In this document: positions 1-64,000 of the stretch, piece by piece | Numbering within the stretch: the stretch's first letter is position 1 | Layout of the letters: every line of letters begins with the position of its first letter | From: Candidatus Uhrbacteria bacterium | GTDB taxonomy: Bacteria > Patescibacteriota > Patescibacteriia > SG8-24 | Direction of reading: 5' to 3' | DNA: 64,000 nt | NCBI GenBank assembly: GCA_016929435.1 | Contig: JAFGIV010000006.1 | Span: 8,071-72,070, forward strand | The notes under the pieces: model-generated | Told to the model about the DNA's origin: nothing | Database searches by the model: none | What the model saw: the letters and a program-made list of their open reading frames with translations, nothing else | Translations under genes and position numbers: made by a program

Positions 1-1041
1 TCCCCGTTCGATCAGCCGTTCCCGGAGTCCGGGATCGCTGGCCATGCGGACTAGGGCTCCGGTCATGTCCCGCCGGTCATCCGGGGAGAACCAGTCCGCC
101 GCATCCTCCAGTATTTCCGGCAGGCAGGAGACGGCGGCGGCCGTCACCGGCAGGCCGGCGTGCATGGCCTCCAGGGGCGGCAGGCCGAACCCCTCACAGA
201 GGGAAGGGAAGACATGGAAGTCGGCCAGGCGATACAGGATTGCCAATTCGGGATCCGTGGCCCGCCCGTAGAACACGACGTTCCCGTCCAGGCCCTTCCT
301 TTCGGTCTCTGCCTGGAGGCGCCGGTAGAAATAGTCGTTCCCGCCGATCAGGACAAGGCTCCACTCCCCAAAACCGCGTTTTCGGAAATCGGCGAAAGAC
401 TCGATTAGGCGATCCAGGTTCTTGTGGGGATAGGCACTGCCGACATAAAGGGCGAAAGGGCCTTTCGGTTTCGGTATGGGAATGTCCTCTTCCGGTTCCG
501 GCAGTTTCCGGCCGGCCTCATGGGTGACGGTCACCCGATCAGGGGTGAGGAAGGGGAAATTTTTGAGTATTTCCCCGCGGCTGTATTCGGAGACGGTGAT
601 TACCTGCCGGGCCTTCCTGACCGCCTGGCGGATGACTGCCCGATACGCCAGGTATTTGAGGCGATAGGCCAGCGGTCCGAGGGTCGTGGCCCGGGGAGTG
701 GGGTGGGAGAGCAGGATCAGGTCGTGGATGGTGACGACGAACGGCCGGCGGTATAGGAAAGGGACATTGAAGTGCGTGAAATGCATCAGGTCCAGGTCGA
801 ACCGTTCCAGCCAGAAGGGCATGACCAGCTGTTCGCGCCAACCGTACCACGGGAATTCCGCCCTGACCTTCCTGAAGTTGGGTGACTGGGGCCGGTATTC
901 GCCGAAGTTGTCGTCACGCAGAAAAACCAGGTATTCGTTTTCCCGGTCGATCCTTTCCAGTTCGGTCAGGAGCTCGCTGACATACCGTCCCAGGCCCTTT
1001 CCGGACGGTCCGTAGAATCTGGCGTCTATTCCGATACGCAT
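1..1041 (-). CDS. Glycosyltransferase family 4 (GT-B fold); 3' part runs off the window start
   Basis: Reverse-strand translation from the ATG at 1041 begins MRIGIDARFYGPSGKGLGRYVSELL, then HDLILLSHP and EGFGLPPLEAMHAGLPV (EX7E-like); typical GT4 signatures. The ORF continues to position 1 without a stop, so it is absent from the ORF track. Confidence 0.85.
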   Translation of the reverse strand, partial: MRIGIDARFYGPSGKGLGRYVSELLTELERIDRENEYLVFLRDDNFGEYRPQSPNFRKVRAEFPWYGWREQLVMPFWLERFDLDLMHFTHFNVPFLYRRPFVVTIHDLILLSHPTPRATTLGPLAYRLKYLAYRAVIRQAVRKARQVITVSEYSRGEILKNFPFLTPDRVTVTHEAGRKLPEPEEDIPIPKPKGPFALYVGSAYPHKNLDRLIESFADFRKRGFGEWSLVLIGGNDYFYRRLQAETERKGLDGNVVFYGRATDPELAILYRLADFHVFPSLCEGFGLPPLEAMHAGLPVTAAAVSCLPEILEDAADWFSPDDRRDMTGALVRMASDPGLRERLIERG

Positions 1042-1154
1042 ATATATCGTAAGGGCATTATAGCAGAAAACGGATCGTTTTTATTGCGGTGCCCGAAGGG
1101 CAAGCGGGACGGTCGGCAGCGGTTGCGTGTGGGCGGGCCATGTCGGTCGTTTTC

Positions 1155-1616
1155 CTATCTTGACGGAGGTTCGGGAAGGGGAAGCCCGGCACTGACGGAC
1201 AGTCGGCATTGGGACAGGCAGGCCAGCATTTCCGTTTCGCAATCCAGCCTTTCGGCATCGTCGGAGGATCGGTTGAGGCAGGCATTGCGGGACGGTTCGC
1301 ACCGCCCCTCTACGCAGCGGCGCAGGCTCTCCCGTTCCGCCTGTTCCGGCAACGGCTGCTGGCACATTTCCAGGCAGACCTTCAGGCGAATCCCGCACCT
1401 CTCCAGGGACGGCCGGTAGATCCCCGATTCCCGCCGGCATTGCCGGTCATCGGACAGGCAGCGGCGGTCGCAGAGTTCACGTTCCGTCAGGGTGGCCCGT
1501 TCGCCGGTCGGGATCGTCCGTACGGTCAGTGCGGTGACGGCCAGGAGAAAGAGTGCCGTTACCGCCAGGGACGTTACGACAACGGCCCTCCGTTCGATTT
1601 TTTGGCGAAAAAACAT
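1155..1616 (-). CDS. Small Cys-rich protein with N-terminal signal/TM segment (hypothetical)
   Basis: 153-aa ORF. Hydrophobic N-terminus (VVVTSLAVTALFLLAVTALTV) followed by a charged domain with about 14 Cys. AT-rich promoter-like spacer at 1617-1647 immediately upstream. Confidence 0.4.
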   Translation of the reverse strand: MFFRQKIERRAVVVTSLAVTALFLLAVTALTVRTIPTGERATLTERELCDRRCLSDDRQCRRESGIYRPSLERCGIRLKVCLEMCQQPLPEQAERESLRRCVEGRCEPSRNACLNRSSDDAERLDCETEMLACLSQCRLSVSAGLPLPEPPSR

Positions 1617-1647
1617 ACAGTTTATATTCTATCACAGTTGTCGTATA

Positions 1648-2277
1648 ATGAATCATATGTTGAACATCAGCCAAAAGGGACGGGAACCGGAAGCGGGGAA
1701 AGAGGTTCCTGACCGGCCCGCAGTCGGGTACTCCCCGCTTTTTTTGCCCGAACGCCACGGCCGTCATTGCCTCATATACCTGTCCGTCCTGGCCGTTGCC
1801 GTGGGGACCTGCGCTATCGGGCTGTCGCTTTACCGCCAGAGCGTCGACCTCTCCGGCCTTTCCGAGACCGTGGGGGTCATTTCCGATTCGGTCCGGAGGT
1901 TGGCTGGCGGGTCGGGGCATGCGGTAATCGACGTGACCGGCGAGCAGGTCATGCGGGTGTCCAATCCGGCCTCCGTGAACTGCGGCGATGCCGGCGGGCA
2001 GCTGGCCGTCGCCAAGCGGCCGGATGGGGCCGAATATGGCCTGTGCCTTTTCGGGCCGGATCGGCAGTGTGAGGAATGGGCCCTGTTCCGCGGCGAATGC
2101 CCGGTCGGCGGAATCGACATCAGCCAATACGGGCATCCGGCCGATGTCTATTGCGTTGTCACCGGACACGAGCTGACCCGGTCGCTTGTTTTCGGCAGTT
2201 CCGGAAAATGCCTGGTGGACGGCGTGACCTGTTCGGCCTCGGAGTTTTTCGAGACCGGCAGCTGCACGGCCGAATAG
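1648..2277 (+). CDS. DUF333 (putative hemolysin, YoaF-like) domain protein, two tandem DUF333-like repeats, N-terminal TM
   Basis: Motif NPASVNCGDAGGQL...GLCLFGPDRQCEEWALFRGECP matches the DUF333 C..GG...C....C.EW....G.C pattern. Second copy GHPADVYCVVTGHE...GKCLVDGVTCSASEFFETGSC. Start taken at internal ATG 1648 after a TATAAT-like box; the track start at 1492 would overlap the divergent gene. Confidence 0.7.
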   Translation: MNHMLNISQKGREPEAGKEVPDRPAVGYSPLFLPERHGRHCLIYLSVLAVAVGTCAIGLSLYRQSVDLSGLSETVGVISDSVRRLAGGSGHAVIDVTGEQVMRVSNPASVNCGDAGGQLAVAKRPDGAEYGLCLFGPDRQCEEWALFRGECPVGGIDISQYGHPADVYCVVTGHELTRSLVFGSSGKCLVDGVTCSASEFFETGSCTAE

Positions 2278-2315
2278 GGTTTTTGGGCGTCAGGAGGCAA
2301 TAGAATCCGATTCGT

Positions 2316-2338
2316 CGGATTTTTTTGTCGGCCTTGAC
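2316..2338 (+). terminator. Rho-independent terminator
   Basis: Hairpin atccga-ttcgtc-ggat followed by a T7 run. Confidence 0.6.
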
Positions 2339-2403
2339 ATTGTCGTTTTCGGCGGGCAAGGTTAGGCCAGAACGTTAAAACCAACCGGAAAGGAAGTGAT
2401 AGC

Positions 2404-3393
2404 GTGGTGATGTCTAATGATTCGAGTTCAGTCAGGGAATGGATGGCCTTCAATCCGGCCATTGATCTTCATGTCCACGGGTTGCTTAAGGGATACCTGC
2501 GACGCTGGCTGCCGGTGGAATGCCGAACCAGCCTGCCGCAGTCCAGGGCTGGCATGGTGGGGGCGCAGTTTCAGGTCCTGGTTTCCCCGCCGGTTTTCGG
2601 TAGCCGTTTCGCCTTTCGGGCGGTCATGGGGCAGGTTGAATGCCTGGACCGCCTGGTGGGGAGGTTTCCGGATTTGGCCGTCGTGGCCCGCACGGCGAGT
2701 GGCGTGGAACAGGCCAGGATCAGTGGCCGGACGGCATACCTTGTGGGTATCGAGGGGTCGCATTGCCTGGACAGTGACTTGGGACGGGTCGGGGTTTTGG
2801 CGGAACGCGGTGTCCGCTACATCTGTCTGGCGCATTTCGTCCCCAACAGGTCGTGTCGGCCCTCGGTCGGGATCGGGGCAAATCCGAAGAGGGGACTGTC
2901 GGCCTTCGGGCGGGAAATGATTTCCGCCTGTGGGGAAAACGGCGTCATTGTCGATTTGGCCCACATCAGCCGCCGGGGTTTCAGTGAGGCTGCCAGCCTG
3001 ATCCGGGGGCCGTTCATGGTTTCCCATACCGGCGTTCGGGCCGTCCATGACCATGACCGGAACCTGGATGACGACCAGATCCGCCTGGTCGCCGAATCCG
3101 GCGGACTGGTCGGAGTGACTTTCGTGAGGTGGATCCTGGGTGGCTCGGAGATTTCCCTGGTGGCCAGGCACCTGGAGCATGTCATTGGGCTGGTCGGGGA
3201 CGATCACGTGGCGATCGGTTCGGACATGGACGCCCCGATGGCTGCCGTCGTTTCCAGGCTTTCCGATTCCTCCCGCCTGCCGAACCTGGTGGCCGTCCTT
3301 TTCGAGCGCGGTTGGTCCAGGGAACGGGTCGCCAAGCTGCTGCGTCTCAATGTCCTGCGCCTCCTGGAATCCGTTCCGCCGCGCTATCCGTGA
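2404..3393 (+). CDS. Membrane dipeptidase, peptidase family M19
   Basis: IDLHVH, GIEG, VDLAHIS, HTGVRAV and GSDMD motifs typical of renal-dipeptidase-type M19 enzymes. GGAAAGGAAG RBS about 10 nt upstream of the GTG/ATG start. Confidence 0.85.
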   Translation: MVMSNDSSSVREWMAFNPAIDLHVHGLLKGYLRRWLPVECRTSLPQSRAGMVGAQFQVLVSPPVFGSRFAFRAVMGQVECLDRLVGRFPDLAVVARTASGVEQARISGRTAYLVGIEGSHCLDSDLGRVGVLAERGVRYICLAHFVPNRSCRPSVGIGANPKRGLSAFGREMISACGENGVIVDLAHISRRGFSEAASLIRGPFMVSHTGVRAVHDHDRNLDDDQIRLVAESGGLVGVTFVRWILGGSEISLVARHLEHVIGLVGDDHVAIGSDMDAPMAAVVSRLSDSSRLPNLVAVLFERGWSRERVAKLLRLNVLRLLESVPPRYP

Positions 3394-3423
3394 GTTCCTT
3401 CCCTTTTCGGGTATCTTAACCCC

Positions 3424-3452
3424 AAAAATAGGCCGATCGGCCTATTTTTTTT
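3424..3452. terminator. Bidirectional rho-independent terminator
   Basis: Perfect palindrome aataggccgatcggcctatt flanked by an A-run and a T8 run, between convergent genes. Confidence 0.8.
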
Positions 3453-3473
3453 GACACTTTCCGCGGCGGTCCC

Positions 3474-5084
3474 CTATGCGGTTTGGGGATTGAGGGGAAG
3501 GGTGAACCAGAAGGTGGAACCCTTTCCCTCCTCGGAGTCGAATCCGATGCGTCCGCCGTGTTTCTCTACGGCCGTCTTGCAGTAGTAGAGGCCCAACCCC
3601 GTCCCCTTGGTTTCCGAACGTGCGGCATTGTGGGCCCGGAAGAACTTGCCGAACATCTGCTGCCGGTCGGCTTGCGGTATGCCGATTCCCCGGTCGGTTA
3701 TCAGGACGGCCACTTCCCCCTCCCGGATTTCGGCCCGGATTTTGATGGTCGAACCTGCCGGGGAGTATTTGGAGGCGTTGGTCAGGAGGTTTTTGACCAC
3801 CTCCTCTATCATAAACCGGTCAAAGGTCAGGGGAGGGAGTTCCGGGCGGGAATAGTCCAGTTCCTGCCCCTTTCCGATGAGCAGCACCCCCGATTTTTTC
3901 GTTATGTCGTCCAGGACCGCATTGCTGTCCTGAATTTCCGAGGTCATCTTCGCCCCGGCCTCCAGGCGGGAGACGTTCAGGAGGCCGTTTATGAGGTCCG
4001 TCAGGTTGTCGCTGGCCATGAACATCTTCTCGACCCAATCCTGCTGCCTGTCCGTCAGCTCCCCCAGGTTTCCCTTCCGCATCATGTCGGTCATCATTCG
4101 GATGGCCGAGGACGGGGAACGCAGCTGGTGGGAGGCGATTGAGATGAATTCCGTCTTTCTGCGGTCTATCTCCACTTCAGCGGTGATGTCAGAGAAGACC
4201 GCCAGGGCCCCCGCCACCTCGTTTCCGACCGTAACGGGGGAGAACGTTATCTTGACCGGGAAGGCGGCATTGTCCTTTTTTCGCAGGTAGAGGGGTTTGA
4301 CGGGGGCGGGGGTGACTGCCGTCCTGCCTTCCCGAAGCGTTTCCGCGATCGGCCATTCGTCCGCCGGCAGTATTCGGCCCTTCTCGTCCTCCAGCTGAAA
4401 GGCCGAAAATATCGGCACGTCCCGTACCTGGTCGTCCCGCCACCAGAGGGCCTGGCGGGCCAGTCCGTTAAGGAAGGACACCCGCCCCTCCCGGTCGGTC
4501 GCCACGACCGCCTCCCCCATGCTGGCCAGGAGGGCCTCCAGTCGGGCCATCTGCAGTTCGGTCAGTCCCCTGTTCAGTTCCATCTCCGAGACGTTGTCCC
4601 TGACTGCCGAGGCGGCCGCGGCCTTGGTCCGGTCGATTTCCGCGATGCACTGGCCGTAGAGGTCGGTTATTCCGTCCAGTTCCCCCATCCCGCGGGGGAT
4701 GGCGGACGGATCGGCCTCTTTCCAGATGACTCTCATCATGGCGCGGGCCAGCTTCCGTGTTTTTCGGGCTATCAGGAAATCCCCCATGACCATGGCCAAC
4801 AGGAAGACGGATACGGAGGCAATGGCAGCGCCTGCCATGGCGCTGTTCGCAAGAGAGACGGCCTCGGCCGAAACAGCGGCCGTACCGGCGGTTTCCGCCA
4901 TACGGTAGGCCTCACGGAGGCGGAGGGTCAGAAATACGGCGATTCCGATCTGGGAAAGGCCGACGAAAGATACGGTGAAGGCCACCCGCGAGCCCATTGT
5001 CGGGAACGCTGTCCACCGGCGCGTTTGCCCTTTGGGGCCTTTTCGGTCCCGTTTCCCGTCTGGTTTTGGTGATGTGTCTGGCAT
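3474..5084 (-). CDS. Sensor histidine kinase (TM + PAS + HisKA + HATPase_c)
   Basis: H-box ASHQLRSPSSAIRMM. G-boxes GIGIPQADRQQMFGKFFRA and GTGLGLYYCKTAVEKHGGRIGFDSEEGKGSTFWFTLP. N-terminal TM helices. No response regulator adjacent. Confidence 0.9.
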   Translation of the reverse strand: MPDTSPKPDGKRDRKGPKGQTRRWTAFPTMGSRVAFTVSFVGLSQIGIAVFLTLRLREAYRMAETAGTAAVSAEAVSLANSAMAGAAIASVSVFLLAMVMGDFLIARKTRKLARAMMRVIWKEADPSAIPRGMGELDGITDLYGQCIAEIDRTKAAAASAVRDNVSEMELNRGLTELQMARLEALLASMGEAVVATDREGRVSFLNGLARQALWWRDDQVRDVPIFSAFQLEDEKGRILPADEWPIAETLREGRTAVTPAPVKPLYLRKKDNAAFPVKITFSPVTVGNEVAGALAVFSDITAEVEIDRRKTEFISIASHQLRSPSSAIRMMTDMMRKGNLGELTDRQQDWVEKMFMASDNLTDLINGLLNVSRLEAGAKMTSEIQDSNAVLDDITKKSGVLLIGKGQELDYSRPELPPLTFDRFMIEEVVKNLLTNASKYSPAGSTIKIRAEIREGEVAVLITDRGIGIPQADRQQMFGKFFRAHNAARSETKGTGLGLYYCKTAVEKHGGRIGFDSEEGKGSTFWFTLPLNPQTA

Positions 5085-5312
5085 GGTCTTGTTTGTTTTA
5101 TGTCATAATTATAGCAAAAAAACGGTTTGTCCGCTTCCCCCACTTCCGCAAGGCCTTGACACGGTTCCGGATATGGTGTACCCTTACCCAAGGTAAAGCG
5201 TTAGTATCGGCCAGGGAGAGCCACAAGGCTCAATCGAAGGTCAGATGGCGACGGGATACCGAATAAAGGTCGTCTAAAAATATCCCGTTATCAGACGGGA
5301 ATAAAATCGTTT

Positions 5313-5669
5313 ATGACTTTCGATTCCAACATGGGTGGCGGTCGTCCGCCACGGCAGATGTATGACGTTTCCGCGATGGGCCTGAAGTGCGCCGGCTGCG
5401 GTGCGGACATCACCGAGCTGCCGTTCCAGCCGACCGGAGACCGTCCGGTCTACTGCCGGGACTGCAAGCGCCAGAACAGCGGAAGCGGATCCGGTTTCAG
5501 CGCCCGCCCGCAGCGGCAGATGTATGACGTTTCCGCGATGGGCCTGAAGTGCGCCGGTTGCGGTGTTGACATCACCGAGCTGCCGTTCGAGCCGACCGGA
5601 GACCGTCCGGTCTACTGTCGCGAGTGCAACCGCAATCGCCGACAGAGCTATAGCGGCAACCGGTACTAA
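5313..5669 (+). CDS. Tandem CxxC-x18-CxxC zinc-ribbon repeat protein (TIGR04272-like)
   Basis: Two about 44-aa repeats RQMYDVSAMGLKCAGCG(A/V)DITELPF(Q/E)PTGDRPVYCR(D/E)C. The underlying about 130-nt DNA repeats are about 90% identical (recent tandem duplication). Terminator follows. Confidence 0.7.
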   Translation: MTFDSNMGGGRPPRQMYDVSAMGLKCAGCGADITELPFQPTGDRPVYCRDCKRQNSGSGSGFSARPQRQMYDVSAMGLKCAGCGVDITELPFEPTGDRPVYCRECNRNRRQSYSGNRY

Positions 5670-5688
5670 GCAAAACCCAAGGTTTTCG

Positions 5689-5715
5689 CCGCCCCCCTCG
5701 GGGGGCGGTTTTTGG
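5689..5715 (+). terminator. Rho-independent terminator
   Basis: gccgcccccc-tc-ggggggcgg hairpin followed by ttttt. Confidence 0.8.
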
Positions 5716-5809
5716 TATCGCGTGCGGCTTACGCCGGCCCCTGCCCCGTCCTTTCGCGCAAGTCCCGTTTCTGGTATCCTAACGTCGATTTAGGAGTAAC
5801 CAACATCGC

Positions 5810-6181
5810 ATGAAAGACATCAGCCAGGTCTATTTCAGGACCCAAGAGAAGAAAAAGAGGAAAAACGAGCTTTCCAAGATGATTCGGGACGAGCTGTCCC
5901 ATAACGGCGAGTACCAGCAGCTGACCGAGGAACTGCGGATCCTGCGGGATAAGAGGAAATCCATCGAGAACGGGGTAAGGGCCGACCTGTCGGATGCCGG
6001 GGAGATAGATGTCCTGAAGATGGAGATTGGGGCGGCCCAGGAGCTGATGTCGGACATTGCCCTGACCATGTACGCCAGCGGCCAGACGGTCGAGATCCGG
6101 GATGACGAGCTGGGGGTCAGGATGACCCCGGTGTTCTCTGTCCGGTTCAGGAAGGAAAACATCGAGTCCGACCGGCCATAA
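5810..6181 (+). CDS. Hypothetical protein (coiled-coil-like N-terminus)
   Basis: 123-aa ORF. AGGAG upstream and a terminator hairpin (6207-6234) downstream. No recognisable domain. Confidence 0.5.
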   Translation: MKDISQVYFRTQEKKKRKNELSKMIRDELSHNGEYQQLTEELRILRDKRKSIENGVRADLSDAGEIDVLKMEIGAAQELMSDIALTMYASGQTVEIRDDELGVRMTPVFSVRFRKENIESDRP

Positions 6182-6206
6182 CCCCTTCCGTTAATGGAAG
6201 GCCGGA

Positions 6207-6234
6207 AACCATGGCGAAACCGCCGTGGTTTTTG
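6207..6234 (+). terminator. Rho-independent terminator
   Basis: aaccatggcg-aaac-cgccgtggtt hairpin followed by ttttt. Confidence 0.6.
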
Positions 6235-6313
6235 GAGGCCGCTCTTTCGGGAGCCCCGGGATTACGGTTATTTTCCGCCGTGTGGTAACATTGAATACAG
6301 GTCCGTTTTGATT

Positions 6314-7372
6314 ATGGAATACGTCATTGTGGCGGTCTTGCTGTCCCTGTCGGCGGTTTTTTCCGGCCTGACTTTGGGGCTGCTCTCCCTGGACAAGCAC
6401 GAACTGGAAAGGAAGATGATCCTGGGCGACCGTCAGGCCGCCCGGATTTTTGCCGTCAGGAAACGGGGCAACCTGCTGCTCTGCACCCTGCTTTTGGGAA
6501 ACGTGGCCGTCAACACCTCCATAGCCATCGTCATGAACAGCGTTGCCGGCGGCTTGGTGGCCGGCATCGTTTCGACCATCCTGATCGTTGCCTTTGGGGA
6601 GATACTTCCCCAGGCCATTGTTCCCCGTTTTGCCATGTCTGTGGGGTCTAGGTTGGCTTGGCTGGTCCGAATCGCCACCATCATCCTCTATCCGATCGTC
6701 TGGCCTCTGGCGTGGGTCTTGGACCGGGTGTTGGGGGATGAGGTGCCGACCATCTACTCCAAACGGGAATTGGTGAAGATAATGGAGGAACACGAGGTTT
6801 CCAGGCAGAGCGATGTCGATGAGGACGAGTACCGGATCGTCAAGGGCGCCCTGTCCTATTCCGACAGGACGGCCGAGGATGTCATGACCCCCCGGACGGT
6901 CCTTTATGCCCTGGATGCCGATACCCGCTTTGACATGGTTGTCCTGGCCGATATCCGGGAAAACGGCTTCACCAGGATTCCGGTTTACGAGGGGGAGATC
7001 GATCGGGTGGTCGGCCTGCTGTATGTCAAGAAGCTGATCGGGGCAGATGTCATGGGAAAGAGGATCGGCGATGTCTGCCAGTCGACCGGCCTGCTGACCG
7101 TCAACGACGAGACCAAGCTGGACAGCGTCCTGAACTCGATGCTCCGGACGAAGAACCACATGGCTTTCGTGACGGACGATTACGGCGGGTTGAGCGGCAT
7201 TGTCACCATGGAGGACATCATGGAGGAAATCATCGATTCCGAGATCATGGACGAGACGGATGACGTCCGGGATATGCAGGAATACGCCAAGGAAAAGGAA
7301 AGGCGGATCGGAAGGCAACGGCCGGTTGCCGGGAAAGAGGCCAGACGTCACCGGAAAAGGACCGGAAGCTAA
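6314..7372 (+). CDS. DUF21 (CNNM transmembrane) + CBS-pair protein, CorC/HlyC-family-like but lacking the C-terminal CorC_HlyC domain
   Basis: MEYVIVAVLLSLSAVFSGLTLGLLSLDKHELE is a typical DUF21 N-terminus, followed by a CBS pair (TAEDVMTPR..., GGLSGIVTMEDIMEEI). Start chosen at internal ATG 6314; the longer track ORF (6194) adds an atypical Arg-rich N-terminus. Confidence 0.8.
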   Translation: MEYVIVAVLLSLSAVFSGLTLGLLSLDKHELERKMILGDRQAARIFAVRKRGNLLLCTLLLGNVAVNTSIAIVMNSVAGGLVAGIVSTILIVAFGEILPQAIVPRFAMSVGSRLAWLVRIATIILYPIVWPLAWVLDRVLGDEVPTIYSKRELVKIMEEHEVSRQSDVDEDEYRIVKGALSYSDRTAEDVMTPRTVLYALDADTRFDMVVLADIRENGFTRIPVYEGEIDRVVGLLYVKKLIGADVMGKRIGDVCQSTGLLTVNDETKLDSVLNSMLRTKNHMAFVTDDYGGLSGIVTMEDIMEEIIDSEIMDETDDVRDMQEYAKEKERRIGRQRPVAGKEARRHRKRTGS

Positions 7373-7381
7373 GGGGGGACC

Positions 7382-7418
7382 GCCGGGTTTCCGAATGGGA
7401 TGCCCGGCTTTTTTTTTG
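7382..7418 (+). terminator. Rho-independent terminator
   Basis: gccggg...cccggc hairpin followed by a T9 run. Confidence 0.7.
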
Positions 7419-7522
7419 TGCCCGTAGCGCCCGAAAAACCGCTGTTCGCCCGGGGGAGGCCGCCGCCACCCGCCTGCCGTCTCTTGCCATTTTCGGCGGC
7501 GGTGTGGTAAACCCTATCCGCC

Positions 7523-8146
7523 ATGGTCATATACGTGGACGAATCGGGGAATTTCGGGAAGGCGGGCCGGTATTTCGTGGTGGCCGCCCTTTTGCCTGAC
7601 CGCCCGAAAAGGATCAGGAACATGGTCGGCCGGTGCTGTGTCCGTTTCGGGGGAGGGAAACCCCTCCCGGAGATAAAGGGGACCCGCCTGGGGTTCCCGC
7701 AGCGGCAGGAATTCCTGCTGAAGATGGTTTCCCGTTCGGATTTCCAGTTTTCCTACATCGTTGCCGACAAGTGCCACATCCAACCCGATCTCCTGGACAG
7801 GCAGAACATCCTGTTCAATTACCTGACCAGCATCCTGTTGCGCCCGTTCATCCGGAACGCCCGGGAGGATGTCCAGGTCGTCATGGATAACCGCAGCCGG
7901 AAGGTTTCCCACGGGAACATGCTGGAGCAGTACCTGCGGATGGAGGCTGCCGTCAAGTGGGGGTTTTGCCATTGCCTGGACGTTTCCTACGGGGATTCCC
8001 GTTCCGTCCGAAACATTCAGGCGGCCGATGTGATATCCAATACGGTTTTCCAGTTCCATGAGCGGTCCAACCGCCACTGCTACCGCCTGATCCGGCCTTT
8101 CCTGCGGCACGGCCACCTCTTTCCCTTCGGCCGGTTCGGCAGCTGA
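7523..8146 (+). CDS. DUF3800 domain protein
   Basis: N-terminus MVIYVDESGNFGK with the hallmark YxDESG motif of DUF3800. The antisense 267-aa ORF 7514..8317 is rejected. Confidence 0.75.
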   Translation: MVIYVDESGNFGKAGRYFVVAALLPDRPKRIRNMVGRCCVRFGGGKPLPEIKGTRLGFPQRQEFLLKMVSRSDFQFSYIVADKCHIQPDLLDRQNILFNYLTSILLRPFIRNAREDVQVVMDNRSRKVSHGNMLEQYLRMEAAVKWGFCHCLDVSYGDSRSVRNIQAADVISNTVFQFHERSNRHCYRLIRPFLRHGHLFPFGRFGS

Positions 8147-8252
8147 CCGGACTGGACAGAACGGTGGGTGTCGGGTATGTTTCGGACGGCATGAGTCTTG
8201 TGCGGAGCCCTTGGGGTAAGTGGCGTATGCCGTCACCGAAGCGCAAGCGGCC

Positions 8253-8278
8253 AAAAAGCGCCCTGCGGGGCGCTTTTC
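8253..8278. terminator. Bidirectional terminator
   Basis: Perfect palindrome aaaagcgccc-tgcg-gggcgctttt between convergent genes. Confidence 0.8.
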
Positions 8279-8306
8279 GGTTGGCGGGGTTTTGCGTCTG
8301 GCAAGG

Positions 8307-8609
8307 TCAGTCCGCAAATAGGGGAACGATCAGGTAGATTGCCAGTGCCGCTATCCCCATGATCACCATGCATAGGGCCATGACGATGGCCTCGTCGGCC
8401 CAGTCCGTCTTCGGTTCGTGCCAATCGAACCGCCGGTCGTCCGGCCCGTTTGCCCGGTCCTCGTCACGGTATCGGATGGAATCCCTCCTGTCCGTCCTTT
8501 TTCTGTCGAACATACCCCCGCTTCGGTTATTTCGGGGAACACAAATGGCTCCCCGAGCCGGCGACGAGACCTTTCGGTTTCGTCCCATACCCTTTCGGGC
8601 ATGGACCAC
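8307..8609 (-). CDS. Small protein with C-terminal TM anchor (hypothetical); start possibly the internal MFDRK at 8513
   Basis: 100-aa ORF ending in IVMALCMVIMGIAALAIYLIVPLFAD. Preceded on the minus strand by a long structured leader and a TATAAT box (8727-8732). Confidence 0.4.
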   Translation of the reverse strand: MVHARKGMGRNRKVSSPARGAICVPRNNRSGGMFDRKRTDRRDSIRYRDEDRANGPDDRRFDWHEPKTDWADEAIVMALCMVIMGIAALAIYLIVPLFAD

Positions 8610-8726
8610 GCAAATAGTGCCGGTCAGGAGACCGTCTCTGTCTGCGTGGGTTTGCGGCCATGCCCCGCATAGGCGGGGTTTAGGCCATTCGGTTGTCTTT
8701 CCTTATTCGGTCGTTTCGTTTTTCTC
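8514..8726 (-). promoter_or_regulatory. Candidate structured 5' leader (riboswitch-like) upstream of the small membrane protein
   Basis: Minus-strand RNA contains nested hairpins CCCCGC-CUAU-GCGGGG, CCACGCA...UGCGUGG, three GNRA (GAAA) tetraloop hairpins (CCC-GAAA-GGG, ACC-GAAA-GGU, GACGA...UCGUC), GGCUC-GGG-GAGCC, and a CCCC...GGGGG stem that overlaps the G-rich stretch 2 nt before the AUG. Confidence 0.3.
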
Positions 8727-8796
8727 ATTATAACCGACAGTGCCCGTCCGGGGAAGGGGGTTGTTTTTTCGCCATTTCATGCGGTTTTTGCGGGTC

Positions 8797-8826
8797 TTGA
8801 CGAACGGTTTCCGTTTTCGGTATATT
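8797..8826 (+). promoter_or_regulatory. Sigma70-like promoter (TTGACG-18-TATATT)
   Basis: -35 ttgacg 8797-8802, 18-nt spacer, -10 tatatt 8821-8826. Confidence 0.5.
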
Positions 8827-8864
8827 TTTCGTGATAATTCACCTAATGCATCAATTGCCCAAAT

Positions 8865-9014
8865 ATGGACGATGACATGCGCGACGACGACATCCTCGAG
8901 GAGGATGGGACGGAAGGGGTCGAAGAGGACCTGGATGGCGTCGAGGAAACGGACCCTGAGGCGGATGCCGACGGCGGGGACGTGGACGATGACATGGATG
9001 ACGACGAGCTTTAG
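8865..9014 (+). CDS. Hyper-acidic 49-aa protein (hypothetical)
   Basis: MDDDMRDDDILEEDGTEGVEEDLDGVEETDPEADADGGDVDDDMDDDEL. GC-rich third codon positions. Own promoter upstream and a perfect terminator hairpin downstream. Below the 60-aa cutoff of the ORF track. Confidence 0.5.
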   Translation: MDDDMRDDDILEEDGTEGVEEDLDGVEETDPEADADGGDVDDDMDDDEL

Positions 9015-9036
9015 GCCGTTGGGCATCTGAAGACGA

Positions 9037-9065
9037 CCGGAACGGGCGAACCCGTTCCGGTTTTC
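9037..9065 (+). terminator. Rho-independent terminator
   Basis: ccggaacggg-cgaa-cccgttccgg perfect hairpin followed by tttt. Confidence 0.8.
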
Positions 9066-9141
9066 GTTACCCGCCAATACGCCCACGGTTGGGGAAGGGG
9101 AGGGAACGGCGTTGCCCGTGAGGTTTCGGTAGGTTCCTTAA

Positions 9142-9780
9142 ATGCTGCCGCCCGTTTTGGATGGGCAATGTTTGCAAAATAGAAAAAGTTATTTTATCAA
9201 ATTAGGAATAGACACAAATAACATAGTATCAACTAATTTGATACACGAAACCAATGTGGCGGTGGTTGATGAAAAAGACAGGGGTCAAATCCTCCCCAAT
9301 ACCGACGGACTGATGATAACCGCCAAGCAAGGCGTTTTCCTGACGGTAACGGTAGGGGATTGTGTCCCGATATATTTTTTTGATAAAAACAAAAAGGTTA
9401 TTGGTTTAGTACACGCTGGTTGGCGCGGCGTTATAAAAAATATTTCAAAATCATTGATTGATAAAATGGCAAATGAATTTGAGTCAAAATCAGAAGACAT
9501 ATCTGCCCATATTGGTCCCCATTTGCAGAAATGCCATTTCGAAATAAAAGAGGATATTGTGCCGCAATTTGATGGCGAGTTTGTCTTGAGAGAAGACCGC
9601 ATCATGAAAGTTGATTTACGATCCATGATAAAACAACAACTCCTGTCACTTGGCGTAAAATCGGAAAATATAGACTCAAGTGATGGATGTACCTTTTGCG
9701 ACAAGGAAAAATATTTTTCATATCGTAGAGATAAACCAGAAAAAGTGCAGTCAATGATTGCGTATATAGGCATGATATAA
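9142..9780 (+). CDS. pgeF: PgeF/YfiH family (DUF152, Cu-oxidase_4) protein, apparently 5'-truncated at a GC-content junction
   Basis: VGDCVPIYFFD, LVHAGWRGV, CTFCDKEKYFSYRRD and SMIAYIGMI match the YfiH/PgeF core. Compared with E. coli YfiH, about 35 aa are missing from the N-terminus (the STRxGGxS region). GC content drops sharply at about 9176 inside the ORF. Confidence 0.6.
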   Translation: MLPPVLDGQCLQNRKSYFIKLGIDTNNIVSTNLIHETNVAVVDEKDRGQILPNTDGLMITAKQGVFLTVTVGDCVPIYFFDKNKKVIGLVHAGWRGVIKNISKSLIDKMANEFESKSEDISAHIGPHLQKCHFEIKEDIVPQFDGEFVLREDRIMKVDLRSMIKQQLLSLGVKSENIDSSDGCTFCDKEKYFSYRRDKPEKVQSMIAYIGMI

Positions 9781-9983
9781 TAGGGAATGTTCGTTTTTTG
9801 GCATTCACTCTCGTCCCTCTTCCCGTATGGGGTTTCGGTTTTCTGAAAAACCCGTTCCCCAAACTCTTCCCCGTTACGCCGTGCCGAACCCCCCATGTCC
9901 GCAACATTAGGTGAAATACACGGAAAGTCTTGTCGGTAAGATGCTCAAAAGTAATCAATTTTTCATTTATTATGAACACGACA

Positions 9984-10028
9984 ACAGAAAAAGCCATACC
10001 TTAACGGTATGGTTTTTTCTGGTAGGCC
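9984..10028. repeat. att-like direct repeat, copy A (tRNA-Glu 3' tip plus downstream hairpin)
   Basis: acagaaaaagccataccttaacggtatggttttttctggtaggcc matches 14150-14194 (acagcaaaagccacgccttaacggtgtggcttttgctggtagccc) at about 38 of 45 nt. Ends with the TGGTAG(G/C)CC tRNA 3' terminus. Confidence 0.6.
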
Positions 10029-10253
10029 AGATACTCGCCCAGTGGAACCAGCTTATCCCGGAGCTTAAGGCTTGGGCGGCGTTTGAGGAGGTTCTTAAAA
10101 ACGAGGCTAGATCTGGGATTTTGGTAGGTGGTTAGAGTCTGACAAGGGGGAGTGGAATCAGTGTCATGAGAGATAGCATGGAACAACTTATTGTAGAAAA
10201 TTTAAAGCACGGACGTGGTAAATGCCCGTGCTTTAAATTTACAGTTCCGCGGT

Positions 10254-11018
10254 CTATGAGCCTGAAGCAAAGATATATAAGTCTGGATTGATATAGATAT
10301 CGTCTGGGGTAACCCAGTAGCCACCGTTGTAATCAATATTTTTGCTAGCGGAGTATTCGTAGCCCTTGTATGGCAATTTACTACAGTACCAGTTACTACT
10401 CGTATATTTGGATGTTGGCGTATAGAATGGCTCGCCAGCTTGATTGCGGATGTAAGTAACCGCACCGTATCGGTTCGAATAAGTCACAGATGGAAACCAG
10501 CCACCTTGTGCAGTATCATAATTGTTTCGGATAGACGATTTTGATTGTCTGCCGACTTTGTCACATACATCCGGTTCAGAACTGCAGATTCCGGAATCAG
10601 GGTATGCGCTCCAGAAAGGTCTTTCTGAAAGGTCATTTGGATCAGATTGATAGGCGCTATCAAAGGTTGCCACATGCTTCCATGTGCATACTACACCGTC
10701 AAAGAATTCGCAGCCTGGATTGGTGACAAATACTATGTCACCGTAATCGAAATAGACAAACGAAATGTTGTTGGTTCCCGTGTTAAGCAAGCTAACATCA
10801 GATTTATTTGGGAGGTTTTTTTGATTGGCTACATACGTAGTGTCATTTTTTAGGTTCAACACCGGAATTTTTGGGATATGTTGTTGCGATTTCATCTTAT
10901 CCATTGCCACACCGTGCTGTATGGCAGCATCTGTCAACTGTGGTGTTTCTTGGGCCATGGCCCCGCTTGAAAGCAAGACGCCAAATGTGATTGAGAGTGC
11001 TATGGCTAATTTTTTCAT
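10254..11018 (-). CDS. Secreted hypothetical protein (signal peptide), low-GC island cargo
   Basis: MKKLAIALSITFGVLLSSGAMA|QE signal peptide. Aromatic and Cys-containing mature domain. AT-rich codon usage distinct from flanking DNA. Confidence 0.65.
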   Translation of the reverse strand: MKKLAIALSITFGVLLSSGAMAQETPQLTDAAIQHGVAMDKMKSQQHIPKIPVLNLKNDTTYVANQKNLPNKSDVSLLNTGTNNISFVYFDYGDIVFVTNPGCEFFDGVVCTWKHVATFDSAYQSDPNDLSERPFWSAYPDSGICSSEPDVCDKVGRQSKSSIRNNYDTAQGGWFPSVTYSNRYGAVTYIRNQAGEPFYTPTSKYTSSNWYCSKLPYKGYEYSASKNIDYNGGYWVTPDDIYINPDLYIFASGS

Positions 11019-11034
11019 ACTTTTTTGTGAAAAG

Positions 11035-12249
11035 TTAGTTTGTGATAATGGTCGGGTTGCCCTGTAGGTTTATGGTGTTGATATTTTTGAAAGAGCTTAA
11101 TGAGAAAATTTGGATGTCTTCATTTCCTGGTCGAGTTACAAATATCTCATTATTGATGATTATAGCATCTTTTGCCGCAAAGAGATACTGGTCATGAGTA
11201 TCCACGTCGTCAATCAGGTCCCCTGTTTTTTTGTCTATGATGACAATGCCCCCTTTTTCTGTTAACGGGTCACCGGTGCTGTCAGAATATATCATTAGGA
11301 CATAATTTCTGTGAATTAATAATTTTGGATTAGAATGTCTTGGGGTGACAAGGTATTTGGAGTCGTCTTTTATTTTGTTGTAAATAACCAGAACAGTATT
11401 GCCTTTCGGGTAAACAGTTTCTTTAGATATTTTAACATCGTTTTGTTCATTATAGTCACCTATAAACGGCATCCAGTAGGATTCACTTGGCGGATCATAG
11501 GCTATGTCAGCAGGATATACGTCAGCAATTTTTTTAGTAATTAGTAAGTCGATACTGCTGGAAAAATCAGGATAGACAATGGCTACATTGTTGCCCTCGT
11601 TTCCTCCAGATCCATGCATAATTGGTATGTACACTTGGCCGTCATTTAATAGCCGAGGCTTTCTGGGTGATCCCGGCAGGTTTTTGACAGTTTGTATTTC
11701 ATTCGTCTCAGAATCTAGAATTGATATTGCCCACCCGCTGCCATCTTTGTATTCAAATGAATGGACGATGTAAGCATTTCCTTGGTTGTCGAAAGTCATC
11801 TGTTCTGGGAGTGCCTCAGACTGTATTTTTGCTACAATTTTTTCTTCGTTTGGATTGATGATCGCAATATGGGCTGTGATTTTTTTTTTGCTCGACGACT
11901 GTTCTTTTGGCTTGACCGATACGCTTGCGTAGAGATGGCCATTTGGAGCAAAATCTATATCGGCGACGTAGTAGTACTTTGGGTCGGCGATTTGGAGACC
12001 GTGTCCGATCTGCTCTCTGGTTTTTGCATTAAAAAAATATACGAAGTTTTTGTTGACTAAGATTGCAAACTGATTATCATCGCGTTCGATATTTGGCAGG
12101 CGTCCAACATGTTCCAGCCCTAATTCAGCATCGTTATTTTTTGGTGTACGACTCTTGTGGCATATAGCGCCAACAGCACATGTTGCCACGAGTGCGATGA
12201 TTGACACGGTTACCATTGATAATTTTATTTTAGTTCGTGGTGTTTGCAT
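11035..12249 (-). CDS. Membrane-anchored beta-propeller-like protein (YVTN/YncE-like repeats), island cargo
   Basis: N-terminal TM (VTVSIIALVATCAVGAI). Repeated blades such as ISILDSETNEIQTV and IVIIDKKTGDLIDDV. AT-rich. Confidence 0.65.
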   Translation of the reverse strand: MQTPRTKIKLSMVTVSIIALVATCAVGAICHKSRTPKNNDAELGLEHVGRLPNIERDDNQFAILVNKNFVYFFNAKTREQIGHGLQIADPKYYYVADIDFAPNGHLYASVSVKPKEQSSSKKKITAHIAIINPNEEKIVAKIQSEALPEQMTFDNQGNAYIVHSFEYKDGSGWAISILDSETNEIQTVKNLPGSPRKPRLLNDGQVYIPIMHGSGGNEGNNVAIVYPDFSSSIDLLITKKIADVYPADIAYDPPSESYWMPFIGDYNEQNDVKISKETVYPKGNTVLVIYNKIKDDSKYLVTPRHSNPKLLIHRNYVLMIYSDSTGDPLTEKGGIVIIDKKTGDLIDDVDTHDQYLFAAKDAIIINNEIFVTRPGNEDIQIFSLSSFKNINTINLQGNPTIITN

Positions 12250-12349
12250 ACTGCATGTAGAAAAGTTGTATTTTTAAATACGTTTCATAGAAATTATATA
12301 TGGTAATGAAAGATAGCAAAAGATTGATATTTTTAGAGCAGGCCGGCTA

Positions 12350-12403
12350 CGCGCCCAGTGGAACACGCTTTGGAGTGTCCCCCATACGTTAGACAGACTT
12401 CCC
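12350..12403 (-). pseudogene. Pseudo-tRNA fragment (D-arm/anticodon-arm half related to tRNA-Glu)
   Basis: gtgtcccccatacgttagacagacttccc versus the tRNA-Glu gene gtgtcctaaccgttagacgaacgggcc (shared cgttagac, gtgtcc, cacgcttt). Also shares a 13-nt CGCCCAGTGGAAC motif with the sequence just right of repeat copy A. Confidence 0.3.
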
Positions 12404-12428
12404 ACGGAGAGGGCATAATCAAGAACGT

Positions 12429-12705
12429 ATGGCAAAATACGTAGACAGGGACCTGAAGGAACAGGTTCTCCGGGCCGTCAGGGACGGCATGAAGGTCTCC
12501 TGGGCCAAGGCCAAGTTCGGGGTCAGCGACAACGTCGTGTGCGGCTGGCTCCGGGTCCAGACAGACAAAAAGCCAGGACCTTGCGGCCCTGGACTGGATT
12601 GAGATCGAGAGGCGCCTGGACAGCCTGCCCCGGAAGTCGCTCGGATACCTTACGCCCAACGAGGCACTGAATCAATACCTGGAGGGTGGTGCAATTAAGG
12701 GTTGA
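12429..12705 (+). pseudogene. Decayed IS30-like (rve/DDE) transposase remnant: N-terminal HTH fused out-of-frame to the C-terminal tail
   Basis: MAKYVDRDLKEQVLRAVRDGMKVSWAKAKFGVSDNVVCGWLR (HTH), stop, then frame-shifted IERRLDSLPRKSLGYLTPNEALNQYL, which resembles the IS30 C-terminal LNNRPRKTLGxKTPxE motif. The segment is GC-rich inside the AT-rich island. Confidence 0.5.
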
Positions 12706-12769
12706 ACTTCGGGAAATCATAGGGTATACTCCTATTAAGGCGTGCGTATTCACAAATTAATATTTTTTT

Positions 12770-14032
12770 ATGTTTTTCATAAGATTAAAAATTGCATCGA
12801 CGGCATTTTCCTTGTTGGCGGTCATGTTGCTTTCGGTTACTTTGGCCGTGCCGACGGCCAAGGCTGACGGGTATGTCAATCTAACCTCACCAAATTATAC
12901 GGAGTATGGCACTACACTGACGGCCGGAGAACACGTTACGGTAAAGTGGGGAAGCGCATTGTCCAGCGTTAGTTTGGTTGACGCAACAGTATGGGTAAAA
13001 GAGTCGACGTCTACCGGTTCAAATGACGTTTTTTATTCTAATATTGCCGTTAACGCACCCCCAACGCATAGCGGCATAACTTGGACGGTTCCTCAGGAGC
13101 TTACCGGAAAGGCCATAGCCTTCCGGGCGGAAACGAAGGATGCCTACGGAAACCATCTTGGATTCTCTCACAGCGATGTCTTCACCGTCATTTCCCAATC
13201 AAATAACCAGAAAACTGTCAGTCATATCAGCATGACGTCTCCATGTCATTCAGGTATTAATTCTCCATTTGTGGTCGGTGATTATGTGCAGATCAAATGG
13301 GGAAATGTATCCTCTGATATCCGTACCGTAGATCTGTCAGTTTGGGCCAAGACCCCGTACGAATCGACGGAACAGCTCTATTCGAACATTCTTCTAAGCG
13401 CCTCTCCAAACCATGGTGGCGTATCGTGGCAAATCAGTCAGGATTTGTCGGGGAAGAACATTTCGTTTAGGGCTAATGGAAAAGACGCCTACGGAAACCT
13501 TTTGGCTTCCGACAGTACTAATGTTTACAGTGTCGTATCCAAACCAGTTGCGACCCAAGCAACAGGGGTAAGCTATCAGAATTGGGTATCTGAACAAGCA
13601 ATGTCTGCCCCTACGATATCAGCCGATAAGGGATTGCCTTCGACTATCGTGTCGGGTTGTACGACCGGAACCCTGTTCAGAATCGCCTCCAACCCAGCAG
13701 TCTATTATTGCGGGACCGACGGAAAGAGGTACGCTTTCCCTGATAGCCACACCTATTTCTCTTGGTACGAGGATTTTTCCGGAGTAATTACGGTGTCCGA
13801 CAAAAGTATCGGAGCGATTCCCTTTGGTGGGGTTGTCTTTATGAAGCCTGGAACTCTGGTTAAGATCGCTTCTGACCCCAAGGTTTACGCTGTTTCCAAG
13901 GGAGGCACCTTGAGGTGGGTCAGGACTGAATCTGTTGCTTCACAGCTGTGTGGCACAAACTGGAATCGCAAGGTTATTGATATCTCACCGGCATTCTTTT
14001 CGAATTACGTAATGGGTGAGACTTTAGAGTAA
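12770..14032 (+). CDS. Secreted protein with two about 130-aa internal repeats and a C-terminal domain shared with CDS 45530..47287
   Basis: Signal peptide MFFIRLKIASTAFSLLAVMLLSVTLAVPTAKA. Repeats (...VTVKWG...FRAETKDAYGNHLGFSHSDVFTV / ...VQIKWGN...FRANGKDAYGNLLASDSTNVYSV). The C-terminal about 120 aa (LFRIASNPAVYYCGTDGKRYAFPDSHTYFSWYEDFSGV...DPKVYAVSKGGTLRWV) are homologous to the C-terminus of the protein at 45530..47287. Confidence 0.75.
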   Translation: MFFIRLKIASTAFSLLAVMLLSVTLAVPTAKADGYVNLTSPNYTEYGTTLTAGEHVTVKWGSALSSVSLVDATVWVKESTSTGSNDVFYSNIAVNAPPTHSGITWTVPQELTGKAIAFRAETKDAYGNHLGFSHSDVFTVISQSNNQKTVSHISMTSPCHSGINSPFVVGDYVQIKWGNVSSDIRTVDLSVWAKTPYESTEQLYSNILLSASPNHGGVSWQISQDLSGKNISFRANGKDAYGNLLASDSTNVYSVVSKPVATQATGVSYQNWVSEQAMSAPTISADKGLPSTIVSGCTTGTLFRIASNPAVYYCGTDGKRYAFPDSHTYFSWYEDFSGVITVSDKSIGAIPFGGVVFMKPGTLVKIASDPKVYAVSKGGTLRWVRTESVASQLCGTNWNRKVIDISPAFFSNYVMGETLE

Positions 14033-14149
14033 TTTGCGCCATTGCAGAATCGGGCTTCCTGGCGATCGGTGCAGATGGATTTGCGTATCGGTGTCAGGGA
14101 CCGTTATTACTGACAATTTTTTTGGGGTAGGGAAAGAAAGCTCTTAGAA

Positions 14150-14194
14150 ACAGCAAAAGCCACGCCTTAACGGTGTGGCTTTTGCTGGTAGCCC
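14150..14194. repeat. att-like direct repeat, copy B (overlaps the tRNA-Glu 3' end and its terminator hairpin)
   Basis: See copy A at 9984-10028. Hairpin gccacgcc-ttaa-cggtgtggc flanked by A and T runs. Confidence 0.6.
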
Positions 14195-14260
14195 GTAGGG
14201 GAATCGAACCCCTGTTCCCACATTGAAAGCGTGGTGTCCTAACCGTTAGACGAACGGGCC
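14186..14260 (-). tRNA. tRNA-Glu (anticodon TTC)
   Basis: Reverse complement GGCCCGTTCGTCTAACGGTTAGGACACCACGCTTTCAATGTGGGAACAGGGGTTCGATTCCCCTACGGGCTACCA folds as a cloverleaf: 7-bp acceptor (G1-U72 wobble), D-arm GTCT/GGAC, anticodon stem CCACG/TGTGG with loop CTTTCAA (UUC), T-arm AGGGG-TTCGATT-CCCCT, encoded CCA. Confidence 0.9.
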
Positions 14261-14345
14261 TTAACGATAGGAATGATATGGGAGAATTCGGGCCGTGTCA
14301 AGCGGTCTGGACGGCGGCCGGGCCACGGTGTAATGTTTCCAGGAT

Positions 14346-15416
14346 ATGAGGATACTGGGAATCGAGACATCCTGCGACGAGTCGGCGGTGGCCCTCCTGG
14401 AGGTCAGGGACGGCCGGACCGTCGGTTTGGAGCACCTGGTGGCCACCCAGGCCATCCACGCCAGGTATGGTGGGGTGGTGCCTGAGGTGGCGGCCCGGGA
14501 GCATTCCGTGACCGTGCCGTTGCTTCTGGAATCCCTGGCCGAGAGGGCGGTCGGCCGGCCGGACGGCCGGGCTTTGGGTCAGGCGGTCGATGTCGTGGCC
14601 GTGGCCAGCGGCCCGGGGCTGGTGACTTCCCTGAAGATCGGCCTGGATCACGGCCGGGTTTTGGCTGCCGCCTGGGACAGGCCCCTTTTTGCCGTCAACC
14701 ACATCGAGGGGCACATCCATTCCAATTGGCTGCCCGGCGCCGAGATGGACGGGGCGTGGGATGCGGACGGGGACATCTTTCCGGCCCTGGTGCTGGTCGT
14801 TTCCGGCGGACACACCGAAATGCTGCTGATGGCCGGACACGGGCAATACCGGCTATTGGGCGCGACTCGGGACGATGCGGCCGGGGAGGCTTTCGACAAG
14901 ACCGCCAAGATGATGGGTTTGGGGTATCCGGGCGGGCCGGCATTGGCCAGGTTGGCCGAAGTCGGGAACCCGAAGGCCTTTGATTTCCCCCGGCCCCTCC
15001 TGGCTGATCCGAGCCGTGACTTCTCGTTTTCTGGGCTGAAGACGGCGGTCCGGTATTTCCTGCGCGACAACGCCTCACGGTCGGGGGAAAGGGTGTTTTT
15101 GGCCGATGTCGCCGCTTCGGTCCAGGCGGCGATCGTCGATGTCCTGGTCGGAAAGGCCGTTCGGGCGGCTGTCGAATCGGGTGTGCGTTCGGTCATGCTG
15201 GCCGGTGGGGTGGCGGCCAATGCCGAATTGCGGCAGCGGCTGCGGGAACGCCTGGGGAAAGAGGCACCGGGAATCCGGACGATCGAGCCGCCCGTCGGGT
15301 ATTGTACCGATAATGCGGCCATGGTCGCCGCTGCCGCCTATTTTCAGGCCAAAAGCCGCCCGGCTGACGACTGGAGGATGGTTCAGGCCGACCCGCATTG
15401 GGAGATCGGACGCTGA
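14346..15416 (+). CDS. tsaD: tRNA N6-adenosine threonylcarbamoyltransferase TsaD (Kae1/YgjD)
   Basis: MRILGIETSCDESAVALLE, HIEGHIHS, SGGVAANAELR; full-length 356 aa. Confidence 0.95.
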   Translation: MRILGIETSCDESAVALLEVRDGRTVGLEHLVATQAIHARYGGVVPEVAAREHSVTVPLLLESLAERAVGRPDGRALGQAVDVVAVASGPGLVTSLKIGLDHGRVLAAAWDRPLFAVNHIEGHIHSNWLPGAEMDGAWDADGDIFPALVLVVSGGHTEMLLMAGHGQYRLLGATRDDAAGEAFDKTAKMMGLGYPGGPALARLAEVGNPKAFDFPRPLLADPSRDFSFSGLKTAVRYFLRDNASRSGERVFLADVAASVQAAIVDVLVGKAVRAAVESGVRSVMLAGGVAANAELRQRLRERLGKEAPGIRTIEPPVGYCTDNAAMVAAAAYFQAKSRPADDWRMVQADPHWEIGR

Positions 15417-15435
15417 CCCGTTTGGGTATCTGGAT

Positions 15436-15900
15436 ATGGAGAGGGGAAAGACGGTCAGAATCGCCGATTTGGACGGTTTGGGGAGCTTCGCCGCGGAGGT
15501 TTCCTGCCGCTTGAGGGGCGGGGAGACAATCGGGCTGGTCGGGGATTTGGGGGCCGGAAAGACGGCTTTCGTCCAGATGCTGGCCAGGGCCATGGGGATC
15601 ACGGAAGCCGTGCGCAGTCCGACCTTTACCCTCATGCAGTGCTATGGGGTGGGGGAGGAATACTCCCGCCGGACCGGGATCGGGGAGCTTTGCCACATCG
15701 ATGCCTACCGCCTGGAGACGGCGGACGGCCTGTATGCCATAGGATTCGGCGACTATGCCGGGCGGAAGGACGCCGTGACGGTCATCGAGTGGGCTGACCG
15801 GGTGGAACCCGTCTCAAGGTTGGGGGGCTACCGCAGGATCGGTTTTGGTTTCGGTCAGGACGGCAGCCGCATTTTGACGGTTGATCCCGGCTTATTGTGA
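15436..15900 (+). CDS. tsaE: tRNA threonylcarbamoyladenosine biosynthesis ATPase TsaE (YjeE)
   Basis: Walker A GDLGAGKTAFVQMLARAMGI, SPTFTLMQCY, HIDAYRL, VIEWAD. Internal ATG within track ORF 15106..15900, immediately after tsaD. Confidence 0.85.
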   Translation: MERGKTVRIADLDGLGSFAAEVSCRLRGGETIGLVGDLGAGKTAFVQMLARAMGITEAVRSPTFTLMQCYGVGEEYSRRTGIGELCHIDAYRLETADGLYAIGFGDYAGRKDAVTVIEWADRVEPVSRLGGYRRIGFGFGQDGSRILTVDPGLL

Positions 15901-15907
15901 CCATAAT

Positions 15908-15938
15908 AAAAAATGGCTAAAACAAGCCATTTTTTATT
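15908..15938 (+). terminator. Rho-independent terminator
   Basis: aatggct-aaaacaa-agccatt hairpin followed by tttttattt. Confidence 0.7.
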
Positions 15939-15964
15939 TACGGGCAAATTTACGGCAAAACCCT

Positions 15965-15993
15965 TGACAGGTTTTCTGATTCGTGATAAATTA
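15965..15993 (+). promoter_or_regulatory. Sigma70-like promoter (cccTTGACA-17-TAAATT)
   Basis: -35 ttgaca 15965-15970, 17-nt spacer, -10 taaatt 15988-15993. No CDS downstream on this strand. Confidence 0.5.
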
Positions 15994-15999
15994 ATCTCT

Positions 16000-16157
16000 T
16001 CCCTGATGGGGATGTTGATAACCCGAGGGACGAAACGTCTCGCGAAATCGCGCTCACGACAAGCATGGGGGTTGCGTCTAAGGTCATTCCGGCTTAGGCT
16101 CGAATGTTTCTTAGAACGGCCTTCTTGGGCGCGATGTCACGGGGCGTTTTTTTTTTG
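16000..16157 (+). ncRNA. Candidate small RNA (about 155 nt) between an orphan promoter and a T10 terminator; identity unknown
   Basis: Promoter at 15965-15993. Multiple local hairpins (gacg-aaa-cgtc, cgcga-aat-cgcg, ctaag...cttag). T10 run at 16147-16156, followed by a second terminator at 16192-16220. Not matched to SRP, 6S or tmRNA by eye. Confidence 0.3.
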
Positions 16158-16191
16158 GGTTTTAGACTTTTCGCATCGGTTTTAGTTTATT

Positions 16192-16220
16192 CAAGCCCTG
16201 AAAATTGGGGCTTGTTTTAT
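16192..16220 (+). terminator. Rho-independent terminator
   Basis: aagccc-tgaaaatt-gggctt hairpin followed by gtttta. Confidence 0.6.
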
Positions 16221-16297
16221 ATAAATTAATCCTTTTCAACATAAATCCCCCGGATGGGGGATGAACGTGCGGCACCCGGCCAGAGTGTTCTTTCGGG

Positions 16298-18232
16298 TCA
16301 TTCCCCGGCCGCCCCGGAGGCGTCGGCCGATATGGCCGTACCTGAACCGGAATTTTCAGGAAGCGGCGGGGCGTTCGGGTCAATGCCGATCAGGCAGACC
16401 TCGCCCCAGGGGCGGTAAAGGCTGTAGAAGGCCTGTTTTTCCTCCCGGCCGTCCGGATAGGTGACGGTGTAGTCGAACGACGCCTTGGCTCCGGCATGGG
16501 GGGATTCCGTGCATTTCTCGACCCCCGGAGCCAGGTCCGCGCTGGGGACGAGTTTTTTCTCCGGCGGCGGGGTGATGTCCCAAACGCTGACCTTCCCCTG
16601 TTCGGCCACCCGCCCGTCACTGACCCCCCAGAACGTGAAGGTCAGCCGGTTGCCGTCGATGGCGGTCATGATGACGATGGCGTGCCCGGTGTCGTTTTTG
16701 AACTTCAGGTCCGGACTGGGGTCGTAGATGGTGGCGTCCTTCCCCGGGCCCACGTATTTGCCGTCCCCGTCCAGCTCGTAATAGGAGACGCGGTAGGAAT
16801 GGTTGCGTCGTTCGGTGATCGGCAGTCCGGAAGCCAGGGCCACCCTGAAGGCGGTTGTCCCTATCTGGCACAGCCCGCCGCCGTATTCCGGGACCGTCCG
16901 GTTGTCCTTAATGACCAGTTCCTGTTTGTAGCCGTGTTCCCCGTCAATGGACCCCAGGGCCTTTACCAGGGAGAATTCCGTGTTTGGCGGGACTACCAGG
17001 CCGTTCAGGCTGGCGGCCCCGACGGCGATGTTTGACCGCCGGTTGGCCGGGCTGCCGCGGAAGTTGCTTTCCCCCACCCCGATGATCTCCCTGATCCCGT
17101 AGGGGTTGGACTTTTCGGTGGTGATTTCCGGCTCAACCGAAATTATGGGCAATTCGATCCGTTCCGGCGGCTTTTCCGGGCCGAAAACGGCGGCTTCCAG
17201 GGCCCTGACGGCCCCATCGATGTCCAACCTTTCCCCGTTTTTGTGGGGTTCGATGCGGATCACCCGTCCGTCCGTCATTTCGAATATCGCATCGGTCGGC
17301 GGAACCGCAAATTCCGGGGCCTTCGATTCCAGGTATTTCCTTATGGCCGAATCGCTGAACCCCAAACCGGTTGTCCCGTCCTCCCGTGAAACGACATCCA
17401 GCCAACCGGCCAATTGGCTGCGGGAAACCGACCATACGGCCGTTTTGGCGGTTAAGGTCAGGGGGGCGCGGGCCATGGCCCCGTCAACGTCCCCAACGGC
17501 CCTTTCCGCCTCGGGTAGGGTTATCTTCGGCTGGTCATAACGGATTGCCATCGCGATCGGTTCGGAGGACAGCCTGTTCAGCCTTGAAAGGGCGGCGGTT
17601 ACGGCATGTTCGGTGTCCAGGTTGGTCCCGGGCCTTTCGGGAACCGTTTCCTTTCGGATTGACCCGTTACCTTCGACGCTTACCTTGACTTGGGCGTTGA
17701 CGGCCGGGTAGAATATTCCGGCAAAAGCGGTCTCCAGCTCGTTTTTCAGGGCACCTTCGTCCAGTCTGAAGTCCATTTCGATTCGGTGGCCCATCAGGTA
17801 GGCGACCGCCCTTTCCATGGCCGATTTCGCCTTTCCCGGTTTTCTTCCCACCGCAAAGGCTTCCCGGACCGCCTTTTCCGAATCTGCCGCGGCTATCGCT
17901 CGGCCGTTTCTTCCGGCCGAAAGGGGCTTGATGTCTGCCGTGAGGCCATTGGCCCGGAACTGAAGGCTGTAATCCGCCAGGACGGAACCCAATCTTTCGG
18001 TCGCCTCGGTCTGGGTCATTCCCCCGACAGGCACTGTCCCTATGGTGACCCCGTCGGAGATCCGGCCGGCGGCCGCTCCGGATACGAATCCGATCACGCC
18101 CATGCCCCCGACCGCCAGGACCAGCAGGAAAAGGGCCATCCCGCGCAGGGACAGGAAATTTTTCAGGCGGAATTCCCGTTTTACGGCGGCCTTCTTGGCT
18201 TTCATCAGGTTTTGCCTTTTGGGTGCGGTCAT
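16298..18232 (-). CDS. VanW-family protein (YoaR-like) with N-terminal TM
   Basis: C-terminal VanW signature EYGGGLCQIGTTAFRVALASGLPITERRNHSY. N-terminal TM helix. Confidence 0.85.
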   Translation of the reverse strand: MTAPKRQNLMKAKKAAVKREFRLKNFLSLRGMALFLLVLAVGGMGVIGFVSGAAAGRISDGVTIGTVPVGGMTQTEATERLGSVLADYSLQFRANGLTADIKPLSAGRNGRAIAAADSEKAVREAFAVGRKPGKAKSAMERAVAYLMGHRIEMDFRLDEGALKNELETAFAGIFYPAVNAQVKVSVEGNGSIRKETVPERPGTNLDTEHAVTAALSRLNRLSSEPIAMAIRYDQPKITLPEAERAVGDVDGAMARAPLTLTAKTAVWSVSRSQLAGWLDVVSREDGTTGLGFSDSAIRKYLESKAPEFAVPPTDAIFEMTDGRVIRIEPHKNGERLDIDGAVRALEAAVFGPEKPPERIELPIISVEPEITTEKSNPYGIREIIGVGESNFRGSPANRRSNIAVGAASLNGLVVPPNTEFSLVKALGSIDGEHGYKQELVIKDNRTVPEYGGGLCQIGTTAFRVALASGLPITERRNHSYRVSYYELDGDGKYVGPGKDATIYDPSPDLKFKNDTGHAIVIMTAIDGNRLTFTFWGVSDGRVAEQGKVSVWDITPPPEKKLVPSADLAPGVEKCTESPHAGAKASFDYTVTYPDGREEKQAFYSLYRPWGEVCLIGIDPNAPPLPENSGSGTAISADASGAAGE

Positions 18233-18236
18233 TGGA

Positions 18237-18689
18237 CTATCTTTCCTGCACCTTGATTTTCCGGTCCCGGACCGCCTTGGGCATCCTGACTGTCAGGATG
18301 CCGTCCTTCAGCTCGGCCCGGATCCGATCCGGATCGACTTCGGTCGGCAGGATCAGGGATCGGGAAAAGCCACCCCAGTGGCATTCCCGCACCAGCCAGC
18401 GCCCCTCTGCGGTTTCCCCGACCTGTTTCCGCTGCCCGCGGATGGTCAGGAGGTCGTTATGGACCGAAACCTCCAGGTCCTCAGGTCGGACCCCGGCGAT
18501 GGCCGAGCGGATGACGATCTCCCCGTCCGTCTCCAGGACATCCACGGATAGCTGTCCGTCCTCGTCGATCCAGGATTCCACGTCGGTCCCGGGGAACAGG
18601 GACAGGCCGTTTTCCTCCCGTGACGGGCCACTCGGTACGGGTTTTCGGGAATCCGGTCTATTGGTTGATTGCTTTTTCATACCTGTCAA
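18237..18689 (-). CDS. Hsp20/alpha-crystallin family small heat-shock protein
   Basis: Alpha-crystallin domain: DVLETDGEIVIRSAIAGVRPEDLEVSVHNDLLTIRG...GGFSRSLILP...DGILTVRMPK. Confidence 0.85.
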   Translation of the reverse strand: MTGMKKQSTNRPDSRKPVPSGPSREENGLSLFPGTDVESWIDEDGQLSVDVLETDGEIVIRSAIAGVRPEDLEVSVHNDLLTIRGQRKQVGETAEGRWLVRECHWGGFSRSLILPTEVDPDRIRAELKDGILTVRMPKAVRDRKIKVQER

Positions 18690-18744
18690 GTTTAAGCCGG
18701 ATTCAGTATACCATATTCCGGATTCGGTCGGGATGGAGTTTCGT

Positions 18745-18773
18745 TTAAAAAACCAACCCCGATCGGGGTTGGT
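18745..18773 (-). terminator. Rho-independent terminator (minus strand)
   Basis: ccaaccccgatcggggttgg hairpin; on the minus strand it is followed by ttttttaaa. Confidence 0.7.
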
Positions 18774-18782
18774 CGAGAGACG

Positions 18783-19361
18783 CTATTTTTCGGTGATGCG
18801 ACCTTTGGGATTCCAGGGATCACCTTCGTTTTTGGGGTAATCGAACCAGATGCGGGCACTGGTGACGTCACACAGGTGACAAAAAGCCGCGAGGGGATTC
18901 ATCACCCGGAATTTGCTGCTGTAGTCCCGATGTTCTCCCTCGACATACTTCAGGCCGTTTCGCTGTTCCGGAGTCAGGACCAGTCCGTATTCGGACATTT
19001 TTTTGTTTCGGAATGTCCGGGCTGCCCCCTTAGTCTTCAGCCCCTCGACATATTCCGTTTCGCCCCGGTCGTTCAGGCGGTATTTCCACGGTTTTTCCAG
19101 GTCATGCAGAAACAGGACCAAGAGGGCATCGGAAAGGCTGAAGTTTAATGGTCGGAGTTCGGATAGGGTGCGATAGAGGATTATGGCCAGGTTCATCGTC
19201 TCCAAAACATGGTCGTGATATCCGCCCGGCCAATTTTGGTGGTTGTTGGACGAACCCCGAACCCGGCGGAATATTTCTTTGTTGTCGGCCAAGATTTTTT
19301 TGCATGCCCGGCGGTTCGGCATTTCGATCATTTCCGTCAGGTCGTCAATTGAAATGTACAT
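18783..19361 (-). CDS. HD-domain phosphohydrolase
   Basis: HQNWPGGYHDHVLETMNLA...LFLHDLEKP (HD motif). Start at ATG 19361 with a strong SD AAGGAGGG about 10 nt upstream. The track's longer ORF (to 19829) would overlap tRNA-Pro. Confidence 0.8.
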   Translation of the reverse strand: MYISIDDLTEMIEMPNRRACKKILADNKEIFRRVRGSSNNHQNWPGGYHDHVLETMNLAIILYRTLSELRPLNFSLSDALLVLFLHDLEKPWKYRLNDRGETEYVEGLKTKGAARTFRNKKMSEYGLVLTPEQRNGLKYVEGEHRDYSSKFRVMNPLAAFCHLCDVTSARIWFDYPKNEGDPWNPKGRITEK

Positions 19362-19744
19362 TGCGTGTTTTTCCCTCCTTTTTCCTTGCCCCCACATGTT
19401 AATAGGTCCGTAAATGTTCGTCAACACGCCGAACGGTCGATAATCCGTCCGCTGTTGCCCGTTTCTCCCGCGGCTGGTACCATGAAATTGAACTTCACAA
19501 CGGTATCCGTTAAGTTTTGGGTCAAACTTTTGGCTGTCGGGTCCTGAAGGCCCTTCCCGTGGGGAGGGTCGGTGGATCCATGCGGCCCAGCGCTGGTTCC
19601 GGTGGGCCCTGTCGGGATGTCGCCTTGGCGGTCTCTTGACGGCGGGCATCGGAATGGCGGGTTCGATCAGTCGGACTAAGCCCGCTTGTCTCAAGCCAAA
19701 ACTTCGGGTGCCATGCCTGTGGAGTTCGTTATTATCTCGGTTTG

Positions 19745-19818
19745 CGGGCCATAGTATAGTGGTAATACACGCCCTTGGGGTGGGCGAGTCGGGAGTCCGA
19801 TTCTCCCTGGCCCGACCA
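19745..19818 (+). tRNA. tRNA-Pro (anticodon GGG)
   Basis: CGGGCCATAGTATAGTGGTAATACACGCCCTTGGGGTGGGCGAGTCGGGAGTCCGATTCTCCCTGGCCCGACCA: acceptor CGGGCCA/TGGCCCG, D-stem GTAT/ATAC, anticodon stem CGCCC/GGGCG with loop TTGGGGT, T-arm GGGAG-TCCGATT-CTCCC, CCA encoded. TATTAT -10 box just upstream. Confidence 0.9.
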
Positions 19819-19883
19819 GCTTTTGCCAACTCATCCCGTTCGGGAGTCGCGTCTGGCGCGGTCGGTTCGGTGGTTTGACATGA

Positions 19884-19917
19884 TAAAAACCGTTCCGGTT
19901 CTGACCGGAACGGTTTG
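19884..19917. terminator. Bidirectional terminator
   Basis: Perfect 11-bp stem accgttccggt-tctg-accggaacggt flanked by A5 and TTT, between tRNA-Pro and convergent rpmB. Confidence 0.8.
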
Positions 19918-19931
19918 CCGTTTGGGCGGCC

Positions 19932-20105
19932 TTAGGCGCCCTTGGCCAGCGTGCGCAGGCAGCGGGTGCAGGCCTTGACCTTCTGGCCATCCAGGTTCTT
20001 TGTCTGGAGGTTGACGAGCTGGCGGCGCTTGGTGGCGATGTTGGAGTGGCTGCGGGAAACGGCCTGGCTTGGGCCGCGGCCGCAGACATCACATGTCCTG
20101 GACAT
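19932..20105 (-). CDS. rpmB: 50S ribosomal protein L28
   Basis: MSRTCDVCGRGPSQAVSRSHSNIATKRRQLVNLQTKNLDGQKVKACTRCLRTLAKGA (57 aa) matches the L28 consensus. Below the ORF-track length cutoff. Confidence 0.85.
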   Translation of the reverse strand: MSRTCDVCGRGPSQAVSRSHSNIATKRRQLVNLQTKNLDGQKVKACTRCLRTLAKGA

Positions 20106-20216
20106 ACTCTGTCGGTTAGCTAAGTTGACTAGGACACATTAACATCGGCTGGGCGTTTAGTCAAGTTTGCCGTTCCAATTTCAGGTAGGGTGATAATTCC
20201 GTTAATTTTAGCCTAA

Positions 20217-20855
20217 ATGGACATGCGAATCGGTTTGTTGGCCTATTTGGCGCTCCTGGTTTCCTTGAGTTTCCACGAGTTCATGCACGCCTACTCGGCG
20301 TATCTTTTGGGGGATCGGACGGCGGAAAGGGCCGGTCGGCTGACATTGAATCCCGTCCGGCACATAGACTTCCTGGGAACCGTCGTTCTGCCCCTGATGG
20401 GACTGTTTTCCGGCATGCCCGTGTTCGGATGGGCCAAACCGGTTCCGGTCAATCCCCATAACCTGAAGGGTGGGCGGTGGGGGCCGGCCCTGGTGGGTGG
20501 TGCCGGCCCGCTCTCCAATTTTTTTGCGGCCGCGGTTTTCCTGGTCCTGCTTAGGGTGGCCCTGGGGTTTTTTCCGCCGGAGAACCTCCTGGTGGTTTTC
20601 CTGTTCCAGCTGGTGACCGTCAATGTCGTCCTGGGGGTGTTTAACCTGATTCCCGTCCCGCCGCTTGACGGTTCTTCCGTGCTGGAGTCGTTCCTGGTCG
20701 CCCCCCGCTGGCGGAACCTGTTGGCGTTCCTGGAGAGCCGGGGGCCGATGCTCCTGATTCTCCTGATCGTCCTGGACTCCATGTCCCCGGTTTCCCTGCT
20801 CGGATCGGTATTCGTAGTTGCAGTCAACGGTTTTTTCGCCTTGGGCGGGATGTAA
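20217..20855 (+). CDS. Peptidase family M50 (site-2 protease-like) membrane protein
   Basis: HEFMHAYSAYLLG (HExxH) in a TM helix, LNPVRHIDFLG, and multiple TM segments. Confidence 0.85.
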   Translation: MDMRIGLLAYLALLVSLSFHEFMHAYSAYLLGDRTAERAGRLTLNPVRHIDFLGTVVLPLMGLFSGMPVFGWAKPVPVNPHNLKGGRWGPALVGGAGPLSNFFAAAVFLVLLRVALGFFPPENLLVVFLFQLVTVNVVLGVFNLIPVPPLDGSSVLESFLVAPRWRNLLAFLESRGPMLLILLIVLDSMSPVSLLGSVFVVAVNGFFALGGM

Positions 20856-20881
20856 TCCGGGCTTGCCCCAAAGCGTGGACG

Positions 20882-20919
20882 AAAAAGGCGCCGCTTGACC
20901 AGCGGCGCCGAAGTTTTTT
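20882..20919 (+). terminator. Rho-independent terminator
   Basis: ggcgccgct-tgacc-agcggcgcc hairpin, then a T6 run. Confidence 0.7.
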
Positions 20920-20944
20920 GTTTTTTTGTCAAGGATAGGGATGT

Positions 20945-20971
20945 CAAAAACCGCCCCCTATGGCGGTTTTT
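20945..20971. terminator. Bidirectional terminator
   Basis: aaaaaccgcc-ccctat-ggcggttttt. Confidence 0.7.
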
Positions 20972-20987
20972 GCTTGTTTTCGGTAAT

Positions 20988-21452
20988 TTATCCTTCCGGT
21001 GTCCCTTCCCAATCCGGCGGGTTCTCGTCCAGGGGAGCGTTCACTGACTCGGTCGGGTCATGGGGTTCCGGTGCCTGGCAGTTGGCGACCACGGAAGGGG
21101 AGTCCGACTCGTTCCGCCAGGCATAGCCCACGCCGGGCGGCACGGACAGGAGACGGTAGAGCTTCGGGTCTTCGGCGGACAGGACTATTTTCGTCGCCTG
21201 TCCGGCCGTCGGCGAACCCGGGCGGTCATCCCTTAGGATGAAGGTTATTCGGCCGTGCGGCACGGCAAGGTTCTGGACGGTCCGGAGGTGGGTTTTCCAC
21301 CCCTTGGTCACGCCAGGATTGATGACCGAGAAATACGCTTCCCCGAAGCCCGTGAAGTGCGGGTCGTCTGACCGGAGCATCCGCATCACCTTTCCCCGCT
21401 CGTCCCCCACGGTTTTCAGCGGGGTTATTTTCAGGCCGTCGATGGCGGACAT
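20988..21452 (-). CDS. RmlC-like cupin (dTDP-4-dehydrorhamnose 3,5-epimerase family)
   Basis: GDERGKVMRMLRSDD...FGEAYFSVINPGVTKGWKTHL...HGRITFILRDDRPGSPTAGQ fits the RmlC/FdtA cupin pattern. Start taken at internal MSAIDG (21452), 33 nt after the upstream gene's stop. Confidence 0.7.
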   Translation of the reverse strand: MSAIDGLKITPLKTVGDERGKVMRMLRSDDPHFTGFGEAYFSVINPGVTKGWKTHLRTVQNLAVPHGRITFILRDDRPGSPTAGQATKIVLSAEDPKLYRLLSVPPGVGYAWRNESDSPSVVANCQAPEPHDPTESVNAPLDENPPDWEGTPEG

Positions 21453-21484
21453 GTTTTCGGGGCCTAAATCCGGGACGCCGCCGC

Positions 21485-22537
21485 CTATTCCCGGCAGCGG
21501 CAGGCATCCGGATCGATTTCCTGTTTCCGGCCGTTTTTTTGCGACAGGAAGTTCCGGTACCATTCGATCGTTTCCTTCAGCCCCTCGTCCAGGCTGTATA
21601 TCGGTTCCCAACCGAGGAGGCTCTTGGCCTTGGCGCTGGACAGGGTCTGGTCGTGGATTTCGGCCTTGGCCTGGTTCAGGATCTCCGGCTCCAGGTCGGA
21701 TCCGGCAATCTTGAGCAGCTGATCCACCAGTTTCAGGACGGTCATCCCGTTACCGGTGCTGAAGTTGAAGGCCTGACCCACGATCTCCGGACGGTCCATG
21801 TTCTCGGCCAGGGCGATGTAGGCGCTGGCCGCATCCTTCACGAAGAAATAGTCGCGGACGAACAGCCCGTCGCTCCGGATGACCGGGGATCGGCCCATGA
21901 CCATGTCCCGGATGATCCCGGGCACCAGTCGGTTGAAGTTCAGGTCCCCCGGTCCGTAGAGGTTGCCGCAGCGGGTGACGCAGACCGGGGTGCCGTAGGT
22001 GTTGTGGTAGGTGTAGGCGATCAGGTCCGTGCAGGATTTGGAGACGTCATAGGGGTGGTTGCCGCGCAGGGACGCCTCTTCCGTATAGGGAAGGATCGGT
22101 TGCGGACCGTAGGCCTTGTCCGAGGAGGCCACCACCACCCGCTTGACCGTGGGGGAGAGGCGGGCCGATTCCATGACGTGGCAGGTGCCCATGATGTTGG
22201 TCCGGAGCGTCGGCAGGGGGCAGCGGTTGGCGATCGGGGCGATCGGTTGGGCCCCCACATGGAAGACCGTTTCCGCCTCATACTCGTTTATGGACCGGTA
22301 GACCGAATCGTAGTCGTTCAGGTCCCCGTAGGCGATTGATACCCGGTTCATGGCATCCGTCTCGAAGAGGCGGCTGGTGGGGACATGATCCCGCTTCAGG
22401 ACCGCGACATTGGCCCCAAGCTGGTCCAGCAATTCCACTATGTGGGAACCCAGAAGCCCGAACCCCCCGGTCACCAGGACATTCCGGTCCTTCCAGAAGG
22501 ATCGGCGCTTTTCGGTGACGATTTGGTCTTTAAACAT
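21485..22537 (-). CDS. NAD-dependent sugar 4,6-dehydratase, CDP-glucose 4,6-dehydratase (RfbG)-like
   Basis: FWKDRNVLVTGGFGLLGSHIVELL (compare RfbG FWQGKRVFVTGHTGFKG), SDKAY and YDVSK catalytic triad. SDR extended family. Confidence 0.8.
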   Translation of the reverse strand: MFKDQIVTEKRRSFWKDRNVLVTGGFGLLGSHIVELLDQLGANVAVLKRDHVPTSRLFETDAMNRVSIAYGDLNDYDSVYRSINEYEAETVFHVGAQPIAPIANRCPLPTLRTNIMGTCHVMESARLSPTVKRVVVASSDKAYGPQPILPYTEEASLRGNHPYDVSKSCTDLIAYTYHNTYGTPVCVTRCGNLYGPGDLNFNRLVPGIIRDMVMGRSPVIRSDGLFVRDYFFVKDAASAYIALAENMDRPEIVGQAFNFSTGNGMTVLKLVDQLLKIAGSDLEPEILNQAKAEIHDQTLSSAKAKSLLGWEPIYSLDEGLKETIEWYRNFLSQKNGRKQEIDPDACRCRE

Positions 22538-22664
22538 AGTTTATCCGTTAATGGATGATGGGTGCCTGTCCGGGCCGTTTTCCTAGCTTAGCTTATCTTC
22601 TTGCGCTTAATCGTGTCAATGCCGGAAGTTTTTGACGGCAGTTTTTTTGTGGTAAGATTCGGGC

Positions 22665-23540
22665 ATGAACATCATCATTTTTGGCGCCACCGGCCGACTC
22701 GGCACGGCCCTGTGTCGCCACCTGACCGGACACAATCTGAAACTGCCGGCCACCGAGGATTTCGCCTCGGCGGACGGCCCGGAACTGGTCCGGATGATCA
22801 GGGAATCCGGAGCCGAGATGGCCGTCAACACCGCCGCCTACAACAACGTCAACGGGGCCGAGGGGGACGGATACGAGACCTGCCGCCGGGCCAACGCCGA
22901 ATTCCCCGGTCTTTTGGCCGATGCCGCCGCAACCGTCGGCATTCCCCTGATTCATTTCTCCACCAACTACGTCTTTTCCGGGGAAAAGGGGAGTCCCTAT
23001 GTGGAAAGCGATGTCCCGGATCCGGTCAGCCGATACGGTCAGGCCAAGGCCGACGGCGAACGGCTGGTTCGGGAAAACCACCCGGAAGGATCGTTCGTCA
23101 TCCGCACCTCCCGCCTGTTCGGTCCGCCGGGTACGGCTCCGGAGTCCAAGCGCAGCTTCGTGGAGATAATCGTGGGGGAACTGTCCGAACAGGCCGCTTC
23201 CCCGGATCCGAAGCCGGTTTTGGTGGACGATCGGGAGGTCTGTTCCCCGACTTTCATTGACGATTTGGCCGAAGCCGTAACCCGCCATTTTATCGGTGCC
23301 CAACAGCCGGTCGGGATATATCACCTGACCAACAGCGGCAGCTGCACCTGGTTCGGTTGGGCCGAGGAGATCGCCCGGCTGTCAGGATTGGGCGTTCCGG
23401 TGGCTCCGCGCCCCCTGTCCGAAATCAAGCCCCGTCCGGCCAGGGTGCCGCCGTATTCCGTCCTGGAATCGACCCGTTTGCCGGCGCTTCGGCCCTGGCC
23501 GGAGGCTTTGCGGGATTACATGTCCAAATATGGAAAATAG
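22665..23540 (+). CDS. RmlD-like 4-keto-6-deoxyhexose reductase (dTDP-4-dehydrorhamnose reductase family)
   Basis: MNIIIFGATGRLG...AVNTAAYNNVNGAE...LIHFSTNYVFSG...PY.E.D...P.SRYGQAKADGE...VIRTSRLFG matches RmlD. Confidence 0.85.
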   Translation: MNIIIFGATGRLGTALCRHLTGHNLKLPATEDFASADGPELVRMIRESGAEMAVNTAAYNNVNGAEGDGYETCRRANAEFPGLLADAAATVGIPLIHFSTNYVFSGEKGSPYVESDVPDPVSRYGQAKADGERLVRENHPEGSFVIRTSRLFGPPGTAPESKRSFVEIIVGELSEQAASPDPKPVLVDDREVCSPTFIDDLAEAVTRHFIGAQQPVGIYHLTNSGSCTWFGWAEEIARLSGLGVPVAPRPLSEIKPRPARVPPYSVLESTRLPALRPWPEALRDYMSKYGK

Positions 23541-24123
23541 GGAAATTCATGCCGAGACCGGTATTGACGGGTTGGCCGTCGAACCGCAGCCGATCTTCGG
23601 CAATCCGGACGGGGCCGTCCTTCACCTTATTCCCGGCGGAACGGACAGTCCGGAAATGCTGGACGGAGGAATTAGGGACGTTTATGCCTCTATGGCCATT
23701 GGTCGCGGTATCTGGCGTGGTGGACACTACCACGGACGGTTGGACGAGTTCTTTTTCGTGATGTCCGGACGGGCGGTGTGGCTGTTCGTTGACATGCGTC
23801 CCGAATCCCGGACCAGCGGCCGGCATTACCTGTGCGTGGTTGACGCTGAAGCTCGCCGTAATGGCGCCGGTTCATTGGGGCCGCCCGTCCCCGAGTTCTC
23901 CGTGGTCGGGGACATGAAGAGCTACCGTTTGCGGGTGCCGGCCGGAGTCTACCATGCCTATGCGCCCCTCGGAGAGGGGAGGGTCATGATTTTGGCGGTG
24001 GGGAATACGCCTTTCGACGGTCAGGACTATTTCTATCCGGATATCCGGACCGTCGGCGATTCCCCCGCCCTTCACGAGCGGCTGGAGGAACTGGGGCTGG
24101 AAATCCCCAAACCGACCCGATAG
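23530..24123 (+). CDS. Cupin-fold sugar epimerase/isomerase (RmlC/WxcM-like)
   Basis: GGHYHGRLDEFFFVMSGRAVWLFVDMRPESRTSGRHY...RVPAGVYHAY. Overlaps the rmlD-like gene by 11 nt. Confidence 0.7.
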   Translation: MENREIHAETGIDGLAVEPQPIFGNPDGAVLHLIPGGTDSPEMLDGGIRDVYASMAIGRGIWRGGHYHGRLDEFFFVMSGRAVWLFVDMRPESRTSGRHYLCVVDAEARRNGAGSLGPPVPEFSVVGDMKSYRLRVPAGVYHAYAPLGEGRVMILAVGNTPFDGQDYFYPDIRTVGDSPALHERLEELGLEIPKPTR

Positions 24124-24124
24124 G

Positions 24125-24165
24125 AAAAAAGACAGGCCCCCGGAAAGGGAGCCTGTCTTTTTTTG
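24125..24165. terminator. Bidirectional terminator
   Basis: aaaaaagacaggc-ccccggaaagggag-cctgtcttttttt. Confidence 0.8.
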
Positions 24166-24173
24166 AGGCAGCC

Positions 24174-25304
24174 TTACCACCGGATCAGGAAATAGAGTAC
24201 TCTCCAGGAGAGCGACATCAGCGGGTTGGCGATATTGGTCATGAAGAAACCGCCCATACCCGGTTCCTGGAAATCGATGGTCGGGACGGCCCAGCGCAGG
24301 AATTCCCGGTCGCCGATCTTTCGGAAGGACTGGATCCGCTTCCGGCGGTTCCCGATCCATTTCCAGGTGGAAGGTTTCAGCATGGCCCGGAAGGCCCGGA
24401 GCTTCTCCCGGTGCCAGCCGCCGCCCAAGATCGCCAGGGGCAGGGAGGCCAGTTCGGAGACCAGGATGGGAAGGAAAAGTAGCGCAATGGTCGCCGGTCT
24501 GTAGTATGACAGCAGGACGATCAGGCGGTTCCGTTCCATCCAGAAGAACTTGGTGATGCTCTTGGAGAACTGGTAGTGGTGATAGACCACGCTTTCCGGT
24601 TCGATGACCACCTTCCAGCCGGCCGTCCGGGCGGCGAAGGACAGGTCAATGTCCTCGTGGTAGAGGAAGAAGTCCCGGTCGAAAAGCCCGGTGGTTTCGG
24701 TCATGGCGATCCTGACCAGCAGGCCGGCCCCGCTGGCCGTCGGGATCTCCAGGTCAACGTTCCCGGATTTCCGTTCGGTCTCGAAGAATTCGGCGGCCCG
24801 GTCCGCGGTCCAGAGGTAGCCGCCGCAGTAGCCGAAGCCCAGGAAGTGGAAACGGTTTCCGACGCTGTTCACCAGGTTCCGGTCCCGGCCCAGGAGGAGG
24901 AAGGATTGGACCAACCCTATTTTGGGGTCCCTTTCGGTCCTTTCCACGGCCCGCTTCAGGAAAAGGGGATCGACTTCCGTATCCTGGTTCAGGAGATAGA
25001 CGTAGTCGTGGCCGGATTTCCTGGCCGCCTCCAGGCCGATGTTGTTGGCCCCGGAAAACCCCCAGTCCCGGTCGTTCTTTATTGTCGTCAGTTTCGGCAG
25101 TTCGGTGCCGGCCTTGGGACCCCATTCCGCCTCGATGAAAGACCAGCTGTTTCCGCCCTCGGACGGGTTCTCGACGCAGACTATCTCCCAGCTGTCTTTC
25201 GGGTAATCGACCCGGGAAAGGGACCGGAAACATCGGGTCAGGTCCCGGTAGGAGTCGCGGCCCCATTTGGTCAGGAGTATGACGGCGACTTTCGGTTGGC
25301 TCAT
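24174..25304 (-). CDS. Glycosyltransferase family 2 (rhamnosyltransferase-like)
   Basis: VAVILLTKWGRDSYRDL...VCVENPSEG...DYVYLLNQDTE; GT-A signatures with C-terminal TM helices. Confidence 0.8.
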   Translation of the reverse strand: MSQPKVAVILLTKWGRDSYRDLTRCFRSLSRVDYPKDSWEIVCVENPSEGGNSWSFIEAEWGPKAGTELPKLTTIKNDRDWGFSGANNIGLEAARKSGHDYVYLLNQDTEVDPLFLKRAVERTERDPKIGLVQSFLLLGRDRNLVNSVGNRFHFLGFGYCGGYLWTADRAAEFFETERKSGNVDLEIPTASGAGLLVRIAMTETTGLFDRDFFLYHEDIDLSFAARTAGWKVVIEPESVVYHHYQFSKSITKFFWMERNRLIVLLSYYRPATIALLFLPILVSELASLPLAILGGGWHREKLRAFRAMLKPSTWKWIGNRRKRIQSFRKIGDREFLRWAVPTIDFQEPGMGGFFMTNIANPLMSLSWRVLYFLIRW

Positions 25305-25314
25305 GATCGTGGGG

Positions 25315-27147
25315 TTAGTTTTCGGGGATGGTCGGGGACGGCTTTCCCGCCCACTTGGCCAGGTATTTGATCCAGCTGGCGATGTGTCCGCGGGTTTCCT
25401 TCTTGCGCAGGAAATTCAGCAGGGGGTTGCGGATCATGGCCGATTCCCGGCTGTGGGCATGGCGGATCGTCACTTCTGGCAGGTAGTGGATATCCCTTCC
25501 GGACAGCCAGGTGCGGCGGCAGAGATCGACGTCCTCGAAGTATAGCCAGAAGCGGTCATCGAACCCTCCCAGCCGTTTCCAGACGGATCGCGGCAGCATC
25601 ATGGCCGATCCCTGGATCCACTCCACCGGACGGATCGACCGATGGTCATAGTCGCGCATCAGGAACCGGTCGGCGTAGCGTCTGCCCCAGGCGGTTCTCT
25701 TGAGTCCGGAACGGATCACCAGCGGCTGATACCAGGTGGGGAAACGTCGGCAGGTGTCCTGGACGGTTTCGCCGGAGACATCCGTGATCTTCGGTCCGAC
25801 CATCCCGACCTTCGGATGGGCCTTCAGGTAATCGACCATGGAATCGATGGCTTTCGGATCGTTCAGTACCGTATCCGGGTTGAGGATGAAATAGTAGTCG
25901 GCCTCGATTTGGAGGGCCGCCCGGTTGCAGGAACGGCCGTAGCCGTGATCCCCATCCCGCATCAGGCAATACGATCCCGGTAGGACGGACTCAACCAGCT
26001 CGTTGGCCCGATAGGCAACGGAGGCGTTATCCGCCACCACCAGCCTGATTCGGCAGCGGCCGGTTTCGGCGGCCGTTTTCAGGGATTCCAGACAGGCGGA
26101 ATTCAGGTCGTTATGGGAGACCATGATGACGGCCACATCGGTTTCGGCCGGCTCCAGGCAATCCGCCGGCCGGTTATCGCGTATTTTCCGGATAAAATCC
26201 CTTTTTTGGTCCAGGTAGTCCCTGTTTCTCTCGGTATCTTCCCGGCGTTTTTTCAGGAAATGCGGGCAGCGGATTGCCCAATAGGCGGTTTTGGCCATTT
26301 CCACGGCCAGGATGTCCGGGCGACGGAAGATCCAGGTCTTGGGACTGTTGAAGTGTGCCGACATCATCCAGAAATGGTTGCGGAAGGACAGGTAGGCGGT
26401 TTCCTCGGAGAACGGCCGCCTTACGCCTTTCCCGATCGATCGGCGGTGGTAGGCGACGGCCCGGTTGACCGTGTGGGCCCCGAATCCGCCGGCCCGCAGT
26501 CGGAAGGCCAAATCGACGTCCTCCTTATATGACCGATAGGTTTGGTCAAACATTTTCCCCTCCGGATGGCAGGCCCGGACAGCGGCCGTACGGTACATGG
26601 GTAGGCAGCCGGAGACCCCGAAGACCGGCATGGGCCCGGCTGGCAGGAGAATTCCTGTAACCGGCCGTCCGGATCCCATGTCCTCGACCTTCCCGCCCCA
26701 TCCGATTTTCAGTCCGACGGTATCCAACGTTCCGGTCTTCCCGCCGTCCTCCCGGTTTCGGCGCTCGAAATCCCAGCGGTAGATCCGGCCGGAGACGGCG
26801 GCGCAGTCCGGAACGCTGTCCAGCTGTTCGGTCAGCCGTTCCAGGTATTCCGGTTCCAGGAAGGCGTCGTCATTCAGCAACTGGACAAATTCGGAATCGA
26901 CCTTCTCGAAGAGAAGGTTATGGGCTCCGGCGAACCCGATGTTCGTTTCCACCCGGAACAGCTCGATCGGCAGCCCCGATTCCCTGACCGCACGGGCGAT
27001 TTCCTCGGCCTCTTCGGATCGGGAAGCGTTGTCCAACACCAGCAGCCGCCAATTTTTGAGGGTTTGGGCCCCTAAGGAACGAAAAAGCGGCGGCAGGTAG
27101 CGGGAACCGTTGTAGCAGGAGAGTTGAAGCGTCAGTTTGGCGGTCAT
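25315..27147 (-). CDS. Bimodular glycosyltransferase with two tandem GT2 domains
   Basis: N-terminal module LTLQLSCYNGSRYLPPLFRSLGAQTL...VLDNASRSE. Second module VAVIMVSHNDLNSACLESLK...VVADNASV...DGDHGYGRSCN. 4-nt ATGA overlap with the next gene. Confidence 0.85.
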   Translation of the reverse strand: MTAKLTLQLSCYNGSRYLPPLFRSLGAQTLKNWRLLVLDNASRSEEAEEIARAVRESGLPIELFRVETNIGFAGAHNLLFEKVDSEFVQLLNDDAFLEPEYLERLTEQLDSVPDCAAVSGRIYRWDFERRNREDGGKTGTLDTVGLKIGWGGKVEDMGSGRPVTGILLPAGPMPVFGVSGCLPMYRTAAVRACHPEGKMFDQTYRSYKEDVDLAFRLRAGGFGAHTVNRAVAYHRRSIGKGVRRPFSEETAYLSFRNHFWMMSAHFNSPKTWIFRRPDILAVEMAKTAYWAIRCPHFLKKRREDTERNRDYLDQKRDFIRKIRDNRPADCLEPAETDVAVIMVSHNDLNSACLESLKTAAETGRCRIRLVVADNASVAYRANELVESVLPGSYCLMRDGDHGYGRSCNRAALQIEADYYFILNPDTVLNDPKAIDSMVDYLKAHPKVGMVGPKITDVSGETVQDTCRRFPTWYQPLVIRSGLKRTAWGRRYADRFLMRDYDHRSIRPVEWIQGSAMMLPRSVWKRLGGFDDRFWLYFEDVDLCRRTWLSGRDIHYLPEVTIRHAHSRESAMIRNPLLNFLRKKETRGHIASWIKYLAKWAGKPSPTIPEN

Positions 27148-28100
27148 ATCCGTTTTCCGGTCAGTTTTTCGAACAGATCGGCTCCGGCGGCGGCGGCGAC
27201 GGCGAACGGCCGCAGGGCCGCAAGGACGGGAGCCTGCCAGGGACGGCCGTGTTTTCGGAAATAACGGACCATGCTGGCCGTGAAGATGGCCTGCTTTTCC
27301 GCATGGCCCATCAGGGCAAATCCCTGGCCGACATGGTCATGGGCCTCGGCATCGGCAGAGAACCTGATCCGCAGGCCGGCCTTTTGGGCTCGGAGGCAGA
27401 AATCCACCTCCTCAAACCAGAGGTGGTAGCCCTCGTCCAGGTAGCCAATTCGATCCAGGAGTTCCCGCCGGAAGGCAAAGAAAGATCCCCGAACCTGATC
27501 AACATCCTGCGACCGGTAGTAGTCGAAGTCACGGAACATGTACCGGTCCAGCAGCTTGGGGAACAGCCGGCCGATCTTCAGCAGGATGCAGAGCTGGGAG
27601 GCGAAGTCCGGAAAACGGCGGACCGAACCGATCGGCCGGCCGTCATGTCCGATCAGCCTGATCCCGGCAACGCCGACGGTTTGGTCTTCGGTAAGGAGGT
27701 CGTGAACCGTCTTTAGGGCTTTGGGTTCCACCAGCATGTCCGGGTTGAGCAGGATGCAGGTTTGGCCCTTGGCCAGTCGCAGGGCCTGGTTGTTGGGCCC
27801 GGCGAAACCGGCATCCCAATCGTTGGTGACGAGGCGGACCCGGGGAAATTCCCGGCGGATCATCCTGACCGTGCCGTCTTCGGAGTTGTTGTCCACGACC
27901 AGCACCTCAAAACTGACCCCGTGATCCAGGGAAAATAGGCGGGTCAGGTTGGCGCGCAGCAGTTCCCTGACCTTCCAGGTGACGATTATCACGCTGACCG
28001 CCGGTGTCCTTGCCGGTTCTGGCCGGTCGTTGTCTCCTTGCATGATTTTGCCGGTGATACTAAGATTTAGCTTAGGCACGGAAACCGCAATTTCAGTCAT
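27144..28100 (-). CDS. Glycosyltransferase family 2; true start probably the internal MQGDN at 28043
   Basis: VSVIIVTWKVRELLRANLTRLFSL...VVDNNSEDGT...DAGFAGPNNQA. Its 5' end is partially duplicated at 29791-30000. Confidence 0.85.
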   Translation of the reverse strand: MTEIAVSVPKLNLSITGKIMQGDNDRPEPARTPAVSVIIVTWKVRELLRANLTRLFSLDHGVSFEVLVVDNNSEDGTVRMIRREFPRVRLVTNDWDAGFAGPNNQALRLAKGQTCILLNPDMLVEPKALKTVHDLLTEDQTVGVAGIRLIGHDGRPIGSVRRFPDFASQLCILLKIGRLFPKLLDRYMFRDFDYYRSQDVDQVRGSFFAFRRELLDRIGYLDEGYHLWFEEVDFCLRAQKAGLRIRFSADAEAHDHVGQGFALMGHAEKQAIFTASMVRYFRKHGRPWQAPVLAALRPFAVAAAAGADLFEKLTGKRI

Positions 28101-28125
28101 GGTTATCGTCTAAAATTATCGCATT

Positions 28126-28983
28126 ATGGCGGATATCAGTCAATCAATCCCGGTGGTCATACTCTGCGGGGGGAAGGGCACCCGCATGCGGGAGGAGACG
28201 GAGTACCGTCCCAAACCCATGGTGGAGGTCGGCGGTCGGCCTATCCTTTGGCATATAATGAAGCACTACGCCCACTACGGGCACAGGGAGTTCATCCTTT
28301 GTTTGGGATACCGCGGCAACGACATCAAGGACTATTTCCTCCGCCATCACCTGATGGCCAACGATTTCCGGCTGTCCGTTTCCGACGGGCGCTATCACCG
28401 GCCGGACAACGGGGATTATGACGATGACGATTTTCACATCACCTTCGCCGATACCGGATTGGAATCCCTGACCGCCGAGCGGGTTCTCCGGGTAGCCAAA
28501 TACATCCGGACGCCGCGTTTCATGCTGACCTACGGGGACGGCGTCTCTGACCTGGATATCCTCAGGCTTCACGCCCATCACGAGGAACGGCGGCAGACCC
28601 ACGGCGTCGTGGCCACGATCACCGGCATCCACCCCAAGTCCAAGTACGGCCTGGTCTGCTGCGATGACCGCTGTCTGGTCACCAGCTTCAAGGAAAAGCC
28701 CCGCCTGAACGACTACACCAACGGCGGTTTCATGGTCCTGGAGCGCGATTTCATCGGCCAATACTGCCGTCCCGGAAAGATGATCGAGGAGGCGCTGATT
28801 GACGCCAGTCAGGACCGGAAGGTTTCCCTGTACCAGCACGACGGTTTCTGGCACAGCATGGATACGGTCAAGGACAAGGAGGATCTGGAGAGCCTGTGGA
28901 ACAGTGACCCGAAATGGTGCGTTTGGCGGAAGGCCAAGGCAACGGTCGAGCCGGAAAAGGCCTTGGTGGGGGAGAACAGGTAG
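28126..28983 (+). CDS. rfbF: Glucose-1-phosphate cytidylyltransferase (CDP-glucose pyrophosphorylase)
   Basis: VVILCGGKGTRMREETEYRPKPMVEVGGRPILWHIMKHYAHYGHREFILCLGYRG...NGGFMVLERDF...HDGFWHSMDTVKDKEDLESLW closely matches Salmonella/Yersinia RfbF. Confidence 0.9.
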   Translation: MADISQSIPVVILCGGKGTRMREETEYRPKPMVEVGGRPILWHIMKHYAHYGHREFILCLGYRGNDIKDYFLRHHLMANDFRLSVSDGRYHRPDNGDYDDDDFHITFADTGLESLTAERVLRVAKYIRTPRFMLTYGDGVSDLDILRLHAHHEERRQTHGVVATITGIHPKSKYGLVCCDDRCLVTSFKEKPRLNDYTNGGFMVLERDFIGQYCRPGKMIEEALIDASQDRKVSLYQHDGFWHSMDTVKDKEDLESLWNSDPKWCVWRKAKATVEPEKALVGENR

Positions 28984-29018
28984 GTGACCACCCATAAATT
29001 CGCACGCATCCATGAGAC

Positions 29019-29047
29019 TTGACTTTTGTGCCATGATTGTATTATAT
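29019..29047 (+). promoter_or_regulatory. Sigma70-like promoter (TTGACT-17-TTATAT)
   Basis: Upstream of hicB-like gene. Confidence 0.5.
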
Positions 29048-29072
29048 TAGGCGCTAATAAAGAGTACGCAGC

Positions 29073-29396
29073 ATGAACGGTATTTATAGGACAATTTGTC
29101 GCTGGTTCTTGCCGCCGATGGACAGGGTGGAGATGCGACGCCATTACGGCCTGCCGGAGACACTCAACCTTTCCTTCCGAATCACGCCGGACGGGTGGTT
29201 TGCTGTCAGCTCGCCGGACTTGCCGGGGTTCGTGACCCAGGCGCGAAGCCGCAAGGAATTGCTGACGGCTCTCAACGATGCCGTGCTGACTTATTTTGAT
29301 GTTCCCCGGCATTGCGGCGAGGTGGTGTATGACCAACTGAACATCGGTGGCGAGGTCGTCACCTTCGAGGGTGCGCTTAAGGTCAGCCACGCCTGA
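29073..29396 (+). CDS. hicB: HicB-family antitoxin (UPF0150)
   Basis: LSFRITPDGWFAVSSPDLPGFVTQARSRKELLTALNDAVLTYFD matches the HicB N-terminal domain (xxPDLPGCxxxGxTxEEALxxAxEAL). Confidence 0.7.
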   Translation: MNGIYRTICRWFLPPMDRVEMRRHYGLPETLNLSFRITPDGWFAVSSPDLPGFVTQARSRKELLTALNDAVLTYFDVPRHCGEVVYDQLNIGGEVVTFEGALKVSHA

Positions 29397-29408
29397 CTTG
29401 CGCCAACA

Positions 29409-29657
29409 ATGGGGACGTGGAACTTCACGACCAAGCAATGCGTCCACGCCCTTCGGCGACTCGGTTTCTTTCTCTGCAACAAGGGGCGGCGGGGCGACCA
29501 CGACAAGTATTGCGTGCCGGAGCACCTGAAACGCCAAGGCTTCGCTTTCATCATGGTGCCACGCCACAATGACCTGCATTGCCAAGAGGAAATCGTGAAG
29601 GAATTGCACGCCCTCGGCGGCGACGACCTGATCCAGAAATTCAAGGAAAATCTATAG
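29409..29657 (+). CDS. hicA: HicA-family mRNA interferase toxin (YcfA-like)
   Basis: CVHALRRLGFFLCNKGRRGDHDKY...FIMVPRHNDLHCQEEIVKELHALG fits the HicA pattern (LxxxGFxxxRxxGSHHxx...VPxHxxL). 12 nt after hicB. Confidence 0.7.
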   Translation: MGTWNFTTKQCVHALRRLGFFLCNKGRRGDHDKYCVPEHLKRQGFAFIMVPRHNDLHCQEEIVKELHALGGDDLIQKFKENL

Positions 29658-29663
29658 AAAACA

Positions 29664-29690
29664 GAAACCGCTCCCTGTTGGCGGTTTTGG
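29664..29690 (+). terminator. Rho-independent terminator
   Basis: aaaccgc-tccctgttg-gcggtttt. Confidence 0.7.
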
Positions 29691-29749
29691 TTATATGGCG
29701 GAATGGGTAACAGCTTGACGTGAGACCGTGATTAGCAAGATACCGTGCC

Positions 29750-29789
29750 CATAAAGTCTCCTGTGCCTGCCCTTCGGGGGGTGTAGGGG
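29750..29789 (+). repeat. Promoter-proximal leader repeat RepX copy 1 (CATAAAGTCTCCTGYGCCTGCCCTTCGGGGGRGTGT)
   Basis: About 38 of 40 nt identical to 33887-33927. Both copies start about 7 nt after a TTGAC(G/A)-17-(-10) promoter with identical spacing. Confidence 0.6.
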
Positions 29790-29790
29790 T

Positions 29791-30000
29791 GGGCAAAACC
29801 GGAGTTCCAGTCGTTGGTTATCAGCCGCACCGCCTGAAACCGTTGCCGGACCATCCGGACCGTACCGCCACCTGAGCCGTTGTCCACGACGATCACCTCG
29901 AAACGGACACCGTGGTCCAGCGCAAAGAGTCGCTTTAGGTTGTCATGCGGCAGCTCCCGAACCTTCTATGTGACGATGATGACGCTGACGTCGATTTTGG
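29791..30000 (-). pseudogene. GT2 glycosyltransferase 5' fragment (partial duplicate of the 5' end of gene 27144..28100) with in-frame stop
   Basis: Minus-strand translation VSVIIVT*KVRELPHDNLKRLFALDHGVRFEVIVVDNGSGGGTVRMVRQRFQAVRLITNDWNSGFA; about 70% nucleotide identity to 27786-27990. Confidence 0.6.
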
Positions 30001-30061
30001 TAGTTTTGGTTTTCGTCTGGTTCGGTAAAGATATGCTTAATCATGGCCAGAAAAGGGGAAT

Positions 30062-30841
30062 TTAGTCCAGCTTGGCCTGGGTGATGAAGGTTGGGAACAG
30101 TTTCACCTTTTGGGCATCTTGGGCATTGAACAGGAATGGCTGGACATCTCGGGCCAGCCCATCGAAATCAAGGTCCTTGATTATTTCTCCGATCTTCAAC
30201 CGAAGGGATTTCGAATCGCTGACGCCTATCTTCAAATTGAGATAGGGATAGTTCGGCTTAGCGAAGGAGAGCAGAAAGACGATATCGAAAAAATCACGCC
30301 CCTTGGCCCTTGGTCGGTTGGCGATCGCCCATATTTTCCGGGATAGGAGGATATCCGTCGGCGTTACGAAAATCTTCGAGAAAACGTCGAAGCGGTTCAA
30401 TATCCTGCTTTCGGGTCGGTACTCGAAACCGTGGGTCAGACTGTCGATTTGGATGAGTATCTTTTCCCCCTCATGCGGGGACAGGTCGTTGGCGAACAGG
30501 ACATTCGGCAGACGAATCCGACAGCGGTAGGCCTCCTTTCCGGCCAGACTGATTTCCACCGCCATGCCCTGGGCCTCCAGACCAAGGCGGACCTTTTGCG
30601 CCAAGGCCCCGAATTCGTCCTCGTTCAGTCCGAAGTTGTCGAAATCCAGGTCCTCGGAGAATCGGGTGTTGTCGTGTACGATCCGCAGGGCCGTCCCGCC
30701 CAGGAAGGAAAGTTTCGGGGCAAATTCCGAGGCGAAGATGATCTCCAGAATCTTGAACTGCAGGTATTCCCGGAGCAGGTTTTTCTTGTATGGCCTAAGC
30801 GGTGCCGGGTATTGCTGCTCGATCTGTTGGAGGGTAAGCAT
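30062..30841 (-). CDS. abiEii: AbiEii nucleotidyltransferase toxin (DUF1814), type IV TA / abortive infection
   Basis: LSFLGGTALRIVHDNTRFSEDLDFDN is the AbiEii/DUF1814 hallmark (fkGGTAL...RfSEDiDf). Lower GC than surroundings. Confidence 0.85.
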   Translation of the reverse strand: MLTLQQIEQQYPAPLRPYKKNLLREYLQFKILEIIFASEFAPKLSFLGGTALRIVHDNTRFSEDLDFDNFGLNEDEFGALAQKVRLGLEAQGMAVEISLAGKEAYRCRIRLPNVLFANDLSPHEGEKILIQIDSLTHGFEYRPESRILNRFDVFSKIFVTPTDILLSRKIWAIANRPRAKGRDFFDIVFLLSFAKPNYPYLNLKIGVSDSKSLRLKIGEIIKDLDFDGLARDVQPFLFNAQDAQKVKLFPTFITQAKLD

Positions 30842-30843
30842 AT

Positions 30844-31461
30844 CTATTGGGTTTTGATCATCTTAAGCAATTTCTCCAGCCGGTTCATCAGCCGCCGATT
30901 TCCGAATTCCGTGGCGTATCGGCGCAACTTGTCCTCATCCATATTGGCGGTGAATTCCCTTCCGTTGAACCGCCATTCGTGGTAATCGGCATCATCGGTG
31001 ATTTTCGGGTTCAGGTACAGGTAGTCAAGGACGGCCTTCTCCATCTCGGCGATCTTGTAGCCCTGCCCGTTCAGCTTGTCGATCCGATAGCCGAAGTGCA
31101 GTGAGGTTTTGAGGTGACGGTAGGTGAAGTGGGCCAAGGGCGTCTGAAAGGAGACGGTTTTCCTGACGGAGACCGAGGTAATCGAATAGACCCCTTCCGG
31201 TATCAGTCCATAGTGCGAAAGGGCCGACTCCAGGGAGACATAGGAAGGGGAGTAAAGGCGGTTGGCGATCAGAAAAAGGGTTTCCTCGTCGATATTTTGA
31301 TCAGAAAAGGAGTAGTAACCGCGGCGTATCTTCTTGATGTAACCCTTTTTTTGCCATTCAACGAGTCTTGGGCTATAAAATTTTGGCTCAACCTTGCGGA
31401 TATCGTTTAGGGAAAAGATCAGAAAACCTTTCAGTTGCTCCCTAAGTTCTGCTATCTTCAT
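30844..31461 (-). CDS. abiEi: AbiEi antitoxin / transcriptional regulator
   Basis: N-terminal LREQLKGFLIFSLNDIRKVEPKFYSPRLVEWQKKGYIKKIRRGYY matches the AbiEi N-terminal wHTH. Immediately upstream of abiEii. The ATG at 31461 is preferred over the TTG at 31482, which lies inside the operator palindrome. Confidence 0.8.
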   Translation of the reverse strand: MKIAELREQLKGFLIFSLNDIRKVEPKFYSPRLVEWQKKGYIKKIRRGYYSFSDQNIDEETLFLIANRLYSPSYVSLESALSHYGLIPEGVYSITSVSVRKTVSFQTPLAHFTYRHLKTSLHFGYRIDKLNGQGYKIAEMEKAVLDYLYLNPKITDDADYHEWRFNGREFTANMDEDKLRRYATEFGNRRLMNRLEKLLKMIKTQ

Positions 31462-31466
31462 ATTTA

Positions 31467-31512
31467 TTATAATTCCGAACAATACTAATATTAGTATTCT
31501 TTGGAATTATAA
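31467..31512. promoter_or_regulatory. Nested 46-bp palindrome (likely AbiEi operator)
   Basis: ttataattcc-gaac-AATACTAATATTAGTATT-cttt-ggaattataa; inner 18-bp perfect palindrome with outer 10-bp arms. Confidence 0.5.
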
Positions 31513-31588
31513 TATCATAATTTTGGAGGTAATACAAGGGAAATGATCAAAATATTGTGCAGGAATTTTTTAAAACCGCCGTCTTGCC

Positions 31589-31855
31589 TTACCGCCTCCT
31601 GCGGGCGGCGCCGTAGAATCCGAGGTCGATCGTGACGGCCACGGCCATGTCGATGACGGCCCAGGTTGACCAGGATCCATGGAGCCAGTTGGTGACCACG
31701 GAGTACCAGAGCACGGCCCGCGGCAGGAATACGAACCCCAAGATCGGCCACAGCCGACCGTCGAATACGCCGTCGAACCACTCGGTGAGGAAATAGGCGT
31801 AAAGGGAGAATATCCGGGGCAGGCACAACCCGAACAGGAATCCAAAATACGGCAT
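31589..31855 (-). CDS. Small membrane protein (2-3 TM), hypothetical
   Basis: MPYFGFLFGLCLPRIFSLYAYFL...LWPILGFVFLP...VIDMAVAVTIDLGFYGAARRRR. TATAAT box upstream on the minus strand. Confidence 0.45.
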   Translation of the reverse strand: MPYFGFLFGLCLPRIFSLYAYFLTEWFDGVFDGRLWPILGFVFLPRAVLWYSVVTNWLHGSWSTWAVIDMAVAVTIDLGFYGAARRRR

Positions 31856-32029
31856 GGTTTTTGGGGTTAAATCTGCGACTTATCCAATATGATTATACAC
31901 CAACGGCTCTCGCGTGACAGGATGGGATAGGGCAAAGCACCGCCCGGAGGGGGGGGTGGTGATTGTTTGCCATGATCGAGATATTTTTTGCGATTATTGG
32001 TATGATATTGGCAATCAGCCCAATGAATT

Positions 32030-32797
32030 ATGCAACTGTCATTCGATATCTCCCTTGCCGAACAATACAAGAGCCGATCCCAGGCCATTCGGGTCATGAC
32101 CGAATCGTGGGTTAGGAATACGATTTTTTGTCCCGGTTGCGGTCAGGATATCAGTGAATATCCCAACAACAACCCGGTCGGGGATTTTTTCTGTTCTCGG
32201 TGTTCTGAGGATTACGAGCTGAAGAGTAAATCCGGTAAGTTTACGGGCAAGGTCGTCGATGGGGCCTACCGGACGATGATCCAGAGGTTGGAGAGCGACG
32301 ACAACCCCAATTTTTTTCTCCTTAACTACAATCCGGACGTCAATGAGGTTACCGATCTGGCGGTCATTCCCAGGCATTTCTTTACCCCGAAGATCATCGA
32401 GAGGCGCAAGCCGTTGTCGGTCGGTGCCGATAGGGCCAACTGGGTCGGCTGCAATATCCTGATTCGAGATATCCCGAACAGCGGGAAGATATTCTATGTT
32501 CGGGGCGGACAGGTCAATACCAGGAAGAAGGTCATGGATGACTGGCAACGAACCTTGTTCCTGCGCGAAACGGGTAAGCCTGACCTGCGGGGATGGACTT
32601 TGGACGTCATGAAATGCATCGACGACATCGGCAAATCGGTATTTTCGTTGGATGATGTTTACGCTTTTGAGCCGGTTCTGTCCAAGAGACACGTCAATAA
32701 CCGCCACATTAGGGATAAGATTCGCCAGCAGCTGCAGGTCTTGAGGGATGGGGGATATCTGGAGTTCGTTGGGAGGGGAACCTACCGTCTTATATGA
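32030..32797 (+). CDS. DpnI-like methyl-directed (Type IIM) restriction endonuclease
   Basis: MQLSFDISLAEQYKSRSQAIRVMTESWVRNTIFCPGCG...DFFCSRCSEDYELKSKSGKFTG...DGAYRTMIQRLESDDNPNFFLLNY...KIRQQLQVLRDGGYLEFVGRGTYRLI aligns along its full length with S. pneumoniae DpnI (MELHFNLELVETYKSNSQKARILTEDWVYRQSYCPNCG...). Extended -10 (TGgTATGAT) upstream. Confidence 0.85.
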   Translation: MQLSFDISLAEQYKSRSQAIRVMTESWVRNTIFCPGCGQDISEYPNNNPVGDFFCSRCSEDYELKSKSGKFTGKVVDGAYRTMIQRLESDDNPNFFLLNYNPDVNEVTDLAVIPRHFFTPKIIERRKPLSVGADRANWVGCNILIRDIPNSGKIFYVRGGQVNTRKKVMDDWQRTLFLRETGKPDLRGWTLDVMKCIDDIGKSVFSLDDVYAFEPVLSKRHVNNRHIRDKIRQQLQVLRDGGYLEFVGRGTYRLI

Positions 32798-32811
32798 AAC
32801 TACGGAAATTC

Positions 32812-32973
32812 ATGGGTGAATTGTCCAAAATCGCCGCCAAACACGGCGACGACTTGGAGGTTACGATGGCCGATTTCAAGCCGGTGGTGACGCCGTGTGT
32901 GGTCTACGATTCTAGTGGTACAACGGTGATTGTTACGGATATGGAGGATGACGAAAGTGAAGTTCCCAACTGA
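32812..32973 (+). CDS. Small 53-aa ORF downstream of the DpnI-like gene (hypothetical)
   Basis: MGELSKIAAKHGDDLEVTMADFKPVVTPCVVYDSSGTTVIVTDMEDDESEVPN; ends just before a terminator. Below the track cutoff. Confidence 0.3.
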   Translation: MGELSKIAAKHGDDLEVTMADFKPVVTPCVVYDSSGTTVIVTDMEDDESEVPN

Positions 32974-32995
32974 GGACAACCTTTATTTTTTCTGG

Positions 32996-33024
32996 AAAAC
33001 CCCGCCCCCTCGGCGGGGGTTTTG
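32996..33024. terminator. Bidirectional terminator
   Basis: aaaaccccgcccc-ctcg-gcgggggtttt. TATAAT at 33026-33031 follows. Confidence 0.8.
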
Positions 33025-33078
33025 GTATAATTAACGCATATCCAAAAATCCAAATAATCCATTGCCAACCCCATCCCC

Positions 33079-33558
33079 ATGCAACCCGACTTTTCCCGCC
33101 AGCTGATCAAGGGCAAGATCGCCGAGGTGGTCTTCGAGCAGATGTTTCGCGACACCGGGCGGTTTACGGTAATTCCGTTCGGGTATGAGACGGTCATGCC
33201 GGAACTCATGCAGTACGCCATGGGCGAGGCCTATCGGGACCTGGTGGACAACATCCGGAACGCCCCGGACTTCGCCATCGTCTCCCATAACCCGGACGAG
33301 GTCTTTCTGGTGGAGGTGAAATACCGGCCGAAGATGAACGCCGAGGACGTCAGGAAGTACGCCAAGGTCATCTACGAGCGCTGGAAGCTGGCCTGGCTGT
33401 TCTACGCCACCCCGGAAGGCTTCTTTTTGGGCAAGTGCACGGACCTCCTTGGGGACGATTCGCGGATCAGGCCCCTGGACGAGCGGTTCGTCAGCCGGGA
33501 CATCCAGGACAGGCATTTGCTGCTGCTTCGGGAGTTTTTGGGAAATAGGGGAGGGTAA
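33079..33558 (+). CDS. PD-(D/E)XK-superfamily nuclease-like protein (hypothetical)
   Basis: APDFAIVSHNPDEVFLVEVKYR gives the D...(D/E)VK signature. N-terminus KGKIAEVVFEQMFRDTGRFTVIPFGYE resembles an Mrr-cat-like core. Confidence 0.55.
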   Translation: MQPDFSRQLIKGKIAEVVFEQMFRDTGRFTVIPFGYETVMPELMQYAMGEAYRDLVDNIRNAPDFAIVSHNPDEVFLVEVKYRPKMNAEDVRKYAKVIYERWKLAWLFYATPEGFFLGKCTDLLGDDSRIRPLDERFVSRDIQDRHLLLLREFLGNRGG

Positions 33559-33607
33559 GGGGGTCAATCGCACCGTGTCGGTTGCGCCACCGGTCCTTTG
33601 GCACGCA

Positions 33608-33664
33608 TAAAACCGCCAGCTTGCGCTGACGGTTTTGTGGTGGGCGGCAGAGGAGTCGAACCTC
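33608..33664. repeat. 57-nt direct repeat: displaced copy of the tRNA-Val 3' end (28 nt) plus its downstream hairpin
   Basis: aaaaccgccagcttgCgctgacggttttgtggtgggcggcagaggagtcgaacctct; 56 of 57 identical to 34702-34758. Confidence 0.8.
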
Positions 33665-33852
33665 TATCAGCCAAAATCAGGGGGAGGCTAAAGCAAGTCA
33701 AAAAACCAAGAAAAGAGTCTCTACACAAACAAGATACCGATTATCACAAGTCGCCGTTGGCCAGCGTCAACCGCCGCAACCCGTCACTTCGTGGGCAACC
33801 CGTGGGCAACACTTCGGGGGAGGTGGTGGGGTGTGGTTGGGGATAAAGCCTA

Positions 33853-33881
33853 TTGACATTCTGGGAATAGGTTGCTATTGT
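33853..33881 (+). promoter_or_regulatory. Sigma70-like promoter (TTGACA-17-TATTGT) driving RepX copy 2 / NYN gene
   Basis: -35 33853-33858, -10 33876-33881. TSS predicted at the first base of the RepX repeat. Confidence 0.5.
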
Positions 33882-33886
33882 AGAGG

Positions 33887-33927
33887 CATAAAGTCTCCTG
33901 CGCCTGCCCTTCGGGGGAGTGTGCAGG
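33887..33927 (+). repeat. RepX copy 2: leader hairpin followed by a T-run (terminator/attenuator-like)
   Basis: cataaagtctcctgcgcctgcccttcgggggagtgtgcagg followed by acttttatttttatt. Imperfect stem TCCTGCGC/TGTGCAGGA enclosing CCC-TTCG-GGG. Confidence 0.55.
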
Positions 33928-33967
33928 ACTTTTATTTTTATTGTTAAAAGGATAAAGTGCGTTTATT

Positions 33968-34633
33968 ATGCGCATCCAAATTTTTATAGACGGCGGCAAC
34001 TTCCACCACTTGGCCCTGAAGCCCCTTGGTCTTCAGGAGGCAGATTTCGATTTCGACGGGTTTGCCTCCTTCTTGGCTGATGGGCGTCAGATTACCGAGA
34101 TAGGCAAGCGGTACTATATCGGCACGGTCCGAGAAAGGGAGGGAGACGAAAGGAGTAGGGTGGCCATGGCCAAGCAGACAAGACTTTTCAACGGGTTAAA
34201 AGGGACCGGTTGGGCCATAAAGACCAGCAAGCTGCGCACACGAACCGAGAGGGTTCGGATTGATGCGAGGGTTGTTGATTGCGAAAGCCTTTTGACCTTG
34301 GGGATTACCGAAGTCGTATATAATACGTTTCGAGAAAAGGGCATAGATGTCAAAATCGCCACGGACATGGCGGCGGCGGCAGTTGATGACCGTTGTGAGG
34401 TTCTAATCGTCGTCAGTTCCGACACCGATCTGGTGCCGATGATTGATTGGGTAAGGAACCGTTACTCCAAGAAAGTCGAATATATCGGTTTCTCAATACT
34501 CGCCTCATCGGGTGACGCCATGGTCAAGCCAACCCAGCAACTGATCGCACGGACTGATCGGCAGAGGGTCCTGGTGGAGAGTGACATCAGGAAATTTGTC
34601 AGGACGGAAAAGCAGGTCGCCTTGATCGATTAG
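33968..34633 (+). CDS. NYN-domain (LabA-like, PIN-fold) putative RNase
   Basis: MRIQIFIDGGNFHH...KGIDVKIATDMAAAAVDDRCEVLIVVSSDTDLVPMIDW matches the NYN/LabA pattern. Confidence 0.8.
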   Translation: MRIQIFIDGGNFHHLALKPLGLQEADFDFDGFASFLADGRQITEIGKRYYIGTVREREGDERSRVAMAKQTRLFNGLKGTGWAIKTSKLRTRTERVRIDARVVDCESLLTLGITEVVYNTFREKGIDVKIATDMAAAAVDDRCEVLIVVSSDTDLVPMIDWVRNRYSKKVEYIGFSILASSGDAMVKPTQQLIARTDRQRVLVESDIRKFVRTEKQVALID

Positions 34634-34655
34634 AATAAGCTGGACGATGATACGG

Positions 34656-34684
34656 GGCCGCTCATCGAGAGCGGCTTTTTCTAT
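34656..34684 (+). terminator. Rho-independent terminator
   Basis: gccgctc-atcgag-agcggc followed by tttttct. Confidence 0.7.
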
Positions 34685-34701
34685 TTTGATTGAGGCAACA
34701 A

Positions 34702-34758
34702 AAAACCGCCAGCTTGTGCTGACGGTTTTGTGGTGGGCGGCAGAGGAGTCGAACCTCT
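34702..34758. repeat. 57-nt direct repeat (intact copy: tRNA-Val 3' end plus terminator hairpin)
   Basis: Pairs with 33608-33664. Confidence 0.8.
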
Positions 34759-34807
34759 GACCTCAACAATGTCAATGTTGCGCTCTAACCAACTGAGCTA
34801 GCCGCCC
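34731..34807 (-). tRNA. tRNA-Val (anticodon GAC)
   Basis: Reverse complement GGGCGGCTAGCTCAGTTGGTTAGAGCGCAACATTGACATTGTTGAGGTCAGAGGTTCGACTCCTCTGCCGCCCACCA: canonical cloverleaf, anticodon loop TTGACAT, CCA encoded. Confidence 0.9.
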
Positions 34808-34887
34808 CTATCGACAAAATCCATAATAAATTATCCTCCGCAAACAATCAAGCCCCCGGTTCGGGGGGGCTTGATTCGGGTTGGGGA

Positions 34888-37458
34888 TCAGGACCTGTTC
34901 TCGTCTTCCGTCCCGCCATCTTCCCCTTCCGGAAGGCCCTTCCCGCTTTCCTTTCCGTCCGGCGGTTGGGGCGGGCCGCTGACGGGGATCTGGAAGTAGA
35001 AGGTGCTGCCCTTGCCCTCCTCGGACTCGAACCAGACCCTGCCCCCGTGCATCTCCACGAACCGCTTGGCGATGTTCAGGCCGAGCCCGGAACCCTCCAC
35101 CTCGCTGGCCTTGGCGTTGGAGGCCCGGAAGAACATGCCGAATATCTTGTCCTGGTCGCCTTTCGGTATGCCCATTCCGTTGTCCTGGACCCTGACCAGG
35201 ACCGAACGCCCGGCATCGGCCAGGCTGACCCTGACCGACACCTGGCCGTTGTTCCTGCTGTATTTGACGGCATTGGTCAGGTAGTTGTCCAGGACATGCC
35301 GGAGCAGCTTGTCGTCCCCGACCACCTCCAGGAACCCCACCTCGCCGGTTTCGCAGGTCAGGTTGATTCCGCGGTTGGAGGCTATCGGCATGATGGAGGT
35401 ACAGGACTGTTGGGCCAGTTCCCCGAACGGCACCTGCTTCAGGCCTATCTCGATCTTACCGCGCTCCAGGCGGGATATCCTCATCAGGTCATTGACCAGG
35501 TTGCGCATCCTGTCCGAGGCTTCCGTCAGCATGGCGGTCAGGTCCTTCTGCTGCTGGGTCATCTTCCCATCGTCGGTCTCTATCGATTCCAGGGCCCAAC
35601 GGAAGGCGCTGAGCGGCGTCTTGAGCTCGTGGACCGTGAAGGCGATGAAATCGCGCTGTTCCTGGACCTTCCGGTTCAGCTGGTCGGACCTGGTCTCGAT
35701 GGCTTTTGCCATCCGGTTGAAGGTGTCGGAAAGCTTCCCGATCTCATCCGGGTATTTGACTGCGATCGGATCCGGCTCCATTCCGGCTTCCAGCCGTTCG
35801 GCCTCCAGCTGCAGGGGGCGGAGCGGCCGGAGCGGCACCTCCACCGCCCTGAACAGGAAATAGGTCAGGATGACCAGGAAGGAGAAGGTCCATACGTTGA
35901 TGACGGAAACGATTCGCAGGGTTTCCCGGTCGTAGTCGGCCTGGGTGATGATGACGAACAGGGATCCGGGATCGTTGGCCGTCGGGACGTTCATGTACAG
36001 GTGGCCGTTATGGTCTTCCGTGGGGGTCAGGTGCCATTGCCCCCTTCGGACCATTCCGTAGAGCCGTTCGGCCATCCCCTCCGTGTTGTTGCTGTGGTGG
36101 CGGTCCAGGATGATCCGTCCGGTGCGGATGTTGAACCACCCGCAGCCGCTGATCGGCATTTCCCCGCCGTACCTGCAGGCGCTGACGATGTCAACGGTCA
36201 GCGGTTCCGTGACCGCCAGGATCCCGACCGCCTGCCCCCGTTCGTCCCTGATTTGGGCGGCCACGGTCATCACCAGGTCGATCGGTCCGGTGGCGTTTCG
36301 GTCGAGGCTGATGTCAATGTCGGATTGGTCGGTCAGGACCTCGGCGAAGAACGACTGGCCGGGTTGCGGGTAGGGGATACCGTCCGTCGATGTCTCCCGG
36401 AAGACCGGGTTGCCGGCCGCATCGAATACGGACACCCGGCGGGAATCTTCCGTTTCCGCTGTGGGGTGGGGGATGCCGTTCCGGTAATCGGTGAGGATTC
36501 CGGCATATTGGCCGCTTTCGGCACGCTGTTCCGCCGCGGCCTTCAGGTTGGCGTATTGGATGTCCATGGACTGGTCCGCGATTCCCAGGGAATGGGAGAT
36601 GTGCATCTGGTGTTCGGACTGGAGGATCTGTCCGACCATGCGGTCGGCCACCAGGAACATGAGCAGGAAAGCGGATACGCAGAAGAAAATTCCGGTCATG
36701 GAGAGGAGCCGGTATACGATCCGTCCCCTCACCAGGGTCATCGGTTTTTCCCGAACCGTCCTGTCGGGATGGCGTTTCGAGACCATTCCCAGGTAGCGGG
36801 TAAACACCGAGGCCAGAAGGATGAGGTATACGAGCGGGATCCCGGACTCGAAGTTGGTGACCAGTAAGGTGCCGATGGTCATGGCCATGAGGATGGTCAG
36901 GATTCCGCCGACGAAAAGGTAAAGGTCCCCGCCGTTCGGCGTCCCGTTTCGGCGACCCCTGAACCAGGCCACTCCGGCCAGGACCGTGGCAATCAGGTGT
37001 ATCGCCATCCAGGTTCCGTAGTTGGCCAGGTAGTTGACGACGTTGTCCACCGGGACGTTTACCCCGAACACCTGGCGGGAGATGTCCCATCCCCAGGTCA
37101 TGGCCGCCAGTATGCCCATTACGATGGCCGCCGGCACGAAAACGTTCTGCTGGCGGCGGGTCATGAACAGCTGGCTGGTGATGTAGGCCACCAGGATCGT
37201 GCTGGTCAGGTTGATTTTCGGGGGGAGTCCGGCGATCTGCATCCCCAGGGTGGTGAACCCCTGGGCCTGGAGAAGCTGGGCGGCGACATCCGTCAGGTTG
37301 CTGACGGCCAGGATCAGGTAGAGGATTCCGACCGCCAGCAGGTACCGTTCTTTTGTCCGCTTCTTGAATTCCTGGAAGGCAGCGATGCCAAGGCCTATTT
37401 CCAGGACGGCGATCGTCAGCATGATGAAGGCCGTGGAGAATTGGAGAAGGAATCTCAT
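34888..37458 (-). CDS. Large membrane sensor histidine kinase (multi-TM N-terminal domain, extracytoplasmic sensor, HisKA, HATPase_c)
   Basis: H-box FTVHELKTPLSAFRWALESIE. VQDNGMGIPKGDQDKIFGMFFRA, GSGLGLNIAKRFVEMHGGRVWFESEEGKGSTFYF. At least 8 predicted TM helices in the first 280 aa. Confidence 0.9.
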   Translation of the reverse strand: MRFLLQFSTAFIMLTIAVLEIGLGIAAFQEFKKRTKERYLLAVGILYLILAVSNLTDVAAQLLQAQGFTTLGMQIAGLPPKINLTSTILVAYITSQLFMTRRQQNVFVPAAIVMGILAAMTWGWDISRQVFGVNVPVDNVVNYLANYGTWMAIHLIATVLAGVAWFRGRRNGTPNGGDLYLFVGGILTILMAMTIGTLLVTNFESGIPLVYLILLASVFTRYLGMVSKRHPDRTVREKPMTLVRGRIVYRLLSMTGIFFCVSAFLLMFLVADRMVGQILQSEHQMHISHSLGIADQSMDIQYANLKAAAEQRAESGQYAGILTDYRNGIPHPTAETEDSRRVSVFDAAGNPVFRETSTDGIPYPQPGQSFFAEVLTDQSDIDISLDRNATGPIDLVMTVAAQIRDERGQAVGILAVTEPLTVDIVSACRYGGEMPISGCGWFNIRTGRIILDRHHSNNTEGMAERLYGMVRRGQWHLTPTEDHNGHLYMNVPTANDPGSLFVIITQADYDRETLRIVSVINVWTFSFLVILTYFLFRAVEVPLRPLRPLQLEAERLEAGMEPDPIAVKYPDEIGKLSDTFNRMAKAIETRSDQLNRKVQEQRDFIAFTVHELKTPLSAFRWALESIETDDGKMTQQQKDLTAMLTEASDRMRNLVNDLMRISRLERGKIEIGLKQVPFGELAQQSCTSIMPIASNRGINLTCETGEVGFLEVVGDDKLLRHVLDNYLTNAVKYSRNNGQVSVRVSLADAGRSVLVRVQDNGMGIPKGDQDKIFGMFFRASNAKASEVEGSGLGLNIAKRFVEMHGGRVWFESEEGKGSTFYFQIPVSGPPQPPDGKESGKGLPEGEDGGTEDENRS

Positions 37459-37537
37459 AATTTTCTGTGTTTACCCCATAATTATACCACAAAACCGCCT
37501 CCCCTACATTTCGGGAGGCGGCTTTTTCGTCGTGCGG

Positions 37538-38791
37538 TCAGGCCGGGCGGACCGGCCTAATGTCAGGGTGCCCCAGTTCCGGGGCGGCGGTCACCCCGTC
37601 GGCTTCCTGTTTCCTTTCGGGCTCAAAAGGGCTTTTTCGGCCCAACGAACGGTAAACCGTGTCCAGAACCGACTTTTCCGCCTCCAGCAGGTTGGCGTTC
37701 GGGAAGCAGATTCGGGCCAACCGGCGGTCGCCGTTCGGTTTCAGGCCGGCCATTAGCCTGGTGGCGTCCCCGTGCCTTTCCGAGCTGATTAGGGCGCATA
37801 TCCCGGCCGGATGGCCGTCCTCGTTCCGGTGTCCCTGCTCGTAGATGACCCCGCAGATCTCCGCTTCCGGGGAATTGGCCATCATCTCCTCCATGATGTC
37901 GGGCAGTTGGTTTTCCGAGGCCCCGGAATGGATGAAATCCTGCCTGACCAGCAGTGTCCAGGCGAACTGGGTGCTGGCGTCGTGTTTGAGGCGGGAAAGG
38001 GCCCTTCCCCACAGTTTCAGGGTCGGGAGGGAACGGTTGCGGTAGAGGTGACGGACGATTTCCTCCCGTTGTCCTCCGGCGGCGATCAGTTCAGAGGCGA
38101 CCTTTAGGGTGTGGGGCGTGACCTGCGGCGTCCGGAAGCTCCTGGTCTTGGCTATCAGTCCGGTCAACAGGCAGGTGGCTGCCCCCTCGTCCAGGTCGGT
38201 CCGGTCGATCTCGTGCAGGACGTTAAATACCACCTCGGCCGCCGATGAGGCGGTAATGTCGATTATGTTGATGTTTCCGAACCGTTCGTTGGCCGGGTCG
38301 TTGTCGATGTTGACCACCGGAAGGCGGTGGAAGAAATCGGTGTTCTCCCGGAAGATTGCCCCAAGCGAGTCGTAGGAAGGCGTGTCCAGGCAGACGATCA
38401 GGTCATACCGGAAATCCGATGCGGATAGGGCGATGTCCTGATCCCGGAACTGTCCGGATTTCGGGGTGACGTATATCTTGAGGCGATCTTCGGCCAGGTC
38501 ATAAGACAGGTCCTCTATTCCGGCCCGCGATACGTCCAGGCTGATGATGAATTTCTGGAGTTTCCCCAAGCTTGGCCTGATGTCGGTGACGCCGGGGAGG
38601 AACCCCACGTGTTTCGGGTCATCGAACCCGTCGGCTGCGATGTCGGCCCTCTTGCCCCAACCCTTCAGTATCCTGGCCAGCGCCAAGGCCGAACCGACCG
38701 CATCCGGATTCCATTCCTTCCGGAAGGTTATCAGGCAGTTGGTGGCGCGGTTGACGGTCTCCAGGAACTGTTTCCCGGTGTTGAGGGGCAT
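37538..38791 (-). CDS. DHH-family (NrnA-like) protein with degenerate DHH motif
   Basis: NPDAVGSALALARIL (DHH motif I region), DHHA1-like C-terminus. The canonical DHH is replaced by VNIDND. Start set at internal MPLNTGK (38791) to avoid a 58-nt divergent overlap with valS. Confidence 0.75.
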   Translation of the reverse strand: MPLNTGKQFLETVNRATNCLITFRKEWNPDAVGSALALARILKGWGKRADIAADGFDDPKHVGFLPGVTDIRPSLGKLQKFIISLDVSRAGIEDLSYDLAEDRLKIYVTPKSGQFRDQDIALSASDFRYDLIVCLDTPSYDSLGAIFRENTDFFHRLPVVNIDNDPANERFGNINIIDITASSAAEVVFNVLHEIDRTDLDEGAATCLLTGLIAKTRSFRTPQVTPHTLKVASELIAAGGQREEIVRHLYRNRSLPTLKLWGRALSRLKHDASTQFAWTLLVRQDFIHSGASENQLPDIMEEMMANSPEAEICGVIYEQGHRNEDGHPAGICALISSERHGDATRLMAGLKPNGDRRLARICFPNANLLEAEKSVLDTVYRSLGRKSPFEPERKQEADGVTAAPELGHPDIRPVRPA

Positions 38792-38919
38792 CGGTTCGGG
38801 CGGTGATGGATAAGGAATCACCTTATAGACCCTGGGAAATTGTGTCAAGAGAGCCGCCATCCCTTCCCAAAACCCCGCTTTTGGGCCAAAATATACGGGT
38901 CATCGCTAATGTGCCACTT

Positions 38920-41643
38920 ATGAAAAAAATCGAATTGGCCAAGGCCTACGAACCGCAGTCCGTTGAGGACGGAATTTACCGGGATTGGGAGCAATCCGGC
39001 CTCTTTAACCCCGACAACCTTCCCGGCAAAAGGGACGAGTCCTTTACCGTCATCATGCCCCCGCCCAACGCCACCGGCACCCTGCACATCGGACATGCCA
39101 TGTTCCTGACCCTGGAGGACATCATGGTCCGCTTTGCCCGGATGCGGGGCAAGGCCGCCCTGTGGCTGCCGGGTACGGATCACGCCTCCATCGCCACCCA
39201 GGCCAAGGTGGAGAAGATCGTCGCCAAGGAGGAGGGGAAGACCAAGTACGACTACGGCCGGGAGGCCTTCATCGAGCGGATCAAGAAGTTCGTCGGGGGT
39301 TCGCAGGCCACCATCCGCAGGCAGGTCCGGAAGATGGGCGCTTCCTGCGACTGGTCGCGGGAGGCCTATACGCTTGACGATCCGCGTTCTCGGGCCGTCC
39401 GGGAGATGTTCGTCCGGATGTTCGACGACGGCCTGATCTACCGCGGCTACCGCATCGTCAACTGGTGCCCGCGCTGCGAATCGACCCTGGCCGACGATGA
39501 GGTCGAGTACAGGGAGCAGCGGGGCAGGCTGTACTTCATGAAATACGGCCCGTTCACCGTGGCCACGACCCGCCCGGAGACCAAGCTGGGCGATACCGGC
39601 GTGGCCGTCCATCCGGAAGATGCCCGATACCGGGACATGATCGGAACGGAATTCGAGGTCGATTTCGGAATCGGTCCGCAGAGGATCAGGGTGATTGCCG
39701 ACGGGTCCGTCGATCCGGAGTTCGGTTCCGGAGTGGTCGGCCTGACCCCGGCCCACTCGGCCGTGGACTTCGAGATGGCCGAGAGGAACGGCCTGCCGAT
39801 CAGGAAGGTTATCGGCGAGGACGGGAAGATGACCGCCTTGGCCGGGAGATACGCCGGGATGACTGTCGAGGAGTGCCGGACCAGGTTCGTGGCTGACCTG
39901 GAGGCGAAGGGCCTCATGGAGAAGGTCGAGGATTTGGACAACAACATTTCCGTCTGCTACCGCTGCGCCACGCCAATCGAGCCGCTCACCTCGCGCCAGT
40001 GGTTTATTGACGTCAATCGCCCGATTGCCGATCGGGAAAACAAGTCCCTGAAGGAGCTGTCCGTCGAAGCCGTCCGGAGCGGCAACATCAGGATCGTTCC
40101 CGACCGCTTCGAGAAGGTCTATTGCCGTTGGATGGAGAACCTCCGTCCGTGGTGCATCTCCCGGCAGATATGGTTCGGGCATCAGGTGCCGGTCTGGTAC
40201 TGCGATGATTGTCGCGGGGGCCTTGCCGCGGACGGGGACGGCCTGGAGGGGGTCATCGTGTCCAGGGACACGCCGGACAGTTGCCCGAAATGCGGAGGAG
40301 CCAACCTGCGCAGGGATACCGATACCCTGGACACCTGGTTCTCGTCCGGGATGTGGACCTTCTCGACCCTCGGCTGGCCGGATAACGCCAAGGTCGGACC
40401 GGACGGTACCGTTGAGAAGACCGGGGACATCAAGCGTTTCCACCCTACCAGCATCATGGAGACCGGTTACGATATCCTGCCGTTCTGGGTAGCCCGGATG
40501 ATCCTGATGACCACCTATGCCTTGGGGGAGGTGCCTTTCCGGAACGTCTATCTGCACGGCCTGGTCCGCGACGAGCAGGGGAGGAAGATGTCCAAGTCCC
40601 TGGAGAACATCATCGACCCGATGGACGTGGCCGAGAAGTACGGCACTGACGCCGTCCGGCTGTCGCTGACCATCGGCAACGCCCCGGGCAATGACCTTAA
40701 GATGTCCGAGGACAAGATCGCTTACTTCCGAAACTTCGCCAACAAGCTCTGGAACATTTCCCGATTCATCCTGATGGGCGGCATTCCGGAGGGGAATCCG
40801 GCCCGTCCCGAACCGAGGACCCTGGCGGACCGATGGATCCTGGCCCGGTTCGACGAGACCGTCCGGTCCGTGACCGCGGACCTGGAGGGGATGAACTATT
40901 CCCGTCCCGGGGAGACGCTCCGCGACTTCACCTGGAACGAGCTGGCCGACTGGTATTTGGAGATCGCCAAGATCGAGAAGGCGCAGGAAAACGACGACAA
41001 CAAACAGAAGATATTGGCCTATCTCCTGTCCAACCTGCTCAAGCTCTGGCACCCGTTCATGCCGTTCGTCACCGAGGAGATCTGGCGGCAGGCCTTCGCC
41101 GCCGGTCCGGAGGACCGGATCATGGTGGCGGAGTGGCCGGAAGTGCCGGCGGCCGCTGCGGACGACGGGGCGGTCATGGACGGCATGGCGGCTCTGCGGG
41201 AGATCATCGTCACGATCCGCAACATCCGGTCCGAGTATGGGGTCGAGGCGGCCAAGAAGATTGGGGCCGTCGCTGTCGCCGGCGACAGGATCGATTTGGT
41301 AAGCCGGCATGCGCAGGTCATCAGGGGCTTGGCTCGCCTGGGCGAGCTCAGGGTTTCGGCTGAAGGCGACCGGCCGGAAGGGCAGGTCGCGGCGGCGGTC
41401 GTCGCCGGAGTGCAGCTGTTCGTCCCGCTCGGAGATTTGGTTGATGCTGACGCCGAAAAAGAAAGATTAAACAGAGAGCTGGCCGATGCCGAGAAATACC
41501 TGGCCGCCCTGAAGGGCAAGCTCGGCAACGCCGATTTCGTGGCCAAGGCCCCGGAAGCGGTGGTGGCCGCCGAAAGGGAGAAGCTGGCGGCGCAGGAGGA
41601 CAAGATCGCCAAGCTCCGGGGGCAGGTGGCGGGGATGTCTTAG
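38920..41643 (+). CDS. valS: Valine--tRNA ligase
   Basis: PPPNATGTLHIGHAM (HIGH), KMSKSLENIIDP (KMSKS), C-terminal coiled coil. Start at MKKIELAKAYEPQSVEDGIYRDWE (38920) rather than the track's 38803. Confidence 0.95.
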   Translation: MKKIELAKAYEPQSVEDGIYRDWEQSGLFNPDNLPGKRDESFTVIMPPPNATGTLHIGHAMFLTLEDIMVRFARMRGKAALWLPGTDHASIATQAKVEKIVAKEEGKTKYDYGREAFIERIKKFVGGSQATIRRQVRKMGASCDWSREAYTLDDPRSRAVREMFVRMFDDGLIYRGYRIVNWCPRCESTLADDEVEYREQRGRLYFMKYGPFTVATTRPETKLGDTGVAVHPEDARYRDMIGTEFEVDFGIGPQRIRVIADGSVDPEFGSGVVGLTPAHSAVDFEMAERNGLPIRKVIGEDGKMTALAGRYAGMTVEECRTRFVADLEAKGLMEKVEDLDNNISVCYRCATPIEPLTSRQWFIDVNRPIADRENKSLKELSVEAVRSGNIRIVPDRFEKVYCRWMENLRPWCISRQIWFGHQVPVWYCDDCRGGLAADGDGLEGVIVSRDTPDSCPKCGGANLRRDTDTLDTWFSSGMWTFSTLGWPDNAKVGPDGTVEKTGDIKRFHPTSIMETGYDILPFWVARMILMTTYALGEVPFRNVYLHGLVRDEQGRKMSKSLENIIDPMDVAEKYGTDAVRLSLTIGNAPGNDLKMSEDKIAYFRNFANKLWNISRFILMGGIPEGNPARPEPRTLADRWILARFDETVRSVTADLEGMNYSRPGETLRDFTWNELADWYLEIAKIEKAQENDDNKQKILAYLLSNLLKLWHPFMPFVTEEIWRQAFAAGPEDRIMVAEWPEVPAAAADDGAVMDGMAALREIIVTIRNIRSEYGVEAAKKIGAVAVAGDRIDLVSRHAQVIRGLARLGELRVSAEGDRPEGQVAAAVVAGVQLFVPLGDLVDADAEKERLNRELADAEKYLAALKGKLGNADFVAKAPEAVVAAEREKLAAQEDKIAKLRGQVAGMS

Positions 41644-41714
41644 AGCCCCCAAACGTTCTGAACCCTAAATCCCCAGCGCCCCCCTAAGTCCCCCAATACT
41701 GGGGGACTTAAAGT

Positions 41715-41845
41715 GTGGGGTGGGCGCGCTCGGATATTTGTCTTGGCCCCCAAACCCCCTCCCTGCGGGAGACCTGCGCCTTCAGGGGCTTAAGGGGAAG
41801 GGGATTCCGGAACGAAAAAAAACCCGAGAGATCGGGTCTTTTTGG
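41715..41845 (+). repeat. Intergenic repeat R1 (alpha + beta modules: GCGCTCGGATATTTGTCTTGGCCCCCAAACCCCC...TCAGGGGCTTAAGGGGAAGGGGATTCCGGAACGAAAAAAAACCCGAGAGATCGGGTCTTTTTGG)
   Basis: Shares the alpha core with 42640-42712 and the beta terminator module with 43205-43272. Has a 21-nt insertion relative to R2. The beta hairpin loop is inverted relative to R3. Confidence 0.7.
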
Positions 41846-41874
41846 AAGTTGTTTTGGAGAGATTTGTGAGAGGT

Positions 41875-42549
41875 CTATGTCATGTTTTTCAGAGAAGAAT
41901 TTATTTTCTCCTCGGCTCTCCGGACGGCTTCTTTCAGGTATCTTTCTGCTGCCGGGATGTAATTGGTTTCGTATCGGTCTTTCTCACGACACAAACCCAG
42001 TCGTTGTTTTTCTAGGCTACGCACCTTTTTTACTATTTTTTCCGCATTGTCGAGATCCTTGTCGGTGAGTTTTTTTAATTTTTCGCACATTGATTTGAGT
42101 AGTAGGCCGTCGATTTCATCGACCTCTAACCTCAGTGCCTTAACCCGCTTTCCGCCGAAATGAAGCAGTTTTTTCGTCTGCACAATCGTTGGCGGTCCAT
42201 TTAGTCCGACATGAAACCCGGCGAGTTTTTGTTCCTTCGCCTTTCTGACCAGAATCAAGACCGGAACAACCGTAACGGTCAGTAATAAAAAGAATATCAG
42301 CATCAGAACGCTGAATATTTTTGTGATCATTTTATCAATTATATCGCACCCTTCCCTTGTTTCCCATCGGTAATCGATGGTTTTTTGAGACCTGTCGAGT
42401 GGTGCGACTATGAAGCCGATCATCCGTTCGTTGCAGAGCGGAGACTGTGTCAGAAAAAGTTTCACGTACAGGTGGCCTATGATCAGCCACGTTAAGATTG
42501 CCAGTGACAACAGAACTATCCACATCTTTACCTCCCTGACGGCGTTCAC
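41875..42549 (-). CDS. Hypothetical membrane protein (2 TM + coiled coil), low-GC
   Basis: 224-aa ORF, about 42% GC, between repeats R1 and R2. TM helices WIVLLSLAILTWLIIGHLYV and IFSVLMLIFFLLLTVTVVPVLILV. Confidence 0.5.
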   Translation of the reverse strand: MNAVREVKMWIVLLSLAILTWLIIGHLYVKLFLTQSPLCNERMIGFIVAPLDRSQKTIDYRWETREGCDIIDKMITKIFSVLMLIFFLLLTVTVVPVLILVRKAKEQKLAGFHVGLNGPPTIVQTKKLLHFGGKRVKALRLEVDEIDGLLLKSMCEKLKKLTDKDLDNAEKIVKKVRSLEKQRLGLCREKDRYETNYIPAAERYLKEAVRRAEEKINSSLKNMT

Positions 42550-42639
42550 CGTCTTTCGTTGTTAATTTGCGAACCGTTTGCCTGAAGCTTAGCGGGAGTC
42601 CGGGGAGGAGTCAAGGGGGTTGCGCTCTTGCGGGGACCG

Positions 42640-42712
42640 GCGTAGGGTGGGAGCGCTCGGATATTTGTCTTGGCCCCCAAACCCCCTTCAGGGGCTTAAG
42701 AGGAAGGGGATT
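42640..42712 (+). repeat. Intergenic repeat R2 (alpha module; contains left 34-bp IR 42667-42700)
   Basis: gggtgggagcgctcggatatttGTCTTGGCCCCCAAACCCCCTTCAGGGGCTTAAGaggaaggggatt. Confidence 0.7.
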
Positions 42713-43172
42713 AATTCAAATCTCATATGGGATTCCCCTCTGTTTCCGGTGCGGTTGGCGTGGCTAACACCTGCACCAAGAAGATCTATCCGGAGTTGGC
42801 GGAAGCAGCCAAGAGAATGCGGGACAATCCGACCGATACTGAGGCCCTGGTTTGGGCCCGCCTTTCCGGCAGACAGTTGGGGCACAAGTTCAGGAGACAG
42901 CACGTCATCGACCGTTTCATTGTCGATTTCTTCTGTCTTGAGAAATCGCTGGTCGTGGAGATCGACGGCGGAATTCACAATCAGACCAAAGATAGGGATG
43001 CGGAAAGGGATAGAATATTGAAAGTGTTGGGCTGTCAGGTATTGCGTTTTTCGAATCGGCAGGTATGGGACAATCTCGACGGGGTAATCGCCACCATTCG
43101 TCGGGAATTGGATAAGGGAATAAAAACTAAAATTTCCTCTTAAGCCCCTGAAGGGGGTTTGGGGGCCAAGAC
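42667..43172 (+). mobile_element. Candidate small mobile/selfish element: DUF559 gene bracketed by perfect 34-bp inverted repeats
   Basis: IR-L 42667-42700 gtcttggcccccaaacccccttcaggggcttaag is the exact reverse complement of IR-R 43139-43172. Single gene between them (DUF559); its stop codon lies inside IR-R. Confidence 0.5.
42727..43143 (+). CDS. DUF559 (Vsr/restriction-endonuclease-like fold) domain protein
   Basis: EALVWARLSGRQLGHKFRRQHVIDRFIVDFFCLEKSLVVEIDGGIHNQTKDRDAERDRILKVLGCQVLRFSNRQVW matches the DUF559 consensus. Likely start is the internal M at 42817. Confidence 0.8.
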   Translation: MGFPSVSGAVGVANTCTKKIYPELAEAAKRMRDNPTDTEALVWARLSGRQLGHKFRRQHVIDRFIVDFFCLEKSLVVEIDGGIHNQTKDRDAERDRILKVLGCQVLRFSNRQVWDNLDGVIATIRRELDKGIKTKISS

Positions 43173-43272
43173 TAAGCGGCACGCCCGGTGGGGGTGCCAT
43201 GGCCCCCGTAGGGGGATTTAGGGGAAGGGGATTCCGGAACGAAAAAGACCCGATCTCTCGGGTCTTTTTGGA
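43139..43272 (+). repeat. Intergenic repeat R3 (inverted alpha core = right IR, then alpha-tail + beta terminator module)
   Basis: cttaagcccctgaagggggtttgggggccaagac ... gggggatttaggggaaggggattccggaacgaaaaagacccgatctctcgggtctttttgg. The hairpin acccga-tctc-tcgggt plus T-run acts as a bidirectional terminator. Confidence 0.7.
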
Positions 43273-43283
43273 AAGGGAAGAAT

Positions 43284-43580
43284 TTATTCCCTCCCCAGCT
43301 CTCTCTCGATGCGTGCATAGAGTTCGGGGTATAATCTTTTTCTTTCCGTGTACCATCCCCCGAATTCTTCAACGGTCATCGATTTAACTTCCATGGCGTC
43401 TCGTTTCAACTTTCGGAGCTCCCTAAGCTCCTTTAGTTTGTAGTGTCTCCTTTTAGGACGTTTCAGGCGGTTTCGAGGGTTTTTCTTCCCCGATATCCCC
43501 CCTTTTTTCTTGATCGAAACGGTCATGGCCAGGATGACCACGATCGCCATTATCACGATCGCCATTATCAGATAGACCAT
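43284..43580 (-). CDS. Small N-terminally TM-anchored basic protein (hypothetical)
   Basis: MVYLIMAIVIMAIVVILAMTV followed by a Lys/Arg-rich segment. Internal 15-nt DNA direct repeat (atggcgatcgtg...). Moderate GC. Confidence 0.4.
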   Translation of the reverse strand: MVYLIMAIVIMAIVVILAMTVSIKKKGGISGKKNPRNRLKRPKRRHYKLKELRELRKLKRDAMEVKSMTVEEFGGWYTERKRLYPELYARIERELGRE

Positions 43581-43698
43581 TTTTTCTCCTTTCTTTTCCT
43601 GTTTGGTTTTCGACTGTTTTTCCTGAGAGACTTAATCAGATATTAGTATTCTTGTCAACCTTTGACACCGTTCCTCGCTTGGGTTAAGGTTTCACCTT

Positions 43699-44697
43699 AT
43701 GGAAATTTCCCATTGTTACAGGCGGGCCTTTCGGGCCATGGGCCGGGCCAAACGGCTCCTGGCCGTCTGTCACCGCCGTCCGGACGGCGATGCCTTGGGG
43801 TCCACGGCCGCCGTGCTCCTCTGGTGCCGTCGGCAGGGGATAGCGGCCAAGGCCTTTTGCCTTGATCCCATACCACCGAGCTTCGGTTTCCTTCCGGAAT
43901 CCGAGCGGTTTACGTCCGATCCCGCCGTTTTCGGAGAGGGATGGGATACGGTGGTTGTCCTGGACTGCGGCGACCTCCAGCGGATCGGACATCCGGGGGT
44001 GGCCGGCGGCTTCCCGTCCGTCGGCCCGCACCAGCCACCGACCGTCATTGCCGTTGACCACCACTGCACCAACGACGGCCGTTATGCCGACGTATCCGTC
44101 ATTGATCCGCAGGCCTCCTCCACCGCTGAACTTGTCCTGGGCATGTTCCGAGAGAACGGCGTGACCGTTGATTGCGATTTGGCCACCTGCCTCCTGGCTG
44201 GGGTTGCCGGGGACACCGACATGCTGACCAATCCCGCCGCCTGCCGTTCGGCCTTCCGGATGGCTTCCGAGCTCCTGTCCGAGGGGGCTGATTGGCGTTC
44301 GGCGATCGGCCTTTTCGTGCGGAACCGGTCGATTCCCTCCCTGCGTCTCGTGGGCCGGGCCATGGCCCGGCTGAAGGTCGATCCCCAGACCGGGGTGGCC
44401 TCAACGGCCGTATTTCGGTCCGACTGCCCGGATGGGAGTGATTTCCTGGCGGACGGCCTGGTTGACGCCATCGGAGGCGCCATGGATGCGGAGGTGATCC
44501 TGGTGCTGAAGGAAAGGGCGGACGGGACGGTTTCCGGCAGCTTCCGGACGGTCGGGGAGGCGGATACCGCATCCGTGGCCCAGAGGCTGGGGGGAGGCGG
44601 ACACCGGAAAGCCTCCGGTTTCACCGTCACCGGCCGGATCGTGGAAAGGGAACACGGCTGGACGGTGGAGAGGGAAGTTGCCCCCCAGGATCATTGA
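43699..44697 (+). CDS. nrnA: DHH/DHHA1 phosphoesterase NrnA (oligoribonuclease / pAp phosphatase)
   Basis: HRRPDGDALGS, VVLDCGD, VDHHCTN (DHH), GGGHRKASG (DHHA1 GGGH). Alternative start at 43738. Confidence 0.85.
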   Translation: MEISHCYRRAFRAMGRAKRLLAVCHRRPDGDALGSTAAVLLWCRRQGIAAKAFCLDPIPPSFGFLPESERFTSDPAVFGEGWDTVVVLDCGDLQRIGHPGVAGGFPSVGPHQPPTVIAVDHHCTNDGRYADVSVIDPQASSTAELVLGMFRENGVTVDCDLATCLLAGVAGDTDMLTNPAACRSAFRMASELLSEGADWRSAIGLFVRNRSIPSLRLVGRAMARLKVDPQTGVASTAVFRSDCPDGSDFLADGLVDAIGGAMDAEVILVLKERADGTVSGSFRTVGEADTASVAQRLGGGGHRKASGFTVTGRIVEREHGWTVEREVAPQDH

Positions 44698-44790
44698 TCT
44701 CCGGGATCGTTTGACATCCCGGAGATCGGGCGTTCCGTTTGCCCCTTCGCCGCTGGCTTGGTATCATTTCAGCGAAACTAACCGGATAGT

Positions 44791-45396
44791 ATGACCAACC
44801 CATTTACCGTCAGTTCGCAGGTTCTTATCCCGACCGTGATCGAGAAATCCCAGTACGGCGAGCGGGCCTATGACATCTACTCCCGCCTGCTCAAGGACCG
44901 GATCGTATTTTTGGGGGACGGGATCGACGAGCATGTGGCCAACATCATCGTTGCCCAACTCCTGTTCCTGGAGAGCCAGGACAAGACCAAGGACATCAAG
45001 CTTTACATCAACAGCCCGGGCGGGTCCGTGACCGCCGGATTGGCGATCCTGGACACCATGAACTACATCAAGCCGGACGTGGCCACCATCTGCATCGGCA
45101 TGGCAGCCTCCATGGGGGCGGTGCTCCTGGCGGCCGGAGCCAAGGGCAAGCGGTTCGCCCTGCCGAACGCCGAGGTGATGATTCACCAGGTGATGGGCGG
45201 GGCAGAGGGCCAGGCCACGGACATCAAGATCCGGGCCGAAAGGATACTGAAGATGAAGGACAAGCTCAACCAGATCCTGGCCGACTGCACCGGACAGACC
45301 TTCGAGAAGGTGGAGAAGGACAGCGACCGGGACAACTTCATGACCGCCGATGAGGCCAGGAAATACGGCCTGATAGACAAGATCATCAGGAAATAG
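44791..45396 (+). CDS. clpP: ATP-dependent Clp protease proteolytic subunit
   Basis: [37 protein letters not shown], catalytic [22 protein letters not shown]. Confidence 0.95.
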
Positions 45397-45402
45397 GCCG
45401 AC

Positions 45403-45438
45403 AAAAAAAACAGCCAGCCGCCGGTGCGGCTGTTTTTT
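45403..45438. terminator. Bidirectional terminator
   Basis: A8-cagccagccgc-cggt-gcggctg-T6. Confidence 0.75.
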
Positions 45439-45450
45439 GTCATCCGACCC

Positions 45451-45479
45451 TTGACATTCCGTCCCAAAAATGATATAAA
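45451..45479 (+). promoter_or_regulatory. Sigma70-like promoter (TTGACA-17-TATAAA)
   Basis: Near-consensus boxes. 5' UTR contains hairpin ccttaat-cgtgc-attaagg. Confidence 0.6.
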
Positions 45480-45529
45480 TACCCCTTAATCGTGCATTAA
45501 GGCCAGAATACGATTCTAATTACGGAATT

Positions 45530-47287
45530 ATGACTAAATACAGCAAAAAAAGCGTTAAGGTTGCCGCTGTCGGGATGATGTTCGTCGGTTTTTGGGCGTT
45601 CGTCGCTCCGGTCTTGGCTGCGGTCCCGTCCGGGATCGTACCGTCCCAGTCCGTCATCGAGGATTGGGCAGTGACTGACCTGACCTTCGAGACCCCGGTT
45701 CGCCAGGTCGAGTCCTTTAAGGTCGACCGTGATTTCGTCGCCTGGACGGAGATCGACCCTGAAGACCAGATCCGGCGCCTGTTTTCCTTTGACAGCGGTT
45801 CCGTCCGCCTTTTGGCCGAGATGCCGCGTCAGGAATGGGATCAGGATTACGGCAACGGGTTCTTTGATTCCGTTGAGGGCAACTACGACGTGGCCGACGG
45901 CCGGGTCGTCTGGTCCGCCTCGGACGGCACGGATCGGGAAATCTGGTCCTATAACGGTTTCGACATCGTCAGGGTCAGCGACAACACCTATGACGATAAC
46001 CACCCCGTCACTTCCGGGGGGCGGGTGGCCTGGACCTCGTATCCCGGATCCGGATACAACCTGATGGTCAGCGACCGGAGGGGTACCCGTCGGATTGACG
46101 GTTGGCATGTCAAGAATTACGCCTTCGCCGGCCCGAACCTGTATTGGCTGAATCGCCTCCCGGAGGAGGATTGGTTCCGGGTGTTCCGGGAGAACGGTCA
46201 GGACGTCAAGGCCGTCGGAAAGGGGGATGACCGGGCCATCGTGAACTATTTCTGGACCGACAGGCAGGGAACGGCCGCCTGGGAATATTCCACCAAACAG
46301 TGGGGCTACGACAAGAGGGAAACCTTCATTTCCCATCGCGGGGCCGCCCCGGCCCTTAGGGTCATCCAGCGGGACGTTCCGCCGAACATCACCCGGATCG
46401 AGGATATCGCCGACCGGTCGGTCATCCTGAACGTAACCAACCTGCTCCAGTCCGATGCCTGGGATAGGGTCCAGCTGATTTCCGTCAATGGCCAGGAAAG
46501 GTATCTTGACCGCTATGTTGCCGTCACCAAGGTCCGCTACTTCGGAAACGGGCTTCTGGTCCGCCATGCGGTCCCGGATACCTCCAGCGCCCTGATTATC
46601 GGCAACGGCATGGACAGCACGGATTTTATCCTGAACGAGCACGTCATCCACGACCGGTTTGAGGCCGCTGACGGCCTGGTGGCCGGGGCCCTGCTGAAGG
46701 GCGGACTGTTGGTCCGCACCGACGATGGGACTTCCGTGATACCGACCGGCGGTCAGGTCAGTCGCCTGGCCATCGGTCAGGGGTGCGTGGCTTGGGTTGA
46801 GGGGGAAGAAGGAAACGGCCGTCTCCGTTCCGCCTGCCCGACCGTGGCGGTTCGGGGATCCAACGGCCAGGTGTCGCGGGTATCCGGACGCCTGGTGAAG
46901 GAAGCCGGAAACCCCGACGTATATCTCTTCGGTATCGACGGGCAACGCTACCGTTTCCCGAGCGAAACCCAGTTTTGGGGGTGGTATCGGGACTTCTCTT
47001 CCGTCCGTACCGTTTCGTCGGCCGAGATGCGGCGGGTCAACCTGGCCGGCAGTGTCCTGATCCGCCCGAATTACCGACCGGTAATGGTTTCCGGCGACCC
47101 CAAGGTATATGGCGTTACCGGTGACGGGGAATTGCGGTGGATCACCTCCGGTGACGTGATGGATGAGCTTTACGGTCAGGGGTGGGAAGGCCGGGTGGCG
47201 ACCATTCCCGTCCGGGACCTTCTGGACTACCATATCGGCGCTCCGATAAGCAGTGCTGCCGGCGGCCGGATGGCCCTAGCCTTCTGA
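45530..47287 (+). CDS. Secreted repeat (beta-propeller-like) protein with C-terminal domain shared with CDS 12770..14032
   Basis: Signal peptide/TM MMFVGFWAFVAPVLAAVPS. Repeated GRVVWSASDGTDREIW / GRVAWTSYPGSGYN blades. C-terminus GNPDVYLFGIDGQRYRFPSETQFWGWYRDFSSVRTVS...GDPKVYGVTGDGELRWI homologous to the 12770..14032 protein. Confidence 0.8.
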   Translation: MTKYSKKSVKVAAVGMMFVGFWAFVAPVLAAVPSGIVPSQSVIEDWAVTDLTFETPVRQVESFKVDRDFVAWTEIDPEDQIRRLFSFDSGSVRLLAEMPRQEWDQDYGNGFFDSVEGNYDVADGRVVWSASDGTDREIWSYNGFDIVRVSDNTYDDNHPVTSGGRVAWTSYPGSGYNLMVSDRRGTRRIDGWHVKNYAFAGPNLYWLNRLPEEDWFRVFRENGQDVKAVGKGDDRAIVNYFWTDRQGTAAWEYSTKQWGYDKRETFISHRGAAPALRVIQRDVPPNITRIEDIADRSVILNVTNLLQSDAWDRVQLISVNGQERYLDRYVAVTKVRYFGNGLLVRHAVPDTSSALIIGNGMDSTDFILNEHVIHDRFEAADGLVAGALLKGGLLVRTDDGTSVIPTGGQVSRLAIGQGCVAWVEGEEGNGRLRSACPTVAVRGSNGQVSRVSGRLVKEAGNPDVYLFGIDGQRYRFPSETQFWGWYRDFSSVRTVSSAEMRRVNLAGSVLIRPNYRPVMVSGDPKVYGVTGDGELRWITSGDVMDELYGQGWEGRVATIPVRDLLDYHIGAPISSAAGGRMALAF

Positions 47288-47307
47288 CGCAGGCAAACCG
47301 AACGACA

Positions 47308-47348
47308 GAAAGAAACACCCCACCGAGAGATGGGGTGTTTCTTTTTGC
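47308..47348. terminator. Bidirectional terminator
   Basis: agaaacacccca-ccgagaga-tggggtgtttct followed by ttttt. Confidence 0.8.
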
Positions 47349-47358
47349 GTTGCCCCTC

Positions 47359-47850
47359 CTATTTCCTCTTCGGGGCCTTTCTTGCGGTTTTTTTCTGGAC
47401 CGTTCCCTTGGGGGCGGTTTCCTTCAGCTTGCGCTTGCTGGTTCGGGTGTAGTACAGCTTGGCGCGACGGGTCTTCAGTTCCTTGACCAGTTCGATCTTG
47501 GCGATGGCCGGCATGCGCAGAGGGAATATCCTTTCCACGCCATATCCCTTGGAGACCTTTCGGACAGTGATGGTGGCGCTGTTCCGTTCCCGTCCCTTCT
47601 TGGCGATTATCGTTCCCTCGAACACCTGGATCCGTTCCCGCTCGTCTCCTTTCGGGGTGGTTTCCTTGATCTTAAGGTGTACGCGGATGACCTGTCCGGG
47701 CTTTAGCATGTCCAAATCGTCCTTTTTTACCTCTTCCGTCACCGTTGTCACCGTTTCCTCCGCCGTCTCTTCGGCCGGCGTTTCGGCGATGTCGTTCCCC
47801 TCGGTCTTGACCTCGGTTTCCTCCGCCGTTTTTTGCGTGTCTTCAGCCAT
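47359..47850 (-). CDS. rplS: 50S ribosomal protein L19 (with acidic N-terminal and basic C-terminal extensions)
   Basis: GQVIRVHLKIKE...RIQVFEGTIIAKKGRERNSATITVRKVSKGYGVERIFPLRMPAIAKIELV...RRAKLYYTR matches the L19 core. Confidence 0.9.
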   Translation of the reverse strand: MAEDTQKTAEETEVKTEGNDIAETPAEETAEETVTTVTEEVKKDDLDMLKPGQVIRVHLKIKETTPKGDERERIQVFEGTIIAKKGRERNSATITVRKVSKGYGVERIFPLRMPAIAKIELVKELKTRRAKLYYTRTSKRKLKETAPKGTVQKKTARKAPKRK

Positions 47851-48400
47851 ATTTCTGGAGTTCGTTTAGTATGAATGAAACAACCCCTTCAATAGGGAGG
47901 TCGTCAGTCGGAACGACAATATCATAAACCGATAAATCGTTCAAGTCGATTCCGTAGTTGTCGCGGTAATTTTTCCAGTCGTTTCGGTCCCTCCGGTTTA
48001 CGGATTCCAGGATCTTTTCCGGGTCCCCGCCTTCCCGGTTGGCGATTCTGGAGGCCCTAACCGGCGGGGAAGCGTCTATCCAGATGCGGATTGCCGGGAT
48101 ATCCTGCCTTTTGGTCATCCAGGCGGATACCCGCCCCTGCAGGATGCATCCCTTTGGGCATTGGAGACAGCGGTCCATGACGTCCAGGTCGATTTCCCTG
48201 TCTATTTCCGGGTGGGCCAGGCGATAGTCGCTGAACTTGGTGATGTCCATTCCGGTCTTTTCCGCCTTTTCCCGGAAAACCTTTCCGACATCTATGGTCG
48301 GAATCCCCAGTTTTTTTGCCAGCAGTCCGGCAACCGTGCTTTTTCCCGATCCGGCCGGGCCGGAAATCGTTATGACCATATCGTTTTTCCGCTCTCGCAT
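47843..48400 (-). CDS. cmk: Cytidylate kinase
   Basis: P-loop ITISGPAGSGKSTVAGLLAKKLGI. SD GGAGGG 4 nt upstream of the ATG at 48400. 8-nt overlap with rplS. Confidence 0.85.
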   Translation of the reverse strand: MRERKNDMVITISGPAGSGKSTVAGLLAKKLGIPTIDVGKVFREKAEKTGMDITKFSDYRLAHPEIDREIDLDVMDRCLQCPKGCILQGRVSAWMTKRQDIPAIRIWIDASPPVRASRIANREGGDPEKILESVNRRDRNDWKNYRDNYGIDLNDLSVYDIVVPTDDLPIEGVVSFILNELQKYG

Positions 48401-48401
48401 G

Positions 48402-49325
48402 TTACCCTCCGGTTCGTTTTCCGGCAACCTTTCCCCATTCCGGGGGTTCGCAGGCGAATTCCACCCATTGGTTGTCTTTCGGGTGGCGGAACCCCAGCCT
48501 TTTGGCGTGCAGGCAAAGGCGGGAACTGGGGAGCCCGTTCTGGCGGCCGTATAGCGCGTCTCCGACTATGGGGTGTCCCAGGGATCGCATGTGGACCCGT
48601 ATCTGGTGGGTCCGGCCGGTTTCGGTTCGGACAGTCAGGCGGGTGGCCTTTGGCGGCCGGCCGATCACCTCATAATGGGTGATGGCCGGGCGGTCGGCAT
48701 CGGCCGCCTGGGTATGGGCTGACATCCGGCCGCTGCCCTTGGCCCGCCCTATCGGCAGGTCAACCGTTCCCCGGTCCCCGGACATTTCCCCCTCGACCAG
48801 GGCATCGTATTCCTTAAGGATAGTGTGGTCCTGGAACTGTTTCTTGAGGTGGTCGTAGGCCTTCTGGTTCCGGGCAATCGCCACCAGGCCGGAGGCGTCC
48901 TTGTCCAGGCGCTGCATGATTCCCGGGCGCCATTCGGACTCCCCGACCGTGGCTATTTCCGGGTATCGGGCCACTATGGCGTTGATCAGGGTGAAGTCGT
49001 CGTCGGCCTTGGCCGGGTGCATAAGCATCCCCGGCGGCTTTTCCACCACCAGGATATCGTCATCCTCGTGAATGACGGTAAGCTTCAGGTCAGGACGGGG
49101 GACAAGGGGCGGCAGGACGGTCATGTCGACGATTTCCTTCAGTATCTCGATCCTGTCGCCGGATTCCAGGCGGTGGCTCGATTTGGCCGGCCGGCCGTTT
49201 ATCAGGACCTGCTTTCTGTCCAGGGCATTCTGGACCTGGTTTCGGGCCATGCCGGTCATTTTCGCCAGGTGACTGTCGATTCGGACTCCGGCCGCCTCTT
49301 CCGTGACGGTAAATTCACTCTCCAT
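48402..49325 (-). CDS. RluA-family 23S rRNA pseudouridine synthase (RluD/RluC-like; S4 + PseudoU_synth_2)
   Basis: S4 domain RIDSHLAKM...NGRPAKSSHRLESGDRIE. Catalytic MQRLDKDASGL and GRTHQIRVHM. Start at MESEF (49325). Confidence 0.85.
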   Translation of the reverse strand: MESEFTVTEEAAGVRIDSHLAKMTGMARNQVQNALDRKQVLINGRPAKSSHRLESGDRIEILKEIVDMTVLPPLVPRPDLKLTVIHEDDDILVVEKPPGMLMHPAKADDDFTLINAIVARYPEIATVGESEWRPGIMQRLDKDASGLVAIARNQKAYDHLKKQFQDHTILKEYDALVEGEMSGDRGTVDLPIGRAKGSGRMSAHTQAADADRPAITHYEVIGRPPKATRLTVRTETGRTHQIRVHMRSLGHPIVGDALYGRQNGLPSSRLCLHAKRLGFRHPKDNQWVEFACEPPEWGKVAGKRTGG

Positions 49326-49653
49326 GTTTTTTGGGGTAAGGCACTTAACGGTCGGCCCATAGTATGATACAATTAAATCAGGAGAAATCCCATAAAACCA
49401 AAACAAAAAATATTGTGCCCCCCTACGGGCACCCGTTCTTTCCCCGCTCCTTCCTTTCGATTAAGGCACCGGCCCTCTCTATTTTTAGGCCTGGTGCCTT
49501 TTTTTTGGGTATTGATTAGGACCCTACACTGTCCCGTTTGTTGCCGTGTTTCGGATATGATACATTTTTGTCATAAAATCGGAATGCCGTTGCCCTATTT
49601 CCTTCCGCCTACCGACATATGAATACGAATCCTCCCTCACGGAGAGGGGGTTT

Positions 49654-50211
49654 TTGTGCATTGCCGGTACGGATGAGGCCGGGGCAGGCTGCTGGGCCGG
49701 ACCGGTTTTCGCCGGGGCGGTCATCCTGCGCGGGCCGATCAGGGACCGGCTGGTCAGGGATTCCAAGACCCTGTCCCCGTCCCAGCAGCAGAGGGCGGCG
49801 GAACTGATCCGGCGGGAGGCCCTGGCCTGGGCGGTCGGGTTCGCCGCGGCCGGGGAAATAGACGAGATCAACATAGCCCGGGCCTCTGAATTGGCCATGA
49901 TGCGGGCGATACGAGGACTGTCCCCGGCCCCGGATTTCGTGCTGGCCGATTTTAGGGAACTTGGGGATCTTGGCATACCGAACCTGGGAATCGTCGGCGG
50001 GGACGCCCTATCCGTGTCGATCGCCGCCGCCTCCATCATCGCCAAGACCGAAAGGGACTCCCTCCTGGAGTCCCTGGATCTTCGGTATCCGGGATACGGA
50101 TTTGCCTCCCACAAGGGTTACGGAACCAAGGCCCACGCCGAGGCCCTGCGGCACCTCGGCCCCTGTCCGGAACACCGCTTGAGTTACCGGCCGGTCATGG
50201 CGTGCCGCTAG
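49654..50211 (+). CDS. rnhB: Ribonuclease HII
   Basis: IAGTDEAGAGCWAGPVFAGAVIL, DSKTLS, SIIAKTERD. TTG start with GGAGAGGGGG RBS. Confidence 0.85.
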   Translation: MCIAGTDEAGAGCWAGPVFAGAVILRGPIRDRLVRDSKTLSPSQQQRAAELIRREALAWAVGFAAAGEIDEINIARASELAMMRAIRGLSPAPDFVLADFRELGDLGIPNLGIVGGDALSVSIAAASIIAKTERDSLLESLDLRYPGYGFASHKGYGTKAHAEALRHLGPCPEHRLSYRPVMACR

Positions 50212-50423
50212 TAGCCGGCCGGTCCGGCCGTCCCCCGGTCCGACGGGCCCGGATGGGCATCAGGCCGGCTGTCCGGTCCTTTTGCCTGGGACAGGCCCGC
50301 CGATCGGGCCGCCTCCAGCCTGTCGGTTTGGCGGTCAATACCGGATTGCCCGACGGCCGCATCAATCCACGTGGACAGGAACGCGGCGGCCAGCAGCAGG
50401 CCGGATTTGGCTATCTTTCGCAT
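50208..50423 (-). CDS. Possible small secreted protein (71 aa) translationally coupled to upstream GT4 gene
   Basis: Signal-peptide-like MRKIAKSGLLLAAAFLSTWIDAAVG. The ATG overlaps the GT4 stop. Weak support. Confidence 0.25.
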   Translation of the reverse strand: MRKIAKSGLLLAAAFLSTWIDAAVGQSGIDRQTDRLEAARSAGLSQAKGPDSRPDAHPGPSDRGTAGPAGY

Positions 50424-51541
50424 ATGTCGTTCAGGATCGAATCTATCCTTTCGGCCCCCGTCCCCCAGTCGAACCGTTTGGCGGCGACGATCCCCGAATC
50501 CGAGAGCCTTTCCGAAAGCCCCGTTTCCTCCAGCACCAGCCGCATCGCTTCGGTCAGCTCGTTCAGGTCATGGGGGTCAATCAGCAGTCCGGCCTCCCCG
50601 ACCACCTCACCGAGCGAGGAGGCGAAACTGGCGATGACCGGACAGCCGCAGGCCATCGCCTCCAGCGGCGGCATGCCGAAACCCTCATAGAACGAGGGGT
50701 AGGTCAGGGCAACGGCAGAGGAGTAGAGGGCCGGCTTGTCCGCCTCGTCCACGTAATCAATGAAATGGATCCGGTCCCTGGCCGGCGAGATTGCCGCCTG
50801 TCTCAGGGTTTTTTGCCAGAGCCACCCCCGGCCGCCGGCGATCACCAGGTGGGAATCTGTTTTCAGCCGCCCAAAGGCCTCGATCAGGCCGTCGATGTTC
50901 TTTCTCGGCTCGATCGTCCCCAGAAACAGGAAAAACCGTTCCGGCAGGCCGTATTTTTCCCTTACCGCAGCCCTCTCTTCCGGTTTGGCCGGGCGGAATT
51001 CCGGTCCTACAGCCGGACTGACGATCTCTATCCTTTCCTCCCCGATGCCGTAGGTCTCGATCAGGTCCTCCTTGGTGTGGCGGGATACGGCGATCACCCT
51101 GGCGGCCTGCCGGAAAAGCCGTGCAGGGCTGGCCATGGCGTGCCAGAGGCGCATTTTGGCCGGAAAGAACTCCGGGAAACGGATGAAGGACAGGTCATGC
51201 ACCGTTACCGCATAGGGCCGTCCGGTTGCGGAAAAGTTGATGTTCGGCAGCCAGGCGACATCGAAATTGCCGGCCAGGTCCTCCAGCCGGGGCCTTCCGG
51301 ACAGGCTGACGGCGGCGTTCAGAATGCGGTTGGGGATTTTCGGCCGGCAATACCCGATCCGGCCGTTCCCTTCCGGCAGGTCCCCGGGCAGAACCCCCTT
51401 CCATCCGGGGGCGAAAAGACGATACTGCCGTCCGGGGACTGGGGGACGGTCAAGCAGGGCCATTGTCAGGCGGTAGGCGTATTGCCCGACCCCGGCCCGG
51501 CGCCGGTCCAGCAGGGATCGAATGTCTATCAGGCGGGTCAT
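50411..51541 (-). CDS. Glycosyltransferase family 4
   Basis: GT-B C-terminal domain with EGFGMPPLEAMACGCPVIAS (EX7E). Confidence 0.85.
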   Translation of the reverse strand: MTRLIDIRSLLDRRRAGVGQYAYRLTMALLDRPPVPGRQYRLFAPGWKGVLPGDLPEGNGRIGYCRPKIPNRILNAAVSLSGRPRLEDLAGNFDVAWLPNINFSATGRPYAVTVHDLSFIRFPEFFPAKMRLWHAMASPARLFRQAARVIAVSRHTKEDLIETYGIGEERIEIVSPAVGPEFRPAKPEERAAVREKYGLPERFFLFLGTIEPRKNIDGLIEAFGRLKTDSHLVIAGGRGWLWQKTLRQAAISPARDRIHFIDYVDEADKPALYSSAVALTYPSFYEGFGMPPLEAMACGCPVIASFASSLGEVVGEAGLLIDPHDLNELTEAMRLVLEETGLSERLSDSGIVAAKRFDWGTGAERIDSILNDICER

Positions 51542-51639
51542 GCGGTTTATTCTACCACCTGTCGGCCGGGGACGGAATTTTTCGCCGGACGATTTTTATG
51601 GTATAATTTATTTGAACAAAAACACGGAACGCTGTTCTT

Positions 51640-53916
51640 ATGGGAAATGACCCGGATCGGTTTTCGGAAGGGACTGACGGCGACGCCCGCTGGGCCGAGG
51701 CGTTTTTCGGGCTCATTCCGGACATTGCCGTATCCTTGGATTCCCGCGGGAGGATAGCGTACGTCAACCGTTACGGACGGAAGCTGTTGGGCGGTGACGA
51801 GAGCGCCGATCTTGTCGGCCGGGACTGGTTCGGGGAATTCATCCGTCCCGGCGACCGAAGGGCGGTAAGACGGGTTTTCCGACAGACGATGGCTTCCGAA
51901 CCGGATGGTGAAGGGACGGAACACGGCCATTACCGGAACCGTATCGTGGCCCTGGACGGTCAGGAAAGGGTGATCGAGTGGCACAACCGGACGGTTCGGG
52001 ACAGTGACGGACGGGCGATCGGGATCGCCAGCGTCGGCCGGGACGTCACCGAATCGGTGGAGACGGGCAAGAGGCTGGAGGAAAGCGAGGCGAAGTTTCG
52101 GTCAATGGTCGAGATGTCCAACGACATAACCCTTAGGATCAACCTGAAGGGGGAATTGCAGTACATCAGTCCGCAGATCAGTAAATACGGGGAGGATCCG
52201 GTAGCGGTTCTCGGGCGCAATTTTACCGAATTCGTCCACCCTGATTTCCGGAAGGAACTGCGCCGTTTGGCGATCCAGCGTTTTTTCCATCCCGACGGCA
52301 AGTTCCCCCCGTTCGAGTTCATCGCCACCCTGGACGGCGGCCGCCGCCAGGTTTGGATGCAGGTCTGGTCCGGGGCCATCCGCGACAAGAGGGGTCGGGT
52401 AAGGGAAATCGTCTCCGTCATGCGGGACATCGATGACCGCAAGCGTTCGGAAATCCACTTTAAGGAACTGGTGGAGAACCTGACGGTCGGGGTCTATCGG
52501 CGGGAATTCGGCCCGAACGGACGTTTTCTGGAGGGCAATCCGGCCGCCTTGGCCATCTTGGGGGCCAAATCCGTTGACCAGGTTCCGAACATGAACATCG
52601 AGGACATCTGCCAGGATCCGGAGGATTACCGCCATGTCGAGAGGGAGCTTGCGGAGAAGGGGGTAATCCGCGGTTTTGAGATGGGCATCAAGACCCTGAA
52701 GGGCAAGCTTGCCTACATTCGGCTTACGGCCATCCTCAAGAAGGGGAGTGACGGTAAGGCGTATTCGGACGTGATCGTGGAGGACATCACCGCCGAGAGG
52801 GCGACGATCGAGAGGATCAGGGAAAGCGAGGAGCGCTACCGCGTATTGGCGGAGAACACCCCCCAAGACATCATTTTGATCGATGTTGACGGCCGCCTCC
52901 TGTTCATGAACCGGCCTGCCCTGAACCGGTACGGTTTCGGTGACGTGGCCGAGGCCGGCAGGAAGTTCCGTTTGAGCGGGAGTTTCGTCGGCGAAGACCG
53001 GCGGAGGGTCGAGGATCTGATCGATATGGGCCGGCAGGGGAAGGTCTCGACCGTTGAGCTGGAAAGCGTCGATGCCGGTGGGGTCTCACGGACCATGCAG
53101 GTGATCTTTGCGCCGGTCCGCGATTCGAAAGGCACGGTCAGCGGGATTGTTGTCGTCGGTTCGGACGTATCCGAGCTGCGGGCCATGCGGAGGCAGGTCG
53201 ATGAACTGGACCAGCTGAAATCCCGCTTCATGACCTCCCTTCTCCATGTCACCAGGACCCCGCTCAGCAAGATCCGGTGGGCCCTGGAGATCCTGCAGTC
53301 CGGGGAGATCGCACCGGTAGCCCCCGGCCAGTCCGCCTTCATCCGCCAGGCCCTATCCAGCGGCAATACGGTCATTTCCGTGATGGAGAACATGACGTTG
53401 GCACTGGACATCGAGCGCGGTGCCCTGACCCTGGACCGGACGTTCACCTCGGTCGTCAGCCTGGTCCAGTCGGTCCGTCAGCAGTTTTCCGCAAGGCATG
53501 AGATGGACGGGGTGGAATGCGTCATTGACGCCCCGGACACCGACATCAAGGCCAACGTTGACATCCACCGGCTTCATCGGGTGTTTGAGACCGTTCTGGA
53601 CAACGCCAGCCGCTACCTGAGGGACAGCGAACGCCGCATCCTGATACGCATCCGGACCGTCAGGGGGCGTGTCCGATTCGAGTTCGAGGATCACGGCATC
53701 GGCATTCCCGCCAACGAACAGGGGTATGTATTTGGCCGGTTCTATCGCGGTTCCAACGCCCAGTTGGCCCATCCGGATGGGGTGGGGCTGGGACTTTTCA
53801 TTTCCAGGGCCGTGGTTGAGGCCCACGGCGGGACCATGGGGTTCAGCAGCAGGGAGGGGAAGGGGAGCGTCTTCTGGATGGAGTTGCCGGTGGGCGACGG
53901 GAAGGCGGGGACATGA
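51640..53916 (+). CDS. Cytoplasmic multi-PAS (x4) sensor histidine kinase
   Basis: Four PAS-like modules. H-box FMTSLLHVTRTPLSKIRWALEIL. HGIGIPANEQGYVFGRFYRG and GVGLGLFISRAVVEAHGGTMGFSSREGKGSVFWMELP. TATAAT at 51603-51608. No adjacent response regulator. Confidence 0.9.
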   Translation: MGNDPDRFSEGTDGDARWAEAFFGLIPDIAVSLDSRGRIAYVNRYGRKLLGGDESADLVGRDWFGEFIRPGDRRAVRRVFRQTMASEPDGEGTEHGHYRNRIVALDGQERVIEWHNRTVRDSDGRAIGIASVGRDVTESVETGKRLEESEAKFRSMVEMSNDITLRINLKGELQYISPQISKYGEDPVAVLGRNFTEFVHPDFRKELRRLAIQRFFHPDGKFPPFEFIATLDGGRRQVWMQVWSGAIRDKRGRVREIVSVMRDIDDRKRSEIHFKELVENLTVGVYRREFGPNGRFLEGNPAALAILGAKSVDQVPNMNIEDICQDPEDYRHVERELAEKGVIRGFEMGIKTLKGKLAYIRLTAILKKGSDGKAYSDVIVEDITAERATIERIRESEERYRVLAENTPQDIILIDVDGRLLFMNRPALNRYGFGDVAEAGRKFRLSGSFVGEDRRRVEDLIDMGRQGKVSTVELESVDAGGVSRTMQVIFAPVRDSKGTVSGIVVVGSDVSELRAMRRQVDELDQLKSRFMTSLLHVTRTPLSKIRWALEILQSGEIAPVAPGQSAFIRQALSSGNTVISVMENMTLALDIERGALTLDRTFTSVVSLVQSVRQQFSARHEMDGVECVIDAPDTDIKANVDIHRLHRVFETVLDNASRYLRDSERRILIRIRTVRGRVRFEFEDHGIGIPANEQGYVFGRFYRGSNAQLAHPDGVGLGLFISRAVVEAHGGTMGFSSREGKGSVFWMELPVGDGKAGT

Positions 53917-53952
53917 TCCTGCCCATCAGATTTTTGAAGGGGGTCCGATTCC

Positions 53953-53981
53953 GCGGCTCCCCGAAAAAGACGCCGTTCAGG
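53953..53981. terminator. Bidirectional terminator
   Basis: aaaaagacgcc-gttcag-gcgtctttttt. Confidence 0.8.
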
Positions 53982-55074
53982 CGTCTTTTTTCCCCATTTC
54001 CCGGTTTACGTATCCCGTGATTTTTTCCCTGAACCTTTCGGCGCTGAATTTTTCGGCGTGGCGGCGGATGGCTTGGGGGTCGAATCGACGGTGGTCGAAG
54101 CGGCGGACCGTCTCGGCCAGCTCTTTCCAGTTCTGGCTGTCCAGGAACCGGCCGGTGACGCCCTCCACGACCGTTTCCGTTGCCCCGCCCTTCCGGTAGG
54201 CGATGACCGGCCGCCCGGAAGCCATGGCCTCCACGGCGGTGATGCCGAAATCCTCCTCCTGCGGGTTGAGGTAGGCGATGGCGTGGCGGTAAAGTTCGGC
54301 CTTCTCTTTCTCGTTGACCCTGCCCAGGAACTCGACGTTCGGTCCGGCCATTTTCCCCAGCCTTTCCGTTTCCGGACCGTCGCCGAAGATCTTAAGGGGC
54401 AGTCCCAGGTCACTGAAGGCCCGGACGGCGATGTCGAACCGCTTGTAGGCGACCAGCCGTCCGCCGGCCAGGTAATAGTCGCCGATGTCTTCCGAGACGG
54501 AGAACCTTTCCGTCTCGATCGGCGGATGGATGACGGTCGATTTTCGGCCGTAGTATCGCCAGATGCGCCGGCGGACCGTCTCCGAGTTGGCGATGAACCG
54601 GTCCACCCGGTCGGCGGCCAGGCGATCCCAGGCGCGGAGGCGGGGAAGATACAGCCTGACGGCCTGTCGGACCGGTTTCGGGAGGTTAAGGCCGTCGACG
54701 TAGCTGTCCGTATCGGACCAGAGGTAGCGGGTCGGCGTGTGGCAATAGCAGAAATGCACCGTTTCCGGCCGGGTGACGATGCCCTTGGCAAAGGCCGAGG
54801 TGCTGGAAAGGACGGCGTCATACCCCCTCAGGTCGTAACTTTCCGTGGCTAGGGGCATGAGCGGCAGCAGGAACCTGTATGTCTTCAGTCCCAACGGCAG
54901 TCGTTGGAGGAAGGAGGTGCGGATGTCCCGGCCGTCGAAGGCCGGACCGACCCGTTTGGGGTCATGCATCAGGACATAGGTCGGGGAATCCGGCCACATG
55001 TCCTGAAAGACCTGGAGCACCCGTTCGGCACCCCCGTCCTGGATGAGATAGTCGTGAACCAGGGCCATTTTCAT
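53977..55074 (-). CDS. Glycosyltransferase family 4
   Basis: MKMALVHDYLIQDGGAERVLQV N-terminus typical of GT4. EDFGITAVEAMASGRPVIAYRKGG (EX7E). Confidence 0.85.
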   Translation of the reverse strand: MKMALVHDYLIQDGGAERVLQVFQDMWPDSPTYVLMHDPKRVGPAFDGRDIRTSFLQRLPLGLKTYRFLLPLMPLATESYDLRGYDAVLSSTSAFAKGIVTRPETVHFCYCHTPTRYLWSDTDSYVDGLNLPKPVRQAVRLYLPRLRAWDRLAADRVDRFIANSETVRRRIWRYYGRKSTVIHPPIETERFSVSEDIGDYYLAGGRLVAYKRFDIAVRAFSDLGLPLKIFGDGPETERLGKMAGPNVEFLGRVNEKEKAELYRHAIAYLNPQEEDFGITAVEAMASGRPVIAYRKGGATETVVEGVTGRFLDSQNWKELAETVRRFDHRRFDPQAIRRHAEKFSAERFREKITGYVNREMGKKDA

Positions 55075-55075
55075 A

Positions 55076-56488
55076 TCACTCGTTCTGTCGCCGGGCGATG
55101 ACCGCCCAGGGCGTCTTGGCCAGGATCGCCAAGTCCAGCCAGGGTGACCAGTTCTCCATGTACCAGATGTCCAGGCGGGCCTCCTCGTCGAAATTCAGGT
55201 CCGACCGTCCGGAAACCTGGCCCATGCCGGTGATGCCGGGCTTGACGTTCAGGACCCGCCGCTGCCAATCGGCGTACCTGTCCACCTCCTCCGGCAGGTG
55301 CGGCCGCGGTCCCACCAGGCTCATCTTCCCGGACAGCACCAGGAAAATCTCCGGCAGCTCGTCGATCGACCAGCGGCGGATGAACCTGCCTACCCGGGTG
55401 ATGCGGGGATCGTCCTTGATCTTCACCAGCGGCCCGCCCTGGCGGGTATTCCGGTCGGCCAGCTCCGAATAGCGCAGGTTATGGGACCTGTGCCGCATTG
55501 ACCGGAACTTGACGTAGCGGAAGGGTTTCCCGTGTTCGCCGATTCTGGTCACAGGGCTGCCGTCATCCAGCTCGCTCCAGAATACCGGACCCCTGGAATC
55601 GAGCTTTACGGCAATGGCCGTGACCGCCAGGATCGGGGATACGATGACCAGCATGACGGCGGAGACGATGATGTCGAACAGCCGCTTGAAGACCCGGCCC
55701 CAGCCGTCCAGCCGGATGCCCTTCACCTCCACGATCGGGATGCCGGCGATTACCCCCACCTCCAGGTTTCCGGACTGCGACTCCAGGGCATTGGCGGCAT
55801 ACCGGAACGACAGGTGGCGCGATTGGGCGAAGGCGAAGATGCGGCCGAGTTCCTGGCGGCTTATTTCCGGGTCAGTGACGATGATCTCGTCGATCTGGCC
55901 GCTTTTGGCCATTTCGTCCGTTTCGGCGGAGGCCGCATCGAAATTCGGGTAGGAACGGACGATGCGGTAGCCGTTGCCGGGGTTGGCGGCGAACTCGTTC
56001 CGCAGGGTGGCGGCAATCCGGTTGTCGACACCGATGACCGCAACCCGGTGGACACCGACGCCGAGACGGAGCAGGCGGCGCTGTGTCAGGCGCACGGCAA
56101 TCCGCCCCAGGCTGACGTAAAGGAAGGAGAGGGCCCAGGCGACGATGACGATCAGCCGGGACTCGAACATTTCCCGCTGGAAGAACACCACGGCAATGAC
56201 TGCCATTACCGCGGCGGCCGAGGCGATCAGGATGCGGTTGATCTCGTGCTTGAGGCGGCGCGGACCGAAGGTGGTGTAGAGCCCGGCTATGGCGAAAAAC
56301 AGCACGAAGATGGCCGAGGCCGCCAGTGAGGCCCTCAGGAACTGACCGAAAGGCAGGTCAAAGACCACCGGCCGCATCTCGGACAGCCACCCGAACCGCC
56401 AAAAATAGGCGGTTAGCGCCGCCAAAAGCACCAGGCAGAAATCGACCGGCACCATGATGACCGTGAAGAACAGTTCGGCTTTTTTCAT
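55076..56488 (-). CDS. Polyprenyl-phosphate hexose-1-phosphate transferase (WbaP/WcaJ-type bacterial sugar transferase)
   Basis: Five N-terminal TM helices. C-terminal Bac_transf domain KRLFDIIVSAVMLVIVSPILAV...KLDSRGPVFW...KFRSM...DELPEIFLVLSGKMSLVGPRP. Directly upstream of the GT4 gene (operon). Confidence 0.9.
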   Translation of the reverse strand: MKKAELFFTVIMVPVDFCLVLLAALTAYFWRFGWLSEMRPVVFDLPFGQFLRASLAASAIFVLFFAIAGLYTTFGPRRLKHEINRILIASAAAVMAVIAVVFFQREMFESRLIVIVAWALSFLYVSLGRIAVRLTQRRLLRLGVGVHRVAVIGVDNRIAATLRNEFAANPGNGYRIVRSYPNFDAASAETDEMAKSGQIDEIIVTDPEISRQELGRIFAFAQSRHLSFRYAANALESQSGNLEVGVIAGIPIVEVKGIRLDGWGRVFKRLFDIIVSAVMLVIVSPILAVTAIAVKLDSRGPVFWSELDDGSPVTRIGEHGKPFRYVKFRSMRHRSHNLRYSELADRNTRQGGPLVKIKDDPRITRVGRFIRRWSIDELPEIFLVLSGKMSLVGPRPHLPEEVDRYADWQRRVLNVKPGITGMGQVSGRSDLNFDEEARLDIWYMENWSPWLDLAILAKTPWAVIARRQNE

Positions 56489-56549
56489 ACGGAAGCGTCG
56501 ATTTTCATATTAGGCCTTTGTCCGGCCGCTGGCAAGGTGTGGACACAAT

Positions 56550-56578
56550 CCCGCATCTTGACTTTTCTGCTAAGATCC
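56550..56578 (+). promoter_or_regulatory. Sigma70-like promoter of rnpB (TTGACT-17-CATTAT)
   Basis: -35 56550-56555, -10 56573-56578. Confidence 0.5.
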
Positions 56579-56583
56579 GCCAT

Positions 56584-57053
56584 TATGTCTGGGAGGTTGG
56601 CCAGACGGTCGCCCCGGTGACGAACCGGGGAGGAAAGTCCGAACACCCGTTCCGGCGCAAGCCGGGACGACCGGCGATAGTCGCTAACGGCGACCGGGTA
56701 TAAGGCGAAAGTGCGGCCGGCAACGGCCGAAAGGCCATGGCCGCAACTCGTCGAAGCCCAGGGAAAGTGCAACAGAAAACACACCGCCTGAACCCCGAAA
56801 GGGGTGAGGATTCGGATGAAGCCGAAAGGCCGACCCGAACCAGGTAAGGTTGAAATCGTGGGGTAAGGGCCCACGCGGGAGAGCCGGGTGACCGGCCCCG
56901 TGGAAAACGCCTATCCGGTGCAAGAGCAAGTTTGGTAGCTCGCATTCCGTTCCCAAAATCGGGGCGGAGGAGGCGGTCGGCAACGGCCGCTCAAGAGAGA
57001 TGACCGTCCGTTCCCTCCGGGGGACGACAGAATTCGGCTTATCGACCGGCCTC
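56584..57053 (+). ncRNA. rnpB: RNase P RNA, bacterial type A
   Basis: Conserved P4 GGAGGAAAGUCCGAACACC. AGUGCAACAGAAAACACACCGCC. CAGGUAAGGUUGAAAUCGUGGGGUAAGGGCCCACG. 3' GACAGAAUUCGGCUUAUCGACCGGCC pairing with the 5' end. Ends are approximate. Confidence 0.85.
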
Positions 57054-57061
57054 AAACGTCG

Positions 57062-57090
57062 AAACCCCTGCCCAAACGGCAGGGGTTTCG
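57062..57090 (+). terminator. Terminator hairpin after rnpB
   Basis: aaacccctgcc-caaac-ggcaggggttt; the T-run is weak. Confidence 0.5.
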
Positions 57091-57195
57091 TGATAAATTA
57101 CAGTTAGTTATTTGGCTGTTTTAAGCCATAATATTAACTATGTTTAGTTATTTTTATCTAATAATTAGATATTTGATACAATATTTTGTATTAAC

Positions 57196-57224
57196 TTGAC
57201 AGTTAATTATGGATACTCTATAAT
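57196..57224 (+). promoter_or_regulatory. Sigma70 consensus-like promoter (TTGACA-17-TATAAT) in an AT-rich islet
   Basis: Perfect -35 and -10 hexamers. Upstream direct repeats gttagttattt x2. Confidence 0.6.
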
Positions 57225-57262
57225 AAAAAACATAAGTTATTAAGAGCTATGGCTTAATAATT

Positions 57263-58450
57263 ATGATCAGAAAGATAAAATTCAGTAATTTCTATTCCTT
57301 TAATGGGGAACAGGAGATTGATTTTACGGCGACCAAGAAAAAGAACGACTATAGTTATTATAATTCGCCGGTGGGCGATCAAATCACCAAAGTGGCCGGG
57401 TTTATTGGTGATAATGCTTCCGGAAAGACGAATATTCTTCGTGTTTTTAGTTTTCTGGGGTATTTTATCTGCAGCCCATCTCGTCCGACCCTAGTTGATT
57501 TGCCTTTTATTGCCTATAAGGCTTTTTTTGGCAATTCAGAACCGTCAAGTTTTTATATAGAATTTGAAATAGACCAAGACATATACAAGTATTCCCTGAC
57601 CTTGAAAAACAACATTGTCGAATCTGAGAGTTTGAACGTCAAAAAAATCGGCAGTTTGGGTGCGTCGGTGAAGGTGTTTTCAAGGACACCAGACGGAGTA
57701 AAGCTAAATGATGAACTGTTCCGCGGTTTTGATGAGATGGAAGGGATGAAGAATATTCGCTCTGATGTTTCCTTGATTTCTTATGTTAGGGCTAATTATC
57801 AGATTGATGTAATTGGCAAGATTTTTAGTTATTTTTCGAATTTCGGCTTCAACATAAACGAACGGGGTGACAAGTTTGGTATCGGATATTCGGCAATCAA
57901 ATATCTGGAAGACGAACAGGTGAAGACAAAAACGGATAATTACTTCATAGGGTCCAATACCGGTTTGAAGGGTTTTAAGGTTGAAAGGGATAACATAAAA
58001 AACGAAAGGGGGGAGGATATTGTCCGTATCTCTGTTTGGGGTATCCATAACACGGAAAAAGGCGATACGCTGCTTTATTCCGATTACGAATCGACCGGAA
58101 CGAAATCGCTGTTCTGCATGATCGATAAGTTGACGTTGGCCATCAAAAATAACGGTGTGGCGATAATTGACGAAATCGAAACCGGTCTGCATCCGGAAGC
58201 GCTGTATAAGTTGATTGGATACTTCATCGACGAGAACGAGGAAAGCCGGGCCCAGCTGATCTTCTCTTCACATTCCTTGGAATTCATGGGTAAGTTGGAC
58301 ATGCAACAAATCTATTTGGTGGAGAAGAATGAGGATGGGGAAAGCCGGGCATATCGCTTGGATTCTGTTGAAGGTGTAAGGTCGGATGATAATTTTATGG
58401 CCAAGTACATGTCCGGAGCCTATGGGGCCTTTCCGGACATTCGGGTTTAG
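57263..58450 (+). CDS. AAA_21-family ABC-like ATPase (RloA/AriA/AbiLi-like), anti-phage module component A
   Basis: N-terminal IKFSNFYSFNGEQEIDF...AGFIGDNASGKTNILRVFSFL (Walker A). C-terminal VAIIDEIETGLHPEALYKLIGYF...QLIFSSHS (Walker B/D-loop). About 33% GC versus about 60% background. Confidence 0.85.
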   Translation: MIRKIKFSNFYSFNGEQEIDFTATKKKNDYSYYNSPVGDQITKVAGFIGDNASGKTNILRVFSFLGYFICSPSRPTLVDLPFIAYKAFFGNSEPSSFYIEFEIDQDIYKYSLTLKNNIVESESLNVKKIGSLGASVKVFSRTPDGVKLNDELFRGFDEMEGMKNIRSDVSLISYVRANYQIDVIGKIFSYFSNFGFNINERGDKFGIGYSAIKYLEDEQVKTKTDNYFIGSNTGLKGFKVERDNIKNERGEDIVRISVWGIHNTEKGDTLLYSDYESTGTKSLFCMIDKLTLAIKNNGVAIIDEIETGLHPEALYKLIGYFIDENEESRAQLIFSSHSLEFMGKLDMQQIYLVEKNEDGESRAYRLDSVEGVRSDDNFMAKYMSGAYGAFPDIRV

Positions 58451-58458
58451 GGTGTTCT

Positions 58459-58950
58459 ATGTGTCCTTATCTCCTTTATGGCGAGGGCAGACGGGATAGA
58501 AAATTTTTGGAGGCTTTAGCTTCTGTACCGCAGTTTCAGTACCATACGAAAGGATGGATACCGAAATTCGACAATTGGCACGGATGTTCCGCCAAGAATA
58601 CGATAGAGGGGTGCCGCAAGGCCTTTTGTAAATATGGGGCCAAGTTTACCATTTGTCTGATAGATATTGATGATCTTAAGCATGACTATCCGGAAGATTG
58701 GGACGAACAGAAGTTGAAGATAGAGCAAGACGAAGTGGGTTGGCTATCCATTGTTTGGCAATACGAAAATGCCGAGGATGAATACAGGAAGGTCATCCCG
58801 GATCTGTACAACGGTGATAAGACTGCTAAAAACAGGGAAGCTGTGAGAAGAATAGCTGAGTTTGTCAATTGTGACCTTTGGAAACGGATAATGGAGGAAT
58901 TCGAGAGGAAAGCGGAATTCGAGAAAAAGAAACAGGAAAAAGACACTTGA
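58459..58950 (+). CDS. Small Toprim-like (RloB/DUF4435-like) partner protein, component B
   Basis: YLLYGEGRRDRKFLEALAS (Toprim Glu) and FTICLIDIDDL (DxD) about 55 aa later. 8 nt after the ATPase gene; same low GC. Only 163 aa, which is shorter than typical AriB/AbiLii. Confidence 0.55.
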   Translation: MCPYLLYGEGRRDRKFLEALASVPQFQYHTKGWIPKFDNWHGCSAKNTIEGCRKAFCKYGAKFTICLIDIDDLKHDYPEDWDEQKLKIEQDEVGWLSIVWQYENAEDEYRKVIPDLYNGDKTAKNREAVRRIAEFVNCDLWKRIMEEFERKAEFEKKKQEKDT

Positions 58951-58964
58951 ATACTTTATAGAAT

Positions 58965-58995
58965 TAAACAACCGCCCCGAAGGGCGGTTGTCTTT
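58965..58995. terminator. Bidirectional terminator
   Basis: aacaaccgcccc-gaa-ggggcggttgtc followed by ttt. Confidence 0.7.
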
Positions 58996-59004
58996 AAGTT
59001 CGAA

Positions 59005-60066
59005 TCATCTAACCCCGACCAGCTTCCTCACCTCTTTCAGCGTCTCCCCGGCGGTCTTTCCGGCCGTTTCCGCGCCTTTCTTCAGTATTTCTTTGAGGTG
59101 ATCCTCGTCTTCCCTGAACTTTTCGTATTTTTGGCGGAAGTCGGCGAAATGGTCGGATAGGCGTTCGGCCACCAGCCGCTTCAGCTCGCCGTACCTGATC
59201 GGCTGTCCGGCCATTATCAGCCTGGCTTCCCGTTCGCCGCCGGCCAGCTTGAGCAGGGTGAGGAGATTGTAGGCCCCGGCCTGGCCACACAGGTCAGTGC
59301 CTTCCCCGTCCGTCAGGGCCGGATTCGGCCCGCCGAGGCGGCGCTCCAGCTCCTCCTCCGAATATTTCAGTATTCCCGTGGTTTCCGTGACGGCCGATTT
59401 CAGCTTGGCGCAAATCGTGTCCGGGTCATCCCTAAGGGCGACATACGATTTTCCCCCCAGGCTCTTGGACATCTTCTTCAGCGGGTCGTTCAGTCCGCGG
59501 ATTTTCGGGGTTTCGGTCAGGAGCGGTTTGGGTTCAGTGAAATACCGGCCGAAACGGTTGTTGAAGAAACCGGCGATGTCCCGCGTCAGCTCCAGGTGCT
59601 GCAGCTGGTCCCGCCCCACAGGAACCTGGTCCGCCCGGTATATGAGGATGTCCGCGGCCTGCAGGACCGGATAGGCGAACAGGCCGACGTTGATGTTCTG
59701 TTTCTGCCGGGACGCCTTGTCCTTGTATTGGGTCATCCGCTCCAGGAAGGAGATCGGGGTGACGGTGTTGAGTATCCAGCAGAGCTCCGTGTGTTCCGGG
59801 ACATGGGACTGGACGAACAGGGTCGTCTTCTTCGGGTCAACGCCGATGGCCAGCAGTTCGGCCGCCAGGTCCATGATTTGCCGACTCTTTTCGGACGGGT
59901 CGTAATCCTCGGACAGGGAATGGTAGTCGGCGATGAAATAGAAACGCCTGGCCTCCCGTTCCTGCAGGGCGACCATGTTCCGGTAGATGCCGGCATAGTG
60001 GCCGAGATGCGACGGCCCGGTCGGCTGGACGCCGGTGACGATGGTGGGGATCTTTCTTTCGGTCAT
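59005..60066 (-). CDS. trpS: Tryptophan--tRNA ligase
   Basis: VTGVQPTGPSHLGHYAG (HIGH-type), KMSKSLGGKSYVAL (KMSKS); class I TrpRS length. Confidence 0.9.
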   Translation of the reverse strand: MTERKIPTIVTGVQPTGPSHLGHYAGIYRNMVALQEREARRFYFIADYHSLSEDYDPSEKSRQIMDLAAELLAIGVDPKKTTLFVQSHVPEHTELCWILNTVTPISFLERMTQYKDKASRQKQNINVGLFAYPVLQAADILIYRADQVPVGRDQLQHLELTRDIAGFFNNRFGRYFTEPKPLLTETPKIRGLNDPLKKMSKSLGGKSYVALRDDPDTICAKLKSAVTETTGILKYSEEELERRLGGPNPALTDGEGTDLCGQAGAYNLLTLLKLAGGEREARLIMAGQPIRYGELKRLVAERLSDHFADFRQKYEKFREDEDHLKEILKKGAETAGKTAGETLKEVRKLVGVR

Positions 60067-60094
60067 ATGCGGTCATTATAGACGAAAGCGTCGG

Positions 60095-60126
60095 ATAAGA
60101 AAAAAGGGACGCCAGGCGTCCCCCTT
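60095..60126 (-). terminator. Rho-independent terminator (minus strand)
   Basis: gggacgcc-a-ggcgtccc; the minus-strand reading is followed by ttttttctt. Confidence 0.6.
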
Positions 60127-60155
60127 ACCGAGTTTTTCCCCGTCTTTCTTTTTTC

Positions 60156-60488
60156 CTATTTTTTCTCTTTCTTTTCCCTCAGTCTTCTTGCCCACGCCGC
60201 GTTTTTGGCCAGCATGGCCAAAGCGGCGACCGTCATCGCCGGGGCGGCTACGAATAGCGCAACCGGCAGGGCCCTTTCGGAAAAAAGCCCATTGTTGATG
60301 GTACCGGCCACGGTCGAAACCGCAGCCAACACCAACCATATTTTGAAAATTCTCCTGCTATCCAGCAGGATTTCTCTGGACCGTTCCCCTGGGGGCATGT
60401 CGGCGATGAAATTTAATATCGCCAACAGTCCCAATAGCGACCCTGGCCAGAACGTAAATCCCCATATCACCAATACCATTGTTTGCAT
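60156..60488 (-). CDS. Small membrane protein (3 TM), hypothetical
   Basis: MQTMVLVIWGFTFWPGSLLGLLAILNFIADMP.... Start at the ATG 60488 preceded by SD GGAGGAG (5-nt spacer). Minus-strand promoter GACCCTTGACA-17-TAAACT at 60533-60569. Confidence 0.5.
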   Translation of the reverse strand: MQTMVLVIWGFTFWPGSLLGLLAILNFIADMPPGERSREILLDSRRIFKIWLVLAAVSTVAGTINNGLFSERALPVALFVAAPAMTVAALAMLAKNAAWARRLREKKEKK

Positions 60489-60584
60489 TGTTTCTCCTCC
60501 GTGTTTTTGGTTCGGCGACATTGCCGTTTGACCGAAGTTTAGCATTTTTTCGGTTGGGTGTCAAGGGTCAGGGACAAAAACGAA

Positions 60585-60613
60585 AAGACCCCCTGCGGGG
60601 CCTTTTCTCGGGT
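60585..60613 (-). terminator. Rho-independent terminator for rnj (minus strand)
   Basis: aaaagaccccctgcggggcctttt; the minus-strand reading is followed by tcgttttt. Confidence 0.6.
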
Positions 60614-60630
60614 GTTTTCCCTACGCCCGA

Positions 60631-62538
60631 CTATACCTCGATGATCACCGGCAGCACCATCGGCCTCCGTTCCGTGGCCTTGAAAAGGAAGGCCCCGATC
60701 TCGTTGCGGACCTTGTTTTTGAGGTGTTCCTCAAAGGCCGGACCCTGGGGATTGTTGTCCTTCAGGACGCGCCGGACCCGGTCCCTGGCCTGGTTGATCA
60801 GTTCCTTGTTCTCCCTCATGTAGACGAAACCGCGGGAGATGATGTCCGGGGAACCGACCAGCTTGCCGGTGCGTTTCTCTACGGTGGCGATGATCACGAA
60901 GATCCCGTCCTCGGCCAGCATCCGCCGGTCGCGCAGGACGACCTCGGATACGTCACCGACACCCAGGCCGTCCACCATCACGTAGTCGGTATCCACCTTG
61001 GTCTTCGTGAGCTGCCCGCCCTTGGCGTCGAACTCGATCACCTGGCCGTTCTCTGCGACGAGGATCCGCTCGTCCGGGATGCCGACTTCCCGGGCCAATT
61101 CGGCGTGGGCTTCCAGCATGAAGCGGTTTCCGTGGGCCGGGATCAGGTATTTCGGCTTGATCAGGCGCATCATCAGCTTCAGGTCCTCCTGTTTGGCGTG
61201 GCCGCCGGCGTGGACGTCCAGGTTCTTGTAGTGGAAGATGTGGGCCCCCTGCCGGACCAGGGTGTCCTTCAGGTTCTGGACGGTCCTCTCGTTTCCCGGG
61301 ATGACCGAGGACGAGAAGACCACGCTGTCGCCTTTCCTGATCTGGAAGACGCGGTGCTCCTTGTTGGCGATCCTCATCAGGGCGGCGTTCTTTTCCCCCT
61401 GGGCGCCGGTGCAGACTACGGCTATCTGGTGGTCGGCCAGGTGTTTGGCGGACTTGTCGTCCACGATCGTTCCCGGTTTCATCTTAAGGTATCCCAGGGA
61501 ATGGGCCAGCTCGATGATGTTCTTCATGCTCCGGCCCTCGACGATCACCTTCCGGCCGTACTTTTCCGACAGGGTGATGATCTGCTGGACCCGGGTCAGG
61601 AGGGATGAGAAGGTGCCGATTATCAGCCGCCCCTTGACCTTCTGGAATATGTCGTCCATTTCCGCCCCCACCTGCCGTTCCGACATCTGGTATCCGGGGC
61701 TTTCGGCGTTGGTGGAATCGGACATCATGGCCAGGACGCCCTTGGTGCCGAATTGCGCGATATACGGGAGGTCGGCCGGTTCGTCCATCACCGGGGTGAA
61801 GTCGAACTTGAAGTCCCCGGTATAGATGATCGTCCCGTACGGGGTGTGGAGGGCCGAACCGAAGGCATCGGAGATGTTGTGGTTGACGTGGAACGGCTCG
61901 AATATGAAGTGCCTGCCGAGCCGGATTCTTTCCCCGGATTTCACCATCTGGATCCTCAGGTTACTCTCGTTGCGGAATTCCTCCTGCCTCTTCCTGATGA
62001 TGCCGGCGGTCAAGGGGGTGGTGAAGATCGTCGGCCACCCCAGTTTGGGCATGGTGAGCGGTATCCCCCCCACGTGGTCCATGTGGCCGTGGGTCACCAG
62101 CACGCCGCGGATGTTCTGTTCCTTCCCCTTCAGGGAGGAGATGTTGGGGATGATGTAGTCTATGCCCGGCATCCCTTCCTCCGGGAACATCAGGCCGATG
62201 TCTATGATGACGATGTCCGCCCCGCACTCGAAGACCGTGCAGTTGCGTCCGATTTCCTCCAGTCCGCCCAGGGCGTAGATCTTCAGTTTCGGCGCCAGGA
62301 CCTTTCCGTTCGGCGGTTCGACGGTCACCGGGGACGGGGTGATTGCGGGATTTTTTATGGGGTGCCCGACAGCGGCATTCGCCGGACGGGGGGGTTTGGC
62401 TCCGGTCGGTTGGCGCCGTTCCGCCGCCGGTCGGATCGGCCTTTTGGCGGTCGGCCTTTGGTATGTCCGGCGTGGGGCGGTCGGATCCGGTTTGGCTGCC
62501 GGGGGTGTGACCGGCGTGTTTTTGTTCTGTTCTGCCAT
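60631..62538 (-). CDS. rnj: Ribonuclease J (metallo-beta-lactamase/beta-CASP) with Pro/Ala-rich N-terminal extension
   Basis: IYALGGLEEIGRNCTVFE, VLVTHGHMDHVGGIP (HxHxDH), beta-CASP and RNase J C-terminal domain. Minus-strand promoter TTGACA-17-TAAAAA at about 62847-62881 gives an about 300-nt 5' UTR. Confidence 0.9.
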   Translation of the reverse strand: MAEQNKNTPVTPPAAKPDPTAPRRTYQRPTAKRPIRPAAERRQPTGAKPPRPANAAVGHPIKNPAITPSPVTVEPPNGKVLAPKLKIYALGGLEEIGRNCTVFECGADIVIIDIGLMFPEEGMPGIDYIIPNISSLKGKEQNIRGVLVTHGHMDHVGGIPLTMPKLGWPTIFTTPLTAGIIRKRQEEFRNESNLRIQMVKSGERIRLGRHFIFEPFHVNHNISDAFGSALHTPYGTIIYTGDFKFDFTPVMDEPADLPYIAQFGTKGVLAMMSDSTNAESPGYQMSERQVGAEMDDIFQKVKGRLIIGTFSSLLTRVQQIITLSEKYGRKVIVEGRSMKNIIELAHSLGYLKMKPGTIVDDKSAKHLADHQIAVVCTGAQGEKNAALMRIANKEHRVFQIRKGDSVVFSSSVIPGNERTVQNLKDTLVRQGAHIFHYKNLDVHAGGHAKQEDLKLMMRLIKPKYLIPAHGNRFMLEAHAELAREVGIPDERILVAENGQVIEFDAKGGQLTKTKVDTDYVMVDGLGVGDVSEVVLRDRRMLAEDGIFVIIATVEKRTGKLVGSPDIISRGFVYMRENKELINQARDRVRRVLKDNNPQGPAFEEHLKNKVRNEIGAFLFKATERRPMVLPVIIEV

Positions 62539-62901
62539 ATTCGGTCAGGTTGTGCGGGCGAGTGCCCTCTCTTTCGTGCGATAGCCCTGCCCTAAAGGGC
62601 AGTCGGCGTTGGATTCTGGTTCGCCGTCAAACGACGATGGCGGATTGCCTGCATGCCGGTGGCGGGGAGAAGGGGCGCAAAACAAAAGCGCCATCCGCCC
62701 GGCAGTCGGTCCATTCCTCGTTGTTTCGGATACGATTTCCAGGGATTCGGGTTCAACCGTTCGGTTGACTTCAAGTCTCCGGTATCGTCTTTTTCCCTCC
62801 CGTTGATTTGATTCTACCCCAAAAGGCCTTTTGGGCAAAATCCCGTTCCTGGATTTTTACCACGTTTTGGTGGGGGTGTCAAGGGTCGCTCCCCTTTTCT
62901 C

Positions 62902-62930
62902 TTGACGGCAAAAACGGGCCGTGGCAATAT
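62902..62930 (+). promoter_or_regulatory. Promoter of tRNA-Leu (TTGACG-17-CAATAT)
   Basis: -35 62902-62907, -10 62925-62930, about 20 nt before the tRNA 5' end. Confidence 0.45.
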
Positions 62931-62950
62931 TACTTCCGTGAACGGAATCC

Positions 62951-63036
62951 GCTGCGGTGGTGAAATGGCAGACACGCTAGCTTCAGGTGCTAGTGGGAGC
63001 AATCCCATGAGGGTTCAAGTCCCTCCCGCAGCACCA
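62951..63036 (+). tRNA. tRNA-Leu (anticodon CAG), class II with long variable arm
   Basis: GCTGCGGTGGTGAAATGGCAGACACGCTAGCTTCAGGTGCTAGTGGGAGCAATCCCATGAGGGTTCAAGTCCCTCCCGCAGCACCA: acceptor GCTGCGG/CCGCAGC, anticodon stem CTAGC/GCTAG with loop TTCAGGT, variable arm GGGA-GCAA-TCCC, T-arm GAGGG-TTCAAGT-CCCTC, CCA encoded. Confidence 0.9.
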
Positions 63037-63105
63037 TCAAGAGTCCGGTCAGGCGCAAGCCTGACGGGACTTTTGATTTTGGCCGCGCGAATGGGGGTTC
63101 CGGCC

Positions 63106-64000
63106 CTAACGCCAGACCCGTTTCGTCTTGACGTGCCAATCGGCAATGCCGGCGAATCGGTCGGACGGGGACATTATGGCGGCTGGGGTTATGCCCCTGA
63201 TTCGGCTGTTGATCATGTAGGAATAGGTGGGGTTGTATAGAAATACGGCCGGCGCTTCCCCTGTCAGCAGTTCCTGGAATTCGCTGTAGTAGGCCTCCCT
63301 CTGCCCCTCGTCGGTCGTCGTCCGACCCAGTTCCAGCAGCTCGTCGGATCGGCGGTGGCTGTAGGCGGACAGGTTGAGTCCCGGAGCGGCCTTTTGCGAG
63401 GAATGCCAGAACGGGTACGGATCGACATCCGGGCCGATGATTTCCCCGTAGATCAGCGCCTCGTATTCCCTGGGTCGGATACGGTCCTTCTGGATGCGGT
63501 TGGCGTCAACGGTATCCAATTCAACCTCGATTCCCAGCTGTTCCCAGTCTGCCTTGACCATTTGGGCCACGGCCAGGTTTTCCCTGGTGTTGGCCACGGT
63601 CAGGGTGACCTTCAGGGGTTGCCGGGTCACCTGGTCTCCCACCTTGGTTTCCTTTCCCCTCCGTCCCTCCTCGTCCAGGACATATCCCGCCTGGTCCAGG
63701 AGCTTGGCGGCCGCCTCCGGATCAAGTCCGTAGCTCTTGGCTCCCGGGCGGAAACCCGGGAATCGGGGAAGGATCGGTCCGTGTACCGCCACCCCCCGCC
63801 CGTCCAGGGCGTCTCGGAGTATGGCCGTCCGGTTGACCGCCAGGTTCAGGGCCTGGCGGATCTCCCTGGAACGGAGAATCGGGCTCTTGGATTGGTTCAG
63901 GAAGATTGCGGTGTATTGGGGCAGGCGGAGGGCATACTCGCGGATGGACCGGAGTCGGTCCAACGCTTCCCTGGATTCGGCCGGAACGAACCCCAAACCG
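63106..64000 (-). CDS. ABC transporter substrate-binding protein, family 5 (peptide/nickel); N-terminal part beyond the window end
   Basis: C-terminal SBP_bac_5-like sequence. Reading frame open to the window edge. Confidence 0.75.
   Translation of the reverse strand, partial: GLGFVPAESREALDRLRSIREYALRLPQYTAIFLNQSKSPILRSREIRQALNLAVNRTAILRDALDGRGVAVHGPILPRFPGFRPGAKSYGLDPEAAAKLLDQAGYVLDEEGRRGKETKVGDQVTRQPLKVTLTVANTRENLAVAQMVKADWEQLGIEVELDTVDANRIQKDRIRPREYEALIYGEIIGPDVDPYPFWHSSQKAAPGLNLSAYSHRRSDELLELGRTTTDEGQREAYYSEFQELLTGEAPAVFLYNPTYSYMINSRIRGITPAAIMSPSDRFAGIADWHVKTKRVWR

Follow-up and report, generated by a model that had tools for sequence, protein, structure and literature searches.

We analysed a window of 64,000 nucleotides (64 kb, the whole stretch of DNA examined) from a metagenome-assembled genome (MAG) of Candidatus Uhrbacteria, an uncultured member of the Patescibacteria. 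The region is read as chromosomal and the exact locus was present in one sample only. A 5.8-kb block ending at tRNA-Val(GAC) contains the features listed below; those named in an earlier sequence-only reading were found where, or close to where, it had placed them, by ORF calling and, for the tRNA, by ARAGORN.

29019..29048, + strand: promoter-like site TTGACT-18-TATATT upstream of hicB (consensus scan, 10/12 matches)
29118..29396, + strand: HicB-like antitoxin, 92 aa (phrog_497 'HicB-like', E=1.7e-4)
29409..29657, + strand: HicA-like toxin, 82 aa, starting 12 nt past hicB (Pfam HicA_toxin E=0.019, sub-threshold)
29750..29795, + strand: hairpin repeat D4, copy 1, after a promoter-like TTGACG and cut by the pseudogene junction
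29779..29989, - strand: glycosyltransferase pseudogene, N-terminal ~70 codons with an in-frame stop (73% nt identity to 27788-27998)
30062..30841, - strand: AbiEii nucleotidyltransferase toxin, 259 aa (Pfam PF08843 1.3e-17; PADLOC 1.3e-94, full length)
30844..31461, - strand: AbiEi antitoxin/repressor, 205 aa, 2 nt upstream of abiEii (PADLOC AbiEi 1.2e-64, 2.2e-63)
31465..31514, no strand: 50-bp palindrome, 25+25 nt, 92% complementarity (inverted repeat I1; fold z-score -5.8)
31589..31855, - strand: 88-aa hydrophobic protein with its own promoter-like site (31920-31892)
32030..32797, + strand: DpnI-family Type IIM methyl-directed endonuclease, 255 aa (Pfam DpnI 2e-73 and DpnI_C 3e-30)
32794..32973, + strand: conserved small protein, 59 aa, its start overlapping the dpnI stop (ATGA); GC3 0.60
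33079..33558, + strand: PD-(D/E)XK nuclease of an uncharacterised family, 159 aa (invariant motif and predicted fold); GC3 0.86
33606..33665, no strand: att-like direct repeat, copy 1 (terminator hairpin and last 28 nt of tRNA-Val)
33666..33830, + strand: conserved arm of the cassette; an inverted repeat in it encloses the invariant motif TCACTTCGTGGGCAACCCGTGGGCAAC (33784-33810)
33853..33928, + strand: promoter-like TTGACA-17-TATTGT and D4 copy 2 hairpin with a U-run, the leader of the NYN gene (fold z-score -4.2)
33968..34633, + strand: NYN (LabA-like, PIN-related) ribonuclease-domain protein, 221 aa (Pfam NYN 3.7e-13, above cut-off)
34699..34807, - strand: tRNA-Val and its terminator, holding att-like repeat copy 2 at 34699-34758 (repeat search)
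34731-34807, - strand: tRNA-Val(GAC), intact (ARAGORN; Rfam tRNA 69.7 bits)

Operon organisation is signalled by gene junctions that overlap or leave 12 or 2 nt, by sites resembling promoters and terminators, and by the palindrome.

The two genes proposed as a HicB-HicA pair are present; their matches to curated profiles do not reach threshold, and support for their identity comes from a fold model and from source labels. The HicB-like protein, for which an alternative start at 29073 would give 107 aa, matches Pfam HicB_lk_antitox below threshold (E=0.095), and members of its 90% cluster carry the JGI label 'predicted RNase H-like HicB family nuclease'; a DNA-binding domain was not found in the protein. 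The AlphaFold model of the HicA-like protein (pLDDT 82) has alpha-beta-beta-beta-alpha order, its best Foldseek matches being to 1whz (prob 0.99, TM 0.60/0.69, E=0.07), with TM 0.54/0.70 against the HicA of 6g26. The protein carries a G29-D-H31 motif and has only two homologues, at 90% and 84% identity, among 5.8 billion proteins searched. HicB/HicA is thus moderately supported as a divergent pair, in which HicA would be an mRNA-cleaving toxin restrained by HicB. Homology to the hicBA module of four related contigs (L016, L025, L026 and L027) starts at the promoter-like site 29019..29048.

The 88-aa ORF and the glycosyltransferase pseudogene were absent from the earlier feature list. The 88-aa protein has hydropathy maxima at three segments and gave no match in Pfam, PADLOC, NCBIfam or PHROGs; its GC3 of 0.84 is host-like. 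The intact counterpart of the pseudogene is the glycosyltransferase gene at 27144-28100, by comparison with which its translation shows a TGG to TAG change and truncation at ~29790. D4 copy 1 folds as a hairpin and matches 33887-33917 over 31 nt with one mismatch, a match found in 0 of 100 shuffles; the D4 unit also follows hicA in L025 and L026.

The AbiEi/AbiEii pair was confirmed by curated profile searches, although the AbiEi match to NCBIfam TAA_AbiEi (4.2e-11) lies under that model's cut-off. The abiEi start at 31461 agrees with an independent gene call, and GC3 is 0.67 in abiEi and 0.71 in abiEii. The associated palindrome had been given as 46 bp; it measures 50 bp, lies upstream of abiEi, ends 4 nt before its ATG and contains TATAAT-like boxes in both arms. 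Lying over the promoter, it is a candidate AbiEi operator: AbiEi binds inverted repeats within its own promoter (PMC3985639; PMC7319586). By family, AbiEii is predicted to be a GTP-binding nucleotidyltransferase toxin, which AbiEi would neutralise while repressing the operon via binding of the palindrome; if AbiEi were lost during infection or on loss of the module, growth would stop.

Full-length similarity of the endonuclease to DpnI was borne out by alignment to PDB 4esj (E=2.3e-82, residues 1-254) and by PADLOC mREase_II (1.1e-106); its GC3 is 0.66. More than 7,800 DpnI-family proteins were found, many of them in Patescibacteria, where homologues are very common. The enzyme had been described as solitary, and the window indeed holds no adenine methyltransferase; absence of a cognate methylase is, however, the normal defining state of Type IIM enzymes and not an anomaly. 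A check of the 64-kb window for a dam-like gene, an adenine methyltransferase or a DPPY-type motif in a real gene found none, and its 372 GATC sites (O/E 0.94) show no GATC avoidance; as read from this window, the host therefore likely lacks Dam (GATC) methylation. The DpnI-type enzyme would cut at fully methylated G6mATC in phage or plasmid DNA that enters the cell; the GATC sites of the host, at least 372 of them, would be unmethylated and so safe from it. The downstream ORF had been read as 53 aa; 59 aa is more likely, as its start overlaps the dpnI stop and nine small homologues (51-66 aa, 41-53% identity; exhaustive HMMER search) align from or near residue 1. The protein would be translationally coupled to the endonuclease, and a terminator-like hairpin follows its gene at 33000-33018.

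The 159-aa protein belongs to a family of 238 homologues without a Pfam model, and its own Pfam PD-(D/E)XK match is sub-threshold (E=0.008). The nuclease call is nevertheless backed by the invariance of E16, P63-D64 and E79-x-K81 in 30 homologues and by the structure model (pLDDT 85), whose top Foldseek matches are all PD-(D/E)XK proteins: Hjc 2eo0 (5e-4), 2wcw, influenza PA-N and RecU. Motif and predicted fold together support a putative standalone Hjc-like nuclease, and a housekeeping role of the family in DNA repair could be envisaged. A rival reading of the whole block is that the modules mainly serve addiction, stabilisation or resident nucleic-acid housekeeping rather than anti-phage defence, with the 159-aa protein acting as a resolvase, the DpnI homologue salvaging nucleotides from imported methylated DNA and the toxin-antitoxin pairs stabilising the locus. 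The best fold matches of the 159-aa protein are indeed Holliday-junction resolvases, its gene is host-like in GC3 and its named homologues are all from Patescibacteria (MAGs) but for one from Bacteroidota; DpnI homologues abound in Patescibacteria, and stabilisation of mobile elements is a further activity of AbiE systems (PMC3985639; PMC11062541). However, the 159-aa homologues lie in variable regions, adjoining serine recombinases, transposases and Shedu-, SLFN- or AAA_13-type genes, and not in conserved housekeeping contexts, and PADLOC places abiE, dpnI and NYN in defence families. We consider a mainly non-defensive role unlikely.

The NYN-domain protein was confirmed by curated profiles (also PADLOC HEC-09 3.2e-11 and NYN 1.5e-6) and contains the motifs D8-G-G-N and S150-S-D-T-D; its gene has a GC3 of 0.64 and is followed by a terminator-like hairpin at 34654-34678. 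It is the only gene within the 1.09 kb enclosed by the tRNA-Val 3'-end repeats, which do not enclose the 5.8-kb block. The two 60-nt copies (33606-33665 and 34699-34758) are 97% identical with sharp boundaries, and independent Logan contigs end at copy 1; the window holds no further copy. Neither D4 nor the att-like repeat was reproduced by any window shuffle, and both are beyond chance. The duplication at 33606-33665 had been overlooked in the sequence-only reading. Such repeats around NYN are the signature of site-specific insertion into the tRNA gene.

The same att-plus-arm scaffold recurs in related contigs with hicBA or other cargo, and in no case does this layout include a recombinase. 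L016 has the arm too, and there 62-nt repeats of a tRNA 3' end enclose hicBA (82.6% nt identity); L019 has arm, att fragment and D4-NYN unit in tandem, the promoter-like site and D4 hairpin likewise preceding NYN; and L017 has the same layout at tRNA-Lys, with low-GC aspartyl-protease-like cargo. L025 carries a 100% identical tRNA-Val and hicBA-D4, with the arm ~155 bp on and nothing of 29781-33605, hence no abiE-dpnI block, which could reflect deletion rather than an empty site. The arm is 75-79% identical to those of L016, L019 and L025. Six further loci (GC 0.44-0.63) carry its 27-nt motif, TCACTTCGTGGGCAACCCGTGGGCAAC, five of them unchanged and L020 with a single differing base; the motif always lies 141-154 nt from a tRNA 3' fragment, and six of the nine instances have a significant flanking stem. 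Neither the cassette nor the block nor the examined ORFs of the window include an integrase or other recombinase, so we infer mobility from the repeats and comparative layout only; the cassette, with the NYN gene as att-flanked cargo, would be mobilised by a recombinase encoded elsewhere.

Taken together, the region is probably (at about 80%) a mosaic hot spot adjoining tRNA-Val(GAC), made of several small, independent and self-contained modules, and the earlier proposal of a composite of toxin-antitoxin, abortive-infection and restriction modules ending at this tRNA is supported. Three modules of atypical composition (abiE, dpnI-p59 and NYN; GC3 0.60-0.71 versus 0.74-0.86 in neighbours) are interleaved with the host-like hicBA, 88-aa and 159-aa genes (GC3 0.75-0.86) and the truncated pseudogene; the GC dip noted over abiE is real (0.46-0.47 at 31000-31750 versus 0.60-0.64 in the flanks). 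As regards the suggested stepwise horizontal acquisition, stepwise assembly agrees with the per-gene composition, the pseudogene junction and the differing module combinations in related contigs; the block is, however, not foreign throughout, and the host-like genes may be resident rather than acquired. The modules would have arrived by separate events and would function independently as layered defence or addiction. That the block is instead a single mobile element, a degraded island or prophage remnant which entered at tRNA-Val in one step and has since lost its integrase, is very unlikely: GC is lowered over 28000-34750, the block abuts a tRNA gene with a duplicated 3' end and its contents are typical island cargo, but the sole tRNA 3' repeat spans 1.09 kb, composition switches gene by gene, a host-type glycosyltransferase pseudogene lies inside, relatives combine hicBA, NYN and arm otherwise and without abiE-dpnI, and ORFs and profile searches gave no integrase remnant. 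As a mosaic, the block combines small toxin-antitoxin and anti-phage genes, and its components are ordinary. The surprise is that its last gene sits within a tiny tRNA-flanked cassette type recurring with different cargo in other metagenomes, and this cassette family at tRNA 3' ends is the sole element that may be new.

It is highly improbable that the host does methylate GATC and tolerates the DpnI homologue as an inactive or silenced protein. A terminator-like hairpin does lie upstream of dpnI (31938-31961), and no promoter scored as a strong match. Against this reading, dpnI has its full length and is coupled to an ORF downstream that is conserved, all 16 residues checked are conserved, the 64 kb hold no Dam-like sequence, and L022 shows a GATC-methylating RM system destroyed as DpnI came in. 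This natural replacement shows the expected incompatibility logic of GATC methylation and DpnI. The 16 residues (E25, C34, C37, N47, D52, C55, C58, E63, K65, R126, L129, R135, W138, G140, K230 and R232) cover catalytic, zinc-binding, base-contacting, methyl-pocket and winged-helix DNA-binding positions, and agree with the functional residues defined for R.DpnI (PMC3424567; PMC4117772). In AbiEii, similarly, LGG..x15..DLD (residues 47-68), KIWAIANR (169-176) and RDFFD (182-186) agree with motifs I-IV of PMC3985639.

All the ORFs that a sequence-only reading had listed for the block at 29000-34810 are present, and the block ends, as that reading had it, at tRNA-Val. Its features include the following, the 88-aa protein and the glycosyltransferase pseudogene being additions to the earlier list:

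29779-29989, minus strand: glycosyltransferase pseudogene, 73% identical to its intact neighbour, with an in-frame stop
30062-30841, minus strand: AbiEii (Pfam 1.3e-17; PADLOC 1.3e-94)
30844-31461, minus strand: AbiEi (PADLOC 1.2e-64)
31465-31514: near-perfect palindrome of 25+25 nt, ending 4 nt upstream of the abiEi ATG at 31461
31589-31855, minus strand: p88, a hydrophobic protein of 88 aa without a family match
32030-32797, plus strand: DpnI homologue with two domains (Pfam 2e-73 and 3e-30; PADLOC mREase_II 1.1e-106)
32794-32973, plus strand: p59, a 59-aa protein whose start overlaps the dpnI stop as ATGA
33968-34633, plus strand: NYN-domain protein (Pfam 3.7e-13)
34731-34807, minus strand: tRNA-Val(GAC), the end of the block

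GC content dips over abiE as described: the flanks are at 0.60-0.64, and the lowest values (0.46-0.47) lie at ~31000-31750. GC3 separates an atypical group of genes (abiEii 0.71, abiEi 0.67, dpnI 0.66, p59 0.60 and NYN 0.64) from a host-like group (hicB and hicA 0.75-0.77, p88 0.84 and the 159-aa protein p159 0.86, with flanking genes at 0.74-0.84). The proposal of a composite, stepwise-acquired island was broadly right, although the block is a mosaic with alternating GC3 and not one island. A rearrangement junction at ~29790 is recorded by the glycosyltransferase remnant. A Logan contig from an independent assembly matches 21755-33654 collinearly with 99.2% identity and, as expected, breaks within a 60-nt repeat. 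A search for an empty tRNA-Val site via the neighbouring histidine kinase returned only Saprospiraceae and Clostridiaceae kinases of 23-29% identity. The modules of the block are new members of known families, each most likely with the function typical of its family, and the block as a whole is a documented case, in Candidatus Uhrbacteria, of the routine tRNA hot spot at which defence and addiction genes cluster. Only one element, a mini-cassette with a hairpin motif, may fall outside the kinds already described.

The best-supported functional prediction concerns the DpnI homologue. Both domains are full length (PF06044, 246.4 bits against a cut-off of 26.7; PF17726, 104.6 bits against 23), and R.DpnI (PDB 4esj) aligns to residues 1-254 with E=2.3e-82, about half of the aligned residues being identical. 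As defined by mutagenesis or structure, R.DpnI has PD-(D/E)XK residues E25, D53, E64 and K66 and a Cys4 zinc site (PMC3424567), base contacts N48, R126 and R135, a methyl pocket of L129, W138 and G140, and winged-helix residues K229 and R231 (PMC4117772). The homologue keeps catalytic E25, D52, E63 and K65, all the zinc cysteines (C34/C37/C55/C58), the GATC-reading and methyl-pocket residues N47, R126, L129, R135, W138 and G140, and winged-helix K230 and R232. The similarity pointed out in the sequence-only reading extends over catalytic and winged-helix domains alike, and given this full-length alignment with every checked residue retained, the protein is predicted to be a G6mATC-specific, methylation-dependent endonuclease.

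If the enzyme is active, the host should be unmethylated at GATC, as the 64-kb window allows: no Dam-like sequence was found in it (best tblastn E=0.95), no real gene within it has a DPPY-type motif, and its 372 GATC sites show no avoidance (O/E 0.94). The lack of a cognate methylase, stressed in the sequence-only reading, holds in the window but is not a surprise, as Type IIM enzymes are normally without one. The family is large (>7,800 proteins at E<1e-20), with many members in Patescibacteria, the nearest to the window homologue being 63% identical. There was no match to the homologue in the viral contigs scanned, and the exact DpnI, NYN and RfbF-like proteins were found in one Logan sample only, with no strain variants. 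Methyl-directed enzymes of the DpnI type thus seem very common in Patescibacteria, which predicts that GATC methylation is generally lacking there and that these bacteria are hostile to Dam-methylated DNA, a property relevant to transforming or co-culturing them.

What looks like a natural control is provided by comparison contig L022 (ENA ERZ1757541 contig_12426). At 4544-6445 it carries a DpnI homologue and a 67-aa ORF between the remains of two restriction-modification genes, an N6_N4 methyltransferase of which the N-terminal half is left (profile 1-110 of 221) and a DpnII endonuclease of which only the C-terminal half persists (profile 151-277 of 278), as though a GATC-methylating system had been replaced in situ by a methyl-dependent enzyme. 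The swap parallels the pneumococcal DpnI/DpnII loci (PMC3573125) and Neisseria drg.

The gene overlapping the end of dpnI, p59, was originally given as a 53-aa ORF; the gene is real, but its product is 59 aa long. Nine small homologues (51-66 aa) came out of an exhaustive HMMER search, and since their alignments begin at or near residue 1 the start was placed at 32794. No match was found in the viral contigs scanned. A small ORF of 59-67 aa lies directly 3' of the DpnI gene in all three contexts examined (L022 5775-5978; L024, a further comparison contig, 5773-5967; window 32794-32973). The three products have no detectable homology to one another, p59 belonging to a family without library matches and the others being a PF27350 protein (from precomputed hits) and a zinc-ribbon-like protein. 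A single family of post-DpnI proteins was rejected, as p59 aligns unconvincingly with the L022 and L024 ORFs. Pneumococcal dpnD is ~155 aa.

The AbiEi-AbiEii pair was upheld. AbiEii, a DUF1814 nucleotidyltransferase, scores 64.9 bits in Pfam (cut-off 22.5) and 314 bits in PADLOC over its full length (1-255), and contains all of motifs I-IV as defined in PMC3985639. AbiEi also passes PADLOC at full length (215.8 bits), although it lies below the NCBIfam equivalog cut-off (42.8 versus 150 bits), and a 2-nt gap to abiEii places the two genes in one operon. A nested palindromic operator of 46 bp had been described upstream of abiEi; the palindrome exists, but measures 25+25 nt. AbiEii proteins are GTP-binding nucleotidyltransferase toxins neutralised by AbiEi, which represses transcription (PMC3985639), and by analogy AbiEi would here neutralise the toxin and repress the operon at the candidate palindrome operator.

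For hicBA the identification is less direct, the two genes being adjacent as expected of such a pair but both proteins missing curated thresholds. HicB is under the Pfam threshold (E=0.095) and matches the HicB-like phrog_497 (E=1.7e-4); members of its 90% cluster carry the JGI HicB-family label, and no DNA-binding domain was detected in it. HicA reaches 15.5 bits against a cut-off of 27 for HicA_toxin (E=0.019) and has no PHROG or PADLOC match. The structural model of HicA (pLDDT 82) has an alpha-beta-beta-beta-alpha topology, and its nearest solved structures, with weak E-values of 0.07-0.6, are the HicA chain of 6g26 and 1whz from Thermus, a representative of the HicA family. Together with a Gly-Asp-His motif at residues 29-31, the modelled fold and its structural neighbours make HicA identity probable. 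HicA would then act as an RNase toxin neutralised by HicB, by analogy with the family. Only two homologues of this HicA (90% and 84% identity) were present among 5.8 billion proteins.

The PD-(D/E)XK assignment of p159 was borne out by signature and fold. No Pfam family matches it at cut-off and its sole profile match is a sub-threshold TnsA-like one; it belongs to a family of ~155-aa proteins without a Pfam model, whose named members are from Patescibacteria MAGs except for one from Bacteroidota. Residues E16, P63-D64 and E79-x-K81 are invariant in 30 homologues, forming an E...PD...ExK signature, and all the top fold matches of the model (pLDDT 85) are PD-(D/E)XK proteins (Hjc, RecU, influenza PA-N and a SPARDA nuclease). 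Neighbours of p159 homologues on seven comparison contigs (L009-L015) include large serine recombinases, a Transposase_mut gene, a DNA_methylase and genes for SduA_C (Shedu), SLFN_AlbA_2 and AAA_13. These homologues lie repeatedly at the edges of variable regions in which mobile and defence genes abound, and the family may mark defence islands or serve in defence on its own. The NYN-domain call also stood: the PF01936 score of 50.6 bits exceeds the cut-off of 24.2, and the acidic residues are kept (D8, and S-S-D-T-D at 150-154). By analogy, p159 would be a standalone DNase-type effector and the NYN protein an RNase-type one.

The tRNA 3'-end repeats of the block lie around the NYN gene. A 60-nt stretch made up of the terminator hairpin and the final 28 nt of tRNA-Val (34699-34758) recurs at 33606-33665 with 97% identity and sharp edges. 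The NYN gene is all that the att-like pair encloses, in 1093 bp without a recombinase; the 5.8-kb block does not have tRNA 3'-end repeats at both boundaries, a feature of the NYN cassette alone. The HicA homologue of 90% identity is encoded on contig L016, which is from a related organism (GC 0.567; DHH gene 69% identical). The hicBA module of L016 is 82.6% identical to that of the window, lies between 62-nt tRNA 3'-end repeats, and follows an arm that matches window 33666-33825 at 75-79% identity. Metagenomes were scanned with the most conserved stretch of the arm, yielding five more loci with GC 0.44-0.63. The arm loci are:

window 33606-33830
L016 9334-9560
L017 3369-3559
L018 ~1150-1340
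L019 3001-3203 and 4092-4160
L020 1886-2079
L021 26-229
L025 1627-1798

Seven loci share one layout, namely a terminator, the 3'-terminal 26-29 nt of a tRNA, a variable spacer of 141-154 nt, a 27-nt motif and cargo. The tRNA fragments are Val-like in three loci, Lys in L017 and from other tRNAs elsewhere. Att-like repeats lie on both sides, without recombination genes between them, in the window, L016 and L017, where an intact tRNA whose 3' end is that of the fragment lies 1093, 1049 and 764 bp further on, respectively. The cargo is NYN in the window, hicBA in L016, a frameshifted NYN with the hairpin repeat D4 as leader in L019, and a low-GC aspartyl-protease-like protein in L017. None of the cassettes examined encodes a recombinase, and no recombinase domain was found in any block ORF, in the L016-L021 cassettes or in ten further window ORFs. 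L025 has a tRNA-Val 100% identical to that of the window and carries hicBA-D4 followed ~155 bp on by the arm, beyond which lies other cargo including an IS3 transposase; it has no counterpart of window 29781-33605. The pseudogene-abiE-p88-dpnI-p59-p159 segment is therefore present in one lineage and missing from another within a shared scaffold.

D4 consists of a promoter-like site followed by a conserved hairpin; in the window this promoter-proximal hairpin occurs at 29750-29780, downstream of hicA, and at 33887-33917, within the leader of NYN. Its units were located at window 29700-29795 and 33853-33928, L025 1395-1510, L026 (another comparison contig) 1330-1445 and L019 3990-4085. It is downstream of hicA in three loci and forms the NYN gene leader in two, and may be a recombination site between modules; in L025 and L026 it adds its own terminator, giving a possible ~85-nt small RNA. 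Separately, the L016 tRNA beside hicBA (10419-10496) has an abnormal anticodon loop (a 4-base 'ggcc' anticodon by ARAGORN) and an imperfect acceptor stem, and its 5' part recurs in degenerate form at 9251-9318, at a distance of 1.2 kb.

The 27-nt motif, TCACTTCGTGGGCAACCCGTGGGCAAC (window 33784-33810), is near-invariant across eight loci of GC 0.44-0.63, with one substitution (L020), and within it GTGGGCAAC occurs twice in tandem, at a spacing of 11 bp. Around the motif is an inverted repeat that varies in sequence while its pairing persists (degenerate in L025), as in the stem arms below, where L019b is one of the two L019 instances:

L021: GTATTTCATCAC / GTGATGAAATAC
L025: CCATCACCTC / GAGGTGATGG
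L019b: CCGTCACTTC / GAGGTGACGG

As MAFFT does not align the 3' stems in register, stems were sought directly and compared with shuffled controls, which they beat in six of nine instances (p<=0.014). The window and L017 stems form only with G-T/G-U pairs, on the top strand. The motif was not found in a literature search or in Rfam families, and the att repeat and arm motif gave nothing or chance-level 28-nt matches in viral contigs, phages and plasmids.

Several other explanations of these sequences were considered. That the arm and tRNA fragment form a tmRNA-like RNA gene was rejected, as ARAGORN and Rfam find nothing and there is no 5' acceptor strand; RNAalifold also finds no shared structure across the spacer, and at three loci the fragment duplicates the 3' end of a neighbouring intact tRNA. 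An integron cassette was rejected since the motif misfits GTTRRRY/RYYYAAC, the repeats are tRNA 3' ends and the loci hold no intI-like gene. A 5'-UTR element of the cargo fails on orientation, cargo and motif being on the same strand in the window and L016 and on opposite strands in L017 and L021. A coding sequence was dismissed, as no ORF runs through the motif in the window or L021.

The distance of the motif from the tRNA fragment, 141-154 nt in seven of the eight loci, combined with the variable cargo orientation, argues against cargo regulation and points to a recombination-site function, the arm-type sites of a trans-acting integrase being one example. We consider, tentatively and at roughly three chances in ten, that NYN, like hicBA and other small genes in relatives, is cargo of an undescribed family of recombinase-less mini-cassettes of ~0.8-1.1 kb in Patescibacteria. 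Such cassettes would have the 3' ends of different tRNA genes as their insertion sites. Each would carry the motif in a co-varying hairpin, recognised perhaps as RNA or as folded single-stranded DNA, and with a recombinase encoded elsewhere they would redistribute toxin-antitoxin and defence genes between ultra-small bacteria. This would amount to tRNA-linked cassette exchange, with a role comparable to that of integron cassettes or cis-mobilisable elements (CIMEs). If the cassette is a real mobile unit, the motif offers a sequence handle with which to find the recombinase and catalogue exchangeable cargo, in a phylum whose mobile-element biology is poorly known.

Two other patches of the window were noted. 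A second small defence-like islet at 57263-58950 (GC3 0.50 versus ~0.8) comprises an AbiLi-like AAA_21/AAA_15 ATPase (PADLOC 1.7e-65) and then a 163-aa partner without a family match, and adjoins a gene resembling tryptophanyl-tRNA synthetase (by eye, from an N-terminal motif). At 9142-12249, three adjacent genes have markedly low GC3 (0.38-0.44); one is of the Cu-oxidase_4 family and the others encode proteins of 254 and 404 aa with hydrophobic N-termini and no family matches. This patch, ~2 kb from tRNA-Glu (14186-14260), may be another acquired one.

Set against known systems, the DpnI homologue resembles R.DpnI of Streptococcus pneumoniae (Type IIM; 4esj/4kyw) in length, in its N-terminal PD-(D/E)XK domain with Cys4 zinc and in its C-terminal winged helix, and like R.DpnI and the Neisseria 'dam-replacing' Drg/NmeBII it is without a partner methylase. 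Its GC is below that of the host genome, as is reported of gonococcal drg (PMC4269198). Unlike R.DpnI and Drg, it comes from a Patescibacteria MAG and is followed by an overlapping 59-aa gene without a family match; its site also differs, there being no insertion at a dam locus. The abiE operon is bicistronic with antitoxin first and then toxin, as in AbiE of Streptococcus agalactiae and Lactococcus, and likewise has a long inverted repeat over the presumed promoter, although this is one contiguous 25+25-nt palindrome whereas the known AbiE operator has two 23-nt arms 3 nt apart. The hicBA pair shares with HicAB (Burkholderia pseudomallei 6g26; Thermus 1whz) the arrangement of two small adjacent genes, the predicted alpha-beta-beta-beta-alpha fold and Gly-x-His motif of HicA, and a putative HicB-like N-terminal domain; it differs in having hicB before hicA, in a HicB of 92-107 aa and in being a near-orphan in databases. 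p159 has the E...PD...ExK signature, and its alpha-beta core matches the folds of archaeal Hjc, bacterial RecU-type enzymes and PA-N, although with TM-scores of only 0.4-0.5 and 13-18% sequence identity; it also differs from the minimal nucleases Hjc and RecU in its extra helices at both ends.

For the NYN cassette the closest comparison is with tRNA-targeted islands, in which direct repeats of a tRNA 3' end flank the element in the same way. Recombinase-less derivatives of such islands are CIMEs, which are att-flanked like the NYN cassette, and the tandem 9-mers of the cassette arm, at a fixed distance from the repeat, resemble arm-type integrase sites. No parent element with an integrase was found for the cassettes, which differ from CIMEs and islands in being tiny (0.76-1.09 kb) and in having a motif that accompanies 3' fragments of different tRNAs in hosts ranging from GC 0.44 to 0.63.

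Follow-up and report, generated by a model that had tools for sequence, protein, structure and literature searches.

A direct repeat at the 3′ end of tRNA-Val in Candidatus Uhrbacteria encloses a conserved NYN cassette and looks more like a trace of homology-driven capture than of a lost integrase island

Scars at the 3′ ends of tRNA genes are routinely taken as integrase footprints. In the high-GC member of Patescibacteria considered here, a small-genome Candidatus Uhrbacteria bacterium, this signature seemingly arises without an integrase. The window, i.e. the whole stretch of DNA that was analysed, covers 64 kb of a 93.6-kb contig; within it, an intact tRNA-Val gene and a displaced copy of its 3′ end stand on either side of a gene encoding a NYN-domain protein. 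The locus raises the question of which process placed this gene between the two copies. Judged from the sequence, the scar resembles the outcome of ordinary homology-driven capture of DNA more than a trace of an integrase-carrying island that has since been lost. Events of this kind are known, and the locus represents a variant of them; what stands out is that duplications recur around a conserved NYN cassette and that the leader RNA is unannotated.

The tRNA-Val(GAC) gene (34807-34731, minus strand) is intact and encodes its CCA end; it was placed by ARAGORN, scores 69.7 bits with the Rfam tRNA model and folds into a cloverleaf followed by a terminator. According to a repeat search of the window, positions 33606-33665 and 34699-34758 form a direct repeat of 60 nt, 58 of which are identical; both mismatches (33608/34701 and 33624/34717) are in the terminator half. 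The copy proximal to the tRNA gene, R2 (34699-34758), is composed of 32 nt located 3′ of the tRNA (34699-34730) and the last 28 nt of the tRNA itself (34731-34758), which run from the start of the T-stem to the encoded CCA. The 32-nt part folds into a 12-bp hairpin with an A-run on one side and a U-run on the other and is, as predicted from these features, a bidirectional terminator. The distal copy, R1 (33606-33665), contains the same terminator and a dead 28-nt fragment of the tRNA-Val 3′ end (33638-33665); its hairpin is located 52 nt past the stop codon of a convergent 159-aa ORF (33079-33558, plus strand). The 41-nt core common to both copies is GCTGACGGTTTTGTGGTGGGCGGCAGAGGAGTCGAACCTCT. 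With up to 3 mismatches allowed, a search of the 64-kb window for the 27-nt tRNA part gives these two sites and no other (expected number 0.00, 100 shuffles), and a word-7 BLAST search found no third copy of the repeat, including a degenerate one sought at 28-34 kb in the defence block to the left.

An earlier note on this DNA had described a 57-nt repeat with 56 identities, covering the T-arm through the CCA of tRNA-Val and the downstream terminator hairpin. The repeat is real and the ARAGORN and Rfam placement and the fold agree with this extent; the first interval was given one base out of register, as 34702-34758 pairs with 33609-33665. The reading of the locus as an insertion-type scar at the tRNA-Val 3′ end also stands, with the intact gene at one end and the displaced 3′ fragment at the other. 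The two copies are best read as what a recent insertion left behind, with R2 completing and terminating the working tRNA and the terminator of R1 closing the 159-aa ORF.

Assembled contigs of the Logan collection from run SRR13394437 bear on the reality of this structure. One of them (L002) stops at 33654 within R1, and another (L001) spans 33718-34747 and stops within R2; each holds one copy-specific variant of the repeat, joined to the unique flank of that copy. The junction at 33655-33717 is present in none of the independent contigs retrieved and has the window assembly as its sole support. Exact-protein look-ups with the NYN and DpnI-type proteins led to contigs of the same sample only, and a look-up with the histidine kinase encoded to the right of tRNA-Val gave no match.

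The insert between R1 and R2 is 1,033 bp long and comprises one complete transcription unit with a single gene. Its left end is a unique non-coding spacer (33666-33847, plus strand) without homology to the other NYN loci; the spacer contains a tandem 11-mer, CGTGGGCAAC(C/A), at 33790-33810. The spacer is followed by a promoter-like element, TTGACA-17 nt-TATTGT, read from the sequence at 33853-33881 (plus strand), and by a conserved leader (33887-33939, plus strand) that consists of a 44-nt hairpin (33890-33933; −24.3 kcal/mol, z −4.2) and a U-tract. The gene itself (33968-34633, plus strand) encodes a LabA/DUF88-like NYN-domain protein of 221 aa with a PIN-like fold (Pfam PF01936, 3.7e-13). 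It possesses its own terminator hairpin, GGCCGCTCATCGAGAGCGGC with a T-run (34654-34681, plus strand), which is conserved with another NYN locus, L116. The earlier note had named a promoter-leader element and the NYN gene as the sole content between the copies, and the NYN gene is indeed the single ORF there. The idea of a decayed island fares worse: the insert is a complete single-gene unit, conserved across Patescibacteria, and not debris.

The 728 homologues of the NYN protein come mostly from Patescibacteria. The family is apparently single-copy and is 55-78% conserved across hundreds of genomes. In PADLOC, the protein matches the NYN/HEC-09 models only, and all of these matches are partial; a sequence search among solved structures gave no match, and a literature search for NYN proteins in Patescibacteria found no paper. 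Eight other NYN loci were compared with the window. The neighbours of the gene are unrelated in these loci, the NYN proteins are about 60-78% identical to that of the window, and the same promoter architecture precedes the gene in all eight.

To gather related tRNA-Val loci, metagenomes were scanned for the 28 nt at the tRNA end; this yielded 33 loci with an identical 28-mer. In 31 of them, a single tRNA-Val gene is followed by a terminator and then by a different gene; the relationship to the window is at family level throughout (ValS identity of 69% or less). The gene order in related loci is valS, a 440-aa gene, tRNA-Val, tRNA-Ile(TAT), pseudouridine synthase, cmk and rplS. In the window, a histidine kinase gene, the 440-aa gene and valS are located to the right of tRNA-Val, and the block of tRNA-Ile(TAT), pseudouridine synthase, cmk and rplS is found at 45-49 kb, which marks the 3′ side of tRNA-Val as a point of rearrangement. 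A synteny search via ValS reached nearest species representatives with 64-65% identity, on short contigs, and gave no usable empty site.

None of the 33 related loci has a NYN gene nearby or beside the tRNA. The third-position GC content (GC3) of the NYN gene is 0.64, against 0.78-0.86 in the host genes on the tRNA side and 0.86 in the 159-aa ORF. The low GC3 and the lack of NYN genes in the related loci together indicate that the NYN gene at tRNA-Val is a derived insertion. The hairpin that follows tRNA-Val differs in sequence from that of the window in 33 of 33 related loci, and those of R1 and R2 are identical at 30 of 32 positions. Since the terminator differs in every related lineage and is alike in R1 and R2, both copies come from this species-level lineage and not from a foreign attP.

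The reading preferred here, with a probability of about 0.5, is that the insertion was a capture of incoming DNA via short homology, by a single crossover or by homology-facilitated recombination and with no integrase. We infer the donor, the route and the order of events as follows. The incoming DNA would come from a close relative in which the cassette lay beside the same tRNA-Val and terminator. Recombination through about 60 nt of tRNA-Val/terminator homology would then yield the order R1, cassette, R2. Either a circularised fragment would have entered through one crossover, or homology-facilitated illegitimate recombination would have taken place; both routes duplicate the homologous stretch, so that the terminal 28 nt of the tRNA and the 32-nt bidirectional terminator would be duplicated on insertion. 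An older resident NYN cassette would have been destroyed and functionally replaced, its loss being marked by the relic leader at 29750 described below.

Experiments in E. coli offer a parallel. Where incoming DNA had homology on one side only, it mostly entered as a circle through one crossover; the homologous locus was thereby duplicated over 109-950 bp, and such events outnumbered true homology-facilitated illegitimate recombination (PMC3240628). The window shares with captures of incoming DNA of this general kind a host duplication of variable length around a foreign segment, relics of displaced modules and the lack of both a dedicated recombinase and a conserved junction; it differs in that the homology of 60 nt is shorter than 109-950 bp and that the event is read from sequence only. 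Homology-facilitated illegitimate recombination of incoming DNA is said to have been described by de Vries and Wackernagel and by Prudhomme et al., both in 2002.

Several observations sit less comfortably with homology-driven capture. The donor is hypothetical; no locus with a NYN gene beside tRNA-Val, as a donor would have, was found among the 33 related loci, and the first arrival of a NYN gene beside tRNA-Val has no explanation in this scheme. The low GC3 of the NYN gene implies an ultimate origin more distant than the 30/32 terminator identity does, so at least two steps are needed. On the tRNA side, the repeat ends precisely where the T-stem begins, a classic sublocation used by integrases, which must be a coincidence under capture. 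Finally, two tRNA genes in one window are scarred, as is typical of integrases.

Capture is favoured by what is found at the other NYN loci. Four of the eight have direct duplications of unrelated host sequence, 29-526 nt long, flanking the cassette. In L116, 202 nt from the 5′ part of a flanking gene are duplicated with 88% identity; in L120, the duplication comprises a hairpin (70 nt, 90%); in L123, it comprises the promoter and 5′ region of a RecQ gene (526 nt, 87%), leaving a 161-codon RecQ fragment upstream; L131 has a duplication of 29 nt (97%). Each flanking repeat has exactly two copies at its locus. Both copies are also present in independent assemblies of L120, L123 and L131; the second assembly of the L116 locus (L117) begins too near the NYN gene to reach the upstream copy. 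As a control, random 700-bp segments of the fetched loci were taken, and 9 of 400 had flanking repeats 40 nt or longer; the corresponding count for the other NYN loci is three of eight (p about 6e-4 in a binomial comparison with the control rate).

With the window included, the duplications at five loci measure 29, 60, 70, 202 and 526 nt. Their junctions have no motif in common, the boundaries of the cassette vary, and the distance from the NYN gene to the repeat ranges from 1 to 898 nt; in the window, no inverted repeats are present at 33666/34698. Such unrelated junctions and variable distances are at odds both with a transposon, whose ends would be defined, and with site-specific recombination at a common core. 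Host duplications of variable length, direct and homologous, that lack a specific junction sequence are instead what single-crossover or homology-facilitated capture produces.

The RecQ copies of L123 differ in 39 codons by synonymous and in 21 by non-synonymous changes, and the context of the Walker A lysine is altered from GKS to EKS in the fragment. As divergence of this mainly synonymous kind would mostly have arisen while both genes were functional, in different lineages, the pattern agrees with the joining of two functional genes that had already diverged, and not with the decay of a duplicate made in place.

A second trace of a NYN cassette is located to the left, at 29715-29797 (plus strand), with a TTGACG box at 29715-29720 and no NYN gene after it. 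Positions 29750-29780 are identical to 33887-33917 at 30 of 31 positions; the 3′ half of this leader is degenerate and does not fold. Because the same leader stands 5′ of NYN in the eight other loci, this segment is regarded as what is left of another NYN promoter with its leader. It suggests an earlier resident NYN cassette that was destroyed and whose function was taken over. In an anchor model for the displacement of resident modules, orphan relics are left behind (PMC5361080). The relic leader has T where the active copy has C, and the two promoters have only the −35 box in common; hence the active cassette is not a local copy of the relic. Tandem duplication of a unit of leader, NYN gene and repeat was also considered, as it fits the order leader, R1, leader, R2; it was rejected on the same promoter difference and T/C variant.

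The relic is adjoined by a pseudogene fragment of a glycosyltransferase-2 gene (29780-29998, minus strand), which retains the N-terminal 67 of 168 profile positions with an in-frame TAG, lacks the C-terminal two thirds and ends where the relic leader starts. Further right are low-GC genes for AbiEii (30062-30841) and AbiEi (30844-31482), both on the minus strand, and for a DpnI-type methyl-directed restriction enzyme (32030-32797, plus strand). The earlier note had offered this defence block as the possible remnant of the element. The block lies outside the repeat pair, holds no third tRNA fragment and is bounded on its far side by the relic NYN leader and the truncated glycosyltransferase gene, which speaks against that idea.

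The chief alternative to capture is site-specific integration of a small element with an attP that matched tRNA-Val from the T-arm to the 3′ end, so that R2 would be attL and R1 attR; its tyrosine integrase would have acted in trans, as for CIMEs (see below), or been deleted later. This is possible, though on the whole rather unlikely. Islander, a catalogue of islands in tRNA genes (tDNA islands) with att pairs of tyrosine integrases, treats an intact tRNA with a direct displaced 3′ fragment as the defining signature of an island (PMC4383910). The window has just this arrangement, a regenerated intact tRNA and a directly repeated displaced fragment; the block of identity begins exactly at the T-stem, and the composition of the insert deviates from that of the host, with a foreign-like GC3. 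It is unlike tDNA islands in that the insert is only 1.03 kb long and holds one conserved gene, the NYN gene, with no integrase inside, and in that the same cassette has non-tRNA duplications on its flanks elsewhere, 29-526 nt long and without a common core. The identity, moreover, depends on a host-specific flank: 32 of the 60 nt are terminator, and since this terminator is lineage-specific, an attP would need to copy the host's own locus. These two features, the run of 32 nt beyond the tRNA and the non-tRNA duplications around the cassette in other genomes, also count against the earlier label of an integrase-type att.

That note had added that no integrase is present, which is borne out: there is none between or near the copies, and none was found in the 64 kb of the contig that were searched. 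ORFs located at 24-38 kb or in the low-GC patches gave no recombinase with Pfam, NCBIfam, PADLOC and PHROGs models, and a phmmer search of all window ORFs with one Patescibacteria XerC-like protein gave nothing better than E = 0.03, the whole-window screen being made with this single query. A phmmer search of limited sensitivity, made with a single query, found no XerC-like tyrosine-recombinase ORF in the 33 related tRNA-Val loci; among the ORFs of the loci fetched by then, the query matched only itself and one ORF of a ValS locus. The 28-nt core and the leader motif are absent from 2.9 million viral contigs, as is the NYN protein. The tandem 11-mer of the spacer could be an arm-type site of an integrase; it occurs on one side only and was rejected as such.

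CIMEs of the Streptococcus thermophilus ICESt1 family, reportedly described by Pavlovic et al. in 2004, are said to be att-flanked elements that lack an integrase and are mobilised in trans. The window resembles them in its att-like direct repeats at a tRNA-type site around a short insert without recombination genes. It is unlike them in that the cassette is a complete conserved unit and not a product of decay, and no cognate ICE, integrase or attP was found.

Site-specific integration also draws on a similar scar at a second tRNA gene of the window, tRNA-Glu (14260-14186, minus strand). A direct repeat of 46 nt with 85% identity (9983-10028 and 14149-14194) covers the terminator and the last 10 or so nt of this tRNA, and its hairpin has paired changes. 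It encloses a 4.1-kb block with 39-48% GC and four ORFs without a family match; no recognisable recombinase was found in the block. The same process seems to have acted at tRNA-Glu and tRNA-Val.

If homology-driven capture is the true origin of the scar, then the rules that call an island from a tRNA gene and a displaced fragment over-call integrase elements in candidate-phyla-radiation lineages, and capture anchored by homology would contribute significantly to gene flow in organisms believed to rely on the uptake of DNA.

A less probable alternative makes the NYN cassette itself a mobile unit that enters staggered breaks, possibly cut by its own PIN-like nuclease, with fill-in of the overhangs giving the long duplications. 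Flanking duplications occur at five of nine NYN loci, one of them the window, which was chosen for its repeat, against 2% of the controls; the neighbourhood is different in every lineage, the GC content of the NYN gene is at or under that of the host in all nine loci, and relic leaders are present in the window and in one further locus (L125). A unit of this kind is nevertheless improbable: the cassette has neither the conserved ends or inverted repeats, the transposase nor the fixed duplication length of a transposon, with the NYN-to-repeat distance varying as given above. Four of the nine loci have no repeat, and the mainly synonymous divergence of the L123 RecQ copies is unexpected from fill-in. 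The single-copy, widely conserved distribution of the family and its absence from viral contigs likewise tell against mobility.

It is equally doubtful that the promoter, hairpin and NYN gene form an unrecognised mobile single-gene cassette of Patescibacteria, maybe an RNA/RNase pair like that of type III toxin-antitoxin systems, with the tRNA-Val repeat as one of its footprints. Such a cassette would have to move without integrase or transposase, make long and variable target duplications and leave relic leaders where older copies were displaced, which seems a long shot. Type III toxin-antitoxin loci, namely ToxIN, CptIN and TenpIN, were reportedly described by Fineran et al. in 2009 and Blower et al. 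in 2012. The likeness is one of layout only: a promoter, a short structured RNA, an intrinsic terminator and a gene for an RNase-fold protein, located among defence genes. The leader is a single hairpin, unlike the tandem-repeat RNA of such loci, the NYN protein does not have the ToxN/AbiQ endoribonuclease fold, and its distribution is broad and conserved, not patchy.

The least probable reading is a local event or an artefact, that is, either an in-place duplication of the tRNA-Val 3′ end with the NYN gene between the copies for unrelated reasons, or mis-threading of the 41-nt core by the assembler, which would have fused an empty site to a molecule that was separate or a variant. Two of the 33 related loci (L083 and L112) have a degenerate second copy of tRNA-Val that follows the intact gene at a distance of 113-211 nt without an intervening gene, and the Logan contigs break in the common core without spanning its left junction; this reading is nonetheless improbable, as the copy-specific variants sit on their own unique flanks in independent contigs, normal reads are longer than the 41-nt core and should resolve it, tandem duplication puts no unique 1-kb unit between copies, and analogous NYN structures recur in independent assemblies of other genomes.

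The convergent 159-aa ORF next to R1, host-like in its GC3, encodes a small protein that is widespread in Patescibacteria and has a weak match to TnsA-like endonucleases; its closest homologue is not beside a tRNA gene and has no bearing on whether the flank of R1 is native. The leader RNA has no Rfam family, and a permissive scan over 136 nt gave chance-level matches only. Its hairpin is near-invariant, CATAAAGTCTCCTGYGCCTGCCCTTCGGGGGAGTGTGCAGGACTTTT, upstream of NYN in the eight other loci, and it is a candidate cis-regulatory RNA.

A hairpin of about 44 nt followed by a U-tract is found, nearly invariant, upstream of the NYN genes of nine Patescibacteria loci, where it lies directly 3′ of a sigma-70-type promoter. 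Promoter and leader hairpin together occupy positions 33853–33939 of the window and, in the other loci carrying NYN homologues, L116 2940–3022, L118 5890–5977, L120 5885–5972, L123 3915–4001, L125 3900–3983, L127 3895–3980, L129 3890–3979 and L131 1010–1092. Across the nine loci, the hairpin is more conserved than the NYN protein itself; no Rfam family corresponds to it. The leader hairpin is a candidate for either an attenuator or a small RNA. Just 3′ of the hairpin, many of the loci share the motif TATGGTA, a possible mini-ORF start.

Locus L125 contains a degenerate second NYN leader (1124–1170), located 2.8 kb upstream of the active NYN cassette and separated from it by diversity-generating-retroelement genes (bAvd and reverse transcriptase). 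This layout of a degenerate leader and intervening genes mirrors that of the window, with its relic leader and accessory block. L125 also encodes a second, shorter NYN paralogue (7204–7731). In the window, the relic NYN promoter is preceded by two small ORFs of 107 and 82 aa (29073–29657) and then a terminator. The ORFs have sub-threshold matches only, HicB-like (E 0.095) and HicA (E 0.019), and may be a divergent HicAB pair.

Two related metagenome loci possess a second tRNA-Val copy 113–211 nt downstream of the intact tRNA-Val (L083 10704–10997 and L112 5266–5457). The 3′ part of these copies is perfect over 33–59 nt and the 5′ acceptor strand is missing; they are interrupted by a GC-rich, hairpin-forming insert of 53–104 nt, which in L112 has about 70% GC against 41% for the contig. 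Gene order in window 34700–49500 was compared with that of related loci L083, L090, L091, L095, L101 and L102. In these relatives, tRNA-Ile(TAT), pseudouridine synthase, cmk and rplS follow tRNA-Val within 0.5–3.5 kb. In the window, the three protein genes lie beyond valS, at 45.4–49.5 kb, tRNA-Ile is absent, and a histidine kinase gene (34888–37458) separates tRNA-Val from the 440-aa gene. Just downstream of valS, window 41715–43303 contains interleaved direct repeats: 41715–41760 with 42642–42687 (96%), 41785–41824 with 43212–43251 (90%) and 41891–41920 with 43274–43303 (83%). They surround two ORFs of about 222 aa (41875–42549 and 42688–43356, minus strand), for which no family was matched; repeats and ORFs represent a further insertion-duplication or else a pair of tandem genes.

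In window 56593–58950, RNase P RNA is directly followed by a two-gene pair of 37–45% GC, comprising an AAA_21/OLD-like ATPase (57263–58450) and a 163-aa ORF (58459–58950). The pair looks like a defence insertion adjoining another stable-RNA gene; no repeat was found to flank it. The RNase P RNA matches a 367-position model over 465 nt and therefore carries insertions.

A direct repeat of 46 nt (85%) is present at tRNA-Glu (14186–14260, minus strand), with copies at 9983–10028 and 14149–14194. It comprises the tRNA-Glu terminator and the 3′-terminal ~10 nt of the tRNA, and the changes in its hairpin are paired. The copies enclose a 4.1-kb block of 39–48% GC with ORFs at 10254–11018, 11035–12249 and 12333–12659 (minus strand) and 12770–14032 (plus strand), none of which matched a recombinase or another informative family. 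Just before this block lies a LOOT RNA (Rfam RF03000; 8566–8686, minus strand), whose score of 71.5 bits exceeds the family's gathering score of 46.4.
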